IMG/VR virus record: IMGVR_UViG_3300045988_170943 | Span: 356,241-420,240 of that record | From: a virus | Length of the DNA: 64,000 nucleotides | Strand: one strand, 5' to 3' | Shown: positions 1-64,000 of the stretch, in pieces | Layout of the letters: the number at the start of each line of letters is the position of its first letter | Numbering within the stretch: the first letter of the stretch is position 1 | Notes under the pieces: model-generated | What the model saw: the letters and a program-made list of their open reading frames with translations, nothing else | Told to the model about the DNA's origin: nothing | Database searches by the model: none | Made by a program: the position numbers and the translations under genes

Positions 1-191
1 ATAAGCGCCACTTGATGCAGTGTTGACACAGCGGCCGCGCCTGTCATATACTGTAGGTGAGTAAGGGGCCGGTAAGGACACAGTTACGATTGAACCTTTC
101 AGGTCGCCTCCCACTGTGTGACACTTGATGCCATTAAGTGTCACCAAACCTCTTGTGGATGACACTTAAACACTTAAGGTGCCACCACGTT

Positions 192-266
192 GCCCGGCTA
201 GTTTAGTGGTCAAAACGCTTCCTCGGTAAGGAAGAGATGCCAGTTCGATTCTGGTGCTGGGCTCCA
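192..266 (+). tRNA. tRNA-Thr (anticodon GGU), CCA encoded
   Basis: Cloverleaf folded by hand: acceptor 192-198 pairs with 256-262, D stem gttt/aaac, anticodon stem cttcc/ggaag with loop tcGGTaa, T loop ttcgatt, discriminator plus CCA at 263-266. Confidence 0.75.
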
Positions 267-356
267 GTATCTCACCCCCATACACACCCCTGGCCCGCGC
301 GGTCTCATGCCACCTCTTTCCGGGGTAGCAGGCTTTGTGTGGGGTAAAGGTACGCT

Positions 357-432
357 GCCGGATTAGTTCAACTGGCTAGAACGGTCGTCTCGTAAGCGAC
401 AGGAGCGGGTTCGAGTCCCACATTCGGCTCCA
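357..432 (+). tRNA. tRNA-Thr (anticodon CGU), CCA encoded
   Basis: Acceptor gccggat pairs with attcggc, D stem gttc/gaac, anticodon stem gtcgt/gcgac with loop ctCGTaa, T arm gcggg-ttcgagt-cccac (one mismatch), CCA at 430-432. Confidence 0.65.
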
Positions 433-591
433 CATTGTTCTCCCGGCCTCTTCATTGTGGAAGGGCCGGTTTTGTTGTTTCTTGTATTCTCGTGGGCGAC
501 ATCGGGTTGCTGTTACTGTCTTGCCCGACCTAGCGAAAGTATCGTGTAGAGGCGTCTTGGGCGCTTAGGTCTTTGCCTGTCTGCTATTCCA

Positions 592-1407
592 GTGCGTAAA
601 GCAAGCATGTGGACAGATGGGACACGCCTAGTTATGGATACTGTGAAGCCGGTCAGTTACAACGTGACCACCCCAGACAGGTGTGATCTACCGGCATGGT
701 ACCTGCCACTGATGCCATACGCTCTGAAGGCGTGTTTTGTTGTATCCAAGCATGAGGACGTAGACTCGTCGTTCTACTATGTGACAGCACCCGACAGGAA
801 CCTCTGGGATCCGGTGTTCTCCACCCTCACTGAGACTGTGGACTTCCTGAGACGTTACGACACTGGCTTCTACCTGGACAACTCCTGTGGCAGAAGGGAA
901 CAGGGGACCTTCCTGGACTGGTCGGATTATGGGCGCATCCAGGCTGTTCGCCACCGCACCGCATGGTTCACGCAACGTATTGCCTGCCAGTACGTTATCA
1001 ACCCGGAGGACTATCGGGCGTCCAGTGACTTTGTAAGGAATCACCCAGCCTTATGGAGGCTGCGGGCACCATCCACAAGGATCAACACGGTCTCGGCTGT
1101 CTCACTCCCCACCGCTGACCCAATCCTCATCCATGAGACCAACGACGGGCTTCATACTGCGGGTATTACTGAGTTGGCTGCACTGGAGTCGGCGGTGATG
1201 CTGGGTAGTGGCCTGTGTGCCAGTGACATACCATCTGGGGTAGGTGTTACCGCTGAGGATGCTGTGACAGGTCTAGCGGCAAACATGGCGGCCGTGTTCG
1301 ACCATGAGGGTAACCTACAGAATGTAGTAGAGGCTCGACCTGTCCACCCCTCTGCTGCCAGCGGTTTGATGTCAGGATCACGCACAAGGCGACATCAAGT
1401 CGGGTAG
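592..1407 (+). CDS. hypothetical protein (271 aa, GTG start)
   Basis: Long ORF with diverse composition. No recognisable motifs. Confidence 0.5.
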   Translation: MRKASMWTDGTRLVMDTVKPVSYNVTTPDRCDLPAWYLPLMPYALKACFVVSKHEDVDSSFYYVTAPDRNLWDPVFSTLTETVDFLRRYDTGFYLDNSCGRREQGTFLDWSDYGRIQAVRHRTAWFTQRIACQYVINPEDYRASSDFVRNHPALWRLRAPSTRINTVSAVSLPTADPILIHETNDGLHTAGITELAALESAVMLGSGLCASDIPSGVGVTAEDAVTGLAANMAAVFDHEGNLQNVVEARPVHPSAASGLMSGSRTRRHQVG

Positions 1408-1448
1408 CGGGCGGGCGGTAACAGGAACAAACAAGGTAAGGGGCACAA

Positions 1449-1916
1449 GTGGACGCCAGAAGAAACGGGGTTATCACCTGGGACCAGATGTTCATGAGGT
1501 TCGCTCAGGTCGCTGCGCTGCGATCCAAAGACCCTAGCACACAGGTAGGTGCCTGTATCGCATCGCCCGATAACCGGGTTCTGTCCATCGGATACAACGG
1601 GGCACCAGCCGGGTTCGACGACGAGGACTTCCCCTGGGGTAGAGATGCGGAGGACCCCATGTGCACAAAGTACCCGTATGTGGTTCACGCTGAGGCTAAC
1701 GCCATCCTGAACTTCCGTGGGGCCAGGAGTGAGATTGCTGGTTCTCGACTCTATGTGACTCACTTCTGCTGCAACGAGTGCGCGAAGATGATCGCTCAGA
1801 CGGACATTAGTGAGGTCATCTACCTGCACGATCATGCCATGTCGAATGGTCTCACCCCGGCGACACTCACGATCTTCAAGCGCAAAGGTGTCCAGTACAG
1901 GCAGATGCAGTCATAG
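1449..1916 (+). CDS. dCMP/cytidine deaminase (zinc-dependent CDA fold)
   Basis: HAEANA...CNECAKMI zinc-binding motifs (H-x-E and PC-x-x-C type) typical of dCMP deaminase. GTG start preceded by aaggtaagggg. Confidence 0.8.
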   Translation: MDARRNGVITWDQMFMRFAQVAALRSKDPSTQVGACIASPDNRVLSIGYNGAPAGFDDEDFPWGRDAEDPMCTKYPYVVHAEANAILNFRGARSEIAGSRLYVTHFCCNECAKMIAQTDISEVIYLHDHAMSNGLTPATLTIFKRKGVQYRQMQS

Positions 1917-2127
1917 TTGAGACCATGCGGCAGGGTGGCTGCTGGGGCTCGGTATCTTCACTGGTGGGGTTGCATTCAGGGTGTCGAGCCGACTTATGTG
2001 ACAATAGTCACCTCAAGGGCAAGTTGACGCCCTAACGCCCCGCATGGTAGGATGTAGCCACAACGTTGAGAACAGGGTTCTGGCACACTCAGGGCGCTGG
2101 GTGATATTCCTGCCTCAACTGAATAAT

Positions 2128-2212
2128 GGATGGTTGCCCGAGCGGCCAAAGGGGACAGCCTTGAAAACTGTAGTGCTGAAAGGCACCGGGGGTTCGAATC
2201 CCTCACCATCCG
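2128..2212 (+). tRNA. tRNA-Ser (anticodon UGA), type II with long variable arm
   Basis: Acceptor ggatggt/accatcc, 3-bp D stem, anticodon loop cttgaaa (one mismatch in stem), long variable arm gtgc-tgaaag-gcac, T arm ggggg-ttcgaat-ccctc. Confidence 0.7.
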
Positions 2213-2265
2213 CGACCAGGTGAACCCCCACGGACGGGTTTGAGCCGGTGTCACAACCAAATATG

Positions 2266-2338
2266 CCGTTTTAGTTCAATTGGTAGAACGCCTGTCTTGT
2301 AAACAGGAGGTCATCGGTTCGATCCCGATAAGCGGCTC
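2266..2338 (+). tRNA. tRNA-Thr (anticodon UGU)
   Basis: Acceptor gccgttt/aagcggc, D stem gttc/gaac, anticodon stem cctgt/acagg with loop ctTGTaa, T arm atcgg-ttcgatc-ccgat. Confidence 0.85.
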
Positions 2339-2339
2339 T

Positions 2340-2395
2340 AGGGCGCACGCTCTCTTTCCTTCCTTATAGTGTGCGCCCGCCCCCCTTTTTTGGTG
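2340..2395 (+). terminator. rho-independent terminator after the tRNA cluster
   Basis: Stem gggcgcac...gtgcgccc followed by gcccccctttttt. Confidence 0.6.
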
Positions 2396-2575
2396 TTTCC
2401 CCTGGTGTTAAAAGGTGGATAGACTCCCTGCACCCATAACCACCCACACCATATTATGTGTGATTGTTTTCTCAGTATGGTGCGAGAGTGGAAAAGACAA
2501 CAGGGTCTTCCTTGTTGGATAAACTAGGTAGCAGCAAATGTCATCTACCACAGAAATCCACTAGAGGAGAAACAC

Positions 2576-3115
2576 ATGGCGTCAGATCAGAGCCGCAAGG
2601 TTGAAGAGTTCTACAGGGCGTTCCAGCAGGAGCGGTACCTGCCTGACCCTGAAAGCAAGCCGTCACTAGAAGTCATGGGTGATAGTCGAGTTGACCTTAG
2701 GATGAGCCTGATCGTTGAGGAGTTCTGCGAGTTGATTGCAGCAGTCTACAACGAGAAGGCTGCACAGGAGATGGAGAACACCTGGTGGAACCTTTTCGAC
2801 GATCATGTCATCACTGAGGAGAACCGCAACTATAATGTGGTTGCTGCCGCAGACGCCACCGGGGACCTCCGTTACGTCATTGAAGGGCTGGACCTGGAGG
2901 CCAATATTCCCTCCGAGGCTATCTTCAATGAGATCCATGTCTCCAACATGTCTAAACTTGATGACGAAGGTAACCCGGTCATCTCGGACGGCACAAACAA
3001 ACCCAAGGGGAAGATCCTCAAGGGTGACAACTACTTCGCGCCAGACCTCAAAGCCATCATCGAAGGTCGTACCCCAGACCGCACCCCAGTAAAGTCCAAG
3101 AAGGAGAACGCATGA
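2576..3115 (+). CDS. MazG-like all-alpha NTP pyrophosphohydrolase
   Basis: Helical protein with EExxE-type acidic motifs (LIVEEFCELIAAV) and a HVSNMSKL segment resembling MazG/HisE-like NTP-PPase. RBS aggaga. Confidence 0.5.
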   Translation: MASDQSRKVEEFYRAFQQERYLPDPESKPSLEVMGDSRVDLRMSLIVEEFCELIAAVYNEKAAQEMENTWWNLFDDHVITEENRNYNVVAAADATGDLRYVIEGLDLEANIPSEAIFNEIHVSNMSKLDDEGNPVISDGTNKPKGKILKGDNYFAPDLKAIIEGRTPDRTPVKSKKENA

Positions 3116-3870
3116 GACTAGCCAGGAGCCATGGAACAAGGGTAAGAAAGACGATCCTTACTGCCGCACTAGGCGTCCTCGTCGCTGGTCTCCTGTCCAG
3201 TTGCGGTGGGGCATCCAAGACTAACCCATCATCCACAGTCAGTGCGGGGGTAAACGCCACCGCCATCGCAACCACAGGTTCAGGTGCACAGGCCCCAGGC
3301 GCGGTAAAGAACGACACCACTGGTGCGGCCCAGTTCGCCAAGTCCTACTATGAGGCATGGTTCACGTCCAGCAGTGACAGCACCTACAGTGAACTCAGCA
3401 ACGCCCTGAACGAGGCCACCAAGGACATTGACCGAAACAAGGTCGTCCAGGATGACCCCATGAGCGTGTTCAACGCCATGACCGAGGCGCAGCAGAAGAG
3501 CATCGCTGAGAAAACCACCCAGATCAACCCCATGTCCGACTACTACGACACTACGGGCATGACCGATGCCGAGATCGCCATCCTCAACGTCATCGCCACC
3601 GGATTCTCCTCCGGCTACCACACGGACCAGAAGGTTACTGTGGCCGTCAATAAGGACAAGGTGACAGTAGACGGTAGCACCGGATCGGTCCCCTACACTG
3701 CTCTCACTGTGACCGTTGGAGACAAGAGCAACACGCCTACCGGCACCGACTTCACTCTGCCCCTGATCTACAAGGATGGCAAGTGGAAGGTTGACGGGAA
3801 GAAGTTCAGCGCCATGGTGATCAGCAACTACAACACCCACCAGTCCGCAACCGCCACACCAACACCATAA
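3112..3870 (+). CDS. secreted lipoprotein
   Basis: Signal peptide with lipobox LLSSC after a basic N-terminus, then Thr/Ser-rich mature part. Confidence 0.7.
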   Translation: MRLARSHGTRVRKTILTAALGVLVAGLLSSCGGASKTNPSSTVSAGVNATAIATTGSGAQAPGAVKNDTTGAAQFAKSYYEAWFTSSSDSTYSELSNALNEATKDIDRNKVVQDDPMSVFNAMTEAQQKSIAEKTTQINPMSDYYDTTGMTDAEIAILNVIATGFSSGYHTDQKVTVAVNKDKVTVDGSTGSVPYTALTVTVGDKSNTPTGTDFTLPLIYKDGKWKVDGKKFSAMVISNYNTHQSATATPTP

Positions 3871-3908
3871 CAAACAGTCAGGTAGGTGTGACACTATTCA
3901 CACAATAC

Positions 3909-3952
3909 GGCCCCTCCCAGGAGTTGACATTCGGGAGGGGCTGTTGATATAT
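3909..3952 (+). terminator. rho-independent terminator
   Basis: Stem gcccctccc...gggaggggc followed by tgttgatatatt. Confidence 0.6.
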
Positions 3953-4317
3953 TAGAGTCACGCCTTGGGGCAGACAGGTATTCGACATGCGATGCTTGCT
4001 TGTGTTGAGTGCGAGCCACCCTTGAACCATGGGTGTCAAACAGGTTCAAACCAACAGTTGCCAACTCTGACAACTTCGCTCTCGCCGCCTGAGAGCCGCC
4101 TGAATCCCACAAGGTAAGGCCCTGCCGGGACTCAATTCAGGTGTTATCGCTAGGGGCTATGGTCAAGCGCCTGTCACCTGGGTGCGGGCCGAGAAACTAA
4201 ACAGGTGACAACCAGGGTTGTGGTAGTCATGCAGGACCATTCCAAACCTTACATGGTTGTAAAACACTAACGGATCCTGCTACGCTCGTAGAACTTAAAA
4301 CAGGCACATTCTTGGAC

Positions 4318-4342
4318 GAGGGTTCGATTCCCTCCTGCTCCA
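4318..4342 (+). other. orphan tRNA 3' half (T arm gaggg-ttcgatt-ccctc plus 7-nt acceptor strand)
   Basis: Canonical T stem-loop followed by ctgctcc+a, but no matching 5' acceptor, D arm or anticodon arm upstream. Confidence 0.4.
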
Positions 4343-4350
4343 CTATCCAA

Positions 4351-4392
4351 CCGGGGTGCCGCCAGTGAGTGATGAAACTGGCGGCACCCCGG
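4351..4392. repeat. perfect 15-bp-stem hairpin (ccggggtgccgccag / ctggcggcaccccgg)
   Basis: Seen directly. 12-nt loop, no U tract after it. Confidence 0.8.
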
Positions 4393-4549
4393 CTTCCTGC
4401 ATATGCTCATGCCAATACCACATTAGGTGGCTACCCCTATCCCAGTGTGTCCATACGTTCTATCTCCTGTAGCAGTCGATACACTATGAGGTAGCACCTG
4501 CCATAACCGATGCGGTACCCCATCACGGCGCCCTACCCTGAGGAGAATC

Positions 4550-5740
4550 ATGCTTGACAAAATAAGAGAGACGGAGTTCTACCAGGAACTTGCAACCGTC
4601 ATGAAGACTAACAGCACAATGCTGACTGGTTTCGCCGCGATCCTCATCATGGTGTCAGGGGTCTCTGTCGTTGACCACACTGAACGCTGGTGGGTACCTG
4701 TCGTATCCTTAACCGTATTCAGTCTCGTGGTGTTCCTGTTCATGAACTTCAGGGTCATCATCAAGGCTATCGGGTCTACTGTCGCCACAGTTATGCTGTC
4801 GTCGTTCGCTTTCACAGGCGGGTCGCTGGCAGACCGCTTCGGACTGGGAGGGCTCGTCTGGGTTGGGATGATCTGGGCGTTGTTCTTCGGCACCCTGGCG
4901 TGGTCTTACGGGTTTCAGTCAGGCAGGTCCAGGTGGGCACCCATCATGCTGGCCCAGTTCGTGTCCTTCTCCGCCACCTACACCCTGATCATGGGGTCTA
5001 TACCTGTCGCATGGTCCGCCCTGGCTGGTACGACCCTGGGGTTTGTGACGTTCATCGTTGGGTATACGGTGTTCGGTAGGACCAGGTTCCGAGCGAAGAG
5101 CACTCCAGTCAACTTCCTGGACGACGAACTGGCGGCCACCATCGTCGAGGGCGCTGAGAACCTTGGCTGGGAGGCCACACCCATGCCAGGTAAGAGCGAC
5201 ACTGGGTCTGTGCTTGTGTGGAACGATGAACGCGCATACCTGCTGCACCCTATCAAGATGACGACACCATTCGGCACCATCGGCAAAAGAAGCCAGTCCC
5301 TTTCATACCGGCGTAAAAGTATCACCCCATGGTTGAACCACCTGATCTACCACCGGATCCCGTTGTGGAGGTCCAGGGGCGCTGACATCACGCTCGTGCT
5401 AGTGGACCTGAACCGCCGCAACAGTGAATCCATGAAGGTGATTGCCCAGCCTGTGCCTGACTCTAACCGGTTCGTGCCTGTGTGTGTGGCACCGATCAGC
5501 AGAAAACGTAGCCCCCAGAAGGTTGAACGTATGCTGAAGGACGTGGATTCAACCATGGGGCCCATGAAACGGCACCTAACAGGGAAGCAACTTAAGGCCC
5601 TCGCTGGCATCGGAGCCAAAGATGCCCCAACTGACGAGGCAGACGATGCTGACGAGGAGACCACATCCATCACCAACACGACTAGCAGCGAAGACGACAC
5701 CGGAACCATCGAACACTCGCTGACTAGGTTGGGGTCCTAG
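4550..5740 (+). CDS. integral membrane protein, hypothetical
   Basis: About 5 hydrophobic helices in the N-terminal 180 aa, then a soluble C-terminal domain with an acidic tail. Confidence 0.6.
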   Translation: MLDKIRETEFYQELATVMKTNSTMLTGFAAILIMVSGVSVVDHTERWWVPVVSLTVFSLVVFLFMNFRVIIKAIGSTVATVMLSSFAFTGGSLADRFGLGGLVWVGMIWALFFGTLAWSYGFQSGRSRWAPIMLAQFVSFSATYTLIMGSIPVAWSALAGTTLGFVTFIVGYTVFGRTRFRAKSTPVNFLDDELAATIVEGAENLGWEATPMPGKSDTGSVLVWNDERAYLLHPIKMTTPFGTIGKRSQSLSYRRKSITPWLNHLIYHRIPLWRSRGADITLVLVDLNRRNSESMKVIAQPVPDSNRFVPVCVAPISRKRSPQKVERMLKDVDSTMGPMKRHLTGKQLKALAGIGAKDAPTDEADDADEETTSITNTTSSEDDTGTIEHSLTRLGS

Positions 5741-5860
5741 CGCACCCCAAAAGAACGCAAGTAGATGCCCATAGTGTCCCTGGCCTGGAGGTAGAATCCG
5801 CCCCAGGGCAACCCGACCCAGGTACCCCAATAGTCAAAACACAACAGCAGTGAGGTAGCC

Positions 5861-7357
5861 ATGCCAGCAGTCAAGGATCAGTTCGTCTCCCTGCACATGC
5901 ACTCCGACTACTCCCTACTGGACGGCTACGCCAAGCCAGGAGAGTACATCAACAGGGCTATCGAACTTGGGCAGCCAGCCATTGGGCTCACAGATCACGG
6001 GAACCTTCATGGCATCAAGCAGTTCATTGACCAAACCAGGGACGCTGGCCTCACCCCAGTACCCGGTTCCGAGTTCTACATGGCCCCCATCAGTGATGAC
6101 GGACCATACCCCAAGCATCCTGTCTACTACGGTGAGGGTGGCCGCAAGAACCCTGAGCATGACGTGTCCGCTAACGGGACCTACCTGCACCTAACTGTCT
6201 GGGCTTACAATGACGCCGGTTTGAGTAACCTGAAGCGCCTGTCCACGCTCGCCTATGCCCCAGAACGCTACTACCGGAAACCACGCATCGGGTTTGACGA
6301 CCTGGCGGACCACTCAGACGGACTCATCGTATCCACGGGCTGCCCCTCATCAGAGATCAGCACCAGGTTACTCATGGGACAGGAGCAAGCAGCCTATGAG
6401 TACGCTGGGCGCATGAAGGAAGTGTTCAAGGACCAACTGTTCATGGAGATCATGAACCATAACATGAGCATCGACCTTGAACGCAAACTACTGCCTCAGC
6501 AGATGCGTCTAGCGAAACGACTCAACCTCCCCCTACTGGCAACCAACGACTGCCACTACGCCAACTCCGGGGACGCCCAGGGACACAGTGAGATGCTTTG
6601 CATCCAGTCAAAGTCCCTCATGAGTGACAAGACCTATGATCAGGGCGGTAAACGGTTCGCGTTCAACGGCGACCAGTACTACATGAAGTCCGGGGCACAG
6701 ATGGCGGCACTGTTCCCTGAAGATGACTATCCCGGCGCCCTGTCGAACACGCTACTGATCGCAGAGATGGCCTCAGACATTAGGATGGTGTTCGACCCCC
6801 ACCTGAGGCCCGTCCCGTTTGTCCCTGAGGGCACCACGGTAGAGAAGCATCTCCAGCAGATGATCAACGACGGATACAAGGCCAAGTATGTGAACCGTGA
6901 CTACCCAAGCGTGGAGGAGCGCAAACGTGTCCTGAGTGAAGCAAAACGACGCATTCGTGAAGAGTGGGAGGTCATCTACTCGTCCGCGTTTGACGGGTAC
7001 ATGTTGGTCGTGGAGGACTATCTGAGATATATCCGGGAGAATTACTCGGTGCGAGGCGAGAACGGGGAGATCCTTGCATCTCCGTTGGGGCCGGGCCGCG
7101 GCAGTGTCGGCGGGTGCATCATCGCATACCTGCTGGGCATCTCTGAGATCGACCCTATTGAGTATGATCTCCTGTTCGAGCGTTTCCTGTCTCCTGGGCG
7201 TGGCGCTGTCTGTCGGGTCACTTATGATGACGGCACTACCGAGGACCTTGTGGTGTCCGAAACCAGAACTGTGCTGGGTGATGATGGTCAGGAGGTAGGC
7301 AGATACATTCACCAGATCAACATTGGGGATAAGGTTGTCATTGAAGAGGAGCACTAA
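5861..7357 (+). CDS. dnaE: DNA polymerase III alpha (DnaE)-like N-terminal fragment: PHP domain plus start of palm, ending in a Cys-initiated Hint-like tail. Truncated.
   Basis: HMHSDYSLLDG...LTDHGNLHG PHP motifs, NDCHY, and ERFLSPGRG where the catalytic PDIDIDF should follow. Instead it reads VCRVTYDDGTTEDLVV...GDKVV and stops. Only 498 aa against about 1100 expected. Confidence 0.75.
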   Translation: MPAVKDQFVSLHMHSDYSLLDGYAKPGEYINRAIELGQPAIGLTDHGNLHGIKQFIDQTRDAGLTPVPGSEFYMAPISDDGPYPKHPVYYGEGGRKNPEHDVSANGTYLHLTVWAYNDAGLSNLKRLSTLAYAPERYYRKPRIGFDDLADHSDGLIVSTGCPSSEISTRLLMGQEQAAYEYAGRMKEVFKDQLFMEIMNHNMSIDLERKLLPQQMRLAKRLNLPLLATNDCHYANSGDAQGHSEMLCIQSKSLMSDKTYDQGGKRFAFNGDQYYMKSGAQMAALFPEDDYPGALSNTLLIAEMASDIRMVFDPHLRPVPFVPEGTTVEKHLQQMINDGYKAKYVNRDYPSVEERKRVLSEAKRRIREEWEVIYSSAFDGYMLVVEDYLRYIRENYSVRGENGEILASPLGPGRGSVGGCIIAYLLGISEIDPIEYDLLFERFLSPGRGAVCRVTYDDGTTEDLVVSETRTVLGDDGQEVGRYIHQINIGDKVVIEEEH

Positions 7358-7467
7358 AACCATCTGAGTACGTATGTGCCACTTCATCTGAACACCTCCC
7401 CCTACCTCCTGGAGCAACCGGACCCGTGACTTCTCACGTGTTATTGTGGTTACCATATAGGGTATGA

Positions 7468-9009
7468 CTATTCCTTAGGATAAACCACATCTACTGTATT
7501 TGCAACAGATAGGTCCCTTGTTGGAATTGTCGTGCCGCTGGTTGTCTGAAACCACTCCCTGTGGTCCACCGCAGAAACCCTAGACTCTGCGGGGCACATC
7601 CTTACACTCACCTCCCTCGACTGAAAAGATGGGCGAGTGTGGGTCTTCTTCTGGTTCTGGGGTGCTTTAGGAGTAGGCCTGTTCTTCGTGCCAGGATGCC
7701 TCAGTGGCTTCACACGGCACTTGGATCTTCTGATGCGCTTGGTCTTTGTGGCGTGCCGTCTCCGTGTCTGGCACGCCTTCTTGACATTCACTCGCTGAGC
7801 GATGTTCGCCGCCGCGTTCAAGTCACGATGATGAGTGATGCCACAGGCCGTACAGCGCGGCTGAGAATAGTCCTGCATGTCCAGGTCAGACTGACACACA
7901 TGACACCTTCGGGATGTGTGCGCGGCGTTGACCTTCAAGACGCGCCCGCCGTCAGCCTCAACCATATCCCGAGTACGCCTGTGGACCTCGCCACGAAACC
8001 AGCGGCCGAACTTCATGGTGTTCTTGATGTGAGACAAGTCCTCAAAGGAGACGATGGCATTGTCATAACGCCAGGCCGCGTCTGTGATCTCCTGAGCAAC
8101 GAGGATGCTCAGTTCCTTACGCCGGTTAGACAAGTGACCCCTGTGTGATGCGGCCTCCTCAGGGCGGTTCTTCCTCTGCAAAGAGGAAACCTGAACCTGA
8201 GCCCTCTTAATCTTATTGTTCAAGGACCTGGCACGCTGCCCTAGAAGAGACTGATCAACAACCTTTCTGCCCTTGGTATCCCAGACGACGTAAGTGGCCG
8301 GGTTAGTCACACCAACATCCACGCCAATAACATAGCGGCTAGAAAACTCGGGACGTCCAGGATTGGTCTTGCCATGAAAGCCAAACATCACGCGATTCTG
8401 ATTATCGACCCATATGTCCGGCACGCCAGTCTCACAACCCTTTTCCAGTAATTGGGGTGGCGTTGGGAAGTGAAGAGTAGTCCATTGGCCTTGAACGACT
8501 AGATCCAGGATGATCTTGTCTTCCTGGACATGAATCCTTCTGTACTGGTTGTTTGTTGCAGAAAGAGAAAGGCGAGGTTGCAGGTCTTTTGGTTTAGAAT
8601 CCTTGACTGTTCTCTTCCACCCGGCCGAAACATAACCATTATGCGTCCCGTTAGTGGCATTGACTCGGGCGGCCCAGGATCTCAGTGTCGAGACCACTCG
8701 CTCACGAAACAGCATCTCCAACCGTGAGGCCCCACTCCTGAACCGATTCTTCACCTCACTGGGAAGAAACAGGCCCATACGCCTACCAGCCTCAGCGGGC
8801 TTGAACCTGTCGAAGTAGGTCACCAGGGCAAGATTCTGCTCAGTCAACTCCCGCAGAGCATACTCGGCAACCAGTTCAGCATCCGCTCTGATGCCGTCCA
8901 GGACCTCATCAAGGTTCAGAGGATCACCAGTCTTACTGAACGCAGCATATGGTGTCCTTGGGTACGTACGCGACACAGTAGTTCTAGACACCTGGTGAGC
9001 CTCCCCCAA
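7468..9009 (-). CDS. tnpB: TnpB (IS605/IS607-family OrfB, RuvC-like, Zn-finger) with no adjacent TnpA
   Basis: GVDVG (RuvC-I), FEDL, and RCHVCQSDLD...CTACGITHHRDLNAAANIA (Zn finger plus RuvC-III). Paralogous to the TnpB at 59837-61411. Confidence 0.8.
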   Translation of the reverse strand: MGEAHQVSRTTVSRTYPRTPYAAFSKTGDPLNLDEVLDGIRADAELVAEYALRELTEQNLALVTYFDRFKPAEAGRRMGLFLPSEVKNRFRSGASRLEMLFRERVVSTLRSWAARVNATNGTHNGYVSAGWKRTVKDSKPKDLQPRLSLSATNNQYRRIHVQEDKIILDLVVQGQWTTLHFPTPPQLLEKGCETGVPDIWVDNQNRVMFGFHGKTNPGRPEFSSRYVIGVDVGVTNPATYVVWDTKGRKVVDQSLLGQRARSLNNKIKRAQVQVSSLQRKNRPEEAASHRGHLSNRRKELSILVAQEITDAAWRYDNAIVSFEDLSHIKNTMKFGRWFRGEVHRRTRDMVEADGGRVLKVNAAHTSRRCHVCQSDLDMQDYSQPRCTACGITHHRDLNAAANIAQRVNVKKACQTRRRHATKTKRIRRSKCRVKPLRHPGTKNRPTPKAPQNQKKTHTRPSFQSREVSVRMCPAESRVSAVDHREWFQTTSGTTIPTRDLSVANTVDVVYPKE

Positions 9010-9208
9010 GAACTTGACTGGTTGATGGTATGCGTGTATTATAGCACAATATTAGTGGAGAATACCAGTAGGAGTAAGGTTAACATAATAATGGTGAACT
9101 ACAGTGGAATAGGCAGATACAGAACCTATGTCGCGCCTCCACACTAAGAGGACAGACTGGGATGACAGCATGTGGTGAAACCTTGTACAGGGTGGACGGA
9201 GAATACGG

Positions 9209-10297
9209 ATGGCAGATAGAAACAGTGGTAGCGACCCGAAGTTGGAACTCTACAAGCGGTACCGGCCCAGCAGGTGGGATGAACTCGTTGGGCAGCAAAA
9301 GGTTGCTCACAGTATCCAGGCGGCACTAGCCGCAAATCGGGTCCCTACTGCCTATGGTTTCTTTGGCCCGCGTGGATGCGGTAAGACTAGCGCCGCATTC
9401 ATCTTGGCGAAGTCCCTCAACTGCCTCAACATACAGGACGGCCAGAACCCTTGTAATGAGTGTGACGTGTGCCAGGCTATTGACGACCGCTCCCAGCCGG
9501 GCGTCCAGTACATCAGCATGGCGAACCATGGCAGTGTTGACCATATCCGGGAACTTATGCGTGACTCCAGTCAGGCGACCTACATCAACCGGGCTGTCAT
9601 CATCATGGACGAGGTGCACAACATCAGCCGCAGCGCATTTGACTCGATGCTGACTACGATAGAGGATGAGCACACTCCAGCCCTTATGATCTTCTGCTCC
9701 ACTGAAGAGGACAAGATCCCCGACACTATCATCTCCCGGCTTCAGGCCCGCACCTTCCGGCTCGTGAACAGTGATGACATGATTGGTCTCGTATCCCGAA
9801 TTCTGGACGAGGAGGATGTGTCTGTCAGTGACGAGGCCCTGCTGGAAGTGATTCAGCGTGGTCGCGGGTCTGTGCGTGACACCTTGTCTGTGTTGGAGGG
9901 CCTGATCGTTGGCGGGGACCTGTTGGAGCGTCCTGCCGGGCTGGGGATCCTGGAGGCGTTGGCTGCCCTGGACGTGCCTGGGTGCTTGAAGGCTGTGAAG
10001 GAAGGGTCGGATGCGGGCTACAGTGGACGAACTATGGCTGAGGGTTTGTTCTCGGACCTCGTGAGCGTCATACAGGCGGTTTCTGGTGTTCGAGGCGTCG
10101 TACCTCCAGTGCGGGATGTTCAGGGCTTCTATGACGCCATGGGCGGGTTGCGTGGCCTGTTCGCGGTGGAGCGCGAGGTGGGGGACGCTATCAATCGTAT
10201 GTCCATTGGGGCGGACTCTCTGATCCTGTTCCAGATTGCTCTTTTCAACGCTTTGGATAAGTTGAGGGACATCAGAGATGGTGTAGGCAAGAAGTAG
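9209..10297 (+). CDS. dnaX: DNA polymerase III gamma/tau (DnaX)-like clamp-loader ATPase
   Basis: KRYRP...GQQ, Walker A GPRGCGKTS, Zn module CNECDVCQ, Walker B IIMDEVH, and sensor SRLQARTF. Confidence 0.8.
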   Translation: MADRNSGSDPKLELYKRYRPSRWDELVGQQKVAHSIQAALAANRVPTAYGFFGPRGCGKTSAAFILAKSLNCLNIQDGQNPCNECDVCQAIDDRSQPGVQYISMANHGSVDHIRELMRDSSQATYINRAVIIMDEVHNISRSAFDSMLTTIEDEHTPALMIFCSTEEDKIPDTIISRLQARTFRLVNSDDMIGLVSRILDEEDVSVSDEALLEVIQRGRGSVRDTLSVLEGLIVGGDLLERPAGLGILEALAALDVPGCLKAVKEGSDAGYSGRTMAEGLFSDLVSVIQAVSGVRGVVPPVRDVQGFYDAMGGLRGLFAVEREVGDAINRMSIGADSLILFQIALFNALDKLRDIRDGVGKK

Positions 10298-10351
10298 CGC
10301 CTGGAAGAAAACACCTGAGGTCAACATGTGTTGAGTTTTTGGGCATTAAGA

Positions 10352-10408
10352 ACGGCGGCCATATGTAGAAGTTAAAGCACCTCTACGGCCGCCGTTTTTC
10401 GTTGCTTA
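10352..10408 (+). terminator. rho-independent terminator
   Basis: Stem aacggcggcc...ggccgccgtt followed by tttcgtt. Confidence 0.7.
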
Positions 10409-10580
10409 AGTGTCCTTGCGCACCAATATCAGAAACAATAGCCCTCCAGACGTTGTAACAGAAAGCCCTGACGCTCAACGGAACAGCCCCAGAAACGGGG
10501 TTGAACACAGGTCGTCATATGTGCTACAGTGACATGCTGCATGCCTGAAACCGTTGATAGAACTGTGAGGATTTAACTAC

Positions 10581-11120
10581 ATGACGTACGCACTCTCAAT
10601 CGTCCTGGGTCTGGTGGCGTCCGGCCTGCTGGCTGCCATCTCATACTCGTCACGCAACAGGACGATAACGATCCTGTCTGCGGTCATGTCTGGTATCGTC
10701 TGCGGCCAGTACGTCCTGCTCAACCACCCCGGCGCGGCAGTCCTCAGCGCCATCTCCCTCGTCTTCTCTATCGCATCGCTCTCGCTCAGCAAATCCAGAG
10801 CATGGAGACCCAAGGTCGTGCTCGTTACCATGATCCTGTCAATGGTTACCGCCCAATGGATCATCAACGGCGTCAGTGTTGGATATGAGACGTTACCACT
10901 GGTCGGGTCTGTGCTCATGGCGTCACTGATCTGCATTCACAACCGGGTTGCCATCAAGACCATCCAGTTCATCGCTGGGATCGTGTGGATCATCTACCAG
11001 GTGCATGTCGGCGCGTGGGGTCAGATGCCAGGAGAGGTCATCTACTTCATCGCATGGTGGCTGTCAGTCGCACCCAGCAAGTCACGAACTCTAGGTCTGG
11101 CGGTCGCTTCTGGCCGCTAG
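10581..11120 (+). CDS. small polytopic membrane protein, hypothetical
   Basis: About 5 predicted TM helices. RBS tgagga. Confidence 0.55.
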   Translation: MTYALSIVLGLVASGLLAAISYSSRNRTITILSAVMSGIVCGQYVLLNHPGAAVLSAISLVFSIASLSLSKSRAWRPKVVLVTMILSMVTAQWIINGVSVGYETLPLVGSVLMASLICIHNRVAIKTIQFIAGIVWIIYQVHVGAWGQMPGEVIYFIAWWLSVAPSKSRTLGLAVASGR

Positions 11121-11294
11121 AGCCGGAGTGACGTGCCATCCGCATTCTGACACAACATATAGTATGGTTGCATCACTGTAAACACCACAGGTAGTGCTTT
11201 CGTCCCTACCGTCCAAGAGTCTGTCACGTTAGATACTTACAAGAACCAAAAACGAGACAAGAACCAAGAAAGACAGCAGGAGGACTGCACAGGT

Positions 11295-13283
11295 ATGAAC
11301 CTTACCAGCGTGATCGACAACTACTGCGGCCATGACGAGAAGATCATGGACGAGAACGCAAACAAGGACAGCAAGGTGTTCGCCACCCAGAGAGACCTTC
11401 TGGCCGGGGCAATCAGCAAAGAGTACGCACTAGAGAAACTACTCCCCAAGAACGTCGCCGAAGCACACAAAAAAGGATGGATACACTTCCACGACCTAGA
11501 CTACGTACTCAATGCCTCCGGGGGCCTGTTCAACTGTATGCTGATCGACTTCCCCGGAATGCTCGCCCACGGGTTCACGCTAGGCAACGCGGAGATCGAA
11601 CCACCCAAGTCCCTCCACACCGCCGGAGAGGTCATCCCCCAAATCGTTGCCAACGTGTCCAGCAATATGTACGGAGGTGTCTCTGCACACAGGATAGACG
11701 AGTTCCTGGAACCATATGCCATCCTGTCCTACCGGAAACACCTCTGCCGTAACCTCGCCAGAGCCGCCCAGTACACGGGAGTCACCATCACCCCAACCCA
11801 GGTGGCTGCCCTCGCCGAGCACTACGTACAGGCGTGCCCACAGACAGACAACGAGTTCAAGAACGACACCCCAGCCACCACCCCTGTGCCACCAGGGCAG
11901 TCCCCCTTACCCCTGGCGGCACAGGACATAGCCGTCAAGGACGCCATCAGCGACACCGGTAAGGAAGTCGCAGACACGTGCCAGTCATTGGAGTACGAGT
12001 GCATGGCACTCTTCAGTGGAAACGGACAAACCCCATTTTTCACCTTTAACCTGGGGTTGGGGACCGGCAAGTGGGCGCGCGAGATCCAGAAACACATCCT
12101 CAAAGTCAGGATCGAAGGACTCGGCCCTGAGAAACGCACCGCCGTCTTCCCGAAACTTGTCTACACCCTCAAGGAAAGCCACAACCTAAAACCAGGTGAC
12201 CCCAACTATGACATCAAGAGACTAGCCGTAGAATGCTCCACCAAACGCATCTACCCTGACATCCTCTCCTATGAGAAAGTCATGGAAATCTATGGCACCT
12301 TTGTCTCCCCCATGGGGTGCAGGTCATTCCTCAGTGACTACCGGGACAAGGACGGCAACCACGTCACCTATGGTCGTCGAAACATTGGGGTCGTCTCCCT
12401 CAACCTCCCCAACATCGCCCTCACTGTGAACACTCCCGACGAGTTCATGACCCTACTTGATCAGCGTATCCAGGCGGTCAAGGACGGCCTCATGTACCGT
12501 TACAACAGGCTCGCCAGCACCACAGCCAGAAACGCGCCCATCCTCTACCAGTACGGGGCGACCGGCCACAGGCTTAACTCCGATGAAACCGTGCAACGAA
12601 TCTTCAATGACGGTGAAGCCACAGCATCCATTGGGTACGTTGGCCTCCACGAGACAGCAACAAGATTCTGGGGTAACGACTGGCAGGACAACCCTGAAGC
12701 CAAGAACTTCACCATCCAGGTCCTCCGCCGCCTCAACCACTGGAAGGAAAAGTGGGCAGAAGAGACCGGTATAGCGTTCTCCGTCTACAGCACCCCAGCA
12801 GAATCACTCATCTCACGGTTCGCGGAAATCGACAAGGCAACCTTCGGCAGCATCAAGGACATCACAGACAAAGGCTACTACACCAACTCCTTCCACCTGG
12901 ACGTCCGCAAGCAAGTCACGCCGTTCGAAAAAATCGACTTCGAGGCAGACTACCCGCCACTAGCCGCTGGAGGAAACATCTGCTACGTAGAACAGCCATC
13001 CCTCATCAAAAACCCCGACGCCCTAGAAGCCATCTGGGACTACATGCACGACCGGGTTCCGTTCTCCGGTGTCAACACCCCCATCAGCCGATGCTACAAG
13101 TGCAACCACGAAGGAGACTTCGACGCTGACGCACGCGGATTCTACTGCCCCCAGTGCGGAAACCGCGATCCCCAGCAGTGCGAAGTTGTGGAACGGCTCT
13201 GCGGCTACCTCGGATCCGTGTCCATGCGTAAACCCATCAGCGGTCGCGTCAAGGAAATGAAATCCAGAGTCAAACACCAGTAA
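11295..13283 (+). CDS. nrdD: anaerobic ribonucleoside-triphosphate reductase (class III, NrdD)
   Basis: C-terminal Zn-ribbon CYKCNHEG...CPQCG and glycyl-radical motif ERLCGYLGS. About 660 aa. RBS aggagg. Confidence 0.85.
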   Translation: MNLTSVIDNYCGHDEKIMDENANKDSKVFATQRDLLAGAISKEYALEKLLPKNVAEAHKKGWIHFHDLDYVLNASGGLFNCMLIDFPGMLAHGFTLGNAEIEPPKSLHTAGEVIPQIVANVSSNMYGGVSAHRIDEFLEPYAILSYRKHLCRNLARAAQYTGVTITPTQVAALAEHYVQACPQTDNEFKNDTPATTPVPPGQSPLPLAAQDIAVKDAISDTGKEVADTCQSLEYECMALFSGNGQTPFFTFNLGLGTGKWAREIQKHILKVRIEGLGPEKRTAVFPKLVYTLKESHNLKPGDPNYDIKRLAVECSTKRIYPDILSYEKVMEIYGTFVSPMGCRSFLSDYRDKDGNHVTYGRRNIGVVSLNLPNIALTVNTPDEFMTLLDQRIQAVKDGLMYRYNRLASTTARNAPILYQYGATGHRLNSDETVQRIFNDGEATASIGYVGLHETATRFWGNDWQDNPEAKNFTIQVLRRLNHWKEKWAEETGIAFSVYSTPAESLISRFAEIDKATFGSIKDITDKGYYTNSFHLDVRKQVTPFEKIDFEADYPPLAAGGNICYVEQPSLIKNPDALEAIWDYMHDRVPFSGVNTPISRCYKCNHEGDFDADARGFYCPQCGNRDPQQCEVVERLCGYLGSVSMRKPISGRVKEMKSRVKHQ

Positions 13284-13304
13284 AGCCCCCGACACAGCAA
13301 CACG

Positions 13305-13358
13305 CGAGTGCGCCCCACCAGAATGCTATCAGGTTTCTGGGTGGGGCGCACTTATTCT
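13305..13358. terminator. bidirectional terminator between convergent nrdD and the HNH gene
   Basis: Stem agtgcgccccacc...ggtggggcgcact followed by tattctc. Confidence 0.6.
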
Positions 13359-13378
13359 CTGATCTGCAAACCTATAAG

Positions 13379-14518
13379 TCACCTCAGGGACTCCCGCAAC
13401 TTCATGATCTGACTGTTATAGACACCCCGAATACGCCCAGAGGACCTTCGGTCATAGCGCCCATCTTCCCCAACCTCAAACTGTTTCATGAACCTGTTAA
13501 TGTAGTCAATAGACTTCGACACCTTCTTAACCTGCTCAGGAGTCATCTCCTTATACAGGGCAAACCGGCGGAAACTCTCAATCCTTGACAGAACCTCATC
13601 CTTCTTATCCTCAGGGACCCTGCTGGTAGACTGCACCCACTCGTTCAAGTCCTTGTTACGTCGCTCACTGTTGCAGCCAATACACGCCAGGGCCATATTC
13701 CCGTAGCGAGTTGTGCCAGGAGGCGGATTCTTCGGGGTCACTGGTGTCAAATGCTCCCCGGATGCTGCATGCTCATTACCAACACCCGACTGAAACGGCT
13801 TGTGGCAGTAGCAGCAGCGGCCACCAAAGAACATAACCGAGGCAACATACCGCTCACGGGTCATGTCGTTCATCGCAGACGTCAAGATTATCCTTTGAGG
13901 CTGATGACGCCTACCATCATTGCGCCACTCAATTGAGGCCGTCATAGACTTGACGTTAGTAGCAATGATCCTTGAGAACTCCTTCAAATCGACATCATCA
14001 CCAAGGAACTCCCTCGTCCTCCTGGCGATTGGATCCTTACTTGACAAGAAAGCGTAAATGTTTCCCTCCGCTCTCTGAAAACGCCTCTGGAGCCTAGGAT
14101 CATTCAGCCTGTCCTCAAACTTGCTGTAGAAGTCCCGGATAAACGAATAGTCCTCATGAGAAAACTGCTCCGCCACAGACTCAACCGACTCATGGAACTC
14201 CTTCCGAGTCATGCTTCTACCGTAGTACGAGGACACCATGCCAGGAGTCGGTGTCGCCTTCTTCAAGGCCACCTCAGTGCTCTGCTCGCCTTCTTGCCGA
14301 GCCTTGTTCGTCGATGTCGCCAACGCGCCATGAGCCTTCGCCAGAACCTCCTCATTGAACGCCCGGATCGTCGCATCACTAGCGTCACTCATAATGTGCT
14401 GGCCGTGCTTACAGCGGCCCTTACCTACATTCTCCGGTTTCGCCCTGCACAAAGACAAGGTACCATCAGCGTTCTGCCCAAAACGACGCTCAACAGCCAC
14501 CACGAACCACACTCCCAC
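13379..14518 (-). CDS. HNH endonuclease
   Basis: CCYCHKPF...GEHLTPV...GNMALACIGCNSERRNK matches the HNH/Zn-finger signature. Start codon uncertain. Confidence 0.65.
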   Translation of the reverse strand: MGVWFVVAVERRFGQNADGTLSLCRAKPENVGKGRCKHGQHIMSDASDATIRAFNEEVLAKAHGALATSTNKARQEGEQSTEVALKKATPTPGMVSSYYGRSMTRKEFHESVESVAEQFSHEDYSFIRDFYSKFEDRLNDPRLQRRFQRAEGNIYAFLSSKDPIARRTREFLGDDVDLKEFSRIIATNVKSMTASIEWRNDGRRHQPQRIILTSAMNDMTRERYVASVMFFGGRCCYCHKPFQSGVGNEHAASGEHLTPVTPKNPPPGTTRYGNMALACIGCNSERRNKDLNEWVQSTSRVPEDKKDEVLSRIESFRRFALYKEMTPEQVKKVSKSIDYINRFMKQFEVGEDGRYDRRSSGRIRGVYNSQIMKLRESLR

Positions 14519-14733
14519 AAAATCTCAAACCAGCAAACCCTATCACCCTAGGAATAAAGCCAGCACACTGTACACGACAGTAAACATTCCTACAGGACAT
14601 ATCTAAAACCACTTGTCCAGAACCAGCCGGACAACACTCCAACAAGCGCCCCTAAGAACGACAGGCACCAGAAGACCCAGAGTGTCACCCTTCTCATGCC
14701 ACAAACCTAGAGCAACGGGCGCAAGGAAGGCCC

Positions 14734-16518
14734 CTACCGGTCCTTACGCCACACAAACGAGCGCACACCACAATCGAACACCTGCACATACCCCTCCATC
14801 TGAAGCACGTCAGCATTCGACACCCTAGAACCATCCTCACGAAACCTCGGATAACGCTCACCCACCTCAAACCCCAACAGACGATCCGCACCCACACGCC
14901 TTGCAGCAGAATCTCGCACATACGCCGGACCCTCACCACCCACCACACGCACCCACATCGAGTTAGGCCGCCCCGTACGCTCAGCAACCCAACCCGCAAA
15001 CATTGACTCCGTACGCCCAGTCCCCGTCGCCAAATCCACATACGACACCACCGACACCGGGTCCACCTCACGGAAAAACACGCTGTCACACCGGCTGAAA
15101 CCACCCTGCACATGCCACCCCAGCCGCGAACACGACCGAATAGCCTCCCACTCCACATTAGACCTGAACCGGGCAGGACCATACGACTGCACATGCACCA
15201 AATCCCCCCTATAGGTCAGACCCACACAGAACGTCTGACCATTCGCCGCCCCCAACAAGTGATTCTCCCGGAAAAACCGGTTCGCATCCGCCTGAGACAA
15301 CGACACAACCTCACACTCACGAGCCCCAACCGAATACGGGCAAACCCCCAACTTCGCCGCCACCATAGACGCAAAAATACCCTCATCCATCCAGTCAAAA
15401 TACTGCATCAACGTCACCCCCGCAGACTCCGCCACAAGTGCACGCTCCTGATGGTGACGAGGCTCAACCGGCAGATGCCTCTTGCGTCCGCACGAACCAG
15501 ACTCCACAAACTCTGTACACCTGCCCGTCGCATGAGCAAACGACACCGTACTATTATGCGAGAACGACGGGTTGACATCCACCAACACACCCCCACACCC
15601 AAGATCAGCACACCACACGCCGCCACCATCACCAGCAGACCCGAACGCCACCTCAGTATCAAACCGGTGCCCAGTGACCTCCTCCAAGCGGGCCTTCCAC
15701 CCCAGATTCACCTTAGACACGCGCCCACCACTAGCAGCAGCACGCTTTTGAACCTCAGGCAACTGGAAGATGTTCTCAACCCCATACCTCTCCAACATCG
15801 TCACCCGGTTACGCTCCGCAAACCCAGGCGCAGTGAACACACACTCAGAACCATACCGCTCCAACACAGTAGCACGCCCCCTAGCCTGAACCTCTTTGCT
15901 CATCATCGGGCTGCGCACCCCAAACCGCTCCATGAACGTCCGCTCACGCTTAGCACGCACCTCAGGAGACAACGAAGGATTCGTCACCCCATAGTGAGCC
16001 ATCAAAGTCTCAGCCTTCTTCGCCTTCACCTCCTCCACCTGAGACACGTTCTTAACACCATACCGCTCCATCACCGTCGCATCATGCTTACGCTGACGAT
16101 CCTCATAGTCAATGAGCCCCCTGGAACACGCCTTCGAGCACGACAAGGAAGGCTGATACACATCCACCTCAAACTCCTTCCCGCACACCACACAAGTACG
16201 ATAATGCGGGCCAGGACAGTACTTCGCCGTACTCCGGTCAGCAGTGAACTCACGACCACACCCATCAAACTGGCAAACACACTCCACCACAGGACGATGC
16301 GCACGATAATACACGCCAGAACACTTCTTAGAACAGAACCGCAAAATCTTGACCCCAGGCTTCCGCTGCAACACCTGCCCACCACAAACCTCACACTCAG
16401 TATAGTGCGGGCCAGGACAGAACCGGTTAGTCCTCATCTTCGGAGTGAACTCTTTACCACAGAACTCACACTGGCGTACAGGCAGATCGACCACGGAACA
16501 CACCCCAAAATCAACCAA
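14734..16518 (-). CDS. homing-endonuclease-like protein: tandem Zn-ribbons followed by 5 ERYGVxN repeats
   Basis: CEFCGKEF...FCPGPHYTEC repeated 3 times, then 5 repeats of the (T/V)xMERYGVxNxxQ type. C-terminal domain unassigned. Confidence 0.5.
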   Translation of the reverse strand: MVDFGVCSVVDLPVRQCEFCGKEFTPKMRTNRFCPGPHYTECEVCGGQVLQRKPGVKILRFCSKKCSGVYYRAHRPVVECVCQFDGCGREFTADRSTAKYCPGPHYRTCVVCGKEFEVDVYQPSLSCSKACSRGLIDYEDRQRKHDATVMERYGVKNVSQVEEVKAKKAETLMAHYGVTNPSLSPEVRAKRERTFMERFGVRSPMMSKEVQARGRATVLERYGSECVFTAPGFAERNRVTMLERYGVENIFQLPEVQKRAAASGGRVSKVNLGWKARLEEVTGHRFDTEVAFGSAGDGGGVWCADLGCGGVLVDVNPSFSHNSTVSFAHATGRCTEFVESGSCGRKRHLPVEPRHHQERALVAESAGVTLMQYFDWMDEGIFASMVAAKLGVCPYSVGARECEVVSLSQADANRFFRENHLLGAANGQTFCVGLTYRGDLVHVQSYGPARFRSNVEWEAIRSCSRLGWHVQGGFSRCDSVFFREVDPVSVVSYVDLATGTGRTESMFAGWVAERTGRPNSMWVRVVGGEGPAYVRDSAARRVGADRLLGFEVGERYPRFREDGSRVSNADVLQMEGYVQVFDCGVRSFVWRKDR

Positions 16519-16620
16519 CAGAAACTACCCAAGTATATCCGCGCACACCCCGGAAGTCAAGGGATATTCCACCGCAGACACCTCACCTACCACACCAAGA
16601 CGGAAGAGGCAACACAACCA

Positions 16621-17715
16621 ATGCGCGTCACCTCCATCAAAAAGATAGACCCCAAGCCATCACGCTGCATCGAAGTCACCGGAGAAGACCGACTTTTCGC
16701 AGCAGGAGGCCAAAACGGCCACTCCATCGTCTCCCACAACAGCGTTACACAGCGCATCATCATTAACAGCGTCATCATGCGCCCCGACAGGTGGCGACTC
16801 CTCGGCATCGACCTGAAAAAAGTCGAGTTATCGCGCTACCGCAAATACAGTAACGTCGTCCTCGGAGTAGCCACCGAGATGGAGGATGCCGTAACAATCC
16901 TCAAGTTCGCGCATCAGACCATGATGAAGCGTTACTCAGAGATGGAACAGTTGGGAATCAACAACTTCGTCAACCTCCCTGAGCCTGGTTTTTCTCTCAT
17001 GATCCTAGCCGACGAGATCGGTGAGCTCTTCGGGGCGTCTGGTAATAAATCCGATGAAGGCAAGGCTAAGGACGCGATGGCTAGCGAGTGTCAGTTCATC
17101 GCCGGATCTATTCTTCGTCTAGGCCGTGCTGCGGGTGTTCACATGATTCAGGCTACGCAGCGCCCTGACGCGAAGTTGATCCCTGGTGAGTCTAAGGCTA
17201 ACCTGGCAGTTCGCATCAACTGTGGCCGCACAGATTCGACAGCCTCCAGCATGATTCTAGACAATAGTGAGGGGACTCGCGTACGCGGCTACCCTCGTGG
17301 TCGCTTGTGGTTGCAGATTAATGGCGTGGGGAATCATGCTCAGGGGTTTTGGGCTGATGAGGACTGGTTGGATGAGTGGTTGGCGTCTAAGGGGCTGAAT
17401 GCTGATGGTTCGCCTGTGGGTTCTGGGGGGCAGTCTCGTCTTGCTCATTTGGCGAATATGGGCGATTTTGATGGGACGGATTTGGATACTCAGTCGGGTG
17501 TGGATAATGCGTCTGTGATTGAGCGTATTCGTGAGGAGGATGAGTGGGGGTTTGATGATGAGGAGGGTGAGAGTGATCCTGCTCCAGCGTATGATGATGG
17601 CCCTATGGGGCGGCCTGAGTTGGGGTCTGTTGGTAAGGGTAGGGGGGATGCTGTGCGTGGTGATGGGGAGTGGGATCCGTTGATGCAGTTTGTTGCGGGC
17701 GAGAATAATGCCTGA
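16621..17715 (+). CDS. FtsK/SpoIIIE-type DNA translocase motor, C-terminal half, with a 40-aa IntC-like leader. N-half absent.
   Basis: Starts MRVTSIKKIDPKPSRCIEVTGEDRLFAAGGQNGHSIVSHN|S (intein blocks F/G with terminal HN and +1 Ser). The C-extein aligns with FtsK after Walker A (GSGK|S): ILADEIGELF as Walker B region, QATQRPD..IPG, ANL.VRI.C. RBS ggaagagg. Confidence 0.7.
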   Translation: MRVTSIKKIDPKPSRCIEVTGEDRLFAAGGQNGHSIVSHNSVTQRIIINSVIMRPDRWRLLGIDLKKVELSRYRKYSNVVLGVATEMEDAVTILKFAHQTMMKRYSEMEQLGINNFVNLPEPGFSLMILADEIGELFGASGNKSDEGKAKDAMASECQFIAGSILRLGRAAGVHMIQATQRPDAKLIPGESKANLAVRINCGRTDSTASSMILDNSEGTRVRGYPRGRLWLQINGVGNHAQGFWADEDWLDEWLASKGLNADGSPVGSGGQSRLAHLANMGDFDGTDLDTQSGVDNASVIERIREEDEWGFDDEEGESDPAPAYDDGPMGRPELGSVGKGRGDAVRGDGEWDPLMQFVAGENNA

Positions 17716-18017
17716 GTTATTTGTGGTGGTCTAGAGCTTTGCCTGAGGTAGTGCCTGTCGGCTTGTGGGGCGTGTTCTATAGGCTGGCGGGCGCCTTCCT
17801 TTCGCCTTGAGTGTGTAGGGTGCGTCTTCTGGGGTGTAGGTGCGCGCGGCTGCCATCAAGGGTCGCGGGGTGTCTGTGATTCTGGCCAGGGGTTGGGGTG
17901 TTTGTGTGTCTGGTGGCGGTTTTCCTTCCCCTTTGCTTGTGTTGCTCCTTGTTGACTTTGTGGTGGTTTGATGGTAGTGTGTTGGGCGGTTTAGTGTAGT
18001 GTGCGCCCTGTCTTGGC

Positions 18018-20003
18018 GTGCTGGCTTGGAGGTTTGTGGTGTCTGAGATGTTGCAGGGGCCGTTGTTTGAGCAGGGTCTTGTTGCGATGACTGATGCGGG
18101 TCTGCGTATTGAGGATGAGGAGATCAGTGCGGCGTTTGACCGTAAGTCGTTGAGCCCGTCACTGGTGTCGTCTGTTGTGGATGAGAATGCGTGTATGGCT
18201 CGTATGCTGGCTTCGTCGTTTGTGGTTGATCGACTGGTGACGCCTCCGGTGGATACGGATGCGTCTAGGGGGTCGATGTTTCATAAGGTGATGGAGGAGT
18301 TTTTCTCTCTTCCTCCTGAGGGGCGCACGAATGAGGGTATGAATCAGGCGTTCCGGGAGGTGTTGGCGTCGGATAAGTTCAGGGACCTTGGGGGCATCCC
18401 GGATGCGCGGGACTGGCTTGTGCGGGCTGTTCAGGGCTATTTCAAGATGGGGTCTAAGCCTGATAGGGTGCGGGTGGCTGAACTGGATGTGGGGCATGGT
18501 GCGCGCCCTGGCCTTGAGGTTTTTGTGAAGGGGCAGATTGGTGCAGCGTCTCGCCCTACTTTGGGGTTTGTTGACCGCGTGACTGTGGACCCTAGGGATG
18601 GTAAGTCTTTGGTGGTGGAAGACTATAAGGGGCTGGCTCTGGATACTCCGATCCCTACTCCTTATGGCTGGTCAACAATGGGAAGTCTCAGGGTGGGGGA
18701 TTTTGTGTTGGGGACGACTGGGGCCTGTAGGGTGACGGTGAAGTCGAGTGTGCATTATGGTCGGCCTTGCTTCCGGGTGGGGACTGCTGATGGTGGGGCC
18801 TTGGTGGCGGATAATGTGCACTTGTGGTATGTGGCTCTCGTTCCGCCGGGAGGTTTTGGTGGTGGCGTGGTTGAGTATGCGGTCATCAGCACTGAGCGTA
18901 TGGCTGAGTTTGTGCGTGCAGGATACCTGGTGTTTGTTCCTTCCCCTGACCCGTGGGAGCCTAAGGCTACTGTTGGCGGTGGCACTGTGAACAGTGTTAG
19001 TGGCGGCAGTGTTGACGGTGGGCGCTCTGTGGGGTTCTACTATGGCATGTCGCTGGGGCTCATGGACAGTGGTAACCTTGACCGGTATATTCAGGCTCAC
19101 GGCAGTGCGGGCGGCGAGTTCTCCATGATTGAGGTGGCGGACCGTGCACTGGCTGGCACCATGGATAACATTTTCGTGATCCCAGCCAATATACGGCGGG
19201 ACATCATTGACGGCATTATTCACGTGTCCACCATAGAGGCGCCAGCGGACACTCCAGCAGGGTTGCGTGGTTTCAGGTGGCTGCGGTTCAATGAGTCACC
19301 TGACGGGCCTAAGGCTATTTCCACGATCCTTCTTGATCTCATGTACTTGTCTGGGATGTCCCCCATGCGCGTATTCGACCGCTCCCTAGATGACGGTAGG
19401 GGTGTGACTGAGATTGTGGTACGGGACGACCTGTACGCGCACCCACTAGGCATGGAACCTGGCTGGTGCATGGATGATGGCCTGGACGGTGGCTGGCGTG
19501 AGATCACCGTGGTTGAGGCTGTTGACTCTGTGCCCACCCAGTGCATCCAGGTGGACTCCCCCGACAGCCTCTATCTTGCTGGGCGCACCATGATCACCAC
19601 ACACAACACGGGCAAGGTGAAGAGGTGGAAACCAAACACGAAGGGCGACAAGGGTCTGGCTGAGCAGCGGCAGCAGACCATCTACTCAATGCTTCTGGAA
19701 CAGCACGGATTCGAGGTGTCAGCAGCCAGACTCATCTACCCCGTCTATGGCGAGATCGTGAACGTCAACAAGAATGACGAATGGCTACGCAACCGGGTCG
19801 TGGAAGACATTGAACGGGCCGACGTCCTCATGAAGGCGTGCCGGGACGAGAACCTGTTCGAGTACTCACCATCATTCCTTTGCGCATGGTGCCCGCTAGC
19901 AAAACTGTGCCCCGTCGCAGACATCAAAGGCGGAAAATGCCAGGTAGCCTTCCAGAAGCAGCCAGAGCCAGAACAACTACTTGCGGGGATCAAGATTCGA
20001 TGA
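18018..20003 (+). CDS. Cas4/RecB-family PD-(D/E)xK exonuclease with 4-Cys cluster, interrupted by an in-frame intein
   Basis: N-terminal Cys (ENAC), GFVDRV...EDYK motif, then C-extein TGKVK and CAWCPLAKLCP Fe-S-type cysteines. About 326 aa inserted between DYK and TGK. Start codon (GTG) uncertain. Confidence 0.7.
   Translation: MLAWRFVVSEMLQGPLFEQGLVAMTDAGLRIEDEEISAAFDRKSLSPSLVSSVVDENACMARMLASSFVVDRLVTPPVDTDASRGSMFHKVMEEFFSLPPEGRTNEGMNQAFREVLASDKFRDLGGIPDARDWLVRAVQGYFKMGSKPDRVRVAELDVGHGARPGLEVFVKGQIGAASRPTLGFVDRVTVDPRDGKSLVVEDYKGLALDTPIPTPYGWSTMGSLRVGDFVLGTTGACRVTVKSSVHYGRPCFRVGTADGGALVADNVHLWYVALVPPGGFGGGVVEYAVISTERMAEFVRAGYLVFVPSPDPWEPKATVGGGTVNSVSGGSVDGGRSVGFYYGMSLGLMDSGNLDRYIQAHGSAGGEFSMIEVADRALAGTMDNIFVIPANIRRDIIDGIIHVSTIEAPADTPAGLRGFRWLRFNESPDGPKAISTILLDLMYLSGMSPMRVFDRSLDDGRGVTEIVVRDDLYAHPLGMEPGWCMDDGLDGGWREITVVEAVDSVPTQCIQVDSPDSLYLAGRTMITTHNTGKVKRWKPNTKGDKGLAEQRQQTIYSMLLEQHGFEVSAARLIYPVYGEIVNVNKNDEWLRNRVVEDIERADVLMKACRDENLFEYSPSFLCAWCPLAKLCPVADIKGGKCQVAFQKQPEPEQLLAGIKIR
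18630..19608 (+). other. class-3-type intein in the Cas4-like nuclease
   Basis: Block A GLALDTPI, block B NVHLW (Trp at B:12), block F QCIQVDSPDSLYLAG (Cys at F:4), block G MITTHN with +1 Thr. Confidence 0.6.
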
Positions 20004-20596
20004 GGAAAGCAAAAACAGTTGAAGTGCCAGACCGTGAACTCACCTTCGACGAGTTTGAGAAACTACGCAAGCACGCCCTGAACTCGGCCACCTGGTATGT
20101 GGACAGGTACCAGTGGTCCAGGAACAGGGTCAGACAGCGGCTCGCCGAGAAGGGCTACACCACGGAACCAGTCACCTACCGGGACCCAGGTGGCACCACC
20201 CACACGTGCGACATCATTGAGGAGACCCTGGCTGCGCTACCCTCCAAAGGTGTCCTGGATGACACTGACATCGCATCAAGCCGGGTCTGGTCACTCATGG
20301 ACTCGGGGAAGAGCGCGCGATTCGTCACCACAAGGCTCAGACAGCGCGGATTCATGGACTCCGACATTCAGGCCGCCATCAACGACTACCTGGGCCACAA
20401 CCCAGGCCACGATGAGGATGTTGTGGACCGTGCCGCCACGAAGTACGTCAACCGGTCGGCTTTCCGGGGTGAGCCTGACATGTACAGGCGGGCCCAAAAA
20501 CTGAAAGCCCACATGATGTCCAAGAGTATCGACCTGGACAGTGTTGACACCTGGATCGCAGAGCACCCAGAGTACTTCACAGAGGACAACAACTAG
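20000..20596 (+). CDS. RecX-like regulatory protein
   Basis: Repeated three-helix units with RQRLAEKGY...IEETL...LDD and RLRQRGF...I..AI..Y resembling RecX. ATG overlaps the upstream stop. Confidence 0.45.
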   Translation: MRKAKTVEVPDRELTFDEFEKLRKHALNSATWYVDRYQWSRNRVRQRLAEKGYTTEPVTYRDPGGTTHTCDIIEETLAALPSKGVLDDTDIASSRVWSLMDSGKSARFVTTRLRQRGFMDSDIQAAINDYLGHNPGHDEDVVDRAATKYVNRSAFRGEPDMYRRAQKLKAHMMSKSIDLDSVDTWIAEHPEYFTEDNN

Positions 20597-20849
20597 AACA
20601 AGGAAGCGGCCGCACCCACCCCGCCTACTCTCCTGTGTAGTGGGCCATAGTGCGTCACTTACGCTGTCACCCCCACCCTGCCATGTGCGCCCCAACACCC
20701 CGGTTCTGCGGCCTGTGAACCTGCTGGCTGATAATGCCCACACCAGGCACTCTAAAACCCAGCGGGGGTTCCGCTACCCCTGCTGTCGGTAGAATCCGCA
20801 CGCTGACAAAGAAATACACCCACAGGGGAAGGGATTGAACACTCGCTGA

Positions 20850-22379
20850 CTAGGTTGGAGATCCTCTAGAATCTAGGGTTTCCCTCACCATCATCAGCGT
20901 CGCCTCGGTTTTTCTTTCCGAGGTACCAGTGTGTCCCTGGATTCCACTCAGGGCAGTGACCGGTTTCGACTGTCGCGTAACAGTCGAACTTCGCTCTAGC
21001 GCCCTCTGGCGAAGCAGAGAACGCATTCTATCACGGTTTCTCGTGCTTGAGATAGCACGCAAGGCAATCTCTCTAGATGCCGAGATGTCACGATCCAGTG
21101 AGAAACCACAGGTAGTGCAGGTACCGACCCTACTCTTCGAGTTGTTCGATACCTTACCACCGCAGCGAGAGCAGGTCTTTGAGGTGTTCTTGGCGCTCAC
21201 CTTGGTTACTTTAATCCCGTAGCGCTTAGCAGTTTTCTCTATCCTGTGCTGTATCTCAGCATGAGGCCACCTACCACCCAAAGCGTCAAGCCAGGACAGG
21301 TTCTCCAGAGACAGATGAGCATCGCTCTTATTAGCGATTTCCACTACCTGGCTGGCGATACACTGACTGATCTCATGCTTTATCCTGGTAGCCTTAGCAC
21401 CGACTCGCTTCGCCTCAGTCCTGAGAATCTGAGCACGCTGGGCTCGGTTGTATCTCTCACAGAGGTCCGCTCGTTCGTACAGATGAGCAGATAAATCACG
21501 ACGTTTCTTCTCTGCCCTAACTAGAGAACCGAGCCACCTCTTGTAACTAACGTAATACGGAGCAGACCTGTACTTAGCCTCAGGATCTATGACGGTAGTG
21601 ACGAACGGCTCTACCTTACCCAGGTCAACGCCTACAATCTTGTTGGTGTCTCGCTGATGCACCTTGCGCTCGATAGCGATGTCAAAGACAACCTGGCCCT
21701 TGTCGTTCAGTCTGATAGTTGGGCGACATACCTTACCATCACCAAAGCGTGACTCATTATCTGGAAGTCTGAAGTAGAGTCTAGTAAGACCGTTACTTGG
21801 CGTCTTGACCTGAACGATGACACTCAACGGATCGCTGTCGTCTCGAACTGCCTTAGGTGCGAAGTAGGTGTCACACACAGCCAGGTTCAGTTTGGCGTTC
21901 ACTCCAGGTAGAGACGCCTTCCTCTCGCCTTTGACGTGATAGCGCCTCAGGTGAGCGCGGATCATTCCACTGGTCGGCTGCGGAGCATCAGGATAAGCGA
22001 CCTTGTAGCAGGAGAGGATCTTTTCTGGCTTGGTCTCCTTAGGGTGAGTGTTCATTACCTGAAACAGGCCAACTGAGACAGCATAAGACTCTAGAGCGCC
22101 AACTATATTGGTGATCAGCATCTCATTCATGTTGTGCTTCTGAAACTCAAAGTCGTAACGACTAAGGCGTTTACGACCCCAGGAGTTCAGAGAACCGGTC
22201 GGCCTGCCACCCCGTAGAACTTTCACTGCCAGGTCATGAAACTCTGAACCGGCAAGCACCTCCTGCTCAGCCTGAGCCATCCAAGCAACCATCTGAGCCA
22301 GATCAGCACTCACTGAGTCAGCGTCAACTCCATCGTCAGTGGTGAACCTGTGCCTAGTCACAGCGTCATAGTACTTCAC
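20850..22379 (-). CDS. tnpB: TnpB-like (IS605 OrfB family) RuvC/Zn-finger protein, solitary
   Basis: IVGVDLG (RuvC-I), LENLS, CSRCGGK...CTTCGFSLDRDISASREIA (Zn finger plus RuvC-III). Confidence 0.7.
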   Translation of the reverse strand: MKYYDAVTRHRFTTDDGVDADSVSADLAQMVAWMAQAEQEVLAGSEFHDLAVKVLRGGRPTGSLNSWGRKRLSRYDFEFQKHNMNEMLITNIVGALESYAVSVGLFQVMNTHPKETKPEKILSCYKVAYPDAPQPTSGMIRAHLRRYHVKGERKASLPGVNAKLNLAVCDTYFAPKAVRDDSDPLSVIVQVKTPSNGLTRLYFRLPDNESRFGDGKVCRPTIRLNDKGQVVFDIAIERKVHQRDTNKIVGVDLGKVEPFVTTVIDPEAKYRSAPYYVSYKRWLGSLVRAEKKRRDLSAHLYERADLCERYNRAQRAQILRTEAKRVGAKATRIKHEISQCIASQVVEIANKSDAHLSLENLSWLDALGGRWPHAEIQHRIEKTAKRYGIKVTKVSAKNTSKTCSRCGGKVSNNSKSRVGTCTTCGFSLDRDISASREIALRAISSTRNRDRMRSLLRQRALERSSTVTRQSKPVTALSGIQGHTGTSERKTEATLMMVRETLDSRGSPT

Positions 22380-22522
22380 AGGTTCACCTCCCTTGGGTTG
22401 ACTAGCATAGATGTGTGTATTGTAACATAGAGTGAGCGATGCTACAAGTCAAGGAATTAGCGCGACTGCGGGCGACGGTCAGCGTTTTCAATGGCCACTA
22501 TTCCCAGCAAGTGACCCTTCCA

Positions 22523-23410
22523 CTACTTGAGTTGCGGCACCCCAAACCATGCCATGTGGCCGACAGACACGAGAATCACCAGCATCAGGATCCCAGTCAC
22601 AAGCCACTTCTCTGCGTCTCCTCCCGCCTCCATCTTCGTAAACCGTGTCGTCCACCAGAACTTGCCAAACAGGATCGCCGACAAGGGGAAGAACAGAGGG
22701 TCACCATAGGTGGTGAATGCGTCCCCAATGTCGTGGATGAGCATACCGGCGAACAGGGATATACCAAGCCACCTGAAGTCAGTGACACCAGATGAGATGA
22801 TCAAAGACCCTGTACCAACAGCACACAGGGCAACGAGCATGACTGCACCCACAATGGGAGTCTTCTTCATCTTGTCAGTTTGCTTCTTCAGCAAAGTGGA
22901 GACAGTCAGGATCACAAGGACGGTGGACAGGAACCAGGCAAACAGCACCCCATAGGTTAACTTCCCGACACCAGGGACGTTAACCATGCTAGATGCTTTT
23001 GTCGCCAAGTACACGAGGTAGGAGACGACCGCCGCGAGGAATGGCGTGTGCCAGACTCCACGGTGAGGGTTCGGGTCGGGGTCGTCACGCCTAGTGCGGA
23101 TCACTGTCTGAAGTATCTTAGAGGACCAACGGAAGAACAGGCTCAGGACGTTACCAAGGATACCTAGGTCATTGATGGCTCTGGCGCTCGTATTGTCCAG
23201 GTCGGGGACGAGTGTAGCCCCAATCGTGCACAGGAACGCTAACGTAAGGATGGCGACGCTACCAGTTCCGAGGGTGGAGACTAGACTGGTGGGCGCGAAT
23301 GCGAGGATAGCGGCCATGGCAGCCAGGCCACTGAGAGCGTGTGTAAAACCCATAAACCCGTGGTCGTTGCAGTGGTTTCGGGTTCTAAGTGCCTGAGTCC
23401 AGCATTCCAT
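22523..23410 (-). CDS. polytopic membrane protein, possible membrane-bound metal-dependent hydrolase (YdjM/DUF457-like)
   Basis: About 8 TM helices, conserved His/Asp in loops (WHTPF, HDIGD). Confidence 0.4.
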   Translation of the reverse strand: MECWTQALRTRNHCNDHGFMGFTHALSGLAAMAAILAFAPTSLVSTLGTGSVAILTLAFLCTIGATLVPDLDNTSARAINDLGILGNVLSLFFRWSSKILQTVIRTRRDDPDPNPHRGVWHTPFLAAVVSYLVYLATKASSMVNVPGVGKLTYGVLFAWFLSTVLVILTVSTLLKKQTDKMKKTPIVGAVMLVALCAVGTGSLIISSGVTDFRWLGISLFAGMLIHDIGDAFTTYGDPLFFPLSAILFGKFWWTTRFTKMEAGGDAEKWLVTGILMLVILVSVGHMAWFGVPQLK

Positions 23411-23581
23411 TGGTGGCTCATTCCTGTTGTCGTAAGAAAAGTGTTTACTGGCGGGAATATCTTGGGGGATTCCCTTCTCACTCTGTTCTCAGTGCCCACC
23501 CTGTACCTGTAGAAGGGAGGGTGGGCACTGAATGTGCGTTCGTGAGTCACATGTGTCTATGGGTGCGTGACTCATGGACAC

Positions 23582-26104
23582 CTACTTGGAGGCGCCCAAC
23601 ATGATCTTCTCGCCGATCTCGGTGCCGCGTGCTGACCTCTTCGCCACCTCCGGCAGGGCAACAACCATGTGGGTCCCCGTGGTCTTGCATGCGACTGGGG
23701 CTGGTCCAGTGTAGGCGACGGAGAGGTGATCCTCACCCTTGCGGAACAACTGGGCTGCGACTCCCTGCCCGCCGCGACCCTTCCTGGGGATGTCAGCCAG
23801 TAGGGTTTGTTTAACACTGGCCCCAGTGCTGGTAACCACCATGTTACCATCCTCATCTGGGTTACGTAGCCAGTTGAAGTGGATCACCCTATCTTCATTG
23901 CCCTTCAACTGGACACCCTTGACTCCACCGGCCTTTGACCCGGTTGGGTTCACTGCTGCGGCGTCAAACAAGAGAACATTGCCGCCACTGGTCACCATGG
24001 AGAACAGGGTACCGCCCGTATCTTGGTCAACCCACCTGGACCCAACAATCTCGTCACCGTCCTTCAGGGAGATCACAGGGAACTCGTCGAAACTGGTGGG
24101 AAAGTCGGTGCGGGCGACCTTCACCACGCCCCCCTTAGTGCCTATCGCCAGCCCCACCTCACCATCACCTGACTGCACCTTACTGATGCCGACAACACGC
24201 ACACCAGTCGGGGCCTTTACACCTAGTTTCTCCGAAGTGGTGGGTGCGTCATCGGTCAGATAATTCACTGGGATCTTGTGGCCAGTGCCATCACTGTGAA
24301 CAATCACGAAACTATCCTGACTCATCACCTGGATCTGGTCCAGGATCGGCGTATACTGTACCTTCCTCGGGCCGTCACCATAGGTGAAGGCATCCATGGT
24401 ACGGGTCAGGGTGCCATCCTGGAACAAAGTCACGTAACAAGGAGTGTTACTGGAGGCTGCTTTAATCTCCTGTCGGACTGCCTGACGGTCCTCCTTGAAC
24501 TGGTCTTTCGTGATCCCGTTGATGACGGTACGCCTGGGGCTGCTGATGATTTTCTTCACCGCCACCAGGTCGGCCTCCACCACCCGATCCAATTCGGCCG
24601 GGTCTTCAAGGATCTGCTCCATGCGTGCCCGCTCCTTCACAAGGTCGCTCTTCTCTCGCTGGATGGCAATAGAGTCCGACCGTGTGAGCCGCCTAAGCCT
24701 CATCGACAGAATGAAATCAGCCTGACCAGCGTCAATGCGGAACGCCTTCATCAACTTACGTCTGGCTACATCCGTGTCCTTCGACTCACGAATGATGGCG
24801 ACGGCCTTGTCAATGTCGATCAGGACTGCGAGGATGCCGTCAAGGCGGTGCAGGCGGGCGTCAATCTGGGTGATTCGGTGGCGGCTTCTCGCAGCAGTGC
24901 AGTCACGACGGAGATCCACAAAGTTCCGCAGCATTTCTAGGACACTGATACGCTGCGGGACGGACTGGTTGATGACTGTGCAGTTCACGGAGAACGACGT
25001 CTGAAGGTCCGTCTCATTGAACAGTTCGTTTAACAGGGCCTTGTAGTTGCCCCCCTTCGTGGTAGTAACAACGAACCTGAGACCGTGACGTTTATCGGAC
25101 AGATCCTTCGCCTCAGACAGGTTCCTGGCGACCACTGGGTTCGCTTTCGTCGTCTCCTTGTGTTTCTTCCCGTTCCGGGTGACCTCCCGCACCCTGTCAA
25201 CCCGAATCTGGTTGATCTTTTCCAGCACGGACTCCGCAGACACCATGTAAGGCAACTCAAAGAAACTGATCTCGGTGCGTCCTCTGGGTAGTTGCTCCAC
25301 CTTGTAACGGGCACGCGTCAGGAACGACCCCCTGCCCGTGGTGTAGTAGTCGCGTATCCCGTCCACACCGATCACTTCACCACCAGTGGGCAGATCCGGG
25401 CCGGGCATGATCTTCATGAGTTCATCCACCCCCAGGTCCGGGTTATGTAGAGTGGCGATAGCGGCATCGATTACCTCGTCAGGGTTATGGGCCGGGATCT
25501 TGGACGCGAAACCCACAGCAATACCAACAGTGCCGTTCACCAGGTCGTTCGGCCACCTGACAGGAAGAATCTTCGGGATCTGCTCAGTGCCATCATAGTT
25601 GGGGATCATCTCGACAGCCCCCTCCCCGGCCTCCTTGAGAAGTTCCATCGCCGCCTTCGTGAGCCTGGCCTCCCAGTACCGGGGTGCGGCAGGCTGGTCC
25701 CCATAGGTGTGGCCCACGGACCCGGATTTGTCGATCAGGGGCACCCTCAATGAGAATGTCTGCGCCATACGCGCCAAGGCGTCCGAGATAGAGGAGTCAC
25801 CATGCGGGTGGAACCGGCCCATGGTACTGCCCACGATCCTAGATGCCTTCGTGAACCCTGACGTGGGCAGGTTGTTGTTCGTGAACATGTCCCACAGGAT
25901 ACGCCGGTTCACTGGCTTCAGGCCGTCCGCCTCCAGTAGGGCGCGGTGGAACACGGCGTACTGGCCGTAAACAATGTACTCGCTCTTCAGCCACCTGTGC
26001 GCCGGAGTACGGTTGATCTGTGCGGCGATCTTGTCAATGACAGCGGGGTTGATCATACTACCTTGGCCTTCTTCACCGTTGTTAGAATTGGTCATAGGAT
26101 ACAT
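23582..26104 (-). CDS. type II topoisomerase A subunit (GyrA/ParC-like)
   Basis: YAVFHRALLEADGLKPVNRRIL, GRFHPHGDSSISDALARMAQTFS (active-site region), long C-terminal beta-pinwheel-type domain. Start placed at MYPMTNS. Confidence 0.8.
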   Translation of the reverse strand: MYPMTNSNNGEEGQGSMINPAVIDKIAAQINRTPAHRWLKSEYIVYGQYAVFHRALLEADGLKPVNRRILWDMFTNNNLPTSGFTKASRIVGSTMGRFHPHGDSSISDALARMAQTFSLRVPLIDKSGSVGHTYGDQPAAPRYWEARLTKAAMELLKEAGEGAVEMIPNYDGTEQIPKILPVRWPNDLVNGTVGIAVGFASKIPAHNPDEVIDAAIATLHNPDLGVDELMKIMPGPDLPTGGEVIGVDGIRDYYTTGRGSFLTRARYKVEQLPRGRTEISFFELPYMVSAESVLEKINQIRVDRVREVTRNGKKHKETTKANPVVARNLSEAKDLSDKRHGLRFVVTTTKGGNYKALLNELFNETDLQTSFSVNCTVINQSVPQRISVLEMLRNFVDLRRDCTAARSRHRITQIDARLHRLDGILAVLIDIDKAVAIIRESKDTDVARRKLMKAFRIDAGQADFILSMRLRRLTRSDSIAIQREKSDLVKERARMEQILEDPAELDRVVEADLVAVKKIISSPRRTVINGITKDQFKEDRQAVRQEIKAASSNTPCYVTLFQDGTLTRTMDAFTYGDGPRKVQYTPILDQIQVMSQDSFVIVHSDGTGHKIPVNYLTDDAPTTSEKLGVKAPTGVRVVGISKVQSGDGEVGLAIGTKGGVVKVARTDFPTSFDEFPVISLKDGDEIVGSRWVDQDTGGTLFSMVTSGGNVLLFDAAAVNPTGSKAGGVKGVQLKGNEDRVIHFNWLRNPDEDGNMVVTSTGASVKQTLLADIPRKGRGGQGVAAQLFRKGEDHLSVAYTGPAPVACKTTGTHMVVALPEVAKRSARGTEIGEKIMLGASK

Positions 26105-26144
26105 TACCCTATGACCAATTCTCTTATCTGGTGGGGCGGTAGTA

Positions 26145-26654
26145 GTGACATACCACATCAACAACGATCACGAGGTAGGCGAGTGCAGTGCAAAGAACCT
26201 TACTGACTGCCCGTTCTACAACCCTGTCCTGGGGGACGCGAACCACTATACGACCGAAGAGCAAGCCAATGAGGCCGCTGAACTTCTCCGCGCCGGGAAG
26301 TACCCCATGTTCAGCATCCAGAGCACAAGGTCCATCAAGAACCAGGACAAGATCCTGAACACACTTAACACCCTTAATATTGTACTTAAAGACGGGAAGA
26401 TGTCGCTCGTCACCAGTGAAACCGACATCATCAGCAAGTGGTTCAATGGCAACAGCGAGAACTACAGGAGATTCCTCAACATGAGCAACAGCAGTGACCT
26501 TAAGCCCATTGCGCAACGGGATATCGCCAAGATGCTCACCAGCGGCCTGAATGTTCGTATCGTAGACAGCCTGGACGAGGCAGAAGATACTAAGGATGGG
26601 GAAAGTGACGTGGTTCTTCTGTCCGAGAAGACGGCAGGTATGAGCATCACCTGA
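26145..26654 (+). CDS. hypothetical protein (lower GC than neighbours)
   Basis: 169-aa ORF divergent from gyrA-like gene. AT-richer codons. Confidence 0.45.
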   Translation: MTYHINNDHEVGECSAKNLTDCPFYNPVLGDANHYTTEEQANEAAELLRAGKYPMFSIQSTRSIKNQDKILNTLNTLNIVLKDGKMSLVTSETDIISKWFNGNSENYRRFLNMSNSSDLKPIAQRDIAKMLTSGLNVRIVDSLDEAEDTKDGESDVVLLSEKTAGMSIT

Positions 26655-26713
26655 CATCCTCCCGCACACAAAACCCCTAGATGATCCTGTGTGTGGGAGG
26701 TAGAATAGGGGCC

Positions 26714-28108
26714 ATGAGTAACGGACCCAAGTATGTGTGCACAGTCTGCGGCCGAGGATACCCGAAACAACCCATTGGAGGGTGTCGCCAGTGCGGAGGG
26801 GAAGACACTGTACATCTCGCATCAGAGATGAACACCCAGGAGAAGGCTAAGTCCGGCAGGTCTGGGCTCAAGTCTTCCGCTGCCGTCAAACCCACCAGCA
26901 GAGCACAGACACTCACCAGCATACGGGCAACACCTGTAGACCGGATCGTGACCGGTATCAGCGAACTCGACCGGGTACTGGGCGGCGGGTTCGTGGAGGG
27001 TGAGGTTATTCTCTTGTCTGGCGCACCAGGAGCAGGCAAGTCCACCCTCACTCTCAGGGTTGCAGACATGCTCGCCAACCAAGGGATGCGGGTACTGTAC
27101 ACCTCCGGTGAGGAATCAGAGCAGCAGATCGGGCTACGTGCCACCCGCATGAACGTCACCTCCGACCAGATCAGGGTCGTCTCGGAGACGAACCTGGAGA
27201 CAGTACTGGGACACATTGAGGTTGAGGACCCTGACGTCCTTATTATTGACTCACTACAAACTGTTGCCAGTTCTGAGATCAGTGGCTCAGTTGGCTCCGT
27301 CCAGCAGTCCAAGGAAGCCGCCCACACGCTCACCCGCGTCGCCAAGCAGAAAAGCATCATCGCCATACTCATCTCCCAGGTCGTGAAATCAGGCGATTTC
27401 AGTGGTTCTGAGTCCATCCAGCATATTGTTGACGCCACCATCATGCTGGAGTCCAGCCCAGACACACCCTTGAAGTTCCTCAGGGCTACTAAGAACCGGT
27501 TCGGAGACACCACAGAGGTAGGCGTGTTCCAGCACTCTGAGACCGGCCTGGAAGAAGTCAAGGACCCATCCGGCGTCCTCATGGGCGATCAAGATGAGAA
27601 GATCGTGTCCGGCACATCCCTCACATTCACCAGTGAAGGTATACGGCAGATCCCTGTCGAGGTGCAGGCACTCGTCTCCAACTCTAACCTGCCCACGCCA
27701 AGACGCCAGTTCAACGGTATTCAGTTCAACCGGGGCCAGATCGTGTGCGCGATCCTTGACAAGTTCTGCCGGGCAGGCTTGTACGACCGTGATGTCTTCA
27801 TCAACACGGTCAGCGGCATCAAGGTCAACGACCCATTGGCTGATCTGTCGATAGCGGCAGCCGTCCTGTCCTCCATTCACGGCACCGTCCTGGGGGAGAG
27901 GGTCGCTTTCGTTGGGGAGCTTTCCCTCACTGGTCAGGTCAGGGGTACCCACATGATCGAGGCGAAAGTTCGAGAGGCCGCACGCATGGGATTTGACACT
28001 GTTGTTATCCCGAAGACGGCAGCCAAGACGATACGACACAAAGGCATCAAAATCCGGGGCGTGTCACTTGTCTACGAAATCCAGGAAATGTTCAAGAGAC
28101 AGAGGTAA
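26714..28108 (+). CDS. radA: DNA repair protein RadA/Sms
   Basis: N-terminal Zn finger CTVCG...CRQCGG, Walker A GAPGAGKST, KNRFG motif, Lon-protease-like C-terminal domain. RBS gggagg. Confidence 0.85.
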   Translation: MSNGPKYVCTVCGRGYPKQPIGGCRQCGGEDTVHLASEMNTQEKAKSGRSGLKSSAAVKPTSRAQTLTSIRATPVDRIVTGISELDRVLGGGFVEGEVILLSGAPGAGKSTLTLRVADMLANQGMRVLYTSGEESEQQIGLRATRMNVTSDQIRVVSETNLETVLGHIEVEDPDVLIIDSLQTVASSEISGSVGSVQQSKEAAHTLTRVAKQKSIIAILISQVVKSGDFSGSESIQHIVDATIMLESSPDTPLKFLRATKNRFGDTTEVGVFQHSETGLEEVKDPSGVLMGDQDEKIVSGTSLTFTSEGIRQIPVEVQALVSNSNLPTPRRQFNGIQFNRGQIVCAILDKFCRAGLYDRDVFINTVSGIKVNDPLADLSIAAAVLSSIHGTVLGERVAFVGELSLTGQVRGTHMIEAKVREAARMGFDTVVIPKTAAKTIRHKGIKIRGVSLVYEIQEMFKRQR

Positions 28109-28183
28109 CAAAACAGCGGACGGCAAGATATTCCCGACTCAACCACCCACAGGTTCTTTTCTACCACGGAGAGGCACAGGCAC

Positions 28184-28909
28184 ATGGCTACACCAACAGG
28201 ACACAATGAGCCAGGCCGCCCACCAGCGAACAGGGTACGCCCCAGGATAAACGCTCCTCAGTCGGCGGGCGTGCCACTCATACGCCCTCGCCCAGTATCC
28301 ATCGGAGGCAACCTCAGGCCCTCAGATGGAGTGCCTGCCCGCACACAAGTCCCACAACGCGAATCTGCACCCAACCATACTCCAGCCGTGCGGCCTCCAC
28401 AAGCCGGAGACCAGCCACACGTACCCGTTGCACCTCGGGAACGTGCCCGCCGCAACCCCCGGCAAGAGCAAGCACCACAACATCCCAGGCCACGGAGATC
28501 AGTCAGTACCCCACCACGTAAGATACAGGAGCCCCACCAGCAGGCCGAAGATGACAGGTGGGTCGTTGACAAGAAGACCGGTGTCAAATACAAGGCTATG
28601 CACCAGACCACGGCAGCCGAGTTGAAGGATATGAAACGCGCCCTCAGGAACGGGATCCACGGCGTCTCAGATGCAGACATTCTCCCGCGCGAGGAAGAGT
28701 TCGAGGGTATTGACGCCTTCAGCGGTAGCGGCATGGACAAGGCGGCCAAGACACTCCTGGCCCACCTTCAGGTTCCCCCAAGCCAGGAGGAGATAGAGCG
28801 TATGCGCAAGGAGTACGCAGCCAGACAGAAGAAGGCCGCAGAGGAGTACAAGGATATACAGGGGCAGATCACCAAGACCCGTGGCGACGACGAGACCACG
28901 TACTTCTAA
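28184..28909 (+). CDS. hypothetical protein, Pro/Arg-rich N-terminus
   Basis: ORF only. No domain assignment. Confidence 0.4.
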   Translation: MATPTGHNEPGRPPANRVRPRINAPQSAGVPLIRPRPVSIGGNLRPSDGVPARTQVPQRESAPNHTPAVRPPQAGDQPHVPVAPRERARRNPRQEQAPQHPRPRRSVSTPPRKIQEPHQQAEDDRWVVDKKTGVKYKAMHQTTAAELKDMKRALRNGIHGVSDADILPREEEFEGIDAFSGSGMDKAAKTLLAHLQVPPSQEEIERMRKEYAARQKKAAEEYKDIQGQITKTRGDDETTYF

Positions 28910-29010
28910 ACCTCCCCCAGGTATAGAAACAAACCAAAGACCACTAAACACTACCACAGGGCACTCGGCGACACTTTGCGCCCTGAAACAAGACAACGGG
29001 AGATAAACCA

Positions 29011-29205
29011 GTGCTAAAGTTCATTGGCAAGATGTTCATAGGTGGAATCATCATTGGTGTTCTCCTAGCCATCCTCAGTTTCTTCGACTATAACCCACTC
29101 GCCCTCCTCGGCTGGATCTGGAACAGCATCATCGTGCCGTTCGTCACATGGGTCGCTAACCTGACCCGCAACACAGACTGGATTCGTGAGATCTTCCAGA
29201 GATAG
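29011..29205 (+). CDS. small membrane protein (64 aa, GTG start)
   Basis: Two hydrophobic helices. RBS gggag. Confidence 0.4.
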   Translation: MLKFIGKMFIGGIIIGVLLAILSFFDYNPLALLGWIWNSIIVPFVTWVANLTRNTDWIREIFQR

Positions 29206-29353
29206 AGCACCCTAACCACAACCCCTGTACGCATCCGCCTTTCGGCCTGTTCTCAACGATCTTCTGAGGGCAGGCCGACATGCTTCATGATAGAATATGT
29301 GCGAGAGCAAGAACATCAAGGGCAGCAAGCCCACGCGCACCGAGGAGCCGCAC

Positions 29354-30328
29354 ATGAGCGACCAACTCTTCACCAAAGCCCCCTTCATCAGCCATGACGG
29401 CCCGGACGCCCAAGGGGTGCGGGCGGAGGTCAAAGTATATACTGGGCACTCAACCATCAAGGAGTTCGAGGACGGGGAGAAGAGTCTCAAGATCAGTTTC
29501 CTGAACCCGAAGTCCAAGTACCTGACTAACGGGTACCTGTGGAAGCGAGACGAGAAACTAGTCGAGATATTTCAGCGGGCACAGCAAGATGAGACCCCGC
29601 TGTGGTTCCGTATCGAGCAGCCAAGGAAGGACGGAATTGACCGGTCTACCCCTATCTCCGAACTTCTCCCGCCAGGAGACACTAAGGCCGCCCGCGATAA
29701 CTCTCACCGTCGTGTCGCCGCACTGAAGATCAACGAGGGTGACGAATGGACGTTCAGTTCTATGGCTCTAACAAACCCGGCCGAAGATCCAGTGGTGGAC
29801 GGAGTATACAGTGCTCTGAACTACACACCCCCTGCCTCAACTTCCGCTCCAGCAGCCAGCGACCGGTATGCGTCACAACGTCTTGAGAACCCCCCATATA
29901 TGACGCTCAACCCGGACGGTACGATCAACCCTGGCGGCCCGCTCGTTGCGTCACTACTGAGTCTCGCTAACTTCTTGTTCGAGTGGAACCGCGATCATGA
30001 CGACATATCCTTAAACGAGGGTCAGGTCCGGTATTTGTCCTGCAAGATGCTTGAAATTGCGAATAGATTGCAACTGATGATCTACCGTGGCGCGATGGTC
30101 AAGCCAGACTACTCAATCGGATCCCACACGCGCGCTAAAGCAGCCATTTACGACACAATCCGTAACTACCATCCGATCACAGCAGAGTCCCTGAAAAGCA
30201 AGGATTCGGTTGCTGAGTGGCTACAAAATGTTGAGGAAACAGCAGGAGAATGTTTCGTCTGGGCTATGAGTATGGCTGAGACGTTCCACCCCAACGCCAG
30301 CCATAGCGAAAGCCGCAGCGAGTTGTAA
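29354..30328 (+). CDS. hypothetical protein
   Basis: ORF with RBS gaggag. Start taken at MSDQLF. No recognisable motifs. Confidence 0.5.
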   Translation: MSDQLFTKAPFISHDGPDAQGVRAEVKVYTGHSTIKEFEDGEKSLKISFLNPKSKYLTNGYLWKRDEKLVEIFQRAQQDETPLWFRIEQPRKDGIDRSTPISELLPPGDTKAARDNSHRRVAALKINEGDEWTFSSMALTNPAEDPVVDGVYSALNYTPPASTSAPAASDRYASQRLENPPYMTLNPDGTINPGGPLVASLLSLANFLFEWNRDHDDISLNEGQVRYLSCKMLEIANRLQLMIYRGAMVKPDYSIGSHTRAKAAIYDTIRNYHPITAESLKSKDSVAEWLQNVEETAGECFVWAMSMAETFHPNASHSESRSEL

Positions 30329-30484
30329 ACGTTATCAACTCGGGGCGCCCCAGAAAGTTTTATCGGACTTTCTGGGGCGCTCTTAGTTTTGCCGTAAAAC
30401 GCCCGATATTGGCAGGCGACTTTACTGGCACAACTGATGACGATATAGAAAACCGCGGCATCAGAACGTTTCTAGGTGATGTAA

Positions 30485-30787
30485 ATGACATTCGTTGACA
30501 ACATTCGTACCGTCTTCTCTGCTGATGTTGCGGACGATCCAGATCGTGGTGACTTGGTTCAGACAATCATCATCACGGCAGGTTTCGCTCTTGCTGGATA
30601 CCTGATGATTAGCTGGATTTCAACCGCTATCCTCAACAAGGGTGCAGACATTGCCTCCTGTATCGAGGGCTCCAGTTCGTCGGCTGGCGCTAAGGCTAAC
30701 AGTGCCGCTTGCGCTAAGAACCACGCATCCGAGAAGTCGAACTCCTTCAGTAAGTCTGACGGTTACAAGGGCCGCTACGGGAACTGA
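30485..30787 (+). CDS. Flp/TadE-type prepilin-like protein
   Basis: 27-aa polar leader ending DPDRG, followed by hydrophobic TIIITAGFALAGYLMISWI, then a Ser/Ala/Lys-rich tail. First gene of the Tad-like module and followed by a strong terminator. Confidence 0.4.
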   Translation: MTFVDNIRTVFSADVADDPDRGDLVQTIIITAGFALAGYLMISWISTAILNKGADIASCIEGSSSSAGAKANSAACAKNHASEKSNSFSKSDGYKGRYGN

Positions 30788-30806
30788 CCTAAGCGAACCC
30801 GAACTC

Positions 30807-30858
30807 ATCGACTACACAAGAGGGGCACCTGGTTGGTTTTACTGCCACCAGGTGCCCC
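30807..30858 (+). terminator. rho-independent terminator after the pilin-like gene
   Basis: 16-bp stem aagaggggcacctggt / accaggtgcccctctt. Confidence 0.6.
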
Positions 30859-30998
30859 TCTTGTTGCAGCAACCTCTCAATAAACACTGTGTCAGCACAC
30901 CTTCAAAGCACATTAAACAACCAGATATAGAAATAGCCCCTGGGTTTTCGCTGATATTCCGCCGGTATTCCTGATGTTTTCGCAAGTAGAGGACCGGC

Positions 30999-31907
30999 AT
31001 GAACATAGATAATCCAGTGACGCTATCTGTCCTGTTCACACTTTTTGTCGGCCTCATCGTGTATGACCGTCTCATCCCTAAATCAGGTAGACGGTTCTCT
31101 GACGGCACTGGTGACGCTTCCAGGCGCAATCCCTTCCTGAAGTTCGTCACTGCTATGGGTGACGACATCTACGCGGCCATGCCAGCCTCTCTTGACAAGG
31201 GAAGGGAACAGAGACAGTACCCCAGGATCGAGTCGCTACTGAAACGATCCGGCAACCCGTGGGGGCTGACCCCCAGGGAGTTCGTGTCACTGAAGTTCGT
31301 TGCCGGAATCCTCGGGTTTGTCATCAGTTGGCCACTATGGCTGGGACTGAACGCCATGACCGGACTCCCATGGTGGGTCGTCGTCATTGTCGTACCAGCG
31401 TTCTGCTACATGATCCCCACCATCAAGCACACTGAACTGGCGAAGACACGAGACCTGGAGTTCAAACGACAGTTGCCAGAGGCCCTGGACCTCATCACCA
31501 TTACCCTGTCCGGTGGTAGTACTCTATCCCAGGCAATCCGTGACGTCATCCCCACTATGCAGAAAGGTATCCTCAAGGGTGAGTTCATCAACATGGTGCG
31601 TATCATGGACGCTGGAGGTACACTCAAGGAGGCTCTAGACGAGTTCGCCAACCGCGCCCCCAGTGATGGGATCCTGACATTCGTGCGTTCCGTCCAGTCG
31701 GCCGCCGAGGTCAACGCGCCCATGAACGAGATTCTTGAGGCCCGAGCCGAGGCGTCTAGGCAGGAGTTCTTCGCCCTCGTGCATGAGAAGGCAGCCCAGT
31801 TGGAGTCCAAGATCTGGATCATCCTGTCGCCAACCATGCTACCGGCCCTCATCATCATCTCTGTGGCCCCGTCCGTCAACGCTATCATCGAGATGCTAGG
31901 ACAGTAA
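30999..31907 (+). CDS. tadB: TadB/TadC-family inner-membrane platform protein (T2SS-F domain)
   Basis: LPEALDLITITLSGGSTLSQAIRDV, LDEFANRAPSDGILTFVRSVQSA, flanking TM helices. Confidence 0.7.
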   Translation: MNIDNPVTLSVLFTLFVGLIVYDRLIPKSGRRFSDGTGDASRRNPFLKFVTAMGDDIYAAMPASLDKGREQRQYPRIESLLKRSGNPWGLTPREFVSLKFVAGILGFVISWPLWLGLNAMTGLPWWVVVIVVPAFCYMIPTIKHTELAKTRDLEFKRQLPEALDLITITLSGGSTLSQAIRDVIPTMQKGILKGEFINMVRIMDAGGTLKEALDEFANRAPSDGILTFVRSVQSAAEVNAPMNEILEARAEASRQEFFALVHEKAAQLESKIWIILSPTMLPALIIISVAPSVNAIIEMLGQ

Positions 31908-31976
31908 GACACCACGCCAACCCCACAAAGACTGCAACAACCAGCACAAGGCTACACCACTACCACAGGAGCCCAG

Positions 31977-33695
31977 TTGTCACTCATCAGCACACCACTC
32001 ACCAGCACCAGCAGGCCGGATGCTGGGCGAGCCTCCATGCCTGGCCGACAGCGCATCACCCGCCCCACAGGAATGGGCCCAAAGCCAGCATTCTTCGCCC
32101 AATCTTCAGCGGACATGGCAGACGCCAGCGACCGCATGTTCAGTGACCTCATAGCCGACGACGAACTCACCACCAGCCACAACCCCACACAGTACACGAC
32201 CGGCAACGACCCATACTCCCGCACTCTGGACGCATTTGACAACCGACGCAAGCAAATCATCCAGGAAGACCCCTCAGGCGGCATCAAGACCTACTGGTTC
32301 ATGACAACACGCGACCTCATGGACGCCCCAGCAGACTTCTTTGACAAGTATGCGCCAGCAGTCGAGGCCGGGATCACATTCGTGCGCAACCGACTCACCG
32401 ACACCGGCCAGTCCGACCTCGTGAGACAGGCACAGGACCACCCCACAGACGAGAGCAAACAGAACCAAGCATTCTACGCAGTGCACTCGCTCGCCTCCGA
32501 GTCCCTGGCGAACTCCTCCTGGAGAAACATCCACCGGTCCATCGTCATCAGCCTCATCATCGCAGAAGTCATCGGTTTCGGTGTCCTTGACCCACTATGG
32601 CGCGACAGCACAGTCACCGAGATCATGTGCAACGGCCCCAAGGACGTGCAGGTCGAGATCGCCGGTGAGGTCTACAAGGTGCCCTGCCTGACATTCCGGG
32701 ACAGCAACCACCTCAACGACCTCATTGAACGCCTGTACCGCTCCATTGGTAAAGTCCTGTCCCAGTCCACCCCTAGAGTCAAGGGGCGCCTACACGACAA
32801 GTCCAGAATGTTCGCCGTCCACACATCAGTAGCCCCCGACGGCCCGAACCTCAACATCAGGCGACACCCCGAAGGTTTCTGGACCCCTGAGGCCATGGTG
32901 CATCGCGGGGCGGCCAGCCAGGAAATGATGACCTACATTGGGAACCTCATCCACAAGGGCGCATCCTGTTTCGTCGTCGGATCCACGTCGTCCGGTAAGA
33001 CATCCATGTTGAACGCCTTCACCGGGTTCTACGCACCGAACGCCAGGATCCTCACCCTTGAGGACAACCTGGAGATGAAACCCAACCCGAAAAAGTTCCT
33101 CGCTGCCGCCATGGAATGCCGTATCCCCAGCACGACAGACAGTGCGACAGCAGGAACCAGCATGCGTGACCTCGTGCACGCAGCCATGCAGATGCGACCC
33201 AACGCCATCATCGTGGGTGAGGTCACTGACAGCGCCGCCTATGACCTCTGCCAAGCCCTCAACACCGGCCACATGGGCATGAGCACGTTCCACGCTAACT
33301 CATCCCAACTATCCATCACCCGTATCTGCTCTCTCGTATCCCAGTCCGGCCTAACCACCATCGAGGGAGCCACAGACCTCGTTGCGGCCGCCTTCGACTT
33401 CATCGTCAACGTCCGCCACTTCCCTGTGGACGGCTCCCGCCGCATCGTATCCGTCGATGAGGTCGGTATGGAACCCATCGAGATCAACGGCCGCCTCACC
33501 CTCCCAGTACGCCAGTTGTGGAGGTTCGTTGACGAAGGCACCAACCACGAAGGGAAAGTCACAGGCCACTGGGAGCAGGTTGGAGACATCTCCCCTGAGC
33601 GCAGACACGCGAAGATGCTTGACCTGGAACGGGACCTGACATGGCCACAGTTGAAGGACCTGAGCAGCCTACCTGAAGGAGCACTAGAAGCATGA
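31977..33695 (+). CDS. tadA: CpaF/TadA-type secretion ATPase (T2SS-E/VirB11 family)
   Basis: Walker A GSTSSGKTS, Asp box, IIVGEVTDSAAYDLCQALNTGHMGMSTFHANS (His box). Confidence 0.8.
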   Translation: MSLISTPLTSTSRPDAGRASMPGRQRITRPTGMGPKPAFFAQSSADMADASDRMFSDLIADDELTTSHNPTQYTTGNDPYSRTLDAFDNRRKQIIQEDPSGGIKTYWFMTTRDLMDAPADFFDKYAPAVEAGITFVRNRLTDTGQSDLVRQAQDHPTDESKQNQAFYAVHSLASESLANSSWRNIHRSIVISLIIAEVIGFGVLDPLWRDSTVTEIMCNGPKDVQVEIAGEVYKVPCLTFRDSNHLNDLIERLYRSIGKVLSQSTPRVKGRLHDKSRMFAVHTSVAPDGPNLNIRRHPEGFWTPEAMVHRGAASQEMMTYIGNLIHKGASCFVVGSTSSGKTSMLNAFTGFYAPNARILTLEDNLEMKPNPKKFLAAAMECRIPSTTDSATAGTSMRDLVHAAMQMRPNAIIVGEVTDSAAYDLCQALNTGHMGMSTFHANSSQLSITRICSLVSQSGLTTIEGATDLVAAAFDFIVNVRHFPVDGSRRIVSVDEVGMEPIEINGRLTLPVRQLWRFVDEGTNHEGKVTGHWEQVGDISPERRHAKMLDLERDLTWPQLKDLSSLPEGALEA

Positions 33696-34651
33696 CCATC
33701 TCAACTATCTTCCCCTACCTGGTGGCGTTGGGCCTGACCACCTCCATCGGCATCATCGGGCTCATCGTCTATCTCGTGTGGCGCACCAGCCACAACGATG
33801 AAGAGTACGACTCCCAGTTGGCTGAACTTCTCAGCGACGACGTGGAAAGCGAACTGGGCAACTCCTCCACGAACGTCACCTACTGGTCCAGATGGTGTGA
33901 CTACTGGTCCCAGACGCTCCGTGGTGCGGGCGTGGACCGGTACTCCGTTGACGCCACCACAGCGGGCCGAGATGTCACCGTACTTCTGGCTACGATTGGT
34001 GTGATTGTCGGCGTCATCGCCAACAACATAATCCTGGGGGTGATCGCCACCGTCGTGGCTGGTACGGGGCTCTCCATGCTCATGAGGTACCGCTACAACA
34101 ACAAGAACGAGGATCTGAACTTGCAGATCCCTGGGTTCCTGTACTCCCTGAAGGCAAACATCCAGGCTGCGGACACGAACGAGCGGGCACTGCTGAAAAT
34201 CATCCCGTCCATCCCTTCCCCCTTGTATGATGACCTGAAGGTTGCTGAGTCAGTTCTCCAGTCTGGTGACACGTTCAAGGAGGCGATGGAGACAATGAGC
34301 GCGAAAACCACGTCCAGGGATCTTCAGTTCCTCTGCGCGTGCATGATCCAGGCGTCCGCCAGCGGCTCTAGCATGGTCACCCAGATTGACAGCATCCAAA
34401 GGGTCCTTGAATCTCGTCGTAAAGTATCCGATGAGATCAACCGGTCTGTGAAAGCGGTACAGCCAGCCATCTGGCTCGCCTCCGTCATTATCCCAGCCCT
34501 GTTCCTGGGCTCTTACTTCAGTGACTCTGCCGCACAGGGTTTCTGGTTCGTAACCCCCATGTCATGGGCGGCGCTAGCCTTAACGGCCATCCTGTACGCT
34601 ATTGGCCTGGTGATGACGAAGCGGCAGGTTGACAAGATCAGAAACATGTGA
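33692..34651 (+). CDS. tadC: TadC/TadB-family platform protein (T2SS-F domain)
   Basis: N-terminal TM, KEAMETMSAKTTSRDLQFLCACMIQASASGSS, C-terminal TM pair. Start overlaps the upstream stop. Confidence 0.7.
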   Translation: MTISTIFPYLVALGLTTSIGIIGLIVYLVWRTSHNDEEYDSQLAELLSDDVESELGNSSTNVTYWSRWCDYWSQTLRGAGVDRYSVDATTAGRDVTVLLATIGVIVGVIANNIILGVIATVVAGTGLSMLMRYRYNNKNEDLNLQIPGFLYSLKANIQAADTNERALLKIIPSIPSPLYDDLKVAESVLQSGDTFKEAMETMSAKTTSRDLQFLCACMIQASASGSSMVTQIDSIQRVLESRRKVSDEINRSVKAVQPAIWLASVIIPALFLGSYFSDSAAQGFWFVTPMSWAALALTAILYAIGLVMTKRQVDKIRNM

Positions 34652-34846
34652 CCTACCCCCAGCCATCAACATGTGTTGAACCTGAGTGGTTAATACAAAC
34701 ACCTCAGCCGTTGCTCTTACAGACAAGGCTGGGGTGTTTCTGTTGCCTCTTTGTAGGCAGAATAAGGGCGTCGATATGTGTGCGCACGACATCACGTGCA
34801 CAACTCTACAGACATGCGAACTTCACACTAAAGAACGGACACAACT

Positions 34847-35464
34847 ATGACAACAGGTGTTGGCAAAAACAGGGTAGGGACCCACAGGAGACTGGAGTTC
34901 ACCGTGGGACAGAAAAGCATCTTCAACACCAACATGAACATCAAGCACTACATGCAGAAAGCAAAACTGGTTGACACTATCCGCGCCATGGGAGCCAAAG
35001 CCGGTGCAGAAGCACACCCAGACAGAGAGACGGTAGAAGCCAGGCTTGATGCGTTACGACAGGAGCGACGCCTCGCTGCACGTAAGACCAGCACCATGAA
35101 GAAAATGATGAAACGAGGCGCCAGTCAGGAGGAGATCGACAAGGAGATGCAGGAGATTACCGAGTCCCTGTCGCCCTCCAAGCCCAGTAGTCGCATCCAG
35201 GCAACCCCACTATTCACCACATTCAAGATAACCATGACCGTCCACCCGCCGACACGCAGACGACTGGACCCACCCAACCTGTCCCCCACCCTCAAAGCCC
35301 TCGTAGACGGGCTCACAGACGCCTGCTGGTGGGACGACGACGACTACCGGCACCTTGTTGAGACCTCATTCCGTTACGGCGGCCTATCTGGTACCCCCGG
35401 AGAGTGGAGAATCGTCCTGGACGTGGAAGAAGTAGACCCCAGCGGATACGTCACCAGCAACTAG
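34847..35464 (+). CDS. RusA-like Holliday-junction resolvase domain protein with N-terminal extension
   Basis: RRRLDPPNLSPTLKALVDGLTDACWWDDDDYRHL matches the RusA D-x-D-N-x-x-K / DDD pattern. Confidence 0.5.
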   Translation: MTTGVGKNRVGTHRRLEFTVGQKSIFNTNMNIKHYMQKAKLVDTIRAMGAKAGAEAHPDRETVEARLDALRQERRLAARKTSTMKKMMKRGASQEEIDKEMQEITESLSPSKPSSRIQATPLFTTFKITMTVHPPTRRRLDPPNLSPTLKALVDGLTDACWWDDDDYRHLVETSFRYGGLSGTPGEWRIVLDVEEVDPSGYVTSN

Positions 35465-35617
35465 AGTCAAAACACCTACCCCAAGAAACAGGGATGCAAC
35501 CCACCCACACTTCCAAGGCAGGGGATAGATTATCGACTGCTGCCAGACGGAAGGATATTGAAAACCTATGAGAAACTACCACGATTCGCTTACTAGATGT
35601 GACGAAAGAAGGTCGCC

Positions 35618-36073
35618 ATGGGTGGAATAGTCGTCGCAAACTTCACGAACATGTTCAAGCGACGCATCCTTCTGTACTCGCTCGGTGATCTTAGGCTCAA
35701 CGCCCCCATATCCCTGAAGAAGGTCGGATACATCATCTTCTTCATTGTCATATACACGGCACCCATCATCTACTTCAACGGGATCGTGCTCAAACCATGG
35801 TTCCTGTTACTAGTGTTTGTGCCGCCGCTCCTCCTAGGTAACTACGCGGCCGAACCGATCTGGGCAGGAAGAAACCTCCTGGACTTCACCACAGTGTACA
35901 TAAAGTTCGCCACCTCCCCAAAGTACTGGTGCGACCTGAAAGCATGCGACGACCTCATGGTCAACCAGAAGGACAAGAGTGGTACCAGTGAGCCAGTCCA
36001 CTACGAGATCTGGGTAAGCCGACGTCGCGAGATCGCTGAACTGAAAGCACTCTACGCCGAAGAGAACCTGTAA
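35618..36073 (+). CDS. membrane protein, hypothetical
   Basis: Two to three TM helices. Confidence 0.45.
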   Translation: MGGIVVANFTNMFKRRILLYSLGDLRLNAPISLKKVGYIIFFIVIYTAPIIYFNGIVLKPWFLLLVFVPPLLLGNYAAEPIWAGRNLLDFTTVYIKFATSPKYWCDLKACDDLMVNQKDKSGTSEPVHYEIWVSRRREIAELKALYAEENL

Positions 36074-36140
36074 TAGCCTCCAGGGGTCTCAAAACTTTCA
36101 TCGCACACTACCACACTGACTGCATGGAGCAAACACTTAC

Positions 36141-37346
36141 ATGGCATACAAGTATAACTCATCACTGTTTCTGGGCGAGACGCTTGGGGGAAAACCCAGC
36201 CCAGTGTTCTTCGATCCGCACACATGCATCCTGAATAACCGACCGCCCACGACAGTCATCACAGGCGGCCCTGGCTCCGGAAAGACCTACATGCTGTTGA
36301 ACCTGGTGGCCCAGTCTGCCATCCTCGGCAAGGCGTGCGTCTTTTTGGACCCTAAAGGTGACGCCCTCGGTCTTCAGGCGCTTTCCAAGGATCTCGGCAA
36401 CCTGAAGTTCTGGAACCTCGCCGGACGAGGACAGAAAGGCATCCTAGACCCGTTCCAGATGCCCATTGATCATGAGAGCCAGCGGCTCGAACTCATCATC
36501 AATACTGTGGAGATGTTCGTCGGAAACATCACTGAAGACCAGAGAACAAGGCTCGGAGCCATCGTTGAAGACGTCATGCGCGAGCAGGTACCATCCCTGC
36601 TGCGTGTCGTTGAAGTCATGATCATGCACCGAGAGAGAGACGTCCGTAACCTTGGGAACCGGCTGAGCCTGATCTCAAAGATGAAGTTCGCCAACTTGTG
36701 CTTCGCCCCTGGCCGTAAGGGATTCAAGCCGCTCAGCCTGGACAGTGGTGTCACCATCGTCACCATGCCCGGCCTGAAACTCACAGTAGACAGCAAGGAC
36801 GGCATGTCGGGTGAGGAGCGAATCTCAGCCACCATATTCTTCCTTCTGACCAGCATGATCAACGGGATGCTCTACTCCTCTGACGTGTCTATGCGCAAGA
36901 TCCTGATCATCGACGAGGCGTGGGCAATCGCTGGTAACTCTGCTGGGTCCAAGGTCATTAAGGCGGTAGCAAAACTGGGGCGATCCAAGAACATGGCTGT
37001 CATACTCGCCAGCCAGAACCAGAGTGACCTCATGGGGGAGGACATTGATACCACCATATCCACACGATTCGCGTTCGCTACCGACTACAAGGAGGCCGCG
37101 AACATCACAAAGGCTATGCGACTCCCCACAGGGCAAGGGTTCGAACAAATCCTGACCTCTCTGAGCCCGGGCGAGTGCCTGATGGAGGAGAGTACCAGCG
37201 ATGATGGGCGCAGTCGTTACTCCACAATGAAAGCCGTTGTCATCTCCCCCAGGTGGGACGAGGCTTTCAGAACCAACCCTGAAGACGTGCGCGCAAGAGA
37301 AAAGAAGAGACGCAAACAGGCGGCAGCAAAAAAGAATCCTACCTAA
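36141..37346 (+). CDS. VirB4/TraG (AAA_10)-like P-loop ATPase
   Basis: Walker A TVITGGPGSGKTYML, Walker B KILIIDEAWAIAG, ILASQNQSDL, basic C-terminal tail. Confidence 0.6.
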   Translation: MAYKYNSSLFLGETLGGKPSPVFFDPHTCILNNRPPTTVITGGPGSGKTYMLLNLVAQSAILGKACVFLDPKGDALGLQALSKDLGNLKFWNLAGRGQKGILDPFQMPIDHESQRLELIINTVEMFVGNITEDQRTRLGAIVEDVMREQVPSLLRVVEVMIMHRERDVRNLGNRLSLISKMKFANLCFAPGRKGFKPLSLDSGVTIVTMPGLKLTVDSKDGMSGEERISATIFFLLTSMINGMLYSSDVSMRKILIIDEAWAIAGNSAGSKVIKAVAKLGRSKNMAVILASQNQSDLMGEDIDTTISTRFAFATDYKEAANITKAMRLPTGQGFEQILTSLSPGECLMEESTSDDGRSRYSTMKAVVISPRWDEAFRTNPEDVRAREKKRRKQAAAKKNPT

Positions 37347-37367
37347 AAATAGGATCGACATAACTGC

Positions 37368-37408
37368 TACACAATCCTGAGGAATCCCCGATATTCCTCA
37401 GGATTTTA
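37368..37408 (+). terminator. rho-independent terminator
   Basis: Stem aatcctgaggaat/attcctcaggatt followed by ttatttcg. Confidence 0.65.
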
Positions 37409-37437
37409 TTTCGCCTGACACAGAAGGAAGCGCCCCG

Positions 37438-38283
37438 ATGGCCGCAATCAGCAAAGTGAACAGAAGGAAGAAGACTAACCGTTTTCTCACTGGAATGGTA
37501 GTCGTCGTACTAGCGCTCATACTGGTCGGCTCATCCATGATCATGCGTAAGTTCTTCGAGACAGAAACCTACTACACGTTGAAACAGGACATCCCAGCAC
37601 ACACCCAGATCACCCCGGACATGCTGGAGCCAAAACAAGCACCCACCGGGTCTATCCCCTTCGAAAATTTAGTCACCCTCGCAAAAGTCCAATCAGACGA
37701 CCCTAAGGATGCAGTATTCTCCTCAGTTGCCCTCAAGGCCGGGGACATGGTGCCAAATTCAGTCGTTACCACCGGAAGTGAAGACCTCAAAAAGCAAATC
37801 CCTGAGGGCTGGGTCATCACCAACTTCAGTGTCAGCGCAGACAACGCCGTCGGCGGGCGCATCAAGAACGGTTCATACTTTGACATCCTTGTCGCCACAT
37901 CAGATGGCGCATTCTACCCGTTCCTCAACGTGAAGGCCCTCGACACCACTGTTGACCTGTCCAACGCCTCCTCATCTGACGCTGTTGATACTGAGGAGGC
38001 GCACGCCGGGCAGACCACGCAGTACACGGTTGGGCTCACACCGGAGAACGCATCCAAACTCCAGTCCATCATGAGCCAGTACAACGGCAACGTCAAACTG
38101 GTTCTGTCCAATGGTGTCAGCGACCCTGCCACTCACCAGCCGACAGGATCATTCGCCGGTAACGCCCCCGCCCCACTGTCAGTCAGCCCTGACACCGACA
38201 ATGGCGGCCAGGCCCCAGCATCCCAGCAGCAGGAAAAGCCCTCCGCGTCAGGGAATCAAGACCAGCGGGCCGAGAACAAGTAA
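37438..38283 (+). CDS. cpaB: CpaB/RcpC-like Flp pilus assembly protein (SAF domain)
   Basis: N-terminal TM anchor, SAF-like LKAGDMV, AVGGRIKNGSYFDILVA, Ser/Gln-rich tail. Confidence 0.6.
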   Translation: MAAISKVNRRKKTNRFLTGMVVVVLALILVGSSMIMRKFFETETYYTLKQDIPAHTQITPDMLEPKQAPTGSIPFENLVTLAKVQSDDPKDAVFSSVALKAGDMVPNSVVTTGSEDLKKQIPEGWVITNFSVSADNAVGGRIKNGSYFDILVATSDGAFYPFLNVKALDTTVDLSNASSSDAVDTEEAHAGQTTQYTVGLTPENASKLQSIMSQYNGNVKLVLSNGVSDPATHQPTGSFAGNAPAPLSVSPDTDNGGQAPASQQQEKPSASGNQDQRAENK

Positions 38284-38308
38284 CTAGGGATCTCCTGAGT
38301 CGATATAG

Positions 38309-38355
38309 TAAGGGTACCGAAAGTTGCAAAACAATCGGTACCCTTACACTTTTCT
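38309..38355 (+). terminator. rho-independent terminator
   Basis: Stem taagggtaccga/tcggtaccctta followed by cacttttct. Confidence 0.6.
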
Positions 38356-38409
38356 ACCACCAAATGTCAACACCCCAATAGTGTTGATCGTTGAAAGCAA
38401 GGGATACTA

Positions 38410-39837
38410 TTGGCTACTAGTATTATGCGCCCAAGAGCCATGTTTGTTGGACCAGAGCAGGTCTCAAACGTCATCAGGGACCACGCATGCCCCGACTGGG
38501 ACTGGTACCGGGTAGACACACTACAGGACGTTATAGCGGGATCACGAGACGGCGACGACTACTCCGACATCAACATGATCATTCTTGTTGACAGAATGTT
38601 CGAGAAGGAGTTCAACCCGGAACGCGAGTTCGAGACCATCGTCGCCTCATTCGGCACCAGCAAAATCGTAACTATCCTCCAATACAACAGCAGTCTCCAG
38701 TACAACATTGAGAACTCAGTGGCCGCCTATGCGAAAGACAAGGGGATCGGCGATGTCTCCATGAACTTCGTTGGAGCGGACTACGAATCGGCCATACCCC
38801 GCATCATCCACAACTACGTCAACGACCCCTATGCTGACGACTGGAACAAGGCAGTCATCAGCAACCGTGTCACCATCGACGAGAACGGCCAGGTTGTCAG
38901 CATCGCAGCCGACGAAACTACCGGTGAGGAGTGGGACGACGGCAGCAACTACTTCGAGGAGCAGGTAGACGACACCCAGTACCTCGGCCAGATCATCGCC
39001 GTCACCTCCAGCAAAGGCGGGTCAGGTAAGTCCACCGTCGCCGTCACTCTAGCCTCCTACCTGGCACACTCGTCCATGAGGTCAGTGGAGACCGGGGCGG
39101 TTGACAGGCCCCTGAAAGTCGCTATCCTCGACCTAGACATTGAAGACGGCCAGATCGGGTTCATTGCGGGCAGCATCCAGCCGACCATCCTGAACATGCG
39201 CACCCGGGGTATCTCGCAAGCCGCGTTTGAGGACACTGTTATCAAGAGCAAGCGGCTTGGTGTTGACCTCATCCTAGCCCCCAAGCGGCCACGCTCCAGT
39301 GCTGACACGCCACCTCAGTTCTACCGCGAGGTGATCGACTTCCTCAAGCAGCGGTACGATTACGTGATTCTGGACACTTCTGTACGCTACATGGATCCCC
39401 TTCTGGAGCAGGTGGCGTACCCCATGGCTGACGCCATAGTTTTTGTTACCGACATTGTGATCCAGTCCGTGATGTCTATGACACGGTGGGTGCAGGAGGT
39501 GACCTGGCCGGTAGAGAAGAACGGCATGGGGATCCCGGCATCCAAGATCGGTCTCGTGGTCAATAAGGCCATCGCTGATGTGCACATGAACGGGACTCGT
39601 ATCGCTAAAGCCGCTCCGGGCGTCGCCGTCGTTTCTGTGATCCCCAATAATGCGAAACTGATGGCTCACGCCGCTAACCTTCAGGCAATGCAGGTTGTTT
39701 TGAATCATCCAGAGATCCGCAAGTCATACAAGCGAATAGCAGATGCCATCATGGGTAAACGTTACGACAAGCACCTAGTGGATACCACCAAGGGCGAACG
39801 CTACAAGTTAAGTGACGACTTCAAGGTCACCACATAA
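38410..39837 (+). CDS. cpaE: CpaE/TadZ-like ParA/MinD-family ATPase with N-terminal receiver-like domain
   Basis: Deviant Walker A VTSSKGGSGKSTVA, LDLDIEDGQ, final gene of the Tad-like module. Confidence 0.7.
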   Translation: MATSIMRPRAMFVGPEQVSNVIRDHACPDWDWYRVDTLQDVIAGSRDGDDYSDINMIILVDRMFEKEFNPEREFETIVASFGTSKIVTILQYNSSLQYNIENSVAAYAKDKGIGDVSMNFVGADYESAIPRIIHNYVNDPYADDWNKAVISNRVTIDENGQVVSIAADETTGEEWDDGSNYFEEQVDDTQYLGQIIAVTSSKGGSGKSTVAVTLASYLAHSSMRSVETGAVDRPLKVAILDLDIEDGQIGFIAGSIQPTILNMRTRGISQAAFEDTVIKSKRLGVDLILAPKRPRSSADTPPQFYREVIDFLKQRYDYVILDTSVRYMDPLLEQVAYPMADAIVFVTDIVIQSVMSMTRWVQEVTWPVEKNGMGIPASKIGLVVNKAIADVHMNGTRIAKAAPGVAVVSVIPNNAKLMAHAANLQAMQVVLNHPEIRKSYKRIADAIMGKRYDKHLVDTTKGERYKLSDDFKVTT

Positions 39838-40029
39838 TAGAAGTAGCGCAACATGTAAGACCTTCCCGCCCCTTTAGTGTGCGGCCTGGAACTCTCTTCT
39901 GCTGGCATGGTGCCTGTCTGGTGAAGATACCATGCGAAGCGGCAAGTAATGTTGCCTTGTGTGTTGAGGTGAACATGCGGCAGGAGAGCCAGCCAGGGCT
40001 GTAGTGAGGGGTTAGGGAACATGAAGGGT

Positions 40030-40078
40030 CTGGCCGGGATGCCTAGTGGTAGGGGCTCCCGGCCAGACCTGTTTCTTC
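40030..40078 (+). terminator. terminator after cpaE-like gene
   Basis: Stem ctggccggga...tcccggccag followed by acctgtttcttcg. Confidence 0.5.
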
Positions 40079-40222
40079 GTGTAACAAGGTGCTAAATGTT
40101 GAGGCTTCGCTGATTGTGTGCCTTAAACTAGAGCGTTATCACACAACGGCTTGTGCTGTTTTCTGTTGCGTTGGTGTGCTCAACTTAGACGCCATGTCAT
40201 GATCGCACCCCAAGGTAGACGA

Positions 40223-40267
40223 GTACTGCCTGCAATTACACTTCAATGCCGTCATTGCAGGCAGTAC
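40223..40267 (-). terminator. terminator hairpin just downstream of the PilT-like gene
   Basis: 14-bp stem gtactgcctgcaat/attgcaggcagtac. Confidence 0.5.
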
Positions 40268-40283
40268 TTCAGCCAGGACCGGC

Positions 40284-43145
40284 CTATGCGATAGTGATCT
40301 TGTCCTTACCCAGTAGACCCTTGAAGTATACGAGGTCGGCGGCGTGCCTCATACCCTCCTCCACAGTGCACCTCCCCTGCTCTACAGCATTAACGATCTG
40401 CCGCTCAATAGTCAGGTCATTGTCGCGCATATAGTCCTCAATGCCGTGGTCGTCGCCCGCGCCGATCATTTCCTGTACTTCACGAGTAATCTCAAGGACA
40501 GAGAACAGGGCGAACCGGCTCTTACCGTCAACAGTCTTCAAGAGTTCCTGGTTAGCGAGCCCACGAATGTTTGTCTGAAGCGTTGACAGTATACGCCTCT
40601 GATCCTCACCATCATACAGCGACTTGATACGGTTCAACGTGACGGCAGGCGTGTTTGAGTGGATCGTCGTCATCGTGAGGTGCCCTGACTCGGCTGCACG
40701 AAGAAACTCGTCAACCTCTTCCTGGTCTCGAACCTCACCCACCAGAATCGTGTCCGGGTCCTCACGCATAGCAGCCTTCAGCGCGTTCGAGAACGAGTGT
40801 GTGTCACTGCCCACCTCACGTGGAGTCAGCAAAGTAATGCCATCGTCAGGGTAGATGTACTCGATGGGCTTCTCAATAGTGACGATCCTCTGGTTACTGT
40901 TCTTCTGAAGGTTACGGATCAGAGATGCGAACGTTGTCGTGTTATGGGTTGGCACATAGTCCCTTGTGCACAGGAACAGGTGTGACGGGGAGTCCACCTC
41001 AAGGCACCAGAACTCCGACTGGGAGGCGTGCACCTCCTCCATGTACTCGATCTCAACAATGTTCCCCCCGTCTATTGTGGCGCTTGCGTGCGAGCCTCTA
41101 AAGTCATCGTTCAGGTAATCCCGCACACCAGTAATGCTCAAACGGTCACCCATAGTCTCAGTGGCGTGCATCCCCAGTGAGCGAGCCACACGAGCCACAC
41201 CCTCCCTGTGCTCATCATCCGGGATGCTGACTGTCGTGTCGCTGGAGTCTGCTGGCCCCTGAACCAGTAGTGCCCCCAACAGCATCAGCCGATCCGACAC
41301 GCTCCAGGAGACCGCCTCAGCAAGAACCTCACGTACCCCATCCTGCCCCTCTGTAAGGCCCGTGACAGCGGCCGCAAGCGCCACTGGCAACACGGTAGGG
41401 GCGGGGGGCTCAGGTACCTCCACAGGCCCCCTGAGTCCCCTGATAACGGGGTTGTAGCCGAACCTCTGGCACACCTCGAACATTTGCTGCGTCGTCACCG
41501 TGCGCGGCCCCTCAACGCGGCCCATCAGTGATTCCTGGGAGTGCAACTCCAGCAGGTGGGCGCACGACTTACCGACCAGGATCCCGTCACCAGTGTCACG
41601 GAACGTCCGAGAAAGAACACCAGCCACCATGTCTGCCATGTCGCCCGTGAGCCCAGCCCGGCGGGTGATCTCGTGGGCAGGCAGCCGTTCACCGTCTCTG
41701 GCAGCAACAACCATGTCCAGGAGGGCAGCAACAGACCTCTTCGGCAGGATGATACGGCAGTAATTGTCACAAGGGAACTCCGCGACCCACAGGTGGTTCC
41801 CCCCAGCCAGGACAGTCTCACTAAGGCCACGGAACTTGATGTGGAAGAACCTCTCCGACCCTCCGGGGTGCTTTCTCACCACTTTGCATGTGCTGCCGTT
41901 CTCGTCATACACGATGTCACCGACCTGCACGTCCCCAAGCCTGATGAACCCGCCAGGATAGTTCGGGCCAGGTATCAACGTGTCCTCGTGAAGATCCTTA
42001 CCGGAGCCAGTAATACCCCCCAGGATGATGCCGCCCTTACCGAACTTCGTCCACTCAATCAGGCGCGGGTCCACGTTCAGTTCCTCAGGAGACGGGATGA
42101 CATCACTGATGATACGGAACGTCATAGCATTGTGCCCAAGAGTGCGCGCAACATTCAACCTGGTGCGCCTCCCCGCGTGCATACTGGAACGCAACTCATA
42201 AGAGGTGTCCAGTTCCCAGTGCTCATGATAGTCAGTCTGGTTATCCTTGGTGACAATGTCCATGAAGATACGGCTCGTGACATCATAGGGGATAGGCCCG
42301 AACTTCTCGTCGCGCACAATGTCTCCATTGACCCTGTACGCGATACGCTTGTCTGGGTCGATATGGACGTCAGAAGCACCCATGTCGATACCTTGTGCGA
42401 TTACGGCGTCGATGTCGAAGCCTTTAAACGGATCCTCTTCCGCCTCCTCCTCTTCAATGCCGATCCCGTCTATGACGTCAAGAACCCCATCCAATGGGTC
42501 ATCGTCATAATCGTCGTCATAGTCCTCATCATCGTACCCGGCGTAAGGGTCCTCATACTCTGGATACTCATCATCCATAGGGGAGAACGGGTCCTCATCC
42601 TCCCCGTCAACACTCCCCTCACTGGTGTCGCCCGCGTCCATGTTGTCACTGTCAGCAGCAATGTCTGCACTGACGGCAACATAGTCTGCGTCACCATAGA
42701 GATCACCGTCACCACTACTTGCAGACAGGCCGCTAGCAGCCCCCAGGGCCTCAGGAGCACTACCTGCACTGTACTCAGAAACACCAAAATCTGTGACCGG
42801 TTCATCACCGTCAGCACCCAAACTAGCGTTCACAGGATCATCATAGTCGCCGTCGAGCACGCCATCATACTCAACACCTTCGTCGCTATCGCCCCACAGG
42901 CGCTCACTGTACCCATTATCTGGAACCTGGGTGGGCGCGTTCATATAGTCGGCGTCAACAGGTGTCGTTACCACGTCATCCTCGCCCGGCTCATCATAGC
43001 CGCCAGGAATAGTAGTCTCCTCCATGTGCGGCTGCGTGACCGGGGCGGCATGACCGGGCACATACTCATCATCCCCGTCACCCTGAAGGAACGGGTTGTA
43101 GTCCTCATCCCAGGCCTCAGCAGTAAGGTCAATACGGTCAGACAT
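40284..43145 (-). CDS. pilT: PilT/PilB-family secretion/retraction ATPase with 230-aa acidic N-terminal extension and an in-frame intein in the P-loop
   Basis: ASDVHI...RTRLNV...GGIILGGITGSGK | intein | TTTFASLI...ILVGEVRD (Asp box)...SGHLTMTTIHSN (His box). The exteins rejoin to the canonical GSGKTTT. Confidence 0.8.
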   Translation of the reverse strand: MSDRIDLTAEAWDEDYNPFLQGDGDDEYVPGHAAPVTQPHMEETTIPGGYDEPGEDDVVTTPVDADYMNAPTQVPDNGYSERLWGDSDEGVEYDGVLDGDYDDPVNASLGADGDEPVTDFGVSEYSAGSAPEALGAASGLSASSGDGDLYGDADYVAVSADIAADSDNMDAGDTSEGSVDGEDEDPFSPMDDEYPEYEDPYAGYDDEDYDDDYDDDPLDGVLDVIDGIGIEEEEAEEDPFKGFDIDAVIAQGIDMGASDVHIDPDKRIAYRVNGDIVRDEKFGPIPYDVTSRIFMDIVTKDNQTDYHEHWELDTSYELRSSMHAGRRTRLNVARTLGHNAMTFRIISDVIPSPEELNVDPRLIEWTKFGKGGIILGGITGSGKDLHEDTLIPGPNYPGGFIRLGDVQVGDIVYDENGSTCKVVRKHPGGSERFFHIKFRGLSETVLAGGNHLWVAEFPCDNYCRIILPKRSVAALLDMVVAARDGERLPAHEITRRAGLTGDMADMVAGVLSRTFRDTGDGILVGKSCAHLLELHSQESLMGRVEGPRTVTTQQMFEVCQRFGYNPVIRGLRGPVEVPEPPAPTVLPVALAAAVTGLTEGQDGVREVLAEAVSWSVSDRLMLLGALLVQGPADSSDTTVSIPDDEHREGVARVARSLGMHATETMGDRLSITGVRDYLNDDFRGSHASATIDGGNIVEIEYMEEVHASQSEFWCLEVDSPSHLFLCTRDYVPTHNTTTFASLIRNLQKNSNQRIVTIEKPIEYIYPDDGITLLTPREVGSDTHSFSNALKAAMREDPDTILVGEVRDQEEVDEFLRAAESGHLTMTTIHSNTPAVTLNRIKSLYDGEDQRRILSTLQTNIRGLANQELLKTVDGKSRFALFSVLEITREVQEMIGAGDDHGIEDYMRDNDLTIERQIVNAVEQGRCTVEEGMRHAADLVYFKGLLGKDKITIA
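40941..41996 (-). other. class-3-type intein (352 aa) in the PilT-like ATPase
   Basis: Block A DLHEDTLI (residue 1 is Asp), block B GGNHLW (Trp B:12), block F EFWCLEVDSPSHLFLC (Cys F:4), block G VPTHN with +1 Thr. Matches the WCT class-3 pattern. Confidence 0.65.
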
Positions 43146-43418
43146 GCGATGTTACTCTCTTCCAAGAGGGGTGGTAGCGGTAGCCAGGGAACGCGAACGA
43201 CGGTACATCCAGCAACAGAATCATACCAATAAAACGTAAATCTCTGGTCTGAAGGAATATCCCGGGACGAAGCCACAACTACACTAACACGCGAGAAACA
43301 GGCCAGCCAGTACCCCGCACAGCAGAGCCCACACACGTATTCACCTCCCAGAGAGACCGCCCCAAAGCCTGTAATCGCAAAAGTATGGTAAGCACCACGT
43401 TAGGGCACTGTCCCTCCC

Positions 43419-45830
43419 CTACACGGCGACCTGAGTCAGTTCCAAAGGCTTACCATCCATACCCATAATGCGCTCAACCTTCACCGCATCCCTGAGGAAG
43501 GCCGCCCCCGACTTGAAGAACCCCCTGTCCCGAGGATTAGGTTCACGCTTCGCCCGGTTCTCAAACTCTACAGCCACAGACTCCACACACTCACTGATGA
43601 ACCTGCCCAAAGAGTCAGACACCACCAGGTAGCGGACCTCCCCATACGCGAACCACCCCGACCAGGCATAGTTTCTGAGCACCTTCTTCAACGCGCTACC
43701 CTGTTTACGAGTCAACTCGATCTCATATGCGATAGACCTAGCCCGACCATTCTTGTCCCGCACATCATAACGCATAATAAGGTCTGGCTGATGGTACGAC
43801 GAGTACTTATCCTTCTCATCATCCTTCGCGCACGGTACCCACAGCATCGGATACTTCTCCATGATGCCGTCACGTAACCCACTCGACAAGTCCTGGTATG
43901 CGTCAAGCATCTGCTCACGATACCTCACCAGACGTTCATCTCTCGACAAGGTGACACCAGAGCAGTTGCGCTCCATCCACCGCTCATTCACAAAGAACGC
44001 GGGCATAAACCCATGCAACTTACACTCGCGGGCAACAGTGTACGAAACCATAGCATTATGTGCGCCACGCTCAGTCATACGCGCACCCTTACGGGCACTA
44101 CGCACCTTAATGTTGTCAAAATCCACGCCAGACCTGTTATCCCGGAGCACCTGAAGACCCTTGCTCTTCAACCGGTAAATACTCTTACCACCAAGGAACA
44201 CGGTATCACTGATAATCAGGCCCATCTCCGCCAAACCAAGAAGACGCTTCGGCGCAGACTTCGGAGCCTTCAAACCCAGAATCGTCTGCACACTCCTAGC
44301 AGTAGCGGAACCAGACACAGCAATCAGTTCCAGCACCAACAAATCCTTCTGAGTGATCTTTGACCGATGATACTTCTTTCTCGGATTCCGCTTCTTCCTA
44401 CCTGAGACAGTCTCGCCACGACGCTGCCTGTGCCGCAGATCCGCCTCCTGAGCCTTACTACGCACAGGGAACTTCACATCAGGAGCGAACTCCTGCCGCA
44501 TGTACTCGCCAGTGTCAGAAGGAAGCGGCTGCAACCCCTGACCAGGCTTCTTCGGCGGAGGACGGTACCCCTTCATAAACGGCTTATTCTCAGGATTCAG
44601 GATATGCGGGTCAGTGACACCAACCAGATTCGGGTCAACTGGTTTCTTAGGTCGAGGCCGCTTAGGCTTCTGATACTGAACCACATACTTGCGATCCTCC
44701 AACACGTTCACATCATCAGTACCCAGACCAGCAGGCTCAGGACGCGACTCGCCACCACTGAGAGACAAGCCCCCGCCAGTAGACACACCGCCGGATCGCC
44801 CCCCGTCGTTTACTCCACTACGAGATTGCGCACCATTAGCATCTCCTCGACCACTACTGTCACGACGGAACCCACCCGAACCAAGACCAGCACCCACAGT
44901 GAGACCAGCAGTTACAGCAGGTTCCTGTGGGCTTCCCTGAACGCCACCACGACCATCACCCGCGCCACTGCCCGCAGCGCGCACACGACCCGAACCTTGC
45001 ACCTCACCATCAGGAGAAACGGGCCGCCTATCAGACGTTGAGCGGCCACCCGAGGCTACACTACCAGTGGGACGACGGCCTTCCCCCAACTGCGGGCGAC
45101 CACCGCCCTGAACCCCACCTACTGGCCTCTCATGATGTATAGCAGGCCTCGAAGCGCCTTCGCCCCCACCCGAGGTGCCCACGCCAGCACCATTACCAGC
45201 AGTCCCATGAGGAGCAGTGCGACGCTCAGGGTAAGAGTGACGAGAACTTCCCCCGTCCCCTACAACACCACCCTGAGCCCTCACGGGGCGGGCACCGCCA
45301 GCAGGAGATGCAGGGCGAGAGCCACCTCCCATGCCAGAGGTAACACCCTGCCTGACAACAGGTCCACCACCAGCCATACGACTTCCGCCACCCTGTGACT
45401 GTCGGACACCCATTGGGGCGACACCACCATGCGGTAGATCGCGGCCACGCACACTGTCACCCTTCACCACACCACGGGCGCTGTCGTTACCCCCAGGGTT
45501 GGACCTACCAAGAGACCCCACACCCCTAGGATGACCGCCTCCCCCACGCGACGGCACCACACCAACACCAGCCCCAGTAGGTCGCCCAGCGCCTCTTGCG
45601 TCACCCTGTGGCCGGGTGGGGGAAGCCTCGTCGTCACTGAGCAGGTCACTCATCATGTCATCGAGAAGATCATGCTCCACCTCAGCAGGCACGCCAACAG
45701 TACTACGTGCCGGGCCGCCATTAGTGCCAGAGACAGTCGGGCGCATGGGGCGGCTCACCCGGCTACGGTCACGGAAACTATTACGTGCGCCATCACGGCC
45801 AGGCTCATCAGTCACAAGCACACCCTCCAA
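43419..45830 (-). CDS. replication-relaxation-family-like (wHTH plus PD-(D/E)xK-like) protein with about 400-aa Gly/Arg/Ser-rich disordered N-terminus
   Basis: C-terminal LVLELIAVSGSATARSVQTIL (wHTH) and DLIMRYDV...AYEIELTRK (D...E-x-K). N-terminal low complexity. Confidence 0.4.
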   Translation of the reverse strand: MEGVLVTDEPGRDGARNSFRDRSRVSRPMRPTVSGTNGGPARSTVGVPAEVEHDLLDDMMSDLLSDDEASPTRPQGDARGAGRPTGAGVGVVPSRGGGGHPRGVGSLGRSNPGGNDSARGVVKGDSVRGRDLPHGGVAPMGVRQSQGGGSRMAGGGPVVRQGVTSGMGGGSRPASPAGGARPVRAQGGVVGDGGSSRHSYPERRTAPHGTAGNGAGVGTSGGGEGASRPAIHHERPVGGVQGGGRPQLGEGRRPTGSVASGGRSTSDRRPVSPDGEVQGSGRVRAAGSGAGDGRGGVQGSPQEPAVTAGLTVGAGLGSGGFRRDSSGRGDANGAQSRSGVNDGGRSGGVSTGGGLSLSGGESRPEPAGLGTDDVNVLEDRKYVVQYQKPKRPRPKKPVDPNLVGVTDPHILNPENKPFMKGYRPPPKKPGQGLQPLPSDTGEYMRQEFAPDVKFPVRSKAQEADLRHRQRRGETVSGRKKRNPRKKYHRSKITQKDLLVLELIAVSGSATARSVQTILGLKAPKSAPKRLLGLAEMGLIISDTVFLGGKSIYRLKSKGLQVLRDNRSGVDFDNIKVRSARKGARMTERGAHNAMVSYTVARECKLHGFMPAFFVNERWMERNCSGVTLSRDERLVRYREQMLDAYQDLSSGLRDGIMEKYPMLWVPCAKDDEKDKYSSYHQPDLIMRYDVRDKNGRARSIAYEIELTRKQGSALKKVLRNYAWSGWFAYGEVRYLVVSDSLGRFISECVESVAVEFENRAKREPNPRDRGFFKSGAAFLRDAVKVERIMGMDGKPLELTQVAV

Positions 45831-46046
45831 GAGTTAAGAAAACAAGCGGGCAACAATCCAGACATTCTACACTATATTACCCCAAAACGCCAGCGGCACA
45901 AGAAAAGAAGCCCAAGCGACGACACCGCGACCCAACATCACGTACACTCCCGGTCACAAGAAAACCAAACCCATAGCACCCAGCCACGCACCATACAGAA
46001 CCCGTAAAGGAACCCACCCCTGTGCCCCATATCACACGGCACTGGC

Positions 46047-46544
46047 TTGACCAATGACGATCACGCGGCATACGATCAGGCCAGATCCAAACAAGCCAAC
46101 CCCAAGCAAGGAAGTTACGCCATGTGTAGCACAGACAACTACGACCTCATGATCCTCAAGATGTCCCAGTACTTCATGCGTCGAGCACGTGGCAAGTCCT
46201 ACCGGGTGCCAGACGAACTGAGCCTGATTTGCATGAAGGAAGACAACCCTGAAGAATGGGGCGACCTGATCCACGACCTCATCAACGAGGCACACCCATT
46301 CACTGACGAAGACGGAACATGGACCACCACCCACATGGGTAAGGAGGTCACCCACACCATCGGCTCCGACGAGGTTATGGCTGCCGCACGCTACGCACGA
46401 ACCATGCTGGAGATGGCAAACCGGGGAGACTACGCCCTCCTCCACCTCACGTCCGACACCTTGAGCAAGGCGCTGGACGACCTGTACAAGAAAGGCCGCC
46501 AGGACGCCCGCACAGCCCTAGCAGCAGAACAGGGACTCATCTAA
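46047..46544 (+). CDS. hypothetical protein
   Basis: 165-aa ORF of normal composition. Confidence 0.45.
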   Translation: MTNDDHAAYDQARSKQANPKQGSYAMCSTDNYDLMILKMSQYFMRRARGKSYRVPDELSLICMKEDNPEEWGDLIHDLINEAHPFTDEDGTWTTTHMGKEVTHTIGSDEVMAAARYARTMLEMANRGDYALLHLTSDTLSKALDDLYKKGRQDARTALAAEQGLI

Positions 46545-46733
46545 AAGAACCAAACGAAAACACACAGGCCCACATACCAGGTGAAACCACTAACCCCCGG
46601 CATGCGGGCCACAAGTATGTTCAAGAACCAGCAGGAACACAAACACCACACCTCACACCATGGGTGACACGCCAAGGCACTGCGCAACCAAGGCCACCTG
46701 CCCGCACAAAACGATGGGGCGCACAGTTAACGC

Positions 46734-47141
46734 CTAGAGTGGAAAAGACTCAGAAATCCTCATCCAGGTACATGTTTCCAAGTACATGTGACCCACCCCG
46801 TCATTGAAGTGCTTCACCCTGAGCATACGAGACTCACAAGACGGGACGCGGATCAGCACCTCACCATACACTACACCAGCAGGGTCGGGGTTAAACAGGA
46901 GTGTGTCACACAAGATCCCCTCCAGACGATCAGGGAGACTCCCGCTATAGTCCGCAAAGGAGAAGCGGACAGCAACCACCCCGTCGTCAACCTCCACAAT
47001 ACAGAGGTTCGTCCCATTCGGGTTAACCTCATTCACCCGCCCCACAAGCCACTCAGCACGCTTCACAGCCTCACTCTCAGGTAACCCAGACACGTACCCA
47101 TCAACCGACACTGGACGGTCAATCAACTCAACACTTCCCAT
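46734..47141 (-). CDS. hypothetical protein (start set at MGSVELI)
   Basis: C-terminal 135 aa has normal composition. The upstream extension is G/V/W-rich composition artifact. Confidence 0.4.
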   Translation of the reverse strand: MGSVELIDRPVSVDGYVSGLPESEAVKRAEWLVGRVNEVNPNGTNLCIVEVDDGVVAVRFSFADYSGSLPDRLEGILCDTLLFNPDPAGVVYGEVLIRVPSCESRMLRVKHFNDGVGHMYLETCTWMRISESFPL

Positions 47142-48843
47142 AACAGTGTCTCCCTTCCAGACGGAACCCAGTCCGTCCCAGGCAATCTCTTGCTTCGCTG
47201 GCAGTCCACTCGATCTACAGCACACCACCACCCACCAATATACAGGACAATACACCCAGAACACAACCACCCCAGACCATGCCATACCACCCCTGGCAAA
47301 CCCGACCGCCAGTGGCACACAAACAGCCCCAGGAAGACGCCCTCTGAGCAAGGCCACCCCATGCACTCACACCAACCCGAGCACAAACCAGGCGGCAGGA
47401 GCCACGAGAAAAACCAGGCTCACCTACAAGCCCCGCACGCACAACACCAAACATGCCCACCACCCAGAGTGGGAACATGCGCCTAACCCCCTGACGCCAC
47501 CTCCCCGTGTTCCCATGCCCCTGTAAGAGTGAACCAGACAAACGTTACCGCTACTATCATTGTTTACGACTAATCCGCACCCCCAAGAAACAAGCCACGC
47601 CCACACCAATTGAAACACCATGCTCACCCCATAGTTTCACGCTTGCCGCAACCAACCGGAACACCATCAGCACAGAAAAGCGGCAGAGACGAAAACGGAC
47701 GCAAGCCACAACAGCCACCGACCAGGAAAGGGGTCTAAACCCCTGTGCCGCAACACCCCATATACACACCACCCAGCACCATTCCCCCAAACAGAGTAAA
47801 CAGGGGTAAGAACACGACCCAGGATCGCAAGAAGCCGCATCCGGTAACCCAATCACGGTCACGGCCCCACCCTATAGAGATCGACACCGAACCCGCCTCA
47901 TGAGAATCACCCCCCTTGCGGCCACCTCAAAACAAACACAGGCCACGCACACGAACCCCACTCAACACGACAATACACCACCATACGCCATCACAAGAAC
48001 ATCAGGCAATAGTCCCGCACATGAACGCCCACCCCAAAGGCGACACAAATAACCAACCAGCACGCATGACAAGAACACTTGACACCCAGCCAGGAAGACA
48101 TCACATACATCCAAACAAGCCCGCAAACACACAAGACGAAGCAGCACCAAGACACAACACGCAGACATGCGCAAAGACAAGCACACTTTACACACCTACC
48201 ACATACCTGCACACCTCTCAAAAGGCATAGTCACCCAGGCAGCACACCGCCCCGCACAAACAATAGACACACACCCAGAAACAGGCACACAACAAACCCC
48301 AAGACCAACCCCCAAAACACCCATACACCCAGAACGCACAACCAAAAACCACAAAACCGCGCCATTCCAACGAAAAGTCCCAATAACATGTGAAGAAGGG
48401 GTTTCCTATACGGGTACCAAACCCCAAAATTTCCGCCAAGCAAAACCCACCCACTTGGTGTCTCGCGCTGCTGTCGCTGTTGTGGTGCTCGTCTCTGTCG
48501 TGTTTGTTGGTGGGTTTGTGCTTGCCTGCACGGGCGTTCGCTGGGGCTCTCTGTGCAGGGTGGGGGTTGGTCTTGGGGTTGGGTGTGGTGGTGTGCGCTT
48601 ACTGTCGTGATGAAGAGGCAGTGAGCGTGAGTGTGCGCATACTGTTTGGCTGTGTGGTGGATGGGTGTGCGCACATAGTGTCTGGGCGACTACTGCGCAA
48701 CAGGGGGCCAAACAGCCACAGGGGGTAAGGGGTTCAAGACAAAGGAGGAGGACGTAACCGTGCGCGTGGGGGTTGGGGGACTATTAACCCCTGACGGGTG
48801 CATAGGCGTGTGGCGGTACCTGGAGTGGTCACCTGCTACCTAC

Positions 48844-48864
48844 CGGCTGCGTTCACTGCGTTCA
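48844..48864. repeat. left copy (ggctgcgttcactgcgttcac) of a 21-bp perfect inverted repeat
   Basis: Partner is gtgaacgcagtgaacgcagcc at 49108-49128. Each copy is itself a tandem of gtgaacgca. Confidence 0.85.
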
Positions 48865-49006
48865 CTTCGCCTGGTTCCGGCATCGTGTTGGTTTGGGTTG
48901 TGGGTGGAGTCCTGGGTTGGGTTGTGGTTCTTGTGAGCAGTGTGTGGACAGTGTGGTGGCAGGTGTGCGCACATGGTGGCGGCATGGGGTGTGCGTGTGG
49001 GGTGGA

Positions 49007-49556
49007 GTGAAGCGTCAGCGGAGCGGAACCCCCTCCTGGGGTGAGAGAGTGTGCGTGTGCGGCACCCATAGGGGTGGTGGGGGGTTTGGTGAGCAAAGGC
49101 GGGGCAGAGTGAACGCAGTGAACGCAGCCCCCTTCTTGGGGTGCTGGTGGATTCTTTGGGAGGGAGTGTGGGCCCGGACTGGTACCCAAGGCAGAGGGGA
49201 GCCCTGGCGGGGCGGCCCCTTGGTGTGCGGTCAGGGTGTCAACAGGGGGGGCATGCGTGGGTGTGCGCACGGTAGCCTCATGGGGGCGTGTGAGCGTCAG
49301 CGAGCGCGCGGCCTGGGGTCGGGTGGAGCGGGACCGGAGGGTGTAGTGAAGCGTCAGCGGAGCGGAGCCCGTAGTGTTCCGTGGGGGAGGCCCTGGTGTT
49401 GTTATCGGTTGGGGACAGACCTGTTGGCATGTGATCCCTGGGCGGGGTCTCCTGGTGGGCCCGGGGTGTGGGTGCCTTGCCTAGGGGTGCAGGGTGGTGT
49501 GGTAAGGGATGCAGAGTTGAGCATGGGGTGGGTTGAGTGAGCGTCAGCGAACGAAA
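49007..49556 (+). repeat. four dispersed direct copies of GTGA(A)GCGTCAGCG(G)A(G/A)CG at 49007, 49289, 49346, 49537
   Basis: Copies 1 and 3 are an identical 21-mer gtgaagcgtcagcggagcgga. Copies 2 and 4 are gtgagcgtcagcga(g/a)cg. Spacing 60-280 bp. Confidence 0.8.
49108..49128. repeat. right copy (gtgaacgcagtgaacgcagcc) of a 21-bp perfect inverted repeat
   Basis: Exact reverse complement of 48844-48864. Confidence 0.85.
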
Positions 49557-50336
49557 CCCCTAAGGTGAGTGTGGTAGCGTGGGGTGGGTGGAGGCCTGTG
49601 GGGCTGGTAGGTGAGCACGTGGGGTGAAGTGAATGGAGTATTCGGGTAGCGAGGAGAGCCTGGGTGTGTTGGGTGGCTGGGTGTCAGTGGGGTTGGGGGG
49701 CGACCTTCTGTAGGCATGGGTATAGGGTGTGGGTGTCTGGTGGTGTTGTCTGTGGGGGTGAGTGGTTGAGGTTGGGTTGGGTCTTTGGGGTGTTGGTGGT
49801 GTGAGGGTGGCTGGTGTTGGGGGTTGTGTGTGGGGTGGGACTGGTTGGGGGTGTATTTTTTTGTTTGGGGTGTGGGGTGTGGGTTTCACTGGGGCGCTTG
49901 GGGTGGGGTGTTATTTGTGTGTGATGTCCGCCTGGGGTTTGGGTGGGGAGGTTGTTGAAGCGTATTTGGGTGCGGCCTGTTTTGGTGGTGGTGAGGTAGG
50001 TGCCTTGGTTGATGCTGTTGATTCGTTTGCTGGTGAGGGGTTTGGGTGGTTGTGGCAGGCGTGTTTTGGGTGAAGTGGGTCATAGTGGGGTGGTCTGGGG
50101 TTTTGGTGGTGCCAGTATTGGGGGTGGGACGGCAATAGTGGGGTGTGGGGTTCTTGCTGCGTGTGTTGTGTTCTTGCTGGGGCGGGTGGTGTGGTTCTGG
50201 CCGCGAGTGCTGTGGTTGTCTGTGTTCGCATGTCTTGGGGTGTCGTGTGGCATGGTTCACTCGTCTGGGGGTTGTGTTGGTGTGGTGGTCTGGGTTAGGG
50301 TTGGGTCAACAGGCCGGGAGGCAGAGGGCCCCTGGC

Positions 50337-50714
50337 ATGAACCCGAGAAAGGGGATTAGGATGTTTGATCTGCACGCTGCTGAGGCTCAGGTTCGTGAGG
50401 CTGCTGAGGCTGTTCGTACGATTGTTGGTATGCCTGTCACACAGGTGGATGTCCATCAGGTACTTCAGGTGGAGGAGAATGTTGCCACTCAGGTGGTGAT
50501 TACTGGGCGGTACACGAAGGATGTTTTTGTTAGCGGCGCTGTCTTTGGGTACGGGAACCCGGTTCTGGTGGGGCGGCAGGTTGACCGGGTTGAGGAGTCG
50601 TCGGTTTTTGCGGGTGGTGCCTTTTACTGGTCTGTGAAGGCTTTTGATGCTCAGGGGGATCTTGTTTTTGAGATTTCTGGTGAGGGTGTTGACTGGGAGG
50701 TGCGTTCTCGCTGA
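50337..50714 (+). CDS. hypothetical protein with GT-skewed, T-ending codon usage
   Basis: Diverse amino-acid composition despite GT-rich DNA. RBS gggagg/aaagggga before ATG. Confidence 0.45.
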   Translation: MNPRKGIRMFDLHAAEAQVREAAEAVRTIVGMPVTQVDVHQVLQVEENVATQVVITGRYTKDVFVSGAVFGYGNPVLVGRQVDRVEESSVFAGGAFYWSVKAFDAQGDLVFEISGEGVDWEVRSR

Positions 50715-52643
50715 GTCTCTGGGTTTTGGTTGGGGCCTACTGGGGTGTTGGATCCTGGTGGGTCCCAGTCTTTGTTGTCTGTTGGGGTGCTTGCTTGTTG
50801 TGTGGTGTTGGGCTGTCTGGTTAATTTGGGTGGGGTGTGTGTTGCTGTGCTCCTTCGGTCTGGTGCTGTGTTGGGTTATGGTGCGGCCTGGGATCTGGGG
50901 CTGTGCTCGTGGAGGTGTGTGGTGTACTTCATGTTTTTGGTGGTGTTGTGGTAGGTGGCTGGTGGTGTAGTGTTGAGCCGGTGCCGGGCCAGTCGGGCCG
51001 GGCAATGAACCTTGGGAGGGCTCTGTGATGTGTGTGTCTGATGATGTGGCTGTTGGGGTTGCGTCTGGTGTGGTTGGGGGTGTGCCTTCTGGGGGTGTGG
51101 TTTTTGATCCTGCTGACGTTGGTGGGGGTAACACGGCTGTGAGGGGCGCCTATTCTGTTGTTCGTCGTTGGCTGCCCTGGTATGCCAGTGTCAGTGGCCG
51201 GTGGGGTGGTGATTGGTGTGTTCTTCGTTCTGACGTGGGGAAGGATGAGGGGGTGGACAACTCTGCTTCTGTTACTGTTGCCAGCCGGTGGGATGGTCGG
51301 GTGTTTCACTGGGATGTTGTTGCTGTGCACCGTGGTTGTGAGGCTTGTTGTTCTGGGTCGGGTGACTGGCATGCTATGCGGGTTGCTGTCTTTGGCACGG
51401 TGAACAGGGCGGTGGTGGCCTACTTGTCGTCACCCTTGGATTTTGATTGTGATGAGTGTCGGGAGGCTGGCTGGGTGTGACCGGCCAGGGGGTGGTCTCT
51501 TGTGGTGGCGGGGCTGCCTCTAGCCTGCTTGTTGGTTGGGTGTGTTGGGTGCTTCCAGGTTGGGTGGGGTGGTCTTGGTGTGCTGTGTTAGGGTTGTGAG
51601 GTGGGGTTGGTTGGGGTAGATGGTAGGGACGCCATATGGTGGGGTGGTTGGGTGGTTTCATGCTGGTGTGCGGCCTTGGGGTTTGAGTGCCTTGTTGCTT
51701 GCTGTGGGTTTCCCCTGTCCTCTGGGTCTTGTTGGGGTGCGGCCTCTGTGTGTGGGTGGTTTTCCTGGGGCTGGTGGCGGGTTGGGTCTGATGCCTGTTG
51801 GTCGGGCTGGTTGAGTTGCGTGTCTGTGTCGTGGGGTGGTTTCCTATGGCGTTGGCTGTCTGGCTTTGCCTGCCCGGTTGGAGGTCTCCTTGTGGGGCGT
51901 CTCCTTGGAGTGGTGGCGGGTTGTTCCTTGTTGGCCTCAGGTGGTGTGTGTGAAGGTGGGTGTCACTCAGGTTGTGTGAAGGCGCGAAGATGTGCCACCC
52001 AGGGTGCGGGTATTGGGGTCCGCACCCTGGGTGGTTTTGTTTGCCTGTGCTTTTCTTCTTTGGCCTGTCCGTCTGGTGCGTGCTGGGGCTTCCTGGGCTT
52101 GCTGGGTGCCTGAGTGTGGGACCCTTGTCTGGGCTCGTGGTGGATAGTGGGGACACCAGGATAGGGGTTGGGTGGCGATTTCGTGGAGGGTGTGGTAGCC
52201 CGTGTCTTGTTTCTGGTGCATGTTAATGATGTCGTTCACTTGGGCCGCAAGAACTTGGTGTCGTCTTCTTGTGGTCTTGGCTGTTGTGGGTGGGGGTGAG
52301 GGCTTCGCTGTCTTCTTTGTTGCGTGGGGTGTCCTCGGAGAGGGGGCTGGTGATCTGGACTAGGGGTGGGTGCGGCCTCGATGGCGTGGGTGGTAGTTGG
52401 CGGCCGGGTCGGAGAGGGTGGCGCAGCCTGAGATTCTGTGGCGGGTCAGGTTCTCGTTCTGGTTTGTTGGGTGGGGTACTGTTGCTCTGGGTTCAGGAGG
52501 TCGCGCATGTCCTGGTTGGTGGATTGGATGCGGTAGGCGGCGCCTGGGTGGTGGCCATGGTTGCTCACCCCTCTTTTGTGGGTCTGGGTGATGTGGGGCT
52601 TGTTTGTCTTGTGGCCTGGCGGCGGTGTTGGGGTCTGGTGGGG

Positions 52644-53000
52644 TTAGAACAGGGTGACGGATAGGGTGTCATAGCCTTCGCCCATGATCGTGAGAGGGCG
52701 GTCACGGATGTCGTCTCCGCGGATCCAGATCTCCCACAGGGTGTCCGTGCCTGCCTCGGACTCGTACCAGCAGCAGTTGGGTTCGCCAATGGTGAGCCCT
52801 TCCAGGTTGGTGGTGGTCTTGAAGACTACACCCTCGATCAGCAAGCGGCGTCCTGGGGTGGTGTCGATGACGATGTTGTTCCACCCGTCAGGGCGTGTCT
52901 CCCATGTGGCGGTCTCGATGGTCTGGCCCTTGACCTCTTTGAGGATCTGGGTGGCGGCCAGTACCTTGTCGTGGCCTTGGTGGCTGTTGGTGCTGAGCAT
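52644..53000 (-). CDS. hypothetical protein
   Basis: 118-aa ORF of normal composition embedded in the skewed block. Confidence 0.45.
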   Translation of the reverse strand: MLSTNSHQGHDKVLAATQILKEVKGQTIETATWETRPDGWNNIVIDTTPGRRLLIEGVVFKTTTNLEGLTIGEPNCCWYESEAGTDTLWEIWIRGDDIRDRPLTIMGEGYDTLSVTLF

Positions 53001-54291
53001 GGCTGCCTCCCTACAGGTTGACGGGTCTGGTTCTGTCTTGTAGTGGCTCGCGCCCTGTCGGCGGAGCCCTTATCTGTGGTTACAGCATAGGCGTGTGCTG
53101 GGTGTGTCCGCAACCCTTGGGCGTGTGAACTGGGGCACAGTCAGTGCGGGTGTGCTTGTGGTCTGTTGGGGCTTCTTGGGGTTTGTTCTGTTCTGCTGGG
53201 GTGGATCCATGGGTGTGGGTGCTCGGTTGGGAGTGCTTGGGCACTGGGGTGGGTGCGTGGTTGGTTCGGCCCGACTTTCTGTCTTGTGGTCGTTGGTCGC
53301 CTGCCTGAACTGCTGCCCGTGGAGGGGTGTGCTGCTGGTGCGGTGGTCTGGGGTTGCGTGTACGGGATGCGGAGGGGTGGGGTGCCTGTTGTGTGCGAAA
53401 CCTGGGTGAGGCTGGGACTTTTCGTTGTTATTCCAGTGGTAAAGTCCGTGCAGGCAAGGTCGTGTACTCTCGTTCGTTCCTGTTGTCGGGGTCGCCTTGT
53501 CTGCTCCTCCCTGAATCTGTCCCGCTGAGTGTCTGGTGGTGTCCCTTGTTTGGGGCTTGTTTTGTTGTGGTAGTAGGGGAAGGTGGCTGTGGGTGGGCTG
53601 GTCGTCCAGGTGGATGGGCCCGTGCAGGCAAGGGGGTTTTGAACGTACACCATATGAAAAAGAGATCTTGTATTACCAGGGAACGCTGCACGGGGTACCC
53701 GCCATTGTCACCTGACAGTTCCTCATCGTTTGTGTCCGCTGACTTGTGGGGGCGGGGCGTGTTGCTGGTTGAGGGTGTGATCGGGTTGGTGGTCTGTTTG
53801 GGTGTGGCTGCGACTGGTGGAGGGGTGACGCTGGGTGGGTTGCCTCAGCCTGCTGCTGGGGGTGGGGGTGGCGGAGAACCCTCTGGAAGAGCGTGTAAGC
53901 CACGCTGAGGCGTTTTTGGGGATGTACTGGTACCCTGGATAGGGTGCGGTGGCTCTAGGCCGTTAGGGGCGCTGTGACGACTCCTTGGGTGCTTGTCGCT
54001 CACATGTCCTGCCTTGCCCTTTACTTTCCGGCTGGGCTGGAGGTACGTATGGGGGTGTGGGGCTTAGGTTGTCCAGTGAATGGGTGGGGAGGGGTGGTAG
54101 AGGTAGGGCCGTGCTTGCTTTGGCCGGGTGTTTGTTTATGTGGGTGTTCTTCTGGGTGGGCATATTGTGTTAGGGGTGAATGGATTCTGTCACCCTGTCC
54201 ACGGTTTGTCCTCGTTTCAGGGTTGACGGCCGGGGAGTGAGGGTGTTAAGGTTGTGAGAATTCCTGATTTGGATGAGAGTGAGAGCAAGGT

Positions 54292-55080
54292 ATGAGTGAG
54301 CGACTTGGTGGGGAGCCATCGGATCTGTTGGGGGAGTCTGGTGTGCCTGTTTCAGTGCCCCGTCCTGAATCGGCAGCCATAGTGGATGCTGTGCCTGCTG
54401 GTGGTTCCGCTGTTGCGGGTTCTTTTGTGTCTCGTGTGGCTCCGCTTCGGGAGGATGGGGAGGTTCTGCCTCTGCCGACGGTTGAGGGTGGTTTCAGGAC
54501 GGTGCTGGCTGATCCGCCGTGGCGTTTCCGGAACCGTACTGGGAAGGTGGCCCCTGAGCACCGTCGTCTGGACAGGTACTCCACCATGACGTTGGAGGAC
54601 ATCAAGGGTATCCCTGTGGATGGTGTGACTGCTGAAAATGCGCACTGCTATCTGTGGGTGCCGAACGCTCTGCTTCCTGAGGGGCTGGAGGTTTTGCGGG
54701 CCTGGGGGTTCCGGTACGTGTCGAACCTGGTGTGGGCGAAGCGGCGTAAGGATGGTGGTCCGGATGGTCGTGGGGTGGGGTTCTACTTCAGGAACGTCAC
54801 TGAACTGATTCTTTTCGGGGTCAAGGGGTCTATGAGGACGCTATCTCCGGCCCGTAGTCAGGTGAACATGATCGAGACCCGAAAGAGGGAGCACTCGCGT
54901 AAGCCGGATGAGCAGTACCCGTTGATTGAGGCGTGTTCTCCGGGACCCTATCTGGAGATGTTTGCCCGCTATGGTCGCCCTGGCTGGGTGGCGTGGGGGG
55001 ATGAGTCCGCGGATGATGTCACCCCCAGGGGTGGTGTGCACAGGGGGTACGCGGGTGGGGAGATCGTTCCCAGAGTGTGA
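54292..55080 (+). CDS. MT-A70-family N6-adenine DNA methyltransferase
   Basis: LADPPWRF (DPPW catalytic motif), CYLWVP, WGFRY, FRNVTELILFGVKG. About 80-aa Gly/Ser/Val-rich N-terminal extension. Confidence 0.75.
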   Translation: MSERLGGEPSDLLGESGVPVSVPRPESAAIVDAVPAGGSAVAGSFVSRVAPLREDGEVLPLPTVEGGFRTVLADPPWRFRNRTGKVAPEHRRLDRYSTMTLEDIKGIPVDGVTAENAHCYLWVPNALLPEGLEVLRAWGFRYVSNLVWAKRRKDGGPDGRGVGFYFRNVTELILFGVKGSMRTLSPARSQVNMIETRKREHSRKPDEQYPLIEACSPGPYLEMFARYGRPGWVAWGDESADDVTPRGGVHRGYAGGEIVPRV

Positions 55081-55415
55081 GACAGGACTGTAGGTGGTGG
55101 GGCTGGTTGCCTGGGGTGGCGTGCCCTCTGAGTGCGGGATGCGGCTGCCAGGGGTGCAGGGTGGTGTGGGGTCGGGTGCTTGCTGGGTGTGGTGGGTCTC
55201 AGGGTAGGTTGGGTCCAGTGTGGGCTGCGCCCGGTGTGCTTGGTGCCAGCATGTTGGCGTGGGTGGCATTGTTGGGACTTGTTGCGAGGGTGGCGGCTAG
55301 TGCTGCATGTGGCCCAGTTCACTCACACTGGGGTTGCGTGGTGCTGGTGGCTGGGGTACGCTTGAGTCATCAGCCGGAGGGAAGAGCCTGACGGCGTGAC
55401 CTTAGAGGAGTCAAA

Positions 55416-55943
55416 ATGACTGAGTGCGGAGACGTTAAGGGTTTCACCTGCCCTGGCGATGAGCGCAATGCCCGCGTATTCGTGGAGGTAATTGAGGGTC
55501 TACTGAAGGGGGCAGTGATTGACTCTATCAAGACCTGCTTCCGTAAGAACATGACTGTCCTCACGGAGAACCTTACTGAGGATGACGAGACGGATGACGT
55601 CATTGTCATCGAGGGTCGGAAGTATGGTGAGCCTTTTACGCTGAGTATTGTTGGGGTGTCATTCCCTATCCATGACACCACTACATGTTTCAAGATTGTG
55701 GAGGCGTCTAACTCACTGGGGGAGGTCAAGGGCGTATCCATCATGGATCCGTCGCACGAGTTCTACAACGACTGGGAGTTTTCTCTTTTTTACACTATTT
55801 TGATTAGTCGTGGGTGCGAGGGGGACGTTAAGATCCTGGTCGATGTAAGTGGTGACGGACAGTTGTCTCTCCCCTTCATGGTGTACAATAAGACTCACAT
55901 GTCGTTCTTCAACGGGGAGGTCAGTACCTGGGAGATCGAGTAG
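55416..55943 (+). CDS. hypothetical protein
   Basis: 175-aa acidic ORF of normal composition. Confidence 0.5.
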   Translation: MTECGDVKGFTCPGDERNARVFVEVIEGLLKGAVIDSIKTCFRKNMTVLTENLTEDDETDDVIVIEGRKYGEPFTLSIVGVSFPIHDTTTCFKIVEASNSLGEVKGVSIMDPSHEFYNDWEFSLFYTILISRGCEGDVKILVDVSGDGQLSLPFMVYNKTHMSFFNGEVSTWEIE

Positions 55944-55958
55944 TCATAGCCGCCTTTG

Positions 55959-56012
55959 TAGCAGACGGGACCAGTCTCAACCAGGGGGCTGGTCCCGTCT
56001 GCTATCTGTGTG
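55959..56012 (+). terminator. rho-independent terminator
   Basis: 15-bp stem agcagacgggaccag/ctggtcccgtctgct. Confidence 0.6.
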
Positions 56013-56933
56013 TGCATGGTTTAGTGGTGCCACTGAAGTCCTTCCCGCTCTCACCCGAAGGGGTCCCTTGGTTGTTCTGAGACGTTGGACGCACTGGTAC
56101 CTCTGTCATCTACTTCTTCTGCTGGTGCCGTTGAGGTCTCACACTTTCTTAGCCCTGCCTTTCGGGGCCCCTGCTGACGACCTTTTGGTAGGTGGCAGGC
56201 TACTGAGCCCGAGCACACCTGTAGCGGGGCGGAAACGGATGCGCGTATTCTGTACTGGTGTCGTTTCCTCCCTGAGGGCATGTGCGCCTGGCCTCGGGTT
56301 TCTTTTTCGCTAGGACTGCCTTTTCTACTCTTCACAGGTGGATCCTTCTAGAGTGGAAACGACGCTTCCGCAGTGCGGTTTCTTGGTGTGCCTGCCGTCA
56401 TCTTTTGTCAAGGGGTGTGCATGTTCACGGCAACTGAGTGTATCTGGCATTACCCCGCCCGCGCCTGTGATACTAGGTGAGTCTAAGGCTGCCGGAAGTC
56501 GGGTACTGGGTGGTTGTGTCGCTCTCGGGTGGGTTGAAGTGCTTTTCGGTGAGTGCGTTTCTGGCTAGTACGTCAGGGGTGGGTGGCTTCTGTCAGCAAT
56601 GCTTCTGCCTGTCTCACAAGGGGGACGCCAGAATAGGGTCGCTGCTCGTGTTCTTGCCGCCACCGTCGCTCACAGTGTATGCGCGTGGATCCTGTCTGCA
56701 CCCTGTACTGCGGCCAGGGGAGGAACGTGTAGGTGGGCAGAGAGATGCTGGAGGTGCTGCTACAGGGGCGTCATGTTAGATGCGGTTGCTCGGGCGATGC
56801 ATGTTCACGACACACTGGCTCTGGATCGTGCGCATGAGACTAAGGGCAAGATGGTGGCACGCTGATCATAAAGCACTGGTGGGGCCAGCCGGGAGAGGAT
56901 CCCAGCCAGCCCCACCAGGGGATGGATTGGTTG

Positions 56934-57294
56934 TCAGATACCTGAGGCCAGGCCCTTACATCCGATGATGGCTCCCTTGTCATCGCGGACAACGCGGTCC
57001 GGCGATACGAAATCGGTGCGTCCGACACTGACAGCGTAGTCCGCGAGCGCCTTGGACACGATGTACAGCACTCCGTCCTCCTGGGGAGGAAGCGACTGCC
57101 CATCAACGAGTTCGTCGAGGAACTTAAAGCCCCCCGACAAGGGAATGCTGACCCCGTCCACGTCAATCTGGCTTGAGGTTCCCTTGAAGGTCTTAAGACG
57201 AGGGGCCTCAGCGGCAGGCTTGATGGTCTTGAGGACGTTTCCGTCCTCATCCATGAAGTTGACGTTGTGGGGGGTGAGGTTAACGAGTTCCATT
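56934..57294 (-). CDS. hypothetical protein (start at MELVNL)
   Basis: About 120-aa ORF of normal composition. Confidence 0.45.
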
Positions 57295-57588
57295 GTAATC
57301 TCCTTGGGGTTTGTGCCGTTGCCCCTTTGGCTCTGGCGATGACTTAACCTTAGCGCGTCTGTTGGGTGTAACGCAACCCGGTTTGGTGTGATCTGGCGCA
57401 CACGGGTTTCTGCTTGCTGATGGGTCGTAGTGGGGTGCCCTGAGGGGCGGATAGCGGTAACCCCATCAGAGAGACGAACCCGCTCCCCTGGTGGGGTTTT
57501 GTGGCTGCTCTGGTGGGGTCTTGACGTAGCAGGGTGTGTGTTAGTCGTGTTCTGGCGTGCCCACGCGACTAGCACAACGCACCTTGTG

Positions 57589-58008
57589 TCAAGGTCGCTT
57601 TACAATGCTGGTGCTCATGGCGGCTGCCAGCGCCTCCAGTACCTTGGTGGTGTCGTAATCGCCTAGTTCCAGGTGGGCGACAACCTCAGCAATGGTGTAC
57701 ATGGGGGACAGGTGCACGCCGACACCGCCCCAGTTCTGGTCGTTGGTGATTTCGACGACCACTCCTCCGGGGGTGTAGATGAGAAGGGACCTGCCCTCAT
57801 GGTCCCATGCGAAGATCTGTGCCGTGTCGTCAGGTGAACTGATCGTGCGGGCTACGGCGGGCAGGCTGTCACCGGCCATCTCTTCGTCGTTGAGCAAACG
57901 GCAGATCTGACTCTCAAGGGCCTCCAGGGTGTCGATGTCTGCTCCTAGGCGGGCGTTGGACACCTCGGGGCTGATGGATAGTGCTTCCCACTGGATCCTC
58001 TGGCTCAT
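57589..58008 (-). CDS. hypothetical protein (start at MSQRIQW, RBS aaggaagg)
   Basis: About 139-aa ORF. The upstream extension is not supported by an RBS. Confidence 0.45.
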   Translation of the reverse strand: MSQRIQWEALSISPEVSNARLGADIDTLEALESQICRLLNDEEMAGDSLPAVARTISSPDDTAQIFAWDHEGRSLLIYTPGGVVVEITNDQNWGGVGVHLSPMYTIAEVVAHLELGDYDTTKVLEALAAAMSTSIVKRP

Positions 58009-58472
58009 GATGACACCTTCCTTGTCTTGTTTGCGGCTTGGTTTCTCTAAGGAGTATTCAACCATGCTTGTTGCTGTGTCGCCACTCAAGAACGTGTGAT
58101 GTGAGTCCCTTATCCCCTTATTGGGCTTGCACCAGGGGCGGCAGGCTGGTTCAAGGCGGGCCTGTGCGTTGGCGTGGTTGGTTTTCTCATCCATCTGAGC
58201 ACCCTGTCCTGTTCTTGTGTTTCTAGTACTGGTGCAATGGTGTCCCCAGTGATTGAGGTGCTTTCGTCTGCCGCACTGGGTGAGGGGTGCCTCTGGGGGT
58301 GTTAGTGTGAGGCAAGGCTGGGGCGTGGTCTTGGTGGTGCGGTCCGCCATGGTTCTCCTGTTGCGTCAGGTGCTTTTCTCGTGTATCATGTCGGTAGTGG
58401 TGTGTCCGCCTGTGCCTGTGGCGGGGCGGTTAAGAATGACCCACACCTGAACTCTATGAAGGAGAAGAATGC

Positions 58473-59141
58473 GTGTGTGCGTCTGAGAAGGTTGATGACG
58501 TGCCGACCCTGGATTCTGATGGGCCTCGCCCTACTGGGGTGGAGGCTGTCAGGCGTGTCCTTGCTGGCCTGGGTGTGCCCGATAGCGTCACCCCTTTCAC
58601 TGTCACCCCTGAGGTGCCGGAGTCTGGTGTTTTCGTGATGGCTGCCGTCGTCATGAAATCAGTGGGGGCGGTAGAGTCAGATCTTGCTGTCGCTGTCGTC
58701 TGCTACCTGAGGGACGGCCAGGAGACGGCCAGTGACATGTACATCCAGGTCCTAGCCGGGGAGGATCCGCTGGTGGTGTCCTTCCCGAGGGTGTGGAGCG
58801 AGACCCTGGACAGTGCGGGAGTCAGTGCCCTGGAGGCCGCTAGTGTCGTCCTGGACATTAAGACACTCTTCCCTGGTTGCGAGGGCGACAGCAGTGGTCT
58901 TACGGTCCCGGTGGAGGGTGAGGGTTCCTTCATCCTGGCTGTGCGTGGAGGCCCTGAGGCTGGGCGCGTGGATGTCATCTTTCGCCATGGTTGGGAGCAT
59001 GCTGAGACGATAGTGGACGCCCTGGGCAGAGATCGTGTCCTGTCTGTGATCCCTCAGGGTGACTGGTGGGCTGAAGTCCTGTGTACTCGGGTTCTCACAG
59101 TCGGCGATTTCAAAGCCCCAGTGTTCGTGAAGAAGGCTTGA
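58473..59141 (+). CDS. hypothetical protein
   Basis: 222-aa ORF. Strong RBS aaggag. Confidence 0.5.
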   Translation: MCASEKVDDVPTLDSDGPRPTGVEAVRRVLAGLGVPDSVTPFTVTPEVPESGVFVMAAVVMKSVGAVESDLAVAVVCYLRDGQETASDMYIQVLAGEDPLVVSFPRVWSETLDSAGVSALEAASVVLDIKTLFPGCEGDSSGLTVPVEGEGSFILAVRGGPEAGRVDVIFRHGWEHAETIVDALGRDRVLSVIPQGDWWAEVLCTRVLTVGDFKAPVFVKKA

Positions 59142-59238
59142 CGACTATAGGTTCATCTGTTATGGTATATTCAATGTGAAGGTCTATCTACCTGATATTG
59201 GTGTACACCACAGGTAAGCATTACAGGAGGGGTTTGTT

Positions 59239-59862
59239 GTGGGTTGGGTTCGGGTGAAGAAGGCTGCTGAGATTCTTCGGATGTCTCCAGAGACGGTTCG
59301 TCAGTGGTCTAATACTGGGAAGATTGAGTGTCAGAGGTCGGCTGCGGGTCAGCGTGTCTTTGATGAGGACTACCTGAGGTCTCTGGTTGATCCTGATTCG
59401 GAGGTGTCCTCGCCGCAGTGCGTTTTCTATGTTCGTTCATCCAGTGGTCAGGACACTCCTATGGAGACTCAGAGGAAGGCTCTGGAGGCGGCATATGGTA
59501 AGCCGGTGAAGGTTTTCAGTGACAAGGCGTCAGGGCTGAACGAGCGGCGTAGAGGTCTTACTTCCCTGCTGAACTGGGTGAATGAGCATCATGGTACGAC
59601 TGTCTGTGTGACGGCTAAGGATCGTCTGACACGGTTTGGTTTCACGTATCTGGAGATGCTTATTCAGGACCGTGGTGGTAAGGTGGTTGTTCTGGATGAT
59701 GAGGCATTCAAGGAGCCTCATGAGGCTTTGATGGGTGACTTTATGGCTCTGCTTGCGTCTTTCTCTGGTCGTTTCTACCGTATTCGAGGGTGGGATCAGC
59801 AGCGTCGTCTGCTTGCTGACGCTGGTGACGTCATCAATGAAAGATCAAGTAAGAGTGCCTAG
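59239..59862 (+). CDS. tnpA: IS607-type TnpA: MerR-like HTH fused to serine-recombinase catalytic domain
   Basis: N-terminal HTH (AAEILRMSPETVRQW), catalytic Ser region VFYVRSSSGQD and R...DRLTRFG. GTG start with RBS aggagg. Confidence 0.75.
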   Translation: MGWVRVKKAAEILRMSPETVRQWSNTGKIECQRSAAGQRVFDEDYLRSLVDPDSEVSSPQCVFYVRSSSGQDTPMETQRKALEAAYGKPVKVFSDKASGLNERRRGLTSLLNWVNEHHGTTVCVTAKDRLTRFGFTYLEMLIQDRGGKVVVLDDEAFKEPHEALMGDFMALLASFSGRFYRIRGWDQQRRLLADAGDVINERSSKSA

Positions 59863-61411
59863 TGTGAACCGCACCTATCCTTGTTGTCCGTATGCTTGTT
59901 TTGGCGAGGATGGTAAAGGTGTTGATCTGCATGACGTCTTGGAGGAGGTTCGCTGTGAGGCGACGGAGTGTGCCAGGCAGGCGGTTAAGCACCTGACTTG
60001 GAAGAACATGATCAGGGTTGCCGACTACAAGGGCCTGAAGCCCTCTGTGGCTGGCAGCAGGATGGGCATTCGGCTGCCTCCTGGAAGGCGTCAAAGAGGG
60101 CGGAGTCGTTTTGAGCGCATGGTGCGTGAGTATGCTGTGTCTCAACTGCGTTCCTGGAGCGAGCGTTTTCTGGCCTACAGGGGTGGCTCCAGCAAGTATG
60201 TCAGTGCTGGTTGGAGGCGTACCGCTAATACGCACTCACCAGAGACTCTGGCACCTCGTTTAGCGCTCTCGGCCACTGATTGCCAGTATCACTCTGTCAG
60301 CGTCAACGGGAGTACCACTGTTCTTCGTATGGTGATCGGTGGTCGTTGGGTGAGCCTCTACTTCAAGACGCCCAGACGTTTTCTGGAGGCTGGTGTTCGT
60401 CCTGTCGCTCCTGACATCATTGTTGATGATCGTGGGCGGGTCGTGTTCAACTGGTTCACTGAGATTCCTGTTGAACGGAGTGATTTTTCTGATCGTTATG
60501 TTGTTGGGGTGGATGTCGGTCGTAACAGCGCGGCATTCTCTGCTGTCGTTGATGTTACTACAGGTTATCCGGTTGAGGTGTCAGGTGGTAATCGGCGTAT
60601 CAAGACTCTTGAGAACAGGATCTCACGTACAGAGAACCAGATCAGAAGTCTTCACAAGACGGGCCGCCACGATGAGGCGGCCCAGCACAGAAGAGGGTTG
60701 GCGAATCGACGTAACGAACTGGCGATCCTGGTAGGGCAGGAGGTCGCCGACCTGTCTTTCAGGTACGACAACGCCCTTGTCGCCGTGGAGGATCTTTCAG
60801 GTATTCGTAACACGATGAGTCATGGTCGCTGGGTGAGGGGTCAGATGGTTCGGCGTGCTACGCACATGGTTGAGGCCGATGGCGGCCGAGTCATGAAGGT
60901 CAACCCGGCGTACACTTCTCAGAAATGCCACGTGTGCAACACTCAGATGGACATGAGAGACAGAAAAAGACCAAGGTGTATGGTGTGCAAGGTTACTTGG
61001 GACAGGGACGAGAACGCCGCCATCAACATCGCCAAAAGACCCCCGCATGGTAAAGCCTGTGCCACGAGAAAAAGGCATGCAAGTTCTGGACGTCGAAGAA
61101 ACTCAAAGGGATCCGCTGCGCCGCTGAAGCACCCATTGTCCAAGGGCAGGCCAACTTCTAAGGCACCACAGAACAGGCCACAAGACAGTCACATGTTGGA
61201 GCACTCCAAGCGTTTTCGACGCGAGAAGCGAGAAGGAGGTGCAGCAACTAGATCAACGTGCGCGGTAGGCTGGTCGCCGGTCGTCAAGACCGACGTGAGC
61301 GTTCCTACCGTGGGGTCCTCCTGTGAAGACGTACAGACAACAAGCCGCACGACTACACCTTGCTCTGCAACCAGCAGAGAAACCACATCCTGTGGAAATG
61401 CCAAAGTGTAG
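59837..61411 (+). CDS. tnpB: TnpB (IS607-associated OrfB, RuvC-like plus Zn finger)
   Basis: VVGVDVG, VEDLS, KCHVCNTQMD...CMVCKVTWDRDENAAINIA. About 55% similar to the TnpB at 7468-9009. Confidence 0.8.
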   Translation: MKDQVRVPSVNRTYPCCPYACFGEDGKGVDLHDVLEEVRCEATECARQAVKHLTWKNMIRVADYKGLKPSVAGSRMGIRLPPGRRQRGRSRFERMVREYAVSQLRSWSERFLAYRGGSSKYVSAGWRRTANTHSPETLAPRLALSATDCQYHSVSVNGSTTVLRMVIGGRWVSLYFKTPRRFLEAGVRPVAPDIIVDDRGRVVFNWFTEIPVERSDFSDRYVVGVDVGRNSAAFSAVVDVTTGYPVEVSGGNRRIKTLENRISRTENQIRSLHKTGRHDEAAQHRRGLANRRNELAILVGQEVADLSFRYDNALVAVEDLSGIRNTMSHGRWVRGQMVRRATHMVEADGGRVMKVNPAYTSQKCHVCNTQMDMRDRKRPRCMVCKVTWDRDENAAINIAKRPPHGKACATRKRHASSGRRRNSKGSAAPLKHPLSKGRPTSKAPQNRPQDSHMLEHSKRFRREKREGGAATRSTCAVGWSPVVKTDVSVPTVGSSCEDVQTTSRTTTPCSATSRETTSCGNAKV

Positions 61412-61912
61412 TCATACGCTGAGTGATGGGTAATGAAGGAACGACTTTCAGACCGCTGGCCCTCTCTGTGGAGGTAGCCGGTCAGTGCCCAAGGATACTA
61501 TGTGGGGACACCAAGAACACAACACTCCCCGCACGGCCCGGTAACAGCACCACCGGGGAGGAGATCCTAAATGCCCCGAGTGGTCGCCTGTGCGAGGAGG
61601 CATCGGGTTACAGGGGGCTTGAGGATCTGTGCGCTCAGGCCGACACGATGCGCCCAATTGTCGATGGGCCATGGGGTGACATGGAGAGGTCACGGGCCTG
61701 GCTTATCGAGAACCTGGGCCTGTACGCGCTGCGCCCGGACGCTAAGCGTATCCCTGAGGACCTGAAGGCGAAGATGTCGGTCAGAATCAACATCCAGGGT
61801 GTGTGACCCACATCACCCGTCCTGGGCTTGCAGGTAGGTATCGGCCTACTGCATACTTGAGCCAGCGAGCCGGAGGCAGAAGGTCAACGGCACTACCCCA
61901 GGAGGATGCAGC

Positions 61913-62266
61913 ATGGACATGAACGTCTACGACCTTGAAGCCGTTGAGAACAGCATCTATGAATTCGTGGCCGGCGCCCCCATCAAGGCCGCCTCGTGCC
62001 ACTACACTGGGCACATGGACGTTGTGGGCGGAATCGATGTCACCCGCGAGGAGGGTGTTGCGCTGTCATATTCCGCCGATGGGGAGGTGAGCACCATCTT
62101 CCTTTCTGGGCGCACTGACGATGACCCGTCGGTTCTTGAGGGCGTCAACATTGACACTGTTGTCGCCGAGCAGGGCAACTACAACGAGGTGGTTATTCGT
62201 ATTGGGGATGGAGAGACCATGATCGCCCTGTCTGGGGTTAATGCGGGAATGATCGCCGAGATGTGA
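61913..62266 (+). CDS. hypothetical protein
   Basis: 117-aa ORF. RBS aggagg. Confidence 0.5.
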   Translation: MDMNVYDLEAVENSIYEFVAGAPIKAASCHYTGHMDVVGGIDVTREEGVALSYSADGEVSTIFLSGRTDDDPSVLEGVNIDTVVAEQGNYNEVVIRIGDGETMIALSGVNAGMIAEM

Positions 62267-62511
62267 ACAAGGCCTGACCATGTACCTGAGTTGATTGGTG
62301 TGGTGGGCAGGAGGTTTAGTCCCCTGCCCACCACCCTTTTTGTGTCTTCCCGCTCTGTGTCCCTACTGTGTGCTTGTTGCAGGTGTTGTCCATGTCACTA
62401 CCAGACTCATGTCTCCTGGCCTTGACGCCGCACCCTAGGGGAAACTAGCATGGCCTTTGACAACAGTGTGCGGAGCGGCAAGGTCTCCACACCAGACCAC
62501 AGAAAACAACC

Positions 62512-63480
62512 ATGAACAGCCACGTTATCAGCGAGCAGGTGTTTGACCTGTTCTTCTCGTCACTGGACTCTTTTGAGGAGACCGGCCTGATCGACAAGCA
62601 GACCTCCTACCTCACTAAGGTCGCACAGTGGGGTGGTCTCAACGACCTGTGCGCCACCAACAGGGAGGTCAGGAAGTCTGTAGCCGGACTGTCTGCCGGT
62701 CTCATGGCCACCCCGGACGACAGCCCCCTGTGGAAGAACCACGCCAAAGGTGTCTCCACCATCCTGTTCGCTGTGCTCCTGGCTGGCGCAGCACACAGCC
62801 GTGACGCGAAGAAGATCCGTCGCCACCACTGGATCCCCAGGTCCTATTCCTCCGTCTTCGGTTATGGGGGAGGAAGCACGTTCCCAGTCGCTATCACCAG
62901 CCCGATCATTCCTGCCATCACAGCCAATGTGTCCGTGGAGGAGTTCACCCATGACTGGCCGTCCCGTAATGAGCGTGGCCGCGAGTGTTACCATCACATG
63001 ATCGAGGCCGCATTTTCAGCGCTTGAGTACAGGTACTGCGAGACGGTTCGTAAGACGTCTCCCCTGACGGACAAGGATCTGTGTGTGCTGGGTGCGTTCT
63101 GTGTCGCCCTGGATGCACGTAAGCCCATCGCTGGGGAGGGTGGCAGGTTCCCTGACGGGGACGTTGACCCGATGATTCGTCACATCCTGGGGGTCGCTGA
63201 CGGCCTCTGTGGGCGTGATGGGGAACTTTGGGTGGCTGCCGTAACCACGGACACGCCGATGCCGTTCCTTCCGGCTGGGCGCATCTATGAGGGTGGGGCG
63301 CTGGTGACGCCCGTGCGCTCGACGGTGCTCGTCCTGGTGGGTGATGGTGACACGACACCGGCCCTGGCTGAGAAGGCCGCAGACGCCTACACGTGGCGGG
63401 CGATCAGGATGAGCGGGAACGTCATCTACGGGATGTCCGCCCAGGTACTGGAACAGGCCCTCGCTGACATGGGTAGATAA
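62512..63480 (+). CDS. hypothetical protein with HHWIPRSY...F motif (possibly DUF4238-like)
   Basis: 322-aa ORF. The motif RRHHWIPRSYSSVF resembles the N-terminal signature of DUF4238-type proteins. Weak call. Confidence 0.4.
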   Translation: MNSHVISEQVFDLFFSSLDSFEETGLIDKQTSYLTKVAQWGGLNDLCATNREVRKSVAGLSAGLMATPDDSPLWKNHAKGVSTILFAVLLAGAAHSRDAKKIRRHHWIPRSYSSVFGYGGGSTFPVAITSPIIPAITANVSVEEFTHDWPSRNERGRECYHHMIEAAFSALEYRYCETVRKTSPLTDKDLCVLGAFCVALDARKPIAGEGGRFPDGDVDPMIRHILGVADGLCGRDGELWVAAVTTDTPMPFLPAGRIYEGGALVTPVRSTVLVLVGDGDTTPALAEKAADAYTWRAIRMSGNVIYGMSAQVLEQALADMGR

Positions 63481-64000
63481 GGGGAGGGGCGAGCCCGTCT
63501 ACCCAGCACCCCAGCCTCCGCCCCCTTGACTCACTGCCCCTTGGCCCGCCGACGACGGGGCGGTTCCGGGTGGACGGGAGCAGGGGCATGTGCGCGGCTG
63601 GGCGTCTTCATTGCCGCACTGGTGGGTGATGTCCGGCCTGCACGTCCTGTAGCGCGGGCATCGAGGTGGGGCGGCTGAGGGAGATCCGTCAAAGGATGTG
63701 GCTGCCCCGCGGGATGTCGCGGACCGGGCTAACGCCGCGAAGAGGATCTGGGTTAACAAGGCACCGTTCATCCTTTGGTGGTAAATGGGCGATCTGAGCG
63801 GACGGGCAGAACGCGGGGGAGGCTTACAGCACGGTGATCCCCGCTGTGGTGACACCTACTCTCTGTGCGGGACCCTCCGGGAGCCTTGTGGGCTCTGAGG
63901 TCAAGTCAGATGAAGTCGTGTCCCGTAAGGCGAAGATCTACGGCTGGAGCAGCAAGAGGCAGGGTGCCTTCAGGTGGGTACGTTGTCTTTTATGATGACT

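Follow-up and report, generated by a model that had tools for sequence, protein, structure and literature searches.

In the Sulfolobales, Ups pili and the Ced system import DNA (10.1101/2024.09.27.615246, PMC11823120, PMC9905601), and in Liberibacter DNA uptake needs Tad pili (PMC8513845). VirB4 and VirD4 occur in every one of the giant oral 'Inocle' elements, which have been read as transmissible and plasmid-like (PMC12340149). Here we describe a giant (~0.4 Mb), uncultivated element of the human oral microbiome in which a Tad machine is interleaved with two conjugation-type secretion parts and a DNA-junction nuclease, an arrangement absent from the ordinary bacterial Tad loci examined.

The gene block and its element

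The window, by which we mean the whole 64-kb stretch of DNA analysed, comes from a contig of 418,686 bp from a human oral metagenome. Nine co-oriented open reading frames on the plus strand encode, in order, pilin-like, TadB, CpaF, TadC, RusA-like, TcpE, VirB4 C-terminal domain, CpaB and TadZ-like proteins (Table 1). All nine coincide with the co-oriented Tad/VirB4-type module of a first-pass annotation, and independent gene callers run on the source contig returned identical calls. The limits of that module were nevertheless drawn too narrowly, since a PilT-like ATPase gene was missed. This protein is extended at its N-terminus by an acidic stretch and is interrupted, immediately after its Walker A GSGK, by an intein-like insertion of 351 aa (residues 384-734). 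Its gene is convergent with the block in the studied element and adjoins the block in relatives L009, L010, L015 and L018. In L126, an intein-less orthologue of 416 aa, to which it aligns by tblastn in two parts (236-383 and 735-945), follows tadZ on the same strand; for this reason we assign the PilT-like ATPase to the cassette, which by gene order would comprise ten genes.

Table 1. Positions of genes and hairpins of the cassette within the window
Feature	Coordinates	Strand	Evidence
Hairpin, 19-bp stem, 10 G-C pairs, T-rich tail	30342..30383	+	Terminator scan and sequence
Prepilin-like subunit, 100 aa	30485..30787	+	ORF; no family match
Hairpin, 16-bp stem, then TTG, 3' of pilin-like gene	30817..30863	+	Sequence reading
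TadB-like platform protein, T2SSF, 302 aa	30999..31907	+	Pfam T2SSF 9.6e-12
CpaF/TadA-type secretion ATPase, 572 aa	31977..33695	+	Pfam T2SSE 6.2e-27
TadC-like platform protein, T2SSF, 319 aa	33692..34651	+	Pfam T2SSF 5.6e-5 (23.5 bits, slightly under the 25.2-bit cut-off)
RusA-fold protein, 205 aa	34847..35464	+	PHROG 34 1.9e-18; NCBIfam RusA 1.1e-3
TcpE-family small membrane protein, 151 aa	35618..36073	+	Pfam TcpE 2.6e-9, above cut-off
Stand-alone VirB4 C-terminal ATPase domain, 401 aa	36141..37346	+	AAA_10 2.9e-41
Hairpin, 13-bp stem and T-run	37373..37405	+	Terminator scan
CpaB/RcpC-like bitopic protein, 281 aa	37438..38283	+	RcpC 6.6e-6; TIGR03177 CpaB 2.9e-11 (both below cut-off)
Hairpin, 12-bp stem, 16-nt loop, then TTTT, 3' of cpaB	38308..38347	+	Sequence reading
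TadZ/CpaE-like MinD/ParA ATPase, 475 aa	38410..39837	+	AAA_31 7.1e-9; CbiA 4e-8
PilT-family ATPase, 953 aa, intein-like insertion	40284..43145	-	Pfam T2SSE 4e-27; solved PilT 3.6e-40

At least seven diverged lineages (relatives L004-L020 and L126) share the nine-gene order; across them CpaF is 42-98% identical, GC content lies between 27 and 56%, and contigs span 0.1 to 0.83 Mb. Outside these elements, no CpaF in 185,579 GTDB species genomes, PLSDB plasmids or GenBank phages does better than 33-37% identity, and no homologue of VirB4, TcpE or RusA was found in 97 other CpaF neighbourhoods (1.58 Mb, from GTDB genomes and distant IMG/VR contigs). These comparisons show a hybrid order that is restricted to a family of giant elements and deeply conserved across its diverged relatives. 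The pairing of a Tad platform with a T4SS-like ATPase had already been remarked upon in the first-pass annotation; as the order is kept in deeply diverged relatives and is absent from those 97 neighbourhoods, the hybrid reading is stronger than was then supposed.

We attach practically no weight to the reading that the block is host chromosome, an ordinary Tad locus beside a mobile element. No evidence in its favour was found, and it is refuted by the position of the block, far from either window end and inside the 418,686-bp contig. Furthermore, the flanks are conserved along with the block in relatives, GC composition shows no break across the window, and no GTDB species genome carries a CpaF of more than 37% identity. 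The block thus belongs to the mobile, giant element.

Whether that element is a huge phage is a separate matter. In such a case the machine would be active during infection, exporting or importing DNA or protein across the envelope, excluding superinfection by remodelling or retracting host pili, or allowing non-lytic spread. Many related contigs (13) are held in IMG/VR, and the element has phage-typical features, namely tRNAs and a tmRNA, a CCA-adding enzyme and Ro60 in the left flank, MazG, dCMP deaminase, NrdD, MT-A70 and inteins. Most of the ORFs have no family match, and the nearest proteins to the DnaE-like polymerase are those of actinophages (36% identity). Against this, and against the phage-type setting first proposed, a search of the window with ~20 kb of flanks (~84 kb) returned no gene for a capsid, portal, tail or terminase; the only 'terminase' matches were rejected as intein fragments. 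No relatives occur among 50,697 GenBank phage records, some related contigs reach 670-828 kb, published oral look-alikes are cell-associated and were judged plasmid-like (PMC12340149), and a 2026 jumbo-phage review mentions no role for a Tad machine. We therefore consider a phage life-cycle device improbable, and the earlier suggestion of lysogenic conversion by the module is pure conjecture.

The Tad core and its pilin-like subunit

Pfam and NCBIfam profiles support TadB, TadC, CpaF, AAA_10 and CpaE, with CpaB and TadC falling below cut-off. Orthologues of TadC in L004 and L126 have a recorded PF00482 (T2SSF) match, and the last 4 nt of cpaF are shared with the start of tadC. The platform proteins have 3-4 (TadB) and four (TadC) predicted transmembrane helices; CpaB has one predicted at its N-terminus. 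CpaF carries an N-terminal extension of ~180 aa, and all members of its family keep the Walker A, Asp, Walker B and His boxes unchanged; the family profile matches solved Caulobacter CpaF at 4e-79, VirB11 at 2e-22 and PilT at 9e-20. The best NCBIfam model for CpaF is TIGR03819, 'TadA family conjugal transfer-associated ATPase' (9.8e-50). The TadZ-like protein, always encoded by the final gene of the co-oriented block, combines an N-terminal domain of ~190 aa with a deviant Walker A, SSKGGSGKST, and matches NCBIfam MinD (4.5e-13) and the actinobacterial CpaE homologue CpaE_hom_Actino/Ssd (5.6e-9).

The pilin-like protein has a charged leader of 22-25 aa ending in DRG, a hydrophobic helix at residues 24-42 (the one predicted transmembrane helix) and a Cys59...Cys76 loop. 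It is kept in seven lineages at 40-54% identity with both cysteines invariant. It has no Pfam, NCBIfam or PHROG match, reaches the solved Tad pilin PilA at only E = 4.3, and is without the Flp-type G/XXXXEY motif, which was not found anywhere in the window. Hence profile or structure searches bear out every domain call, except that the 'pilin' is no more than pilin-like. The description of the system as complete does not hold either: among the ~85 window ORFs scanned there is no Peptidase_A24 prepilin peptidase, no TadE/F pseudopilin (minor pilin) and no Flp family member. The scan likewise returned no secretin, as had been noted.

Hairpins punctuate the block. A generic terminator scan found 11 candidates against a shuffled expectation of 9.3, which is not above chance, and for that reason only long-stem hairpins are counted as evidence. 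The three previously placed after the pilin-like gene, the ATPase gene and cpaB are all present. A fourth, stronger one (30342-30383) lies 5' of the pilin-like gene and 3' of an upstream 343-aa gene, and may isolate the pilin-like gene from upstream transcription. The hairpin following that gene has a weak T tail without a proper T-run, was missed by the consensus scan and is perhaps terminator- or attenuator-like, whereas the one at 37373-37405 resembles an intrinsic terminator and would close the tadB to virB4 unit.

A separate pilin-like gene bracketed by hairpins is as expected of an abundantly expressed subunit, and would suit a pilus for adhesion or aggregation only, a conversion-type fitness trait that would help the host to attach to surfaces or form biofilm in dental plaque, with RusA, TcpE and the VirB4 domain as neighbours with unrelated jobs. 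All canonical Tad core proteins except the peptidase and minor pilins are present, the habitat is the human mouth, and Inocles are enriched in cell-surface genes (PMC12340149). We regard this as the less likely account, albeit one to be taken seriously.

The VirB4-domain, TcpE and RusA-like proteins

The ATPase first described as VirB4/TraG-like is of VirB4 type, is not TraG-like and corresponds to the C-terminal half only. It matches NCBIfam TcpF (8.3e-24, profile positions 466-784 of 813), VirB4_CagE (2.8e-13) and CedB (1.5e-11), aligns to the C-terminal half of VirB4-like proteins of 847 aa from Nocardiopsis and 685 aa from B. cereus, and possesses Walker A (GGPGSGKT) and Walker B (LIIDEAW) motifs. 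The top Foldseek matches of its AF2 model (pLDDT 85) are the VirB4 C-terminal domains 4ag5/4ag6 (TM 0.72/0.77). Its neighbour TcpE, a predicted 2-TM hairpin, belongs to a family that is the VirB3-like partner of Gram-positive VirB4 ATPases. A TcpE-family gene adjoins VirB4 in B. cereus plasmid pBCXO1, and tcpE lies immediately 5' of the ATPase gene in every relative examined.

It could be argued that this pair is a functionless relic, a degraded Gram-positive conjugation locus inserted into an ancestral Tad operon, given the truncated VirB4 and the lack of VirB6, VirB8, hydrolase and relaxase genes nearby. Nevertheless, the VirB4-domain homologues are uniformly 376-415 aa in all 120 listed of 161, and 33 columns, including both Walker motifs, are invariant among 31 sequences down to 34% identity, which argues that the domain is probably not a decayed T4SS remnant. 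The AF2 model is confident, and the TcpE/VirB4-domain pair is kept in two deeply split clades. The relic reading looks unlikely, and we give it very little credence.

The RusA-like protein has no Pfam match; the top seven PDB matches of its AF2 model (pLDDT 92) in Foldseek are all E. coli RusA (best E = 1.7e-5), and it carries a helical insertion of ~80 aa. In its motif RRRLDPPNL, set against E. coli RusA in the PDB alignment, D70 and D91 are kept and D72 is replaced by proline; unlike E. coli RusA, the protein is without the second catalytic Asp. The same motif is found in its nearest outside homologue, which a Streptococcus prophage encodes between recT and terminase; this speaks for a phage. 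Overall, profile searches and models demonstrate the gene identities, the predicted folds and intact ATPase motifs.

There is no long-stem hairpin between tadB and the VirB4-domain gene, strong hairpins stand on both sides of this stretch, and in compact relatives the gaps among tadC, rusA, tcpE, virB4 and cpaB are 2-35 nt or overlaps. This operon-like packing places the genes for TcpE, the VirB4 domain and the RusA-type nuclease within what is, judged by gene arrangement, a Tad transcription unit. A far gut clade (VirB4-domain identity 35%; indexed in 398 blocks from gut samples) keeps only the pilin-like protein, TadB (31.5% identity), TcpE and the VirB4 domain, side by side, with no CpaF, TadC, CpaB or TadZ within 10 kb. 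The retention of just these four argues that filament and T4SS parts work together, with the four proteins probably functioning jointly. A pilus for adhesion only leaves this set without a nearby CpaF unexplained, and it offers no reason why every lineage should have the TcpE and VirB4-domain genes within the operon; moreover, TcpE/VirB4/RusA partners occur in 0/97 other CpaF neighbourhoods.

A possible DNA-transfer machine

It is tempting to propose that the cassette encodes a hybrid type IV filament/VirB4 machine for contact-dependent DNA transfer, an explanation that we prefer while rating it as somewhat short of probable. Its base would be a secretin-less type IVc (Tad-like) filament machine built from the prepilin-like subunit, the TadB/TadC platform, the CpaF motor, CpaB, the TadZ-like positioning ATPase and the PilT-like ATPase. 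The filament would make or tighten contact between monoderm cells, and the TcpE/VirB4-domain pair, on the same T2SSF platform, would power DNA translocation, either transferring the giant element itself or importing DNA. The RusA-like nuclease, with the neighbouring RadA and RecX, may then process recombination intermediates. The setting of the block among DNA-handling genes favours this reading, with GyrA/RadA on one side, LigA/RecX/SMC on the other in relatives, and an FtsK-type translocase gene 15 kb upstream; so do the conjugal transfer-associated best model of CpaF and the CedB match of the VirB4 domain. Here we infer that the Tad and VirB4 parts are physically associated, that DNA is what the machine moves and in which direction, and that the host is monoderm. 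If true, the giant oral element would carry a cell-to-cell DNA-transfer device.

Several observations weigh against such a machine. A canonical conjugation channel is missing, as the window returned no gene for a relaxase, a VirB6-like or VirB8-like (TcpC) protein or a cell-wall hydrolase. Lacking a prepilin peptidase, minor pilins or the EY motif, filament assembly is only putative, and gene order in giant phages and extrachromosomal elements can stay frozen without functional linkage. The FtsK-type translocase gene lies at a distance of 15 kb. The lack of the second catalytic Asp in the RusA-like protein also counts against the proposal, and its gene may simply be part of the surrounding replication and recombination set.

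The studied element resembles the plasmid-like oral Inocles. Its cassette parallels T4SSs in which VirB11-type and VirB4-type ATPases cooperate, and would constitute a bacterial counterpart of the archaeal pair of Ups pilus and Ced, with its VirB4-like CedB, in DNA exchange.

Gene content of the cassette

Nine open reading frames on the plus strand between 30485 and 39837 match exactly those listed in the first-pass annotation, which had read the block as a complete Tad/Flp-like module on phage-like DNA, and the gene callers of the public assembly agree. Profile searches uphold the domain names, the pilin-like gene excepted, which is without a family match.

Positions in the window of cassette genes with profile support and of the hairpins around them
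Feature	Positions	Strand	Support
Hairpin 5' of pilin-like gene	30342-30383		Long stem; strongest of all
Hairpin 3' of pilin-like gene	30817-30863		Long stem
TadB	30999-31907	+	Pfam T2SSF, 9.6e-12
CpaF/TadA ATPase	31977-33695	+	Pfam T2SSE, 6.2e-27
TadC	33692-34651	+	Pfam T2SSF, 5.6e-5, sub-threshold
TcpE-family membrane protein	35618-36073	+	Pfam TcpE, 2.6e-9, above cut-off
VirB4 C-terminal ATPase domain	36141-37346	+	Pfam AAA_10, 2.9e-41
Hairpin 3' of VirB4-domain gene	37373-37405		Long stem and T-run
CpaB/RcpC-like	37438-38283	+	RcpC, 6.6e-6, sub-threshold; NCBIfam TIGR03177 (CpaB), 2.9e-11, under cut-off
Hairpin 3' of cpaB	38308-38347		Long stem and TTTT
TadZ/CpaE-like	38410-39837	+	MinD/ParA-type Pfam families; NCBIfam Ssd (CpaE_hom_Actino), 5.6e-9, under cut-off
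PilT-family ATPase, 953 aa	40284-43145	-	Solved PilT, 3.6e-40; convergent with the block

The CpaF-family profile matches the solved Caulobacter CpaF at 4e-79, well ahead of VirB11 and PilT, and its catalytic boxes are invariant. CpaF also matches the NCBIfam model TIGR03819 ('TadA family conjugal transfer-associated ATPase') at 9.8e-50; this and the other three NCBIfam matches in the cassette (CpaB, TcpF and Ssd) all fall under the curated cut-offs. TadC scores 1.7 bits short of the Pfam cut-off, and its orthologues have a recorded PF00482 match. Transmembrane helices are predicted in the small subunit and CpaB (one each), TcpE (two) and TadB and TadC (three to four), and the place of CpaB and the TadZ-like gene in the operon is conserved.

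The small subunit matched no family at all, neither Flp_Fap nor Flp1_like; comparison with the solved Tad pilin PilA gave E = 4.3, and a pilin-profile search of solved structures returned no significant match. Its name rests on its small size, its first place in the block and a charged leader ending in DRG. It has one hydrophobic helix and two invariant cysteines, and these features are conserved in seven lineages. The motif of the cleavage region, DRG/DLV(Q/E)T, is without the EY of the Flp motif G/XXXXEY; this, together with the lack of a Flp family match, is why we call the subunit only pilin-like. No prepilin peptidase (TadV/CpaA; Peptidase_A24, PF01478) was found among the ~85 window ORFs and, as to the minor pilins TadE/TadF, no TadE (PF07811) match within the window. 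With the peptidase, TadE/F and the Flp motif all missing from the window, the completeness claimed for the Tad system is not established; the accompanying claim that a secretin is absent holds for the window ORFs scanned. In every close lineage the cassette is directly preceded, on the RadA side of the pilin-like gene, by a gene for a 343-aa soluble protein (29297-30328, plus strand) with 30-48% identity, 44 invariant columns and no family match; the strongest hairpin of the region stands at its end.

The TcpE gene adjoins the VirB4-domain gene in all relatives. The 401-aa product of the latter comprises the C-terminal domain of VirB4 only. Its best named model is NCBIfam TcpF (8.3e-24, profile positions 466-784 of 813), and it aligns with the second half of 685-847-aa VirB4 proteins (Nocardiopsis, B. 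cereus plasmids), whose plasmid genes neighbour TcpE, TcpC, a VirB6-like protein and a lysozyme. An AlphaFold2 (AF2) model (pLDDT 85), built like that of the RusA-like protein from an alignment of homologues found by protein search, superposes most closely on the Thermoanaerobacter VirB4 C-terminal domain (TM 0.72/0.77). Among 161 homologues of the stand-alone domain, the 120 listed are all metagenomic and all 376-415 aa long; Walker A and Walker B are both invariant. This uniform length and the invariant motifs argue that the stand-alone domain forms a tight family and is no decaying fragment. An FtsK_SpoIIIE protein (Pfam 1.8e-11, PHROG 5.6e-32) is encoded at 15112-17715, 15 kb from the cassette; it is a possible coupling protein of FtsK/VirD4 type.

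The RusA-like protein has no Pfam match and matches PHROG 34 at 1.9e-18. The seven best Foldseek neighbours in the PDB of its AF2 model (pLDDT 92; 31 homologues) are all E. coli RusA (prob 1.00, best E = 1.7e-5). Its conserved core, RRR-D-x-x-N...DGLTDA..W.DD, keeps D70 and D91 of E. coli RusA, D72 being Pro in 31/31 aligned sequences (RRLDPPN motif); a helical insertion of ~80 aa is missing from one relative lineage (L018) and from a prophage copy. The closest relative outside the clade is a 142-aa Streptococcus prophage gene, located between recT and terminase and bearing the same DPPN motif. The modelled fold and this relative point to a true member of the phage-type RusA subfamily with putative DNA-cutting activity. 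As the motif recurs in the prophage homologue, DPPN may mark a working RusA subfamily.

Terminator-like hairpins follow the pilin-like, ATPase and cpaB genes, all three as the first-pass annotation had reported. A generic terminator scan was not enriched relative to shuffles, and weight was therefore given only to long stems. From tadB through the VirB4-domain gene no long-stem hairpin intervenes, and cpaF and tadC overlap by 4 nt. Hairpin positions and this overlap suggest four likely transcription units: the pilin-like gene; tadB-cpaF-tadC-rusA-tcpE-virB4CTD; cpaB; and tadZ. The putative junction nuclease (RusA-like) is likely to be co-transcribed with the Tad/VirB4 machine.

In the relative locus L126 (37% GC; cassette genes 20-35 nt apart), tadZ is succeeded, with no change of strand, by a gene for an intein-less ATPase of the PilT family (416 aa). 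The orthologue in the window is the convergent 953-aa gene just beyond the block, and the cassette is therefore one of ten genes, not nine. The window orthologue carries a 351-aa insertion (residues 384-734) right after the Walker A lysine (GSGK); its absence from the L126 protein suggests that it is intein-like. The insertion starts without Cys or Ser, has 'FWC' near its end and ends ...THN, followed by TTT; it may be a class 3 intein. The N-terminal extension of this ATPase (~230 aa) is acidic and of low complexity. Elsewhere in the window, residues ~204-277 of a PD-(D/E)XK (Cas4/RecB-like) nuclease (18018-20003, plus strand) match very long 'terminase large subunit' PHROG profiles, a match of ~70 residues that is probably the N-terminal segment of an intein. 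Inteins also occur in five numbered database homologues of CpaF (P0006, P0016, P0031, P0108 and P0111; 894-997 aa) and in the Pol III alpha of a distant gut clade. Inteins in the nuclease, in CpaF homologues and in this polymerase make them unusually frequent in this family of giant elements.

Relatives and conservation of the hybrid

Database homologues of CpaF number more than 3,000; the best 120 (42-99% identity) are metagenomic without exception, several of them from contigs of 0.4-0.83 Mb, and 13 related contigs (117-398 kb) are in IMG/VR. The best match in GTDB (one genome per species, 185,579 species) reaches 33-37% identity, and that in plasmids or GenBank phages at most 35%. Protein searches of phages and plasmids returned only distant CpaF (<=35%) or full-length VirB4 (<=32%), and near-identity DNA searches (module and window 1-25000 against GenBank phages, module against PLSDB plasmids) gave no match. 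The first-pass annotation had allowed that the block could be host chromosome; the confinement of close CpaF homologues to metagenomic contigs, with at most 37% identity in GTDB, shows that it is not.

Several candidate identities were discarded. The best phage CpaF match, 'Microcystis phage MaAM05', was set aside because the DNA there looks bacterial. That record (GenBank MW495066.1, locus L118) has Tad-like genes, a secretin gene among them, in a stretch bounded by trxB, thiL, ispD and ruvA, which looks like bacterial chromosome. Small-genome bacteria (e.g. Saccharibacteria) were rejected as the source of the 0.4-0.83-Mb contigs, since a close CpaF is missing from every GTDB species genome, most ORFs are family-less and ribosomal genes were not found. 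The same cassette is carried by contigs of 670-828 kb (L005, JGI 3300031088, 727,571 bp; L006, JGI 3300062451, 828,236 bp; and those of the homologues P0039, P0107 and P0119). As 828 kb is about 2 x 414 kb, a concatemer or an assembly artefact is possible for contigs of this size. An exact 40-mer from the first window tRNA, used to extend along an IMG/VR relative, found no match there.

A tblastn comparison with all window proteins recovered one gene order in every fetched relative, down to 42% CpaF identity and over 27-56% GC: RadA, two further genes, a 320-aa protein, pilin-like, TadB, CpaF, TadC, RusA-like, TcpE, VirB4 domain, CpaB and TadZ-like. Conversely, 97 other CpaF neighbourhoods (80 from GTDB, 17 from distant IMG/VR contigs; 1.58 Mb) contain no detectable VirB4-domain, TcpE or RusA homologue.

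The gut clade (L120-L124; ENA scaffolds of 209-285 kb) has 35% identity in the ATPase and 44% GC, and is very prevalent in gut metagenomes. Its contigs span 0.2-0.6 Mb, the same protein being found on contigs of up to 597 kb. Here a reduced set is retained, comprising an 88-aa pilin-like protein, TadB (T2SSF), a 698-aa extremely acidic protein, TcpE and the VirB4 domain, with no CpaF, TadC, CpaB or TadZ within 10 kb. The parts kept together over the longest evolutionary distance are one T2SSF protein, a small subunit, TcpE and the VirB4 domain. Six proteins without assignment come next, and the region is bounded by Pol III alpha/SNF2 and 5'-3' exonuclease/RecA/DnaG. One of the six, a 286-aa polytopic membrane protein, resembles a prepilin peptidase by eye and was rejected as such, having neither Pfam support nor a window homologue. 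Identity of this clade with the large extrachromosomal elements of Segatella copri (PMC10635906) was likewise not supported, there being no PLSDB match.

The absence of the T4SS-type genes from the 97 other neighbourhoods, the tight VirB4-domain family and the retention in the gut clade together indicate that the filament and T4SS parts belong together. The reading of the module as a Tad platform with a T4SS-like ATPase is borne out, on better grounds than could be known from the window by itself.

Phage or plasmid-like nature of the element

The window occupies positions 285,074-349,073 of the 418,686-bp contig ENA ERZ27262911 k119_16908 (an offset from the locus coordinates), and a near-identical contig is labelled human oral metagenome. 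Around the cassette lie genes of replication, recombination and nucleotide metabolism, most other ORFs being without a match. Window genes encode a dCMP deaminase, a MazG-like enzyme, a DnaE-like polymerase, a clamp loader, NrdD and an FtsK-like translocase, and further the intein-bearing PD-(D/E)XK nuclease, GyrA, RadA, RecX and MT-A70. At 192-4345 are genes for three tRNA-Thr, one tRNA-Ser and a tmRNA with the tag ANSDNFALAA, and just left of the window (positions 1499-5382 of the flank sequence L127) are a CCA-adding enzyme (PolyA_pol) and a Ro60/TROVE homologue, which with the tRNA and tmRNA genes make up an RNA-maintenance island.

TnpB (Cas12f-like TNB) genes stand at 7468-9009 (minus), 20850-22379 (minus) and 59239-61411 (plus), with another at 15797-17329 of sequence L119, and a serine resolvase accompanies one of them (IS607-type). 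At least four such genes in ~75 kb, three of them in the window, make the element IS-rich, as is stated for the Inocles, which are giant extrachromosomal, plasmid-like elements found in oral Streptococcus. The DnaE-like Pol III alpha ORF (5861-7357, plus strand) stops at 498 aa, covering the PHP domain and the start of the NTPase domain, and the first of the TnpB genes follows directly on the opposite strand. This polymerase may be split or disrupted by an IS, or may be a short DnaE form like PHROG 7513 (461 positions).

An abrupt and very strong switch in strand composition occurs at ~48500 (within ~44000-56000), where GC skew goes from -0.40 to +0.40 (maximum +0.70) and AT skew falls from +0.53 to -0.35 (minimum -0.72). 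The genes here turn from the minus to the plus strand, and two short tandem repeats of 23 bp (48122-48179, 48940-48994) are found at the same place. The pattern resembles a replication origin, but its strength lies far beyond what the remainder of the window shows and is lost within ~7 kb on either side.

A search of ~84 kb (the window and flanks of ~20 kb) brought up no gene for a capsid, portal, tail or terminase, the two PHROG 'terminase' matches being to pieces of inteins, one within an exonuclease and one within the PilT-like ATPase. With no structural gene in about a fifth of the element, its designation as a phage is not established. Several features would nevertheless suit a phage, namely the relatives in IMG/VR, the phage-type RusA, the richness in ORFans, and the suite of tRNA, tmRNA, Ro60, CCA-adding enzyme, MazG, NrdD and inteins. 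A plasmid-like element would in turn accord with the lack of structural genes, the origin-like switch 8.6 kb to the right of the cassette, the T4SS-type genes accompanied by an FtsK-like translocase, and a strong resemblance to the oral Inocles. To our knowledge, moreover, the related contigs of 670-828 kb exceed any complete phage genome. In the literature on huge and jumbo phages we found no Tad machine.

A putative DNA-moving machine and its known counterparts

The gene complement shows a secretin-less Tad-type machine with three secretion-type ATPases (CpaF, PilT-like and the VirB4 domain) and a MinD-type ATPase. On the likeliest reading, the filament would bring cells into contact, TcpE and the VirB4 domain would move DNA through the platform that also serves the filament, and RusA, RadA and RecX would handle the products of recombination. 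Three other readings compete with this one: a pilus for adhesion only, a device for phage infection, or a relic.

Precedents favour the DNA-moving hybrid. Classical T4SSs pair a VirB11-type with a VirB4-type ATPase. Tad-dependent DNA uptake is known (PMC8513845), and in the Sulfolobales, Ups pili (ATPase, T2SSF platform and pilins) act with CedB (VirB4/HerA-like) and small membrane proteins in DNA exchange for recombinational repair (10.1101/2024.09.27.615246, PMC11823120, PMC9905601).

The cassette is new as a combination, is built from known kinds of part and is conserved across a family of giant, human-associated elements that is itself widespread. The joining of pilus and conjugation-type parts, conserved in all sampled relatives, makes it the most obvious candidate, and a good one, for the apparatus by which these elements are transmitted or exchange DNA. 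We can also envisage, as a rather doubtful prospect, an unrecognised class of envelope machine in which a VirB3-like protein and a free VirB4 domain dock on a T2SSF platform with CpaF- and PilT-type motors, forming a DNA conduit that the pilus guides and through which 0.2-0.8-Mb elements would pass from one Gram-positive cell of the human microbiome to another, or DNA would be imported. In the human mouth and gut, huge phages and giant extrachromosomal elements are widespread, and their route of spread between cells is a gap that the cassette, a concrete and testable target, could fill. Pairing of a stand-alone VirB4 C-terminal domain with T2SSF would show that modules of the filament and T4SS superfamilies can recombine. 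In metagenomes such elements can be recognised by two markers, the AAA_10 protein of ~400 aa and the CpaF specific to the clade.

Among known systems, the monoderm Tad/Flp machines (type IVc; actinobacterial and clostridial tad loci) share with the cassette a motor of CpaF type, two T2SSF platform proteins, a putative CpaB and TadZ/CpaE-like MinD ATPase, a small subunit bearing a leader and a single hydrophobic helix, and the absence of a secretin. They differ in that the window scores all fall under the NCBIfam curated cut-offs, its subunit has a Cys-Cys loop in place of the Flp motif, genes for a prepilin peptidase and TadE/F are lacking, a PilT-family ATPase is added, and the operon holds RusA, TcpE and a VirB4 domain.

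The Gram-positive Tcp/ICEBs1-type T4SSs (C. perfringens pCW3, B. cereus pBCXO1) likewise place a TcpE-family gene directly 5' of a VirB4-family ATPase, and to this family the window ATPase is related by best model and nearest fold. However, the window ATPase is without the N-terminal half (401 aa versus 685-847 aa). None of the VirB6-like channel (TcpH), VirB8-like TcpC, peptidoglycan hydrolase and relaxase that all adjoin VirB4 on pBCXO1 is present near the pair or among the window ORFs, where T2SSF proteins adjoin it instead.

RusA resolvases of temperate phages share the fold and conserved core, and the nearest outside homologue sits at their classic recT-to-terminase place; the window copy differs by its helical insertion, by Pro at the position of D72 of E. 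coli RusA and by its location inside a pilus/secretion operon.

Inocles are IS-rich elements of 245-395 kb and 24-32% GC with a Streptococcus host, encoding Pol III and gyrase (PMC12340149; Kiguchi et al. 2025). Every member carries VirB4 and VirD4; the elements are cell-associated, occur in 74% of people, are lost in culture and are absent from isolates (PMC12340149). The element described here (394-418 kb) resembles them in its occurrence in the human mouth, its size, its IS content, its own Pol III, gyrase and exonuclease genes, its VirB4-type gene, the majority of genes without assignment, and its absence from isolate genomes. Its GC content is 56%, however, the Inocle marker InoC (replication-relaxation domain, PF13814) was not found within the window (with flanks, ~84 of 418 kb read), and the Inocle paper (PMC12340149) makes no mention of a Tad or pilus module. 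Given the difference in GC and a marker search confined to the window, kinship with them stands as a lead, short of a finding, the resemblance being one of descriptions and not of compared Inocle sequence.

Finally, the archaeal Ups/Ced system likewise sets a type IV filament alongside a VirB4-type ATPase, and the window ATPase matches CedB at 1.5e-11, over only ~70 residues. The parts are analogous and not orthologous, the Ups and Ced genes occupy separate loci on an archaeal chromosome, and the putative machine described here forms one interleaved operon on a giant element. If the docked conduit proves real, bacteria would have their own counterpart of Ups/Ced, and with it a missing link from type IV filaments to type IV secretion systems.

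What the first reader, a model, noticed from the sequence alone, without database searches (positions are those of the whole stretch)
40284..43145. PilT-like retraction ATPase carrying a 352-aa class-3 intein in its P-loop and a 230-aa poly-acidic N-terminal extension
The intein (40941-41996) splits GSGK|TTT. After splicing the Walker A motif is canonical. It begins with Asp and has the WCT hallmarks (NHLW, FWCLEV, THN|T). The extein also carries an Asp/Glu/Tyr-rich tail, unusual for PilT. Tad pili are not normally retracted by PilT, so a convergently placed PilT next to a Tad module hints at a composite, dynamic filament system. The intein could act as a conditional switch.
Basis: partly seen in the sequence, partly recalled or inferred. 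Interest (0 to 1): 0.7.

Follow-up and report, generated by a model that had tools for sequence, protein, structure and literature searches.

The report
Class 3 intein in PilT-like ATPase
A secretion-motor ATPase gene of a roughly 420-kb phage-like element from the human mouth is split in its ATP-binding loop by a self-splicing protein element of a known type at that type's usual site, so this is a real but fairly ordinary new example.

Summary
ORF 40284-43145(-) encodes a 953-aa protein. A 352-aa insert (40941-41996) sits exactly between the Walker A Lys383 and Thr736 (GSGK|D...THN|TTT).

GK|T is the "classic" P-loop site for inteins. Asp at position 1 recurs in 17 of 99 related junctions. 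This is therefore a new member of a known kind, with a new host protein.

The extein belongs to the PilT/PilU clade but is not a canonical PilT. It scores below the NCBIfam cutoff, lacks AIRNLIRE, and has a 243-aa acidic N-terminus that is predicted disordered and is conserved in the family.

The gene lies on an element catalogued in IMG/VR as a huge phage, from oral metagenomes, with contigs piling up at 405-424 kb. Across divergent relatives it stays next to a hybrid Tad/T4SS-like module and is preceded, in several of them, by a Replic_Relax-like gene.

The "retraction motor" and "conditional switch" ideas remain untested. A second class 3 intein lies at 18630-19607.

The parts
40284..43145 (-). 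Precursor gene, 953 aa: acidic extension + PilT-like N-domain + intein + PilT-like ATPase domain
   Evidence: ORF list. Pfam T2SSE and NCBIfam pilT_fam hits in two stretches. The exact protein is found on 8 metagenome contigs, up to 418 kb among the places shown.
42417..43145 (-). Acidic, predicted-disordered N-terminal extension (aa 1-243), with a conserved 'NPFL + acidic' short motif at aa 17-30
   Evidence: 32% D+E and 1% K+R. AF2 pLDDT is below 50 for aa 1-238, with almost no secondary structure. Acidic extensions and the motif are conserved in divergent homologues. dN/dS is 0.26.
41997..42416 (-). N-extein core: PilT-like N-terminal domain and Walker A up to Lys383 (GGITGSGK)
   Evidence: The spliced protein matches TIGR01420 positions 2-339 in one piece. 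K383 is invariant in alignment A1.
40941..41996 (-). Class 3 intein, 352 aa (Asp384...Asn735)
41766..41996 (-). N-terminal splicing half (blocks A and B). Asp384 is residue 1. The block B His451-Leu-Trp453 is at 41787-41795.
   Evidence: Aligns to MchDnaB-1 / MsmDnaBi1 N-terminal strands. H68 and W70 are invariant in A2. dN/dS is 0.085.
41082..41759 (-). Middle region: degenerate LAGLIDADG homing-endonuclease / DNA-recognition remnant
40941..41060 (-). C-terminal splicing half (blocks F and G). The predicted catalytic Cys714 codon is at 41004-41006. The terminal residues are Thr733-His734-Asn735.
   Evidence: CLEVDSPSHLFL..VPTHN aligns to cvEVDnPaHLyL..VPTHN of the solved class 3 inteins. C331, T350, H351 and N352 are invariant. 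dN/dS is 0.095.
40284..40940 (-). C-extein: Thr736 (+1 nucleophile and Walker A Thr), Asp box, Walker B, His box and C-terminal domain
   Evidence: BLASTP to Pseudomonas PilT gives 33% identity, with REVxxDT, DxILVGExRD and AAExGHL conserved. dN is about 0 against P0001.
30485..39837 (+). Convergent Tad/T4SS-like module: candidate pilin, T2SSF-like, TadA/CpaF/VirB11-like ATPase, second T2SSF-like, orf205, TcpE-like, TcpF/VirB4 C-domain-like, CpaB-like, MinD/CpaE(TadZ)-like
   Evidence: Precomputed Pfam. NCBIfam. Pfam T2SSF on orf319. Candidate pilin. Synteny in relatives.
43419..45830 (-). Upstream same-strand 803-aa ORF: Gly/Arg-rich N-half, then a C-terminal winged-helix plus PD-(D/E)XK-like domain. 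It is a distant Replic_Relax relative and a recurrent upstream partner of the PilT-like gene in several relatives.
   Evidence: BLASTP E 3e-6 to the L087 688-aa protein, which passes the Pfam Replic_Relax cutoff. Its orthologue in L086 has a weak hit. tblastn detects a homologue upstream on the same strand in 11 of 42 loci, and BLASTP links the overlapping upstream gene in L088.

Best explanation
The gene encodes the precursor of a hexameric secretion-type ATPase of the PilT/PilU clade. Its Walker A motif is interrupted, between the invariant Lys and the Thr, by a 352-aa class 3 intein.

Inferred from the class 3 pathway established for the MP-Be DnaB intein:
1. After translation, the block F cysteine (Cys714) attacks the Lys383-Asp384 peptide bond and forms a thioester branch.
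2. The N-extein is passed to the side chain of Thr736.
3. Asn735 cyclises and releases the intein.
4. An O-to-N shift leaves GSGKTTT.

Until this happens the P-loop cannot form, so ATPase activity depends on splicing.

The intein is a selfish element whose homing endonuclease has decayed. It has been inherited vertically in three sub-lineages and is kept splicing-competent by selection on the host protein. There is no evidence that it has a regulatory role.

The mature ATPase carries a 243-aa acidic disordered N-terminus, probably a tether. It most likely works with the adjacent, conserved Tad/T4SS-like envelope machine and the upstream Replic_Relax-like protein of a roughly 420-kb phage-like element from the human mouth. 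Which step it powers is not known; filament disassembly and substrate or DNA transfer are both possible.
For: Shown:
- Exact insertion point and restored Walker A.
- Seven intein-less and five intein-bearing homologues at the same site. In 39 IMG/VR loci, a junction pattern found 18 genes with inserts of 204-398 aa at this site. Two more genes of the same 610-aa length (L105, L106) escaped the pattern. The other 19 read through the Walker A.
- Class 3 hallmarks: non-nucleophilic residue 1, H-x-W, block F Cys, T-H-N, and +1 Thr, matching the definition in PMC2807308.
- 1160 homologous inteins with the typical two-stretch pattern. A pattern that required these features picked out 99 junctions among the 235 proteins held; nearly all follow a G-K, most in an evident Walker A.
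- dN/dS of 0.085-0.095 in the splicing halves, against 0.23 in the middle.
- All 15 listed members of the 206-member cluster keep the full length of 949-970 aa.
- Extein catalytic motifs are intact. The nearest solved relatives are PilT (E 1e-47), ahead of DotB (1e-31).
- Disordered N-terminus.
- Conserved neighbourhood.
- Element context.
Against: - Splicing has not been observed, and Asp at position 1 has never been tested biochemically.
- Pfam and NCBIfam intein models do not detect the insert.
- The intein model rests on only 6 sequences (mean pLDDT 73).
- The role of the ATPase is inferred only from gene neighbourhood. About half of the IMG/VR relatives, those with the short 394-aa form or the mini-intein 610-aa form, show no such module within 10 kb.
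- Whether the element is a phage or a giant plasmid was not established here. No capsid or terminase gene lies in the window.
Confidence: 0.85

Rival explanations
1. The intein is a conditional, for example redox-gated, switch. The catalytic Cys714 is reversibly trapped by oxidation or a disulfide with another intein cysteine (Cys37 or Cys343 of the intein), so the ATPase matures only under reducing conditions, which would time the activity of the machine.
For: There is a precedent. The class 3 DnaBi1 intein at the same Walker A position is reversibly inhibited by H2O2 through a Cys48-Cys118 disulfide (PMC6195587). This intein has seven cysteines. One lies between blocks A and B (C37), and one lies 12 residues after the catalytic Cys, in the LFLC motif (C343), which is shared by many relatives.
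Against: There is no direct evidence. The DnaBi1 partner Cys is not at an equivalent position. Conservation of splicing residues is equally explained by simple selection for efficient splicing. Intein-less homologues function without any such gate.
Confidence: 0.15
2. The insert is a dead intein or an exapted inserted domain. It no longer splices, and the gene is either a pseudogene or encodes an ATPase-dead scaffold.
For: Such cases exist, for example the Arthrobacter FB24 Arth_1007 intein pseudogene (PMC3196547). Curated intein HMMs miss the insert. The endonuclease part is degenerate.
Against: Every residue needed for class 3 splicing is present and invariant across 40-94% identical relatives. 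dN/dS is about 0.09 in the splicing halves and about 0 in the extein ATPase domain. The frame is intact in the 15 listed members of the 206-member cluster. The extein catalytic motifs are intact.
Confidence: 0.05
3. As to the extein's role, it is a dedicated PilT-type retraction motor for the Tad-like filament made by the neighbouring genes. That is a two-motor, dynamic Tad system.
For: Sequence is closest to PilT/PilU structures. Linkage to the TadA/TadB/TadC/CpaB/TadZ-like genes is conserved. Tad systems normally use the single bifunctional CpaF (PMC11300603 and PMC12019362, listed), so an added PilT-clade motor would be a distinct design.
Against: The AIRNLIRE motif is absent and the score is below the family cutoff. 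The module also holds T4SS parts (TcpE-like, TcpF/VirB4-like). In several relatives the gene is preceded by a relaxase-family-like gene, which points as much to DNA or protein transfer, as with DotB or TraJ. No pilin or prepilin peptidase was verified.
Confidence: 0.3
4. As to the extein's role, it is a DotB/TraJ-like energiser of a conjugation-like DNA transfer apparatus, working with the upstream Replic_Relax-like protein. In that case the element would be a transmissible megaplasmid or phage-plasmid rather than a pure phage.
For: A gene pair with a Replic_Relax relative recurs: it overlaps the PilT-like gene in L088 and is adjacent in L086, L087 and the window. TcpE-like, TcpF/VirB4-like and FtsK-like genes are nearby. 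Second-tier NCBIfam hits are TraJ and DotB.
Against: PilT models score far higher than TraJ or DotB models (266 against 123 and 118 bits). IMG/VR files the element as viral. The Replic_Relax link for the window ORF is indirect and weak.
Confidence: 0.3

Closest known systems
Mycobacterial DnaB class 3 inteins (MchDnaB-1, PDB 6rix/6riy; M. smegmatis DnaBi1, PDB 6bs8)
   Different: The host protein is a PilT-like secretion ATPase, not a replicative helicase. Residue 1 is Asp, not Ala. This intein carries a ~225-aa degenerate endonuclease region, whereas the solved proteins are mini-inteins. The regulatory Cys48 of DnaBi1 is not conserved.
Mycobacteriophage Bethlehem DnaB intein, the class 3 prototype (Tori et al. 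2010, PMC2807308)
   Same: WCT triplet and Thr+1. The block F spacing C...D(+4)...H(+8)...F(+10) is identical. It is phage-borne, and its size is similar (341 aa against 352 aa).
   Different: Residue 1 is Pro against Asp here, and the extein differs. Splicing was shown experimentally there but not here.
'Classic' P-loop inteins between Walker A Lys and Thr/Ser (for example mycobacteriophage TerL1-a, PMC5050341) and inteins in secretion ATPases (archaeal VirB11 and CpaF, bacterial VirB4, B. vietnamiensis IcmO; PMC4760082, PMC2807308)
   Same: Same insertion logic, in the same ATPase superfamily (PF00437 for VirB11 and CpaF). They are enriched on mobile elements.
   Different: PilT-clade hosts are not in the published lists I could read. 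Here the hosts are bacterial, on phage-like elements.
PilT/PilU type IVa pilus retraction ATPases (for example Aquifex PilT 2ewv, Geobacter PilT 6ojx)
   Same: Full-length collinear similarity of the spliced core: E 1e-47, and 33% identity to Pseudomonas PilT. Walker A, Asp box, Walker B and His box are conserved.
   Different: It has a 243-aa acidic disordered N-terminus and no AIRNLIRE motif. It scores below the TIGR01420 cutoff. It is encoded next to Tad/T4SS-like genes on a huge phage-like element, not in a type IVa pilus locus.

Membership tests
Class 3 intein (Tori et al. 2010) | Non-nucleophilic residue at intein position 1 | tested here: met
   Asp384 directly follows Walker A Lys383. 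The register is fixed by intein-less homologues and by alignment to MchDnaB-1, SVGK|A (PMC7664689).
Class 3 intein (Tori et al. 2010) | Trp at block B position 12, two residues after the block B His | tested here: met
   H451-L-W453. H68 and W70 are invariant in A2. H-x-W is present in all 99 pattern-selected junctions; the start-selection step did not require it.
Class 3 intein (Tori et al. 2010) | Cys at block F position 4 (the initiating nucleophile) | tested here: met
   Cys714 in FWCLEVDSPSHLFL aligns with the catalytic Cys of 6rix and 6bs8 and is invariant.
Class 3 intein (Tori et al. 2010) | [quoted passage not shown] | tested here: met
   T733-H734-N735|T736.
Class 3 intein (Tori et al. 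2010) | HINT (Hedgehog/intein) fold of the splicing domain | tested here: met
Class 3 intein (Tori et al. 2010) | Splicing that goes through a block F thioester branched intermediate and strictly needs the block F Cys | not testable with these tools
   This needs expression plus C714A, N735A and T736A mutants.
PilT/PilU family type IVa pilus ATPase (NCBIfam TIGR01420) | Score at or above the curated family cutoff | tested here: not met
   The spliced protein scores 266.5 bits against a cutoff of 319.1, although it matches profile positions 2-339 of 343.
PilT/PilU family type IVa pilus ATPase (NCBIfam TIGR01420) | Walker A, Asp box, Walker B (with catalytic Glu) and His box | tested here: met
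   After splicing: GSGKTT, REVGSDT, DTILVGEVRD and AAESGHL align to the PilT motifs.
PilT/PilU family type IVa pilus ATPase (NCBIfam TIGR01420) | C-terminal AIRNLIRE motif of PilT (feature recalled from the literature on PilT) | tested here: not met
   Pseudomonas TPAIRNLI aligns to TREVQEMI, which is followed by GAGD.
PilT/PilU family type IVa pilus ATPase (NCBIfam TIGR01420) | Pilus retraction activity, and location with type IVa pilus genes | not testable with these tools
   Activity is untestable here. The neighbours are Tad/T4SS-like, not type IVa pilus genes.
Tad (tight adherence) pilus locus (the neighbouring module) | CpaF/TadA ATPase, TadB/TadC platform, CpaB/RcpC, and TadZ/CpaE | tested here: inconclusive
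   All four have hits, but each is below its curated cutoff: TIGR03819 170 bits against 373; CpaB 43 against 71; T2SSF by Pfam; MinD/CpaE-like. TcpE-like and TcpF/VirB4-like genes are interleaved, which is not a Tad feature.
Tad (tight adherence) pilus locus (the neighbouring module) | Flp-type pilin and a TadV prepilin peptidase | tested here: inconclusive
   There is only a candidate 100-aa ORF (30485-30787) with a Gly followed by a hydrophobic stretch. No peptidase was identified or searched for specifically.
DotB / TraJ type IVB secretion ATPases | Score at or above the NCBIfam cutoffs for TIGR02524 / TIGR02525 | tested here: not met
   117.8 bits against 463, and 123.2 bits against 368. 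PDB DotB E 1e-31, against PilT 1e-47.

The most novel reading that the evidence does not exclude
The roughly 420-kb oral elements filed as huge phages encode their own hybrid Tad/T4SS-like envelope machine. It would have two motors: a TadA/CpaF-like ATPase, and a PilT-clade ATPase tethered through an acidic disordered arm. It would be coupled to a relaxase-family protein. Such an apparatus would give a phage-sized genome a pilus-based or conjugation-like route for DNA or protein transfer. Maturation of the second motor would be gated by class 3 intein splicing, which depends on a redox-sensitive cysteine.
Probability: 0.15. Interest if true: 0.75.

Novelty: new member of a known kind. Interest (0 to 1): 0.4.

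Why it matters
For intein biology:
- It adds a new host family, PilT-clade ATPases, to the list of P-loop proteins colonised by class 3 inteins.
- It shows that Asp at position 1 is a recurrent natural variant.
- It documents a lineage where full-size, mini and absent inteins coexist at one site, which suits study of intein gain, decay and loss.
- The mini-inteins of 194-264 aa at this site could be mined as tools.

For phage and pilus biology, the context matters more than the intein. A prevalent, uncultured, roughly 420-kb oral element carries a conserved Tad/T4SS-like module plus a PilT-clade motor with an unusual acidic tether. I found nothing like this in the jumbo-phage review or the oral phage database paper that I read.

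None of this changes current understanding unless the function of the machine is shown.

Tried and rejected
- Pfam and NCBIfam scans of the whole protein and of the insert alone found no intein family. The only hit was Hom_end at E 0.18. I did not take this as evidence against an intein, because PDB sequence search, the exhaustive phmmer search and the fold search all agree.
- The search for homologous proteins with the intein alone returned nothing. This was evidently a word-filter failure, since one search found 1160 hits.
- Megablast of 28-50 kb against plasmids and phages gave no match.
- In that scan, the long matches looked like intein-bearing PilT genes. Where I translated them, two were tandem PilT-PilU pairs, one was a GspE/PilB-like gene followed by pilT, and one was two adjacent PilT-like genes. 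I dropped the idea that common PilT genes carry inteins.
- The promoter/terminator scan was uninformative. Rfam found only the tRNAs and the tmRNA.
- I considered and rejected a shifted splice junction, because the intein-less homologues fix K|...|T.
- I considered and rejected a recent duplication of the window's second intein. The two share only 33-40% identity in the splicing blocks.
- I considered and rejected a plain chromosomal Tad island. Contig sizes, the IMG/VR listing and the gene content argue for a huge extrachromosomal or viral element.
Full report
**1. The observation**

The minus-strand ORF 40284..43145 is an uninterrupted 953-codon frame. In its product, GSGK is followed by DLHEDT at residue 384, and THN by TTT at residue 736. 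Removing it gives GGITGSGKTTTFASLI.

The first 243 residues precede the start of the PilT-family match at residue 245. They are 32% Asp+Glu with 1% Lys+Arg. Over residues 1-235, Asp is 21%, Glu 10% and Tyr 7%.

The gene converges on a plus-strand block of secretion-type genes that ends at 39837.

**2. Is the insert an intein, and where is it?**

Three independent lines agree.

*(a) Comparative evidence.* A search with the whole protein found a small, unnamed, metagenome-only family. In the alignment, seven members (P0006-P0012) read G(S/T)GK(S/T)T without interruption. P0001-P0005 and the window protein carry an insert at precisely that point. Lys383 and Thr737 (the second C-extein residue) are invariant columns, and the +1 residue is Thr or Ser throughout. 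One of these inserts (P0005) carries the Pfam LAGLIDADG_3 and Hom_end domains.

Among 39 IMG/VR loci, a junction pattern found 18 genes with inserts of 204-398 aa at this site. Two more genes of the same 610-aa length (L105, L106) escaped the pattern. The other 19 read straight through the Walker A.

*(b) Sequence.* The insert alone hits the solved class 3 mini-inteins of mycobacterial DnaB (6rix, 6riy, 6bs8; E 1e-5 to 1e-4). The matches cover both ends, including CLEVDSPSHLFL..VPTHN against cvEVDnPaHLyL..VPTHN.

An exhaustive phmmer search of 1.84 billion representative proteins gave 1160 hits at E <= 1e-3. Most show the two-stretch pattern expected of inteins, residues 1-75 plus 315-352.

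A pattern requiring an N-terminal X-L-x3-[TE]-x2-[PT] start after G-K/G-R, and C-x3-D...[ST]-H-N-[STC] at the end, picked out 99 junctions among the 235 proteins then held. All 99 show H-x-W, the block F Cys and T/S-H-N, and nearly all follow a G-K. Because the pattern demanded most of these features, this shows recurrence, not frequency. The host proteins I inspected include PilT-like, CpaF/VirB11-like, VirD4-like, FtsH, Clp, SNF2 and TerL proteins.

Curated Pfam and NCBIfam intein models do miss the insert, so automatic annotation would not flag it. JGI calls the protein simply PilT.

**3. Class and mechanism**

Tori et al. defined class 3 inteins by four features (PMC2807308):
- a non-nucleophilic first residue;
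- co-variation with Trp at block B position 12, Cys at block F position 4 and Thr at block G position 5;
- Ser or Thr at +1;
- most are inserted in ATPase P-loops.

The window intein has Asp1, H451-L-W453, Cys714, T733-H734-N735 and Thr+1. The Cys...Asp(+4)...His(+8)...Phe(+10) spacing in block F is the same as in the prototype.

The N-extein of MchDnaB-1 ends SVGK before Ala1 (PMC7664689). [quoted passage not shown]

By inference from that established pathway, Cys714 attacks the Lys383-Asp384 bond and the N-extein is handed to Thr736. Asn735 then cyclises, and an acyl shift restores GSGKTTT. These steps are inferred, not shown.

It occurs in 17 of the 99 junctions; Ala is commonest, and Asn, Gln, Leu, Gly, Ser, Met, Phe, Arg and Glu also occur.

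**4. State of the intein**

The middle region aligns with the LAGLIDADG endonuclease of the P0005 intein. Where P0005 has LGAWLGDGS and LLRGLMDTDGS, the window has PVALAAAVTGL and LLGALLVQGPA. The motif acidic residues are therefore gone, which suggests an inactive endonuclease (inference).

Against the 94%-identical P0001 allele, dN/dS values are:

| Region | dN/dS |
|---|---|
| Intein splicing halves | 0.085 and 0.095 |
| Intein middle region | 0.23 |
| N-extein core | 0.03 |
| C-extein | about 0 |

Asp1 inteins of 348-398 aa occur in the window clade, in P0002 (52% identity) and in the P0088/L091 clade (about 40%). All 15 listed members of the 206-member cluster are 949-970 aa long.

This is the picture of an old, vertically inherited intein that has lost mobility but must still splice.

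**5. The extein**

After splicing, the core matches NCBIfam PilT/PilU over positions 2-339 of 343, but at 266.5 bits against a cutoff of 319.1. TraJ (123 bits) and DotB (118 bits) are far behind. Solved PilT and PilU chains are the best PDB relatives (E 1e-47 to 1e-44), ahead of DotB (1e-31) and GspE (1e-22).

Against Pseudomonas PilT it is 33% identical. The Asp box, Walker B and His box are conserved, but TPAIRNLI corresponds to TREVQEMI.

The precursor model gives pLDDT below 50 and almost no secondary structure for residues 1-238. Both PilT domains are confident.

Long acidic N-termini recur through the family. Several divergent lineages share an "NP[FL]L + acidic run" motif near the N-terminus. 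I read this as a disordered tether with a docking peptide, which is speculative.

So it is a PilT-clade motor, but not a canonical PilT.

**6. Context**

The exact protein lies on human oral metagenome contigs. Contig lengths for this and neighbouring genes pile up at 405-424 kb in many samples, and none has an NCBI source. IMG/VR lists the element as a viral genome (for example UViG_3300008363_000089, 394 kb, 96% identity) and holds 39 related loci on contigs of 12-398 kb, most of them over 100 kb.

The window also has:
- four tRNAs and a tmRNA;
- a PolIII-alpha fragment, a clamp loader, NrdD, GyrA, and RadA-like and FtsK-like genes;
- three TnpB-like genes;
- many ORFs with no family.

A 2025 catalogue reports thousands of poorly annotated oral huge phages. 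Some are linked to Actinomycetaceae, and Cas12f-like proteins are predicted among them (PMC12297358). No capsid or terminase gene is in the window, so I did not verify phage against giant plasmid.

The neighbouring plus-strand genes are, in order:
- a candidate pilin;
- a T2SSF-like protein;
- a TadA/CpaF/VirB11-like ATPase;
- a second T2SSF-like protein;
- orf205;
- a TcpE-like protein;
- a TcpF/VirB4 C-domain-like ATPase;
- a CpaB-like protein;
- a MinD/CpaE-like protein.

All have hits below curated cutoffs. This order is kept next to the PilT-like gene in P0002's contig. Parts of it are kept in about 20 further loci whose proteins are only 27-60% identical. Relatives with the short 394-aa form, or the 610-aa mini-intein form, show no such genes within 10 kb.

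Upstream on the same strand lies an 803-aa ORF. Its C-terminal part is weakly similar (E 3e-6) to the protein that precedes P0009. That protein passes the Pfam Replic_Relax cutoff (28.1 against 25.3 bits). In L088 the corresponding genes overlap.

Tad pili normally use one bifunctional ATPase, CpaF (PMC11300603 and PMC12019362, listed). However, the T4SS parts and the relaxase-family neighbour make a DNA or protein transfer role about as likely as filament retraction.

**7. Comparison with what is known, and verdict**

Inteins are already recorded in archaeal VirB11 and CpaF, in bacterial VirB4 (PMC4760082) and in an IcmO coupling protein (PMC2807308). I found no report of one in a PilT-clade protein.

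The intein is thus a genuine, well-supported class 3 intein at the standard site in a new host family: a new member of a known kind.

The "conditional switch" rests only on the DnaBi1 precedent (PMC6195587).

The more unusual aspect is the setting: a conserved Tad/T4SS-like machine with an acid-tailed PilT-clade motor on a prevalent, roughly 420-kb oral phage-like element. The jumbo-phage review I read does not mention such a machine, and the oral phage database paper returned nothing relevant for 'pilus' or 'Tad'.

**8. In passing**

A profile built from the collected junctions found a second class 3-type intein in the window (18630-19607). It sits in a Cas4/RecB-like nuclease, after the Lys of its DYK|TG motif. 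It is only 33-40% identical to the first in the splicing blocks. Class 3 inteins in phage RecB-like proteins have been reported (PMC5050341).

Noticed in passing
window 18630-19607 (+), inside ORF 18018-20003: A second class 3-type intein (326 aa; Gly1, HLW, block F Cys, THN, +1 Thr) sits in a PD-(D/E)XK / Cas4-RecB-like nuclease that has a C-terminal Cys cluster. It is inserted after the Lys of the DYK|TGK motif, which is a catalytic-motif site but not a P-loop. It is only 33-40% identical to the PilT-like intein in the splicing blocks.
   Followed up: partly
window ~47000-54000, switch point near 48500: There are no convincing ORFs on either strand, and strand asymmetry is extreme. GC skew flips from about -0.40 to +0.40 (peak +0.70) within 500 bp, and AT skew flips from +0.53 to -0.35 and on to -0.72. 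The G+T-rich strand points away from 48.5 kb on both sides, as at a bidirectional replication origin. The region is more variable between strains (80-92% identity with indels, against 94% in flanking genes). There is no Rfam hit.
   Followed up: partly
window 192-4345: A cluster of four tRNAs (Thr-GGT, Thr-CGT, Ser-TGA, Thr-TGT) and a tmRNA (tag ANSDNFALAA), on what appears to be a ~420-kb phage-like element.
   Followed up: no
window 7468-9009(-), 20850-22379(-), 59735-61411(+), with 59239-59862(+): Three TnpB / Cas12f-like ORFs. The last is preceded by an ORF whose translation looks like an HTH plus serine-recombinase protein (read from the sequence, not searched), which would be an IS607-like arrangement.
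   Followed up: no
window 5861-7357 (+): The DNA polymerase III alpha gene is only 498 aa (PHP domain plus the start of the NTPase domain) and is followed by a TnpB gene. Most listed members of its 185-member cluster have the same 496-498-aa length, apart from three 54-aa fragments, so this is not an assembly artefact. Whether the polymerase is split or truncated was not examined.
   Followed up: no
window 13379-14518 (-): A free-standing HNH endonuclease-like ORF lies next to the anaerobic ribonucleotide reductase gene nrdD (11295-13283). It is another likely selfish element.
   Followed up: no
window 43054-43095 (aa 17-30 of the PilT-like protein); also P0002, P0004, P0006, P0088, P0100, P0106, L091-L096: A short 'NP[FL]L followed by an acidic run' motif near the N-terminus of the acidic extension is conserved across lineages whose extensions are otherwise unalignable. 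It may be a docking peptide.
   Followed up: partly
window 43419-45830 (-); L087 7808-9874; L088 1079-2692; L086 513-2876: In several relatives the PilT-like gene is preceded by a gene for a protein with a winged-helix plus PD-(D/E)XK-like C-terminal domain related to Pfam Replic_Relax. In the window copy, the N-terminal ~480 aa are an extremely Gly/Arg-rich low-complexity region.
   Followed up: partly
proteins P0090, P0095, P0103, P0105, P0111, P0112, P0124, P0135, P0136, P0139, P0182; P0094, P0108, P0121, P0130, P0134, P0207: The nearest relatives of this intein sit at the same Walker A position in CpaF/VirB11-like ATPases and VirD4/TcpA-like coupling proteins from metagenomes. This subfamily of class 3 inteins therefore seems to circulate among secretion-system ATPases.
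   Followed up: partly
window 54292-55080 (+): A DNA methyltransferase carrying a DPPW motif (PHROG 359, E 8e-55), adjacent to the skewed non-coding region.
   Followed up: no

Follow-up and report, generated by a model that had tools for sequence, protein, structure and literature searches.

Switches in GC and AT skew mark the replication origins of bacteria, plasmids, and phages, with the leading strand carrying more G than C and more T than A; such skews are step-like, cover whole replichores, and are modest (|GC skew| roughly 0.05-0.2). In vertebrate mitochondrial DNA, the asymmetry between the heavy and light strands is attributed to strand-displacement replication and single-strand deamination. 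Transcription-associated strand asymmetry and GC skew prone to R-loops are known from the CpG-island promoters of mammals, from immunoglobulin switch regions, and from the R-loop origins of ColE1 and T4. Iteron-type origins with an adjacent initiator gene are exemplified by P1 oriR, lambda ori, and R6K, and phage T5 carries a non-coding, repeat-rich region at the boundary of its first-step-transfer DNA.

This study analyzed a 64,000-nucleotide stretch of DNA (the window) from an element of ~400 kb in the human mouth, either a huge phage or phage-like and extrachromosomal; across the window, the G+T content of 300-nt windows averaged 0.50 (sd 0.11). The original prediction described a gene-poor block at 47150-54250 in which the + strand turns from almost purely A/C to almost purely G/T at about 48.42 kb. 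The results revealed that the mirror-image bias is real, although "almost purely" overstated it: the + strand contains 73.5% A+C in 47150-48420 (A 34.9%, C 38.6%, G 16.4%, T 10.1%) and 71.7% G+T in 48421-54250 (G 42.1%, T 29.5%), with 80.8% and 78.7% G+T in the sub-blocks 49600-50360 and 50715-51024. The flip exists as well, and the exact switch lies at 48,454/48,455, between AAAACCCACCCAC and TTGGTGTCTCG. None of 78 unrelated phage loci used as controls (L011-L088, ~1 Mb) matched this pattern, and no 500-nt window in them had a G+T content above 0.68 or below 0.32. Within the window, the GC skew ranged from -0.45 to +0.74 and the AT skew from +0.69 to -0.70, and the skewed domain (~43-55.4 kb) was wider than the predicted block. 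The predicted polarity of the composition was confirmed. As at replication origins, the G+T-rich strand points outward on both sides, the cumulative GC skew of the window reaches its minimum at the switch, and genes on either strand carry the synonymous bias; unlike the skew of such origins, the skew here reaches 0.74, fades within 5-10 kb, and is accompanied by a flip of the same polarity 31 kb away.

More than 20 independent assemblies of oral metagenomes, generated with different assemblers, contain the block at 89-100% identity; it is therefore not a chimera. Its absence from relatives, which the original prediction associated with a chimera, was not observed among close relatives. A second phage clade (clade B; ~47% protein identity) has the same control region with the same motif order, but its skew is much weaker and one-sided: a comparable G+T-rich stretch of ~0.5-1 kb occupies the place of 49560..50360, and the left arm exhibits no skew.

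Approximately 85% of the 7-kb block is non-coding, as determined from frameshifting indels and absent codon periodicity. Among five compared variants, most indels were not multiples of 3 in 47287-50137, 50799-51003, 51487-52631, and 53867-54051. Base composition by codon phase exhibited strong periodicity in four genes (p = 1e-10 to 1e-12) and none in any intervening stretch (p = 0.08-0.92). Long ORFs rich in Pro/Thr/His/Gln or Gly/Val/Trp/Cys occur because the composition is poor in stops; both the scarcity of genes and the reading of these ORFs as composition artifacts were thus borne out. In the T5 region of a large lytic phage, as here, kilobases of non-coding DNA carry repeats in direct and inverted orientation beside genes of the early or anti-restriction type; to our knowledge, no strand-composition anomaly of this kind has been described in T5.

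The left arm (47142..48454) is a poorly conserved, indel-rich non-coding spacer, A+C-rich on the + strand (G+T 0.27), in which codon periodicity was absent (p = 0.51) and indels were non-triplet. On the + strand of the right arm, the most G+T-rich non-coding stretch (49560..50360; ~81%) directly follows the iteron array on its 3' side, is hypervariable through indels, and as single-stranded DNA is predicted to be almost without structure (-39.9 kcal/mol versus -125.9 for an equal-length control). Within a second G+T-rich non-coding stretch (51481..52643, +) lie three of the five right-arm copies of the motif GTGCGGCCT, together with a strong terminator on the + strand at 51994-52035. The third (53001..54291, +) is highly conserved, with 2-7 variable columns per 200 nt, and includes islands of ordinary composition at ~53410-53530 and ~53600-53720; it exhibited no codon periodicity (p = 0.78 and 0.92), no Rfam match, and an RNA fold z-score of +0.24.

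The real genes of the block are four. The 117-aa gene at 50361..50714 (+) exhibited periodicity (p = 2.5e-12), no indels, a GT3 of 0.85, and a pN/pS of 0.84 derived from 18 changes, and is followed by an intrinsic + terminator (50728-50770). The 151-aa Cys-rich gene at 51025..51480 (+; periodicity p = 2.7e-10, pN/pS 0.18, GT3 0.84) had no match in family searches. These two genes use G/T-ending codons, in agreement with the predicted GT-rich codon usage of the embedded genes, but the 118-aa gene at 52644..53000 (-; periodicity p = 7.8e-12, no indels) uses C-ending codons (position-3 C 0.58, T 0.05). The fourth gene (54292..55080, +) encodes an MT-A70 family DNA methyltransferase with a DPPW motif (Pfam PF05063, E = 4.7e-28; GT3 0.77, pN/pS 0.14) and marks the end of the strongly skewed domain. 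Its homologues in other phages lie in unskewed DNA; therefore, the bias was acquired locally.

The flip lies in a conserved control region of ~1.2 kb (48.34-49.56 kb) that combines an invariant core with palindromic GCGCAYAC sites, one element of 21 nt, and iteron-like repeats of GAGCGTCAGCGAGCG. The core (48340..48600) is near-invariant in clade A and holds both the switch and a hairpin at 48398-48425 (GGGGTTT...AAACCCC). Across five variants with 3-6% divergence elsewhere, it had 2 variable columns and no gaps; it did not align with clade B. Motif A (GTGTGCGCAYAY; core palindrome TGTGCGCACA) occurs three times on the + strand at 48591..48679 (starts at 48591, 48631, and 48665), with extra copies at 48963 and 49260. 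The window contained 4 motif A matches versus 0.11 expected, and clade B has 4-5 direct AGCGCAYACA copies at the equivalent place. The 21-nt element ACTATTAACCCCTGACGGGTG (48780..48800, +) is identical in both phage clades and is the only long exact block shared with L092, whose neighboring protein is 47% identical. Among IMG/VR contigs, 8 (116-398 kb) matched it exactly, as did 33 contigs of up to 547 kb from metagenomes; none of 185,579 species genomes did.

A pair of inverted iteron variants at 48845..49129 (AGTGAACGC, at 48845-48871 and 49103-49129) forms the 27-nt inverted repeat I4, which is 93% complementary and flanks a hypervariable 231-bp segment; the orientation was inverted only in L002, one of ~20 assemblies. 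The sequence TTCCGGCATCGTGTT at 48875-48889 is conserved between the clades. Direct iteron-like copies of motif B, whose consensus GAGCGTCAGCGAGCG comprises two heptamers 10 bp apart, occupy 49007..49553 (+; 49007-49027, 49290-49306, 49346-49366, and 49537-49553); allowing up to 3 mismatches, 48456-50360 contained 4 matches versus 0.03 expected. Each clade B locus has five motif B copies (2 inverted, 3 direct), whose order with respect to the 21-nt element is unchanged, beside an 850-bp AT-rich stretch (GC 36-45%).

The DNA-binding protein gene nearest to the control region, 2.5 kb to its left, encodes an 803-aa protein (43419..45830, -) with a low-complexity, Gly/Arg/Ser-rich N-terminal half; its C-terminal half combines a MarR-type winged-helix DNA-binding domain, assigned by a fold match, with an alpha/beta domain. 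The protein matches repressors and not known initiators, and no relatives were found in deposited phages or plasmids. Two small genes separate this gene from the control region in clade A, and the two directly adjoin in clade B; we infer that the protein is a candidate binder of the repeats. The 165-aa gene at 46047..46544 (+) runs counter to the G+T-rich strand of the left arm, uses C-ending codons (position-3 C 0.49, A 0.19; pN/pS 0.29), and had no match in family searches. The first gene of the leftward arm (46734..47141, -; sense GT3 0.71) encodes 135 aa according to gene calls in metagenome contigs and is followed by a - strand terminator. A longer, 210-aa ORF for this gene was excluded by a 2-nt indel at 47287.

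The control region resembles iteron origins in its several 15-20-bp direct and inverted repeats, half-sites 10 bp apart, an architecture kept across clades, an adjacent AT-rich stretch (clade B), and a nearby gene for a DNA-binding winged-helix protein. It differs from them in that this protein is outside the known Rep families and MarR repressor-like, two repeat types and a unique 21-nt element are present, and the clade A flanks are not AT-rich; moreover, the window lacks a DnaA-box cluster (23 matches versus 32.6 expected).

The substitutions polarized on the G+T-rich strand, 110 and 65 changes only and with a single outgroup picked by distance, were dominated by transitions. In both arms, A>G was 2.6-2.7 times T>C, C>T was 1.4-1.5 times G>A, and the per-site rate toward G/T was ~2-fold the rate away. 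The equilibrium G+T predicted from these substitutions was 0.66-0.68, versus 0.73-0.75 observed. At 0.76-0.81, the G+T content of non-coding DNA was roughly equal to the GT3 of neighboring genes (0.84-0.85), as a neutral mutational equilibrium would predict. The substitutions and synonymous sites both fit the strand-specific C>T and A>G process that had been proposed. The bias tracks DNA strand and position, not gene direction: counter-strand genes of both arms carry the bias of their arm, and lineage-specific segments follow that of their own arm, those of 240 and 185 nt in the left arm being A+C-rich themselves. As in mitochondrial DNA, one strand has more than 80% G+T at its neutral sites, the presumably exposed strand is marked by A>G and C>T, and the bias forms a positional gradient. 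Unlike the genome-wide, one-strand mitochondrial asymmetry, the present one consists of two mirror-image arms of a few kilobases inside a 400-kb double-stranded DNA element.

A further skew domain, smaller but with the same polarity, was identified at 14400..19300, with its flip at ~16,950 inside a + strand FtsK-like gene. The GT3 climbs from 0.14 to 0.98 along 16621-17715(+) and drops from 0.96 to 0.32 along 18018-20003(+), and the HNH gene at 14734-16518(-) has a sense GT3 of 0.87. This flip lacks both repeats and intergenic DNA and shares no sequence with the flip at 48.4 kb; therefore, the process generating the skew does not need the repeat array.

On the basis of these findings, our best reading is that the skew would be a mutational footprint of single-strandedness and that the region is possibly, and in our tentative view most plausibly, a bidirectional initiation zone, most likely an origin of replication with outward transcription across its flanks as well. 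The polarity is that of an origin or divergent promoter, opposite to that of double-strand-break resection. The original prediction had listed an origin or divergent transcription at the flip, and the conserved, repeat-bearing control region strengthens this reading; the nearby MarR-type winged-helix gene and the AT-rich stretch by the clade B repeats also speak for it. Against the initiation zone, two origins 31 kb apart would be needed, DnaA boxes are not clustered, the winged-helix protein is repressor-like, and the clade B skew is weak and one-sided. Because the strongly G/T3-rich genes all run in the direction of the G+T-rich strand and the counter-strand genes appear to have the ordinary C3-rich codon usage of the element, transcription alone could explain much of the pattern.

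A reading by transcription alone, which we consider rather doubtful, would place two strong divergent promoters in the core, regulated by the winged-helix protein via the palindromic sites, with no replication role. The G+T-rich strands would then be the non-template strands of long leaders, skewed by transcription-associated mutation or R-loops. Repression of divergent promoters is typical of MarR-type proteins, and the fold match of the 803-aa protein suits this reading. All genes with a sense GT3 of at least 0.70 (13379-, 14734-, 43419-, 46734-, 50361+, 51025+, and 54292+) point away from a flip, the terminators after the 117-aa and 135-aa genes and at 51994-52035 speak for it, and both flips would be accounted for without two origins. 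The locus also resembles R-loop regions in its G-rich non-template strand past the presumed starts, its mirror-image skew at a bidirectional site, its kilobases of G-rich non-coding tracts, and a bias that weakens with distance. However, the boundaries of the skew ignore those of genes and terminators: the G+T-rich pulse at 17.0-19.3 kb begins 380 nt into one gene and fades inside the next, and the skew does not drop past the two strong + terminators. No sigma-70-like promoter was detected in the core. Even at a distance from the flip, genes on the same strand differ between its two sides, with a mean GT3 of + genes of 0.41 at 8-22 kb to the left versus 0.52 at 14-25 kb to the right (Mann-Whitney p = 0.0017), the gene classes differing between the two. 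Unlike in R-loop regions, T is enriched as much as G, and the G-quadruplex enrichment suggested originally was not observed: 5 canonical motifs were found in the right arm versus 6.8 expected from composition, and 0 in the left. On sequence alone, a replication origin and divergent R-loop-prone promoters are inseparable.

Selection rather than mutation appears unlikely to have shaped the arms. Under this reading, the arms would function through RNA that is rich in G/U and poor in C, or as single-stranded DNA free of structure, for example as untranslated leaders resistant to Rho, a sponge for proteins or RNAs, the primer of an R-loop, or DNA that evades restriction by lacking palindromes. The near incapacity of the G+T-rich strand for self-pairing, the recurrence of GTGCGGCCT, the greater conservation of non-coding 52951-54290 than of the neighboring MT-A70 gene, and the orphan methyltransferase at the end of the block would agree with this. 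Nevertheless, the arms are mostly hypervariable in sequence and length, have no Rfam matches, and exhibit no excess of RNA folding; the same bias occurs at synonymous sites of unrelated genes and in a second locus that is wholly coding, and the clade B left arm is unskewed.

Enzyme-driven local editing, in which displaced strands at particular sites would be acted on by an error-prone polymerase or by a single-strand DNA deaminase of phage or host origin and be left with kataegis-like hypermutation tracts, seems improbable. Consistent with it are the unusual magnitude (GT3 up to 0.98), the sharply local extent with two skewed domains in ~95 kb sampled, the dominance of transitions, and the stronger CpG depletion of G+T-rich non-coding DNA (rho 0.52 versus 0.84 in the control). 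However, no deaminase gene was seen among the window proteins scanned, no strong sequence-context signature was present beyond CpG, and the composition lies close to equilibrium, its rate ratios being modest (1.5-2.7) and unlike a burst. Hardly credible is a hypermutated ancient inverted duplication (as proposed originally), hidden coding DNA (e.g., in an alternative genetic code), or an artifact of assembly or sequencing: mirror-image composition, long ORFs on both strands, and breaks of 3 assemblies at 49.1-50.0 kb favor these, but collinear similarity between the arms is limited to one 27-nt match of the reverse-complemented left arm (score 22 versus 14.7 +/- 1.4 for shuffled sequences, reached by 1/200; relatives carry a 9-nt insertion in it), non-triplet indels and absent periodicity are independent of the genetic code, no suppressor tRNA was found, and the independent assemblies agree.

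For the initiation zone that we favor, single-strandedness would be the cause of the skew, and replication, rather than transcription alone, may start at the control region. Each opening of the duplex would leave the outward-pointing strand (5'-to-3' away from the core) single-stranded, as the lagging-strand template or as the non-template strand in a transcription bubble or R-loop. Damage specific to single strands would build up there, with adenine converted to hypoxanthine (read as A>G) and cytosine to uracil (read as C>T). Unconstrained sequence would consequently run to 75-81% G+T and synonymous sites to 85-98%, and the outcome for this phage would be artifact ORFs poor in stops, many indels from slippage, and a small number of genes that survive.

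The + strand of the block at positions 47150-54250 contained 73.5% A+C from 47150 to 48420 and 71.7% G+T from 48421 to 54250, with sub-blocks of the latter reaching 79-81%, and the GC skew and AT skew across the block passed from -0.45 to +0.74 and from +0.69 to -0.70, respectively. The switch in composition was abrupt and was placed exactly, at 48,454/48,455. No 500-nt window in the 78 unrelated phage loci used as a control exhibited a G+T content above 0.68 or below 0.32; the mirror-image strand bias described in the original prediction was confirmed, and it exceeded that of every control locus. The CpG rho was 0.52 in the non-coding parts of the right arm (49560-54290) and 0.72 in the left arm (47150-48455), compared with 0.84 in a stretch used for comparison. 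The rare bases A and C were clumped in the skewed non-coding DNA (AA 1.6, CC 1.46), and self-folding of the G+T-rich strand was barely possible (-39.9 versus -125.9 kcal/mol for the control). The + strand of the right arm contained five copies of the 9-mer GTGCGGCCT (49970, 50881, 51668, 51737, and 52370) and the window eight (0.7 expected), and no extended flanking consensus was found around it. Extreme skew domains were rare, with two in the approximately 95 kb sampled; TnpB-based sampling yielded four loci, and none was seen in one distant 21-kb region of the element.

The block was found at 89-100% identity in other assemblies, and more than 20 loci were recovered by using a 21-nt marker from the control region. 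These findings exclude an assembly chimera and the absence of the block from close relatives, which would have undermined the original prediction. The protein encoded by the MT-A70 methyltransferase gene (54292-55080) was residue-identical on 24 human oral metagenome contigs, the longest of 418,686 bp, and was also carried by IMG/VR viral contigs of 201-394 kb; therefore, the block resides in an extrachromosomal element of approximately 400 kb that is a huge phage or phage-like, the viral status being the call of IMG/VR. With the block as the query, megablast revealed no near match in deposited phage and plasmid sequences, a tblastn search of the same set with the neighboring 803-aa winged-helix protein (43419-45830, - strand) yielded no match, and the 21-nt marker was absent from 185,579 species-representative genomes. 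Its contents set the window apart from ordinary small phages: it encodes four tRNAs and a tmRNA (tag ANSDNFALAA) together with DNA polymerase III alpha, clamp-loader proteins, NrdD, GyrA, RadA, and three TnpB proteins. Positions 1-43000 carry a Tad-pilus-like operon (two T2SSF genes, T2SSE, CpaB, and ParA/TadZ-like), a VirB4-like AAA_10 ATPase, and a 953-aa T2SSE ATPase, two T2SSE-type ATPases being present in the window overall. The tmRNA, tRNA, Tad, and VirB4-like content is odd for a contig classed as viral and would suit a phage, a phage-plasmid, or a giant extrachromosomal element of a different kind. An IS607-like unit at 59142-61634, comprising a serine recombinase (59239-59862) and TnpB (59864-61411) with G+T contents at codon third positions (GT3) of 0.82 and 0.60, was missing in the relatives L002, L005, L009, and L010; in the variant L105 (1985-4279), a copy of the unit interrupts the HNH endonuclease gene.

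The coding status of the block was determined with three tests independent of the genetic code, which gave concordant results. Among five variants that were 1-6% apart, no indels occurred in 50138-50798, 51004-51486, 52632-53866, and 54052-55092, and the indels between genes were mostly non-multiples of three. Codon-phase periodicity was strong in 50361-50714, 51025-51480, 52644-53000, and 54292-55080 (p = 1e-10 to 1e-12) and flat in all other stretches of the block (p = 0.08-0.92). The pN/pS ratio was 0.14-0.29 for the MT-A70, 151-aa, and 165-aa genes; the 117-aa and 118-aa genes, with too few changes, were left out of this figure. The flat periodicity and the non-triplet indels rule out the inter-genic stretches as protein-coding DNA, and together with their artefactual composition they establish the long ORFs as products of composition, as the original prediction had proposed. 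The bearing on annotation is practical, given that artefact ORFs, such as "170-aa" and "168-aa" genes, were called here in all of the assemblies examined; the true gene within the "210-aa" ORF at 46734-47366 encodes 135 aa and ends at 47141. When the small proteins embedded in and flanking the block were scanned against Pfam, PHROG, and NCBIfam, MT-A70 was the only match. By eye, the two small + strand genes share a leader (50300-50360 and 50975-51024) consisting of a C-containing hairpin, then (C)ATGAACC, and then a G-rich ribosome-binding site, and both leaders are islands of ordinary composition amid G+T-rich DNA. A repeated intergenic element of approximately 100 nt at 55304-55418 lies directly upstream of the gene at 55416-55943. 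Further copies precede other genes in the relatives L002 (17388 and 18013) and L010 (18685) and in L092 (905-997 and 4659-4747), a member of a second phage clade, clade B; RNA folding of this element was no better than that of shuffles (z = -1.1).

In clade A, which comprises the phage of this window and its close relatives, a 260-bp stretch spanning the switch (48340-48600) was almost invariant and was flanked by variable sequence on both sides. Directly right of the switch, a palindrome-containing site, GTGTGCGCAYAY, is present three to five times, together with a 21-nt element, ACTATTAACCCCTGACGGGTG (48780-48800), followed by an inverted pair of repeat variants at 48845-48871 and 49103-49129. 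An iteron-like motif, GAGCGTCAGCGAGCG, is present in four direct copies, in each of which one helical turn separates the two half-sites; allowing up to three mismatches, we identified four matches in 48456-50360 (0.03 expected), with variants at 48847 (- strand) and 49108 (+ strand), and five copies per locus in clade B. At least three copies of a 15-22-bp repeat are thus clustered within about 1 kb, as expected of an iteron-type replication origin. A tandem-repeat reading of 48.65-49.7 kb was rejected, as the sequence lacked a unit structure and the similarity was limited to short motifs. The approximately 850 bp adjoining the repeats had a GC content of 36-45% in clade B, whereas the clade A spacer in the window was A+C-rich rather than AT-rich (GC 51-58%). 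DnaA boxes (TTRTCCACA with at most one mismatch) numbered 23 in the window versus 32.6 expected, with one inside the array and no cluster; such boxes are not obligatory for phage origins. The 231-bp segment between the 27-bp inverted repeats (48872-49102) was inverted in one of approximately 20 assemblies (L002, 4595-4831), and no invertase gene was adjacent to it; within the control region, this segment diverged most, with 79-96% identity versus 96-97% for its right flank. Contigs from three independent assemblies (L007, L090, and L008) stop at approximately 49,103, approximately 49,735, and 49,979. These ends, inside the repeat array or the G+T-richest stretch, suggest assembly breaks due to inversion, hypervariability, or poor sequencing of DNA of such composition. 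For detecting this phage group in oral metagenomes, both the 21-nt element and the iteron consensus can serve as practical markers.

A second flip from A+C to G+T was located at approximately 16,950, in a domain spanning 14400-19300. It falls in coding DNA, inside an FtsK-like gene of the + strand. GT3 rose from 0.14 to 0.98 inside this gene (16621-17715) and fell from 0.96 to 0.32 inside the next (18018-20003, + strand). The two flips shared no sequence, and no repeats were present at 16.95 kb; a search for relatives lacking the HNH gene at this flip returned close relatives only. The FtsK-like ORF opens with a segment resembling a split-intein C-fragment (MRVTSIKK...GHSIVSHN|S), its motor domain restarts precisely at the expected end of the Walker-A GK, and no N-terminal half was present within the window. 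Its neighbor at 14734-16518 (- strand) is an HNH/DUF7487 homing endonuclease. The layout of 14734-17715 resembles that of "fractured genes" (PMC2677866), although the endonuclease here lies on the opposite strand.

The bias is tied to DNA strand and position rather than to genes, as is most evident from the GT3 changes within genes at the second flip. Third positions of the genes at 46047 (+) and 52644 (-), which lie on the "wrong" strand, carry the bias of their arm, but being C-rich they also resemble the ordinary codon usage of the element. The G+T content of non-coding DNA (0.76-0.81) was similar to the GT3 of adjacent genes (0.84-0.85), which is the expectation under neutral equilibrium. 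Because homologues of MT-A70 in other phages reside in unskewed DNA, the bias was acquired locally. The stronger CpG depletion of the G+T-rich DNA points in the same direction. The unpolarized singleton spectrum gave symmetric counts, which are uninformative because symmetry is expected at equilibrium; we therefore replaced it with substitutions polarized by using L010 as the outgroup. The results revealed that per-site rates toward G/T were approximately twice the rates away in both arms, with A>G at 2.6-2.7 times T>C and C>T at 1.4-1.5 times G>A, in support of the strand-specific C>T plus A>G process raised in the original prediction. The equilibrium implied by these rates (0.66-0.68) was close to the observed composition. 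Single-stranded DNA accumulates both transition classes on one strand, as known from studies of the mitochondrial heavy strand and of transcription asymmetry. The arms were hotspots for indels and for lineage-specific segments that follow the local bias, and clades A and B did not share the genes of the right arm. In clade B, the control region was accompanied by a weak, right-sided skew only, which makes the extreme state a lineage-specific amplification.

We tentatively interpret the flip, at slightly less than an even chance, as a zone of bidirectional initiation in which the displaced strands bear the mutational footprint of single-strandedness. An origin is favored by the repeat architecture, the AT-rich neighbor in clade B, and the minimum of the cumulative skew, which coincides with the flip within the 64-kb window (approximately 95 kb of the approximately 400-kb genome having been sampled). 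It is also favored by same-strand genes well outside the extreme zone, the mean GT3 of which was 0.41 on the left versus 0.52 on the right (p = 0.0017), and by skew boundaries that disregard gene and terminator boundaries. The polarity of the skew fits both an origin and promoters, and the main rival, rather unlikely in our judgment, is that transcription alone produced the skew. In favor of this rival, all genes with strongly G/T-rich third positions are directed away from a flip, the terminators are co-oriented, the second flip exists without repeats or any common sequence, and the neighboring 803-aa protein has a repressor-like fold. As a visible consequence of the skew, the N-terminal half of this protein has become rich in Gly, Arg, Ser, and Val; a fold search of its C-terminal domain yielded no convincing match. 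A sigma-70 promoter scan identified one site (1.7 expected), an Rfam scan of both strands of 46500-55000 at a permissive threshold yielded no match at E <=1, and the conserved non-coding islands folded as RNA no better than shuffles did.

A further and quite improbable reading is that the skew domains are sites where the 400-kb phage maintains several kb of one strand in the single-stranded state over extended periods, through mitochondrial-style strand displacement or persistent R-loop/D-loop initiation. Local hypermutation, possibly enzyme-assisted, would then erode resident genes and speed the turnover of accessory and anti-defence genes landing beside the control region. If true, this would constitute a position-specific mutator zone built into a virus. 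Two structural explanations offered in the original prediction failed. For the inverted duplication, the best alignment of the left-arm reverse complement with the right arm covered 27 nt, was broken in relatives, and scored 22, barely above shuffles (14.7 +/- 1.4; matched by 1 of 200). G-quadruplex motifs, defined as four tracts (G3+N1-7), were no commoner than composition predicts (5 versus 6.8 +/- 2.5 expected in the right arm; 0 versus 0.7 in the left arm). Resection from a double-strand break or homing endonuclease and a telomere junction both predict the polarity opposite to that observed and were rejected on this ground, and a conjugative "leading region" was set aside because the transferred, template strand would need to be the A+C-rich one, contradicting single-strand deamination as the source of the skew.

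The compositional feature is real, reproducible, and unusually extreme, and it is tied to a newly recognized control region, conserved across clades, in an uncultured huge phage. Strand-composition skew is routinely used for locating origins and inferring mutational processes; the skew of bacteria and phages generally is weak and extends over the entire genome. Asymmetry between strands at initiation sites is a phenomenon of known kind; we know of no description for phages of such magnitude, of the local mirror-image form, or of flips within genes. Here, neutral sites reach 80-98% G+T in mirror-image tracts a few kb long around a control region present in two clades. If prolonged single-strandedness at initiation sites is the cause, the skew would provide a sequence-level read-out of where and how giant genomes start replication or early transcription, and mutation pressure alone could render several kb of a phage genome gene-free and ORF-mimicking.
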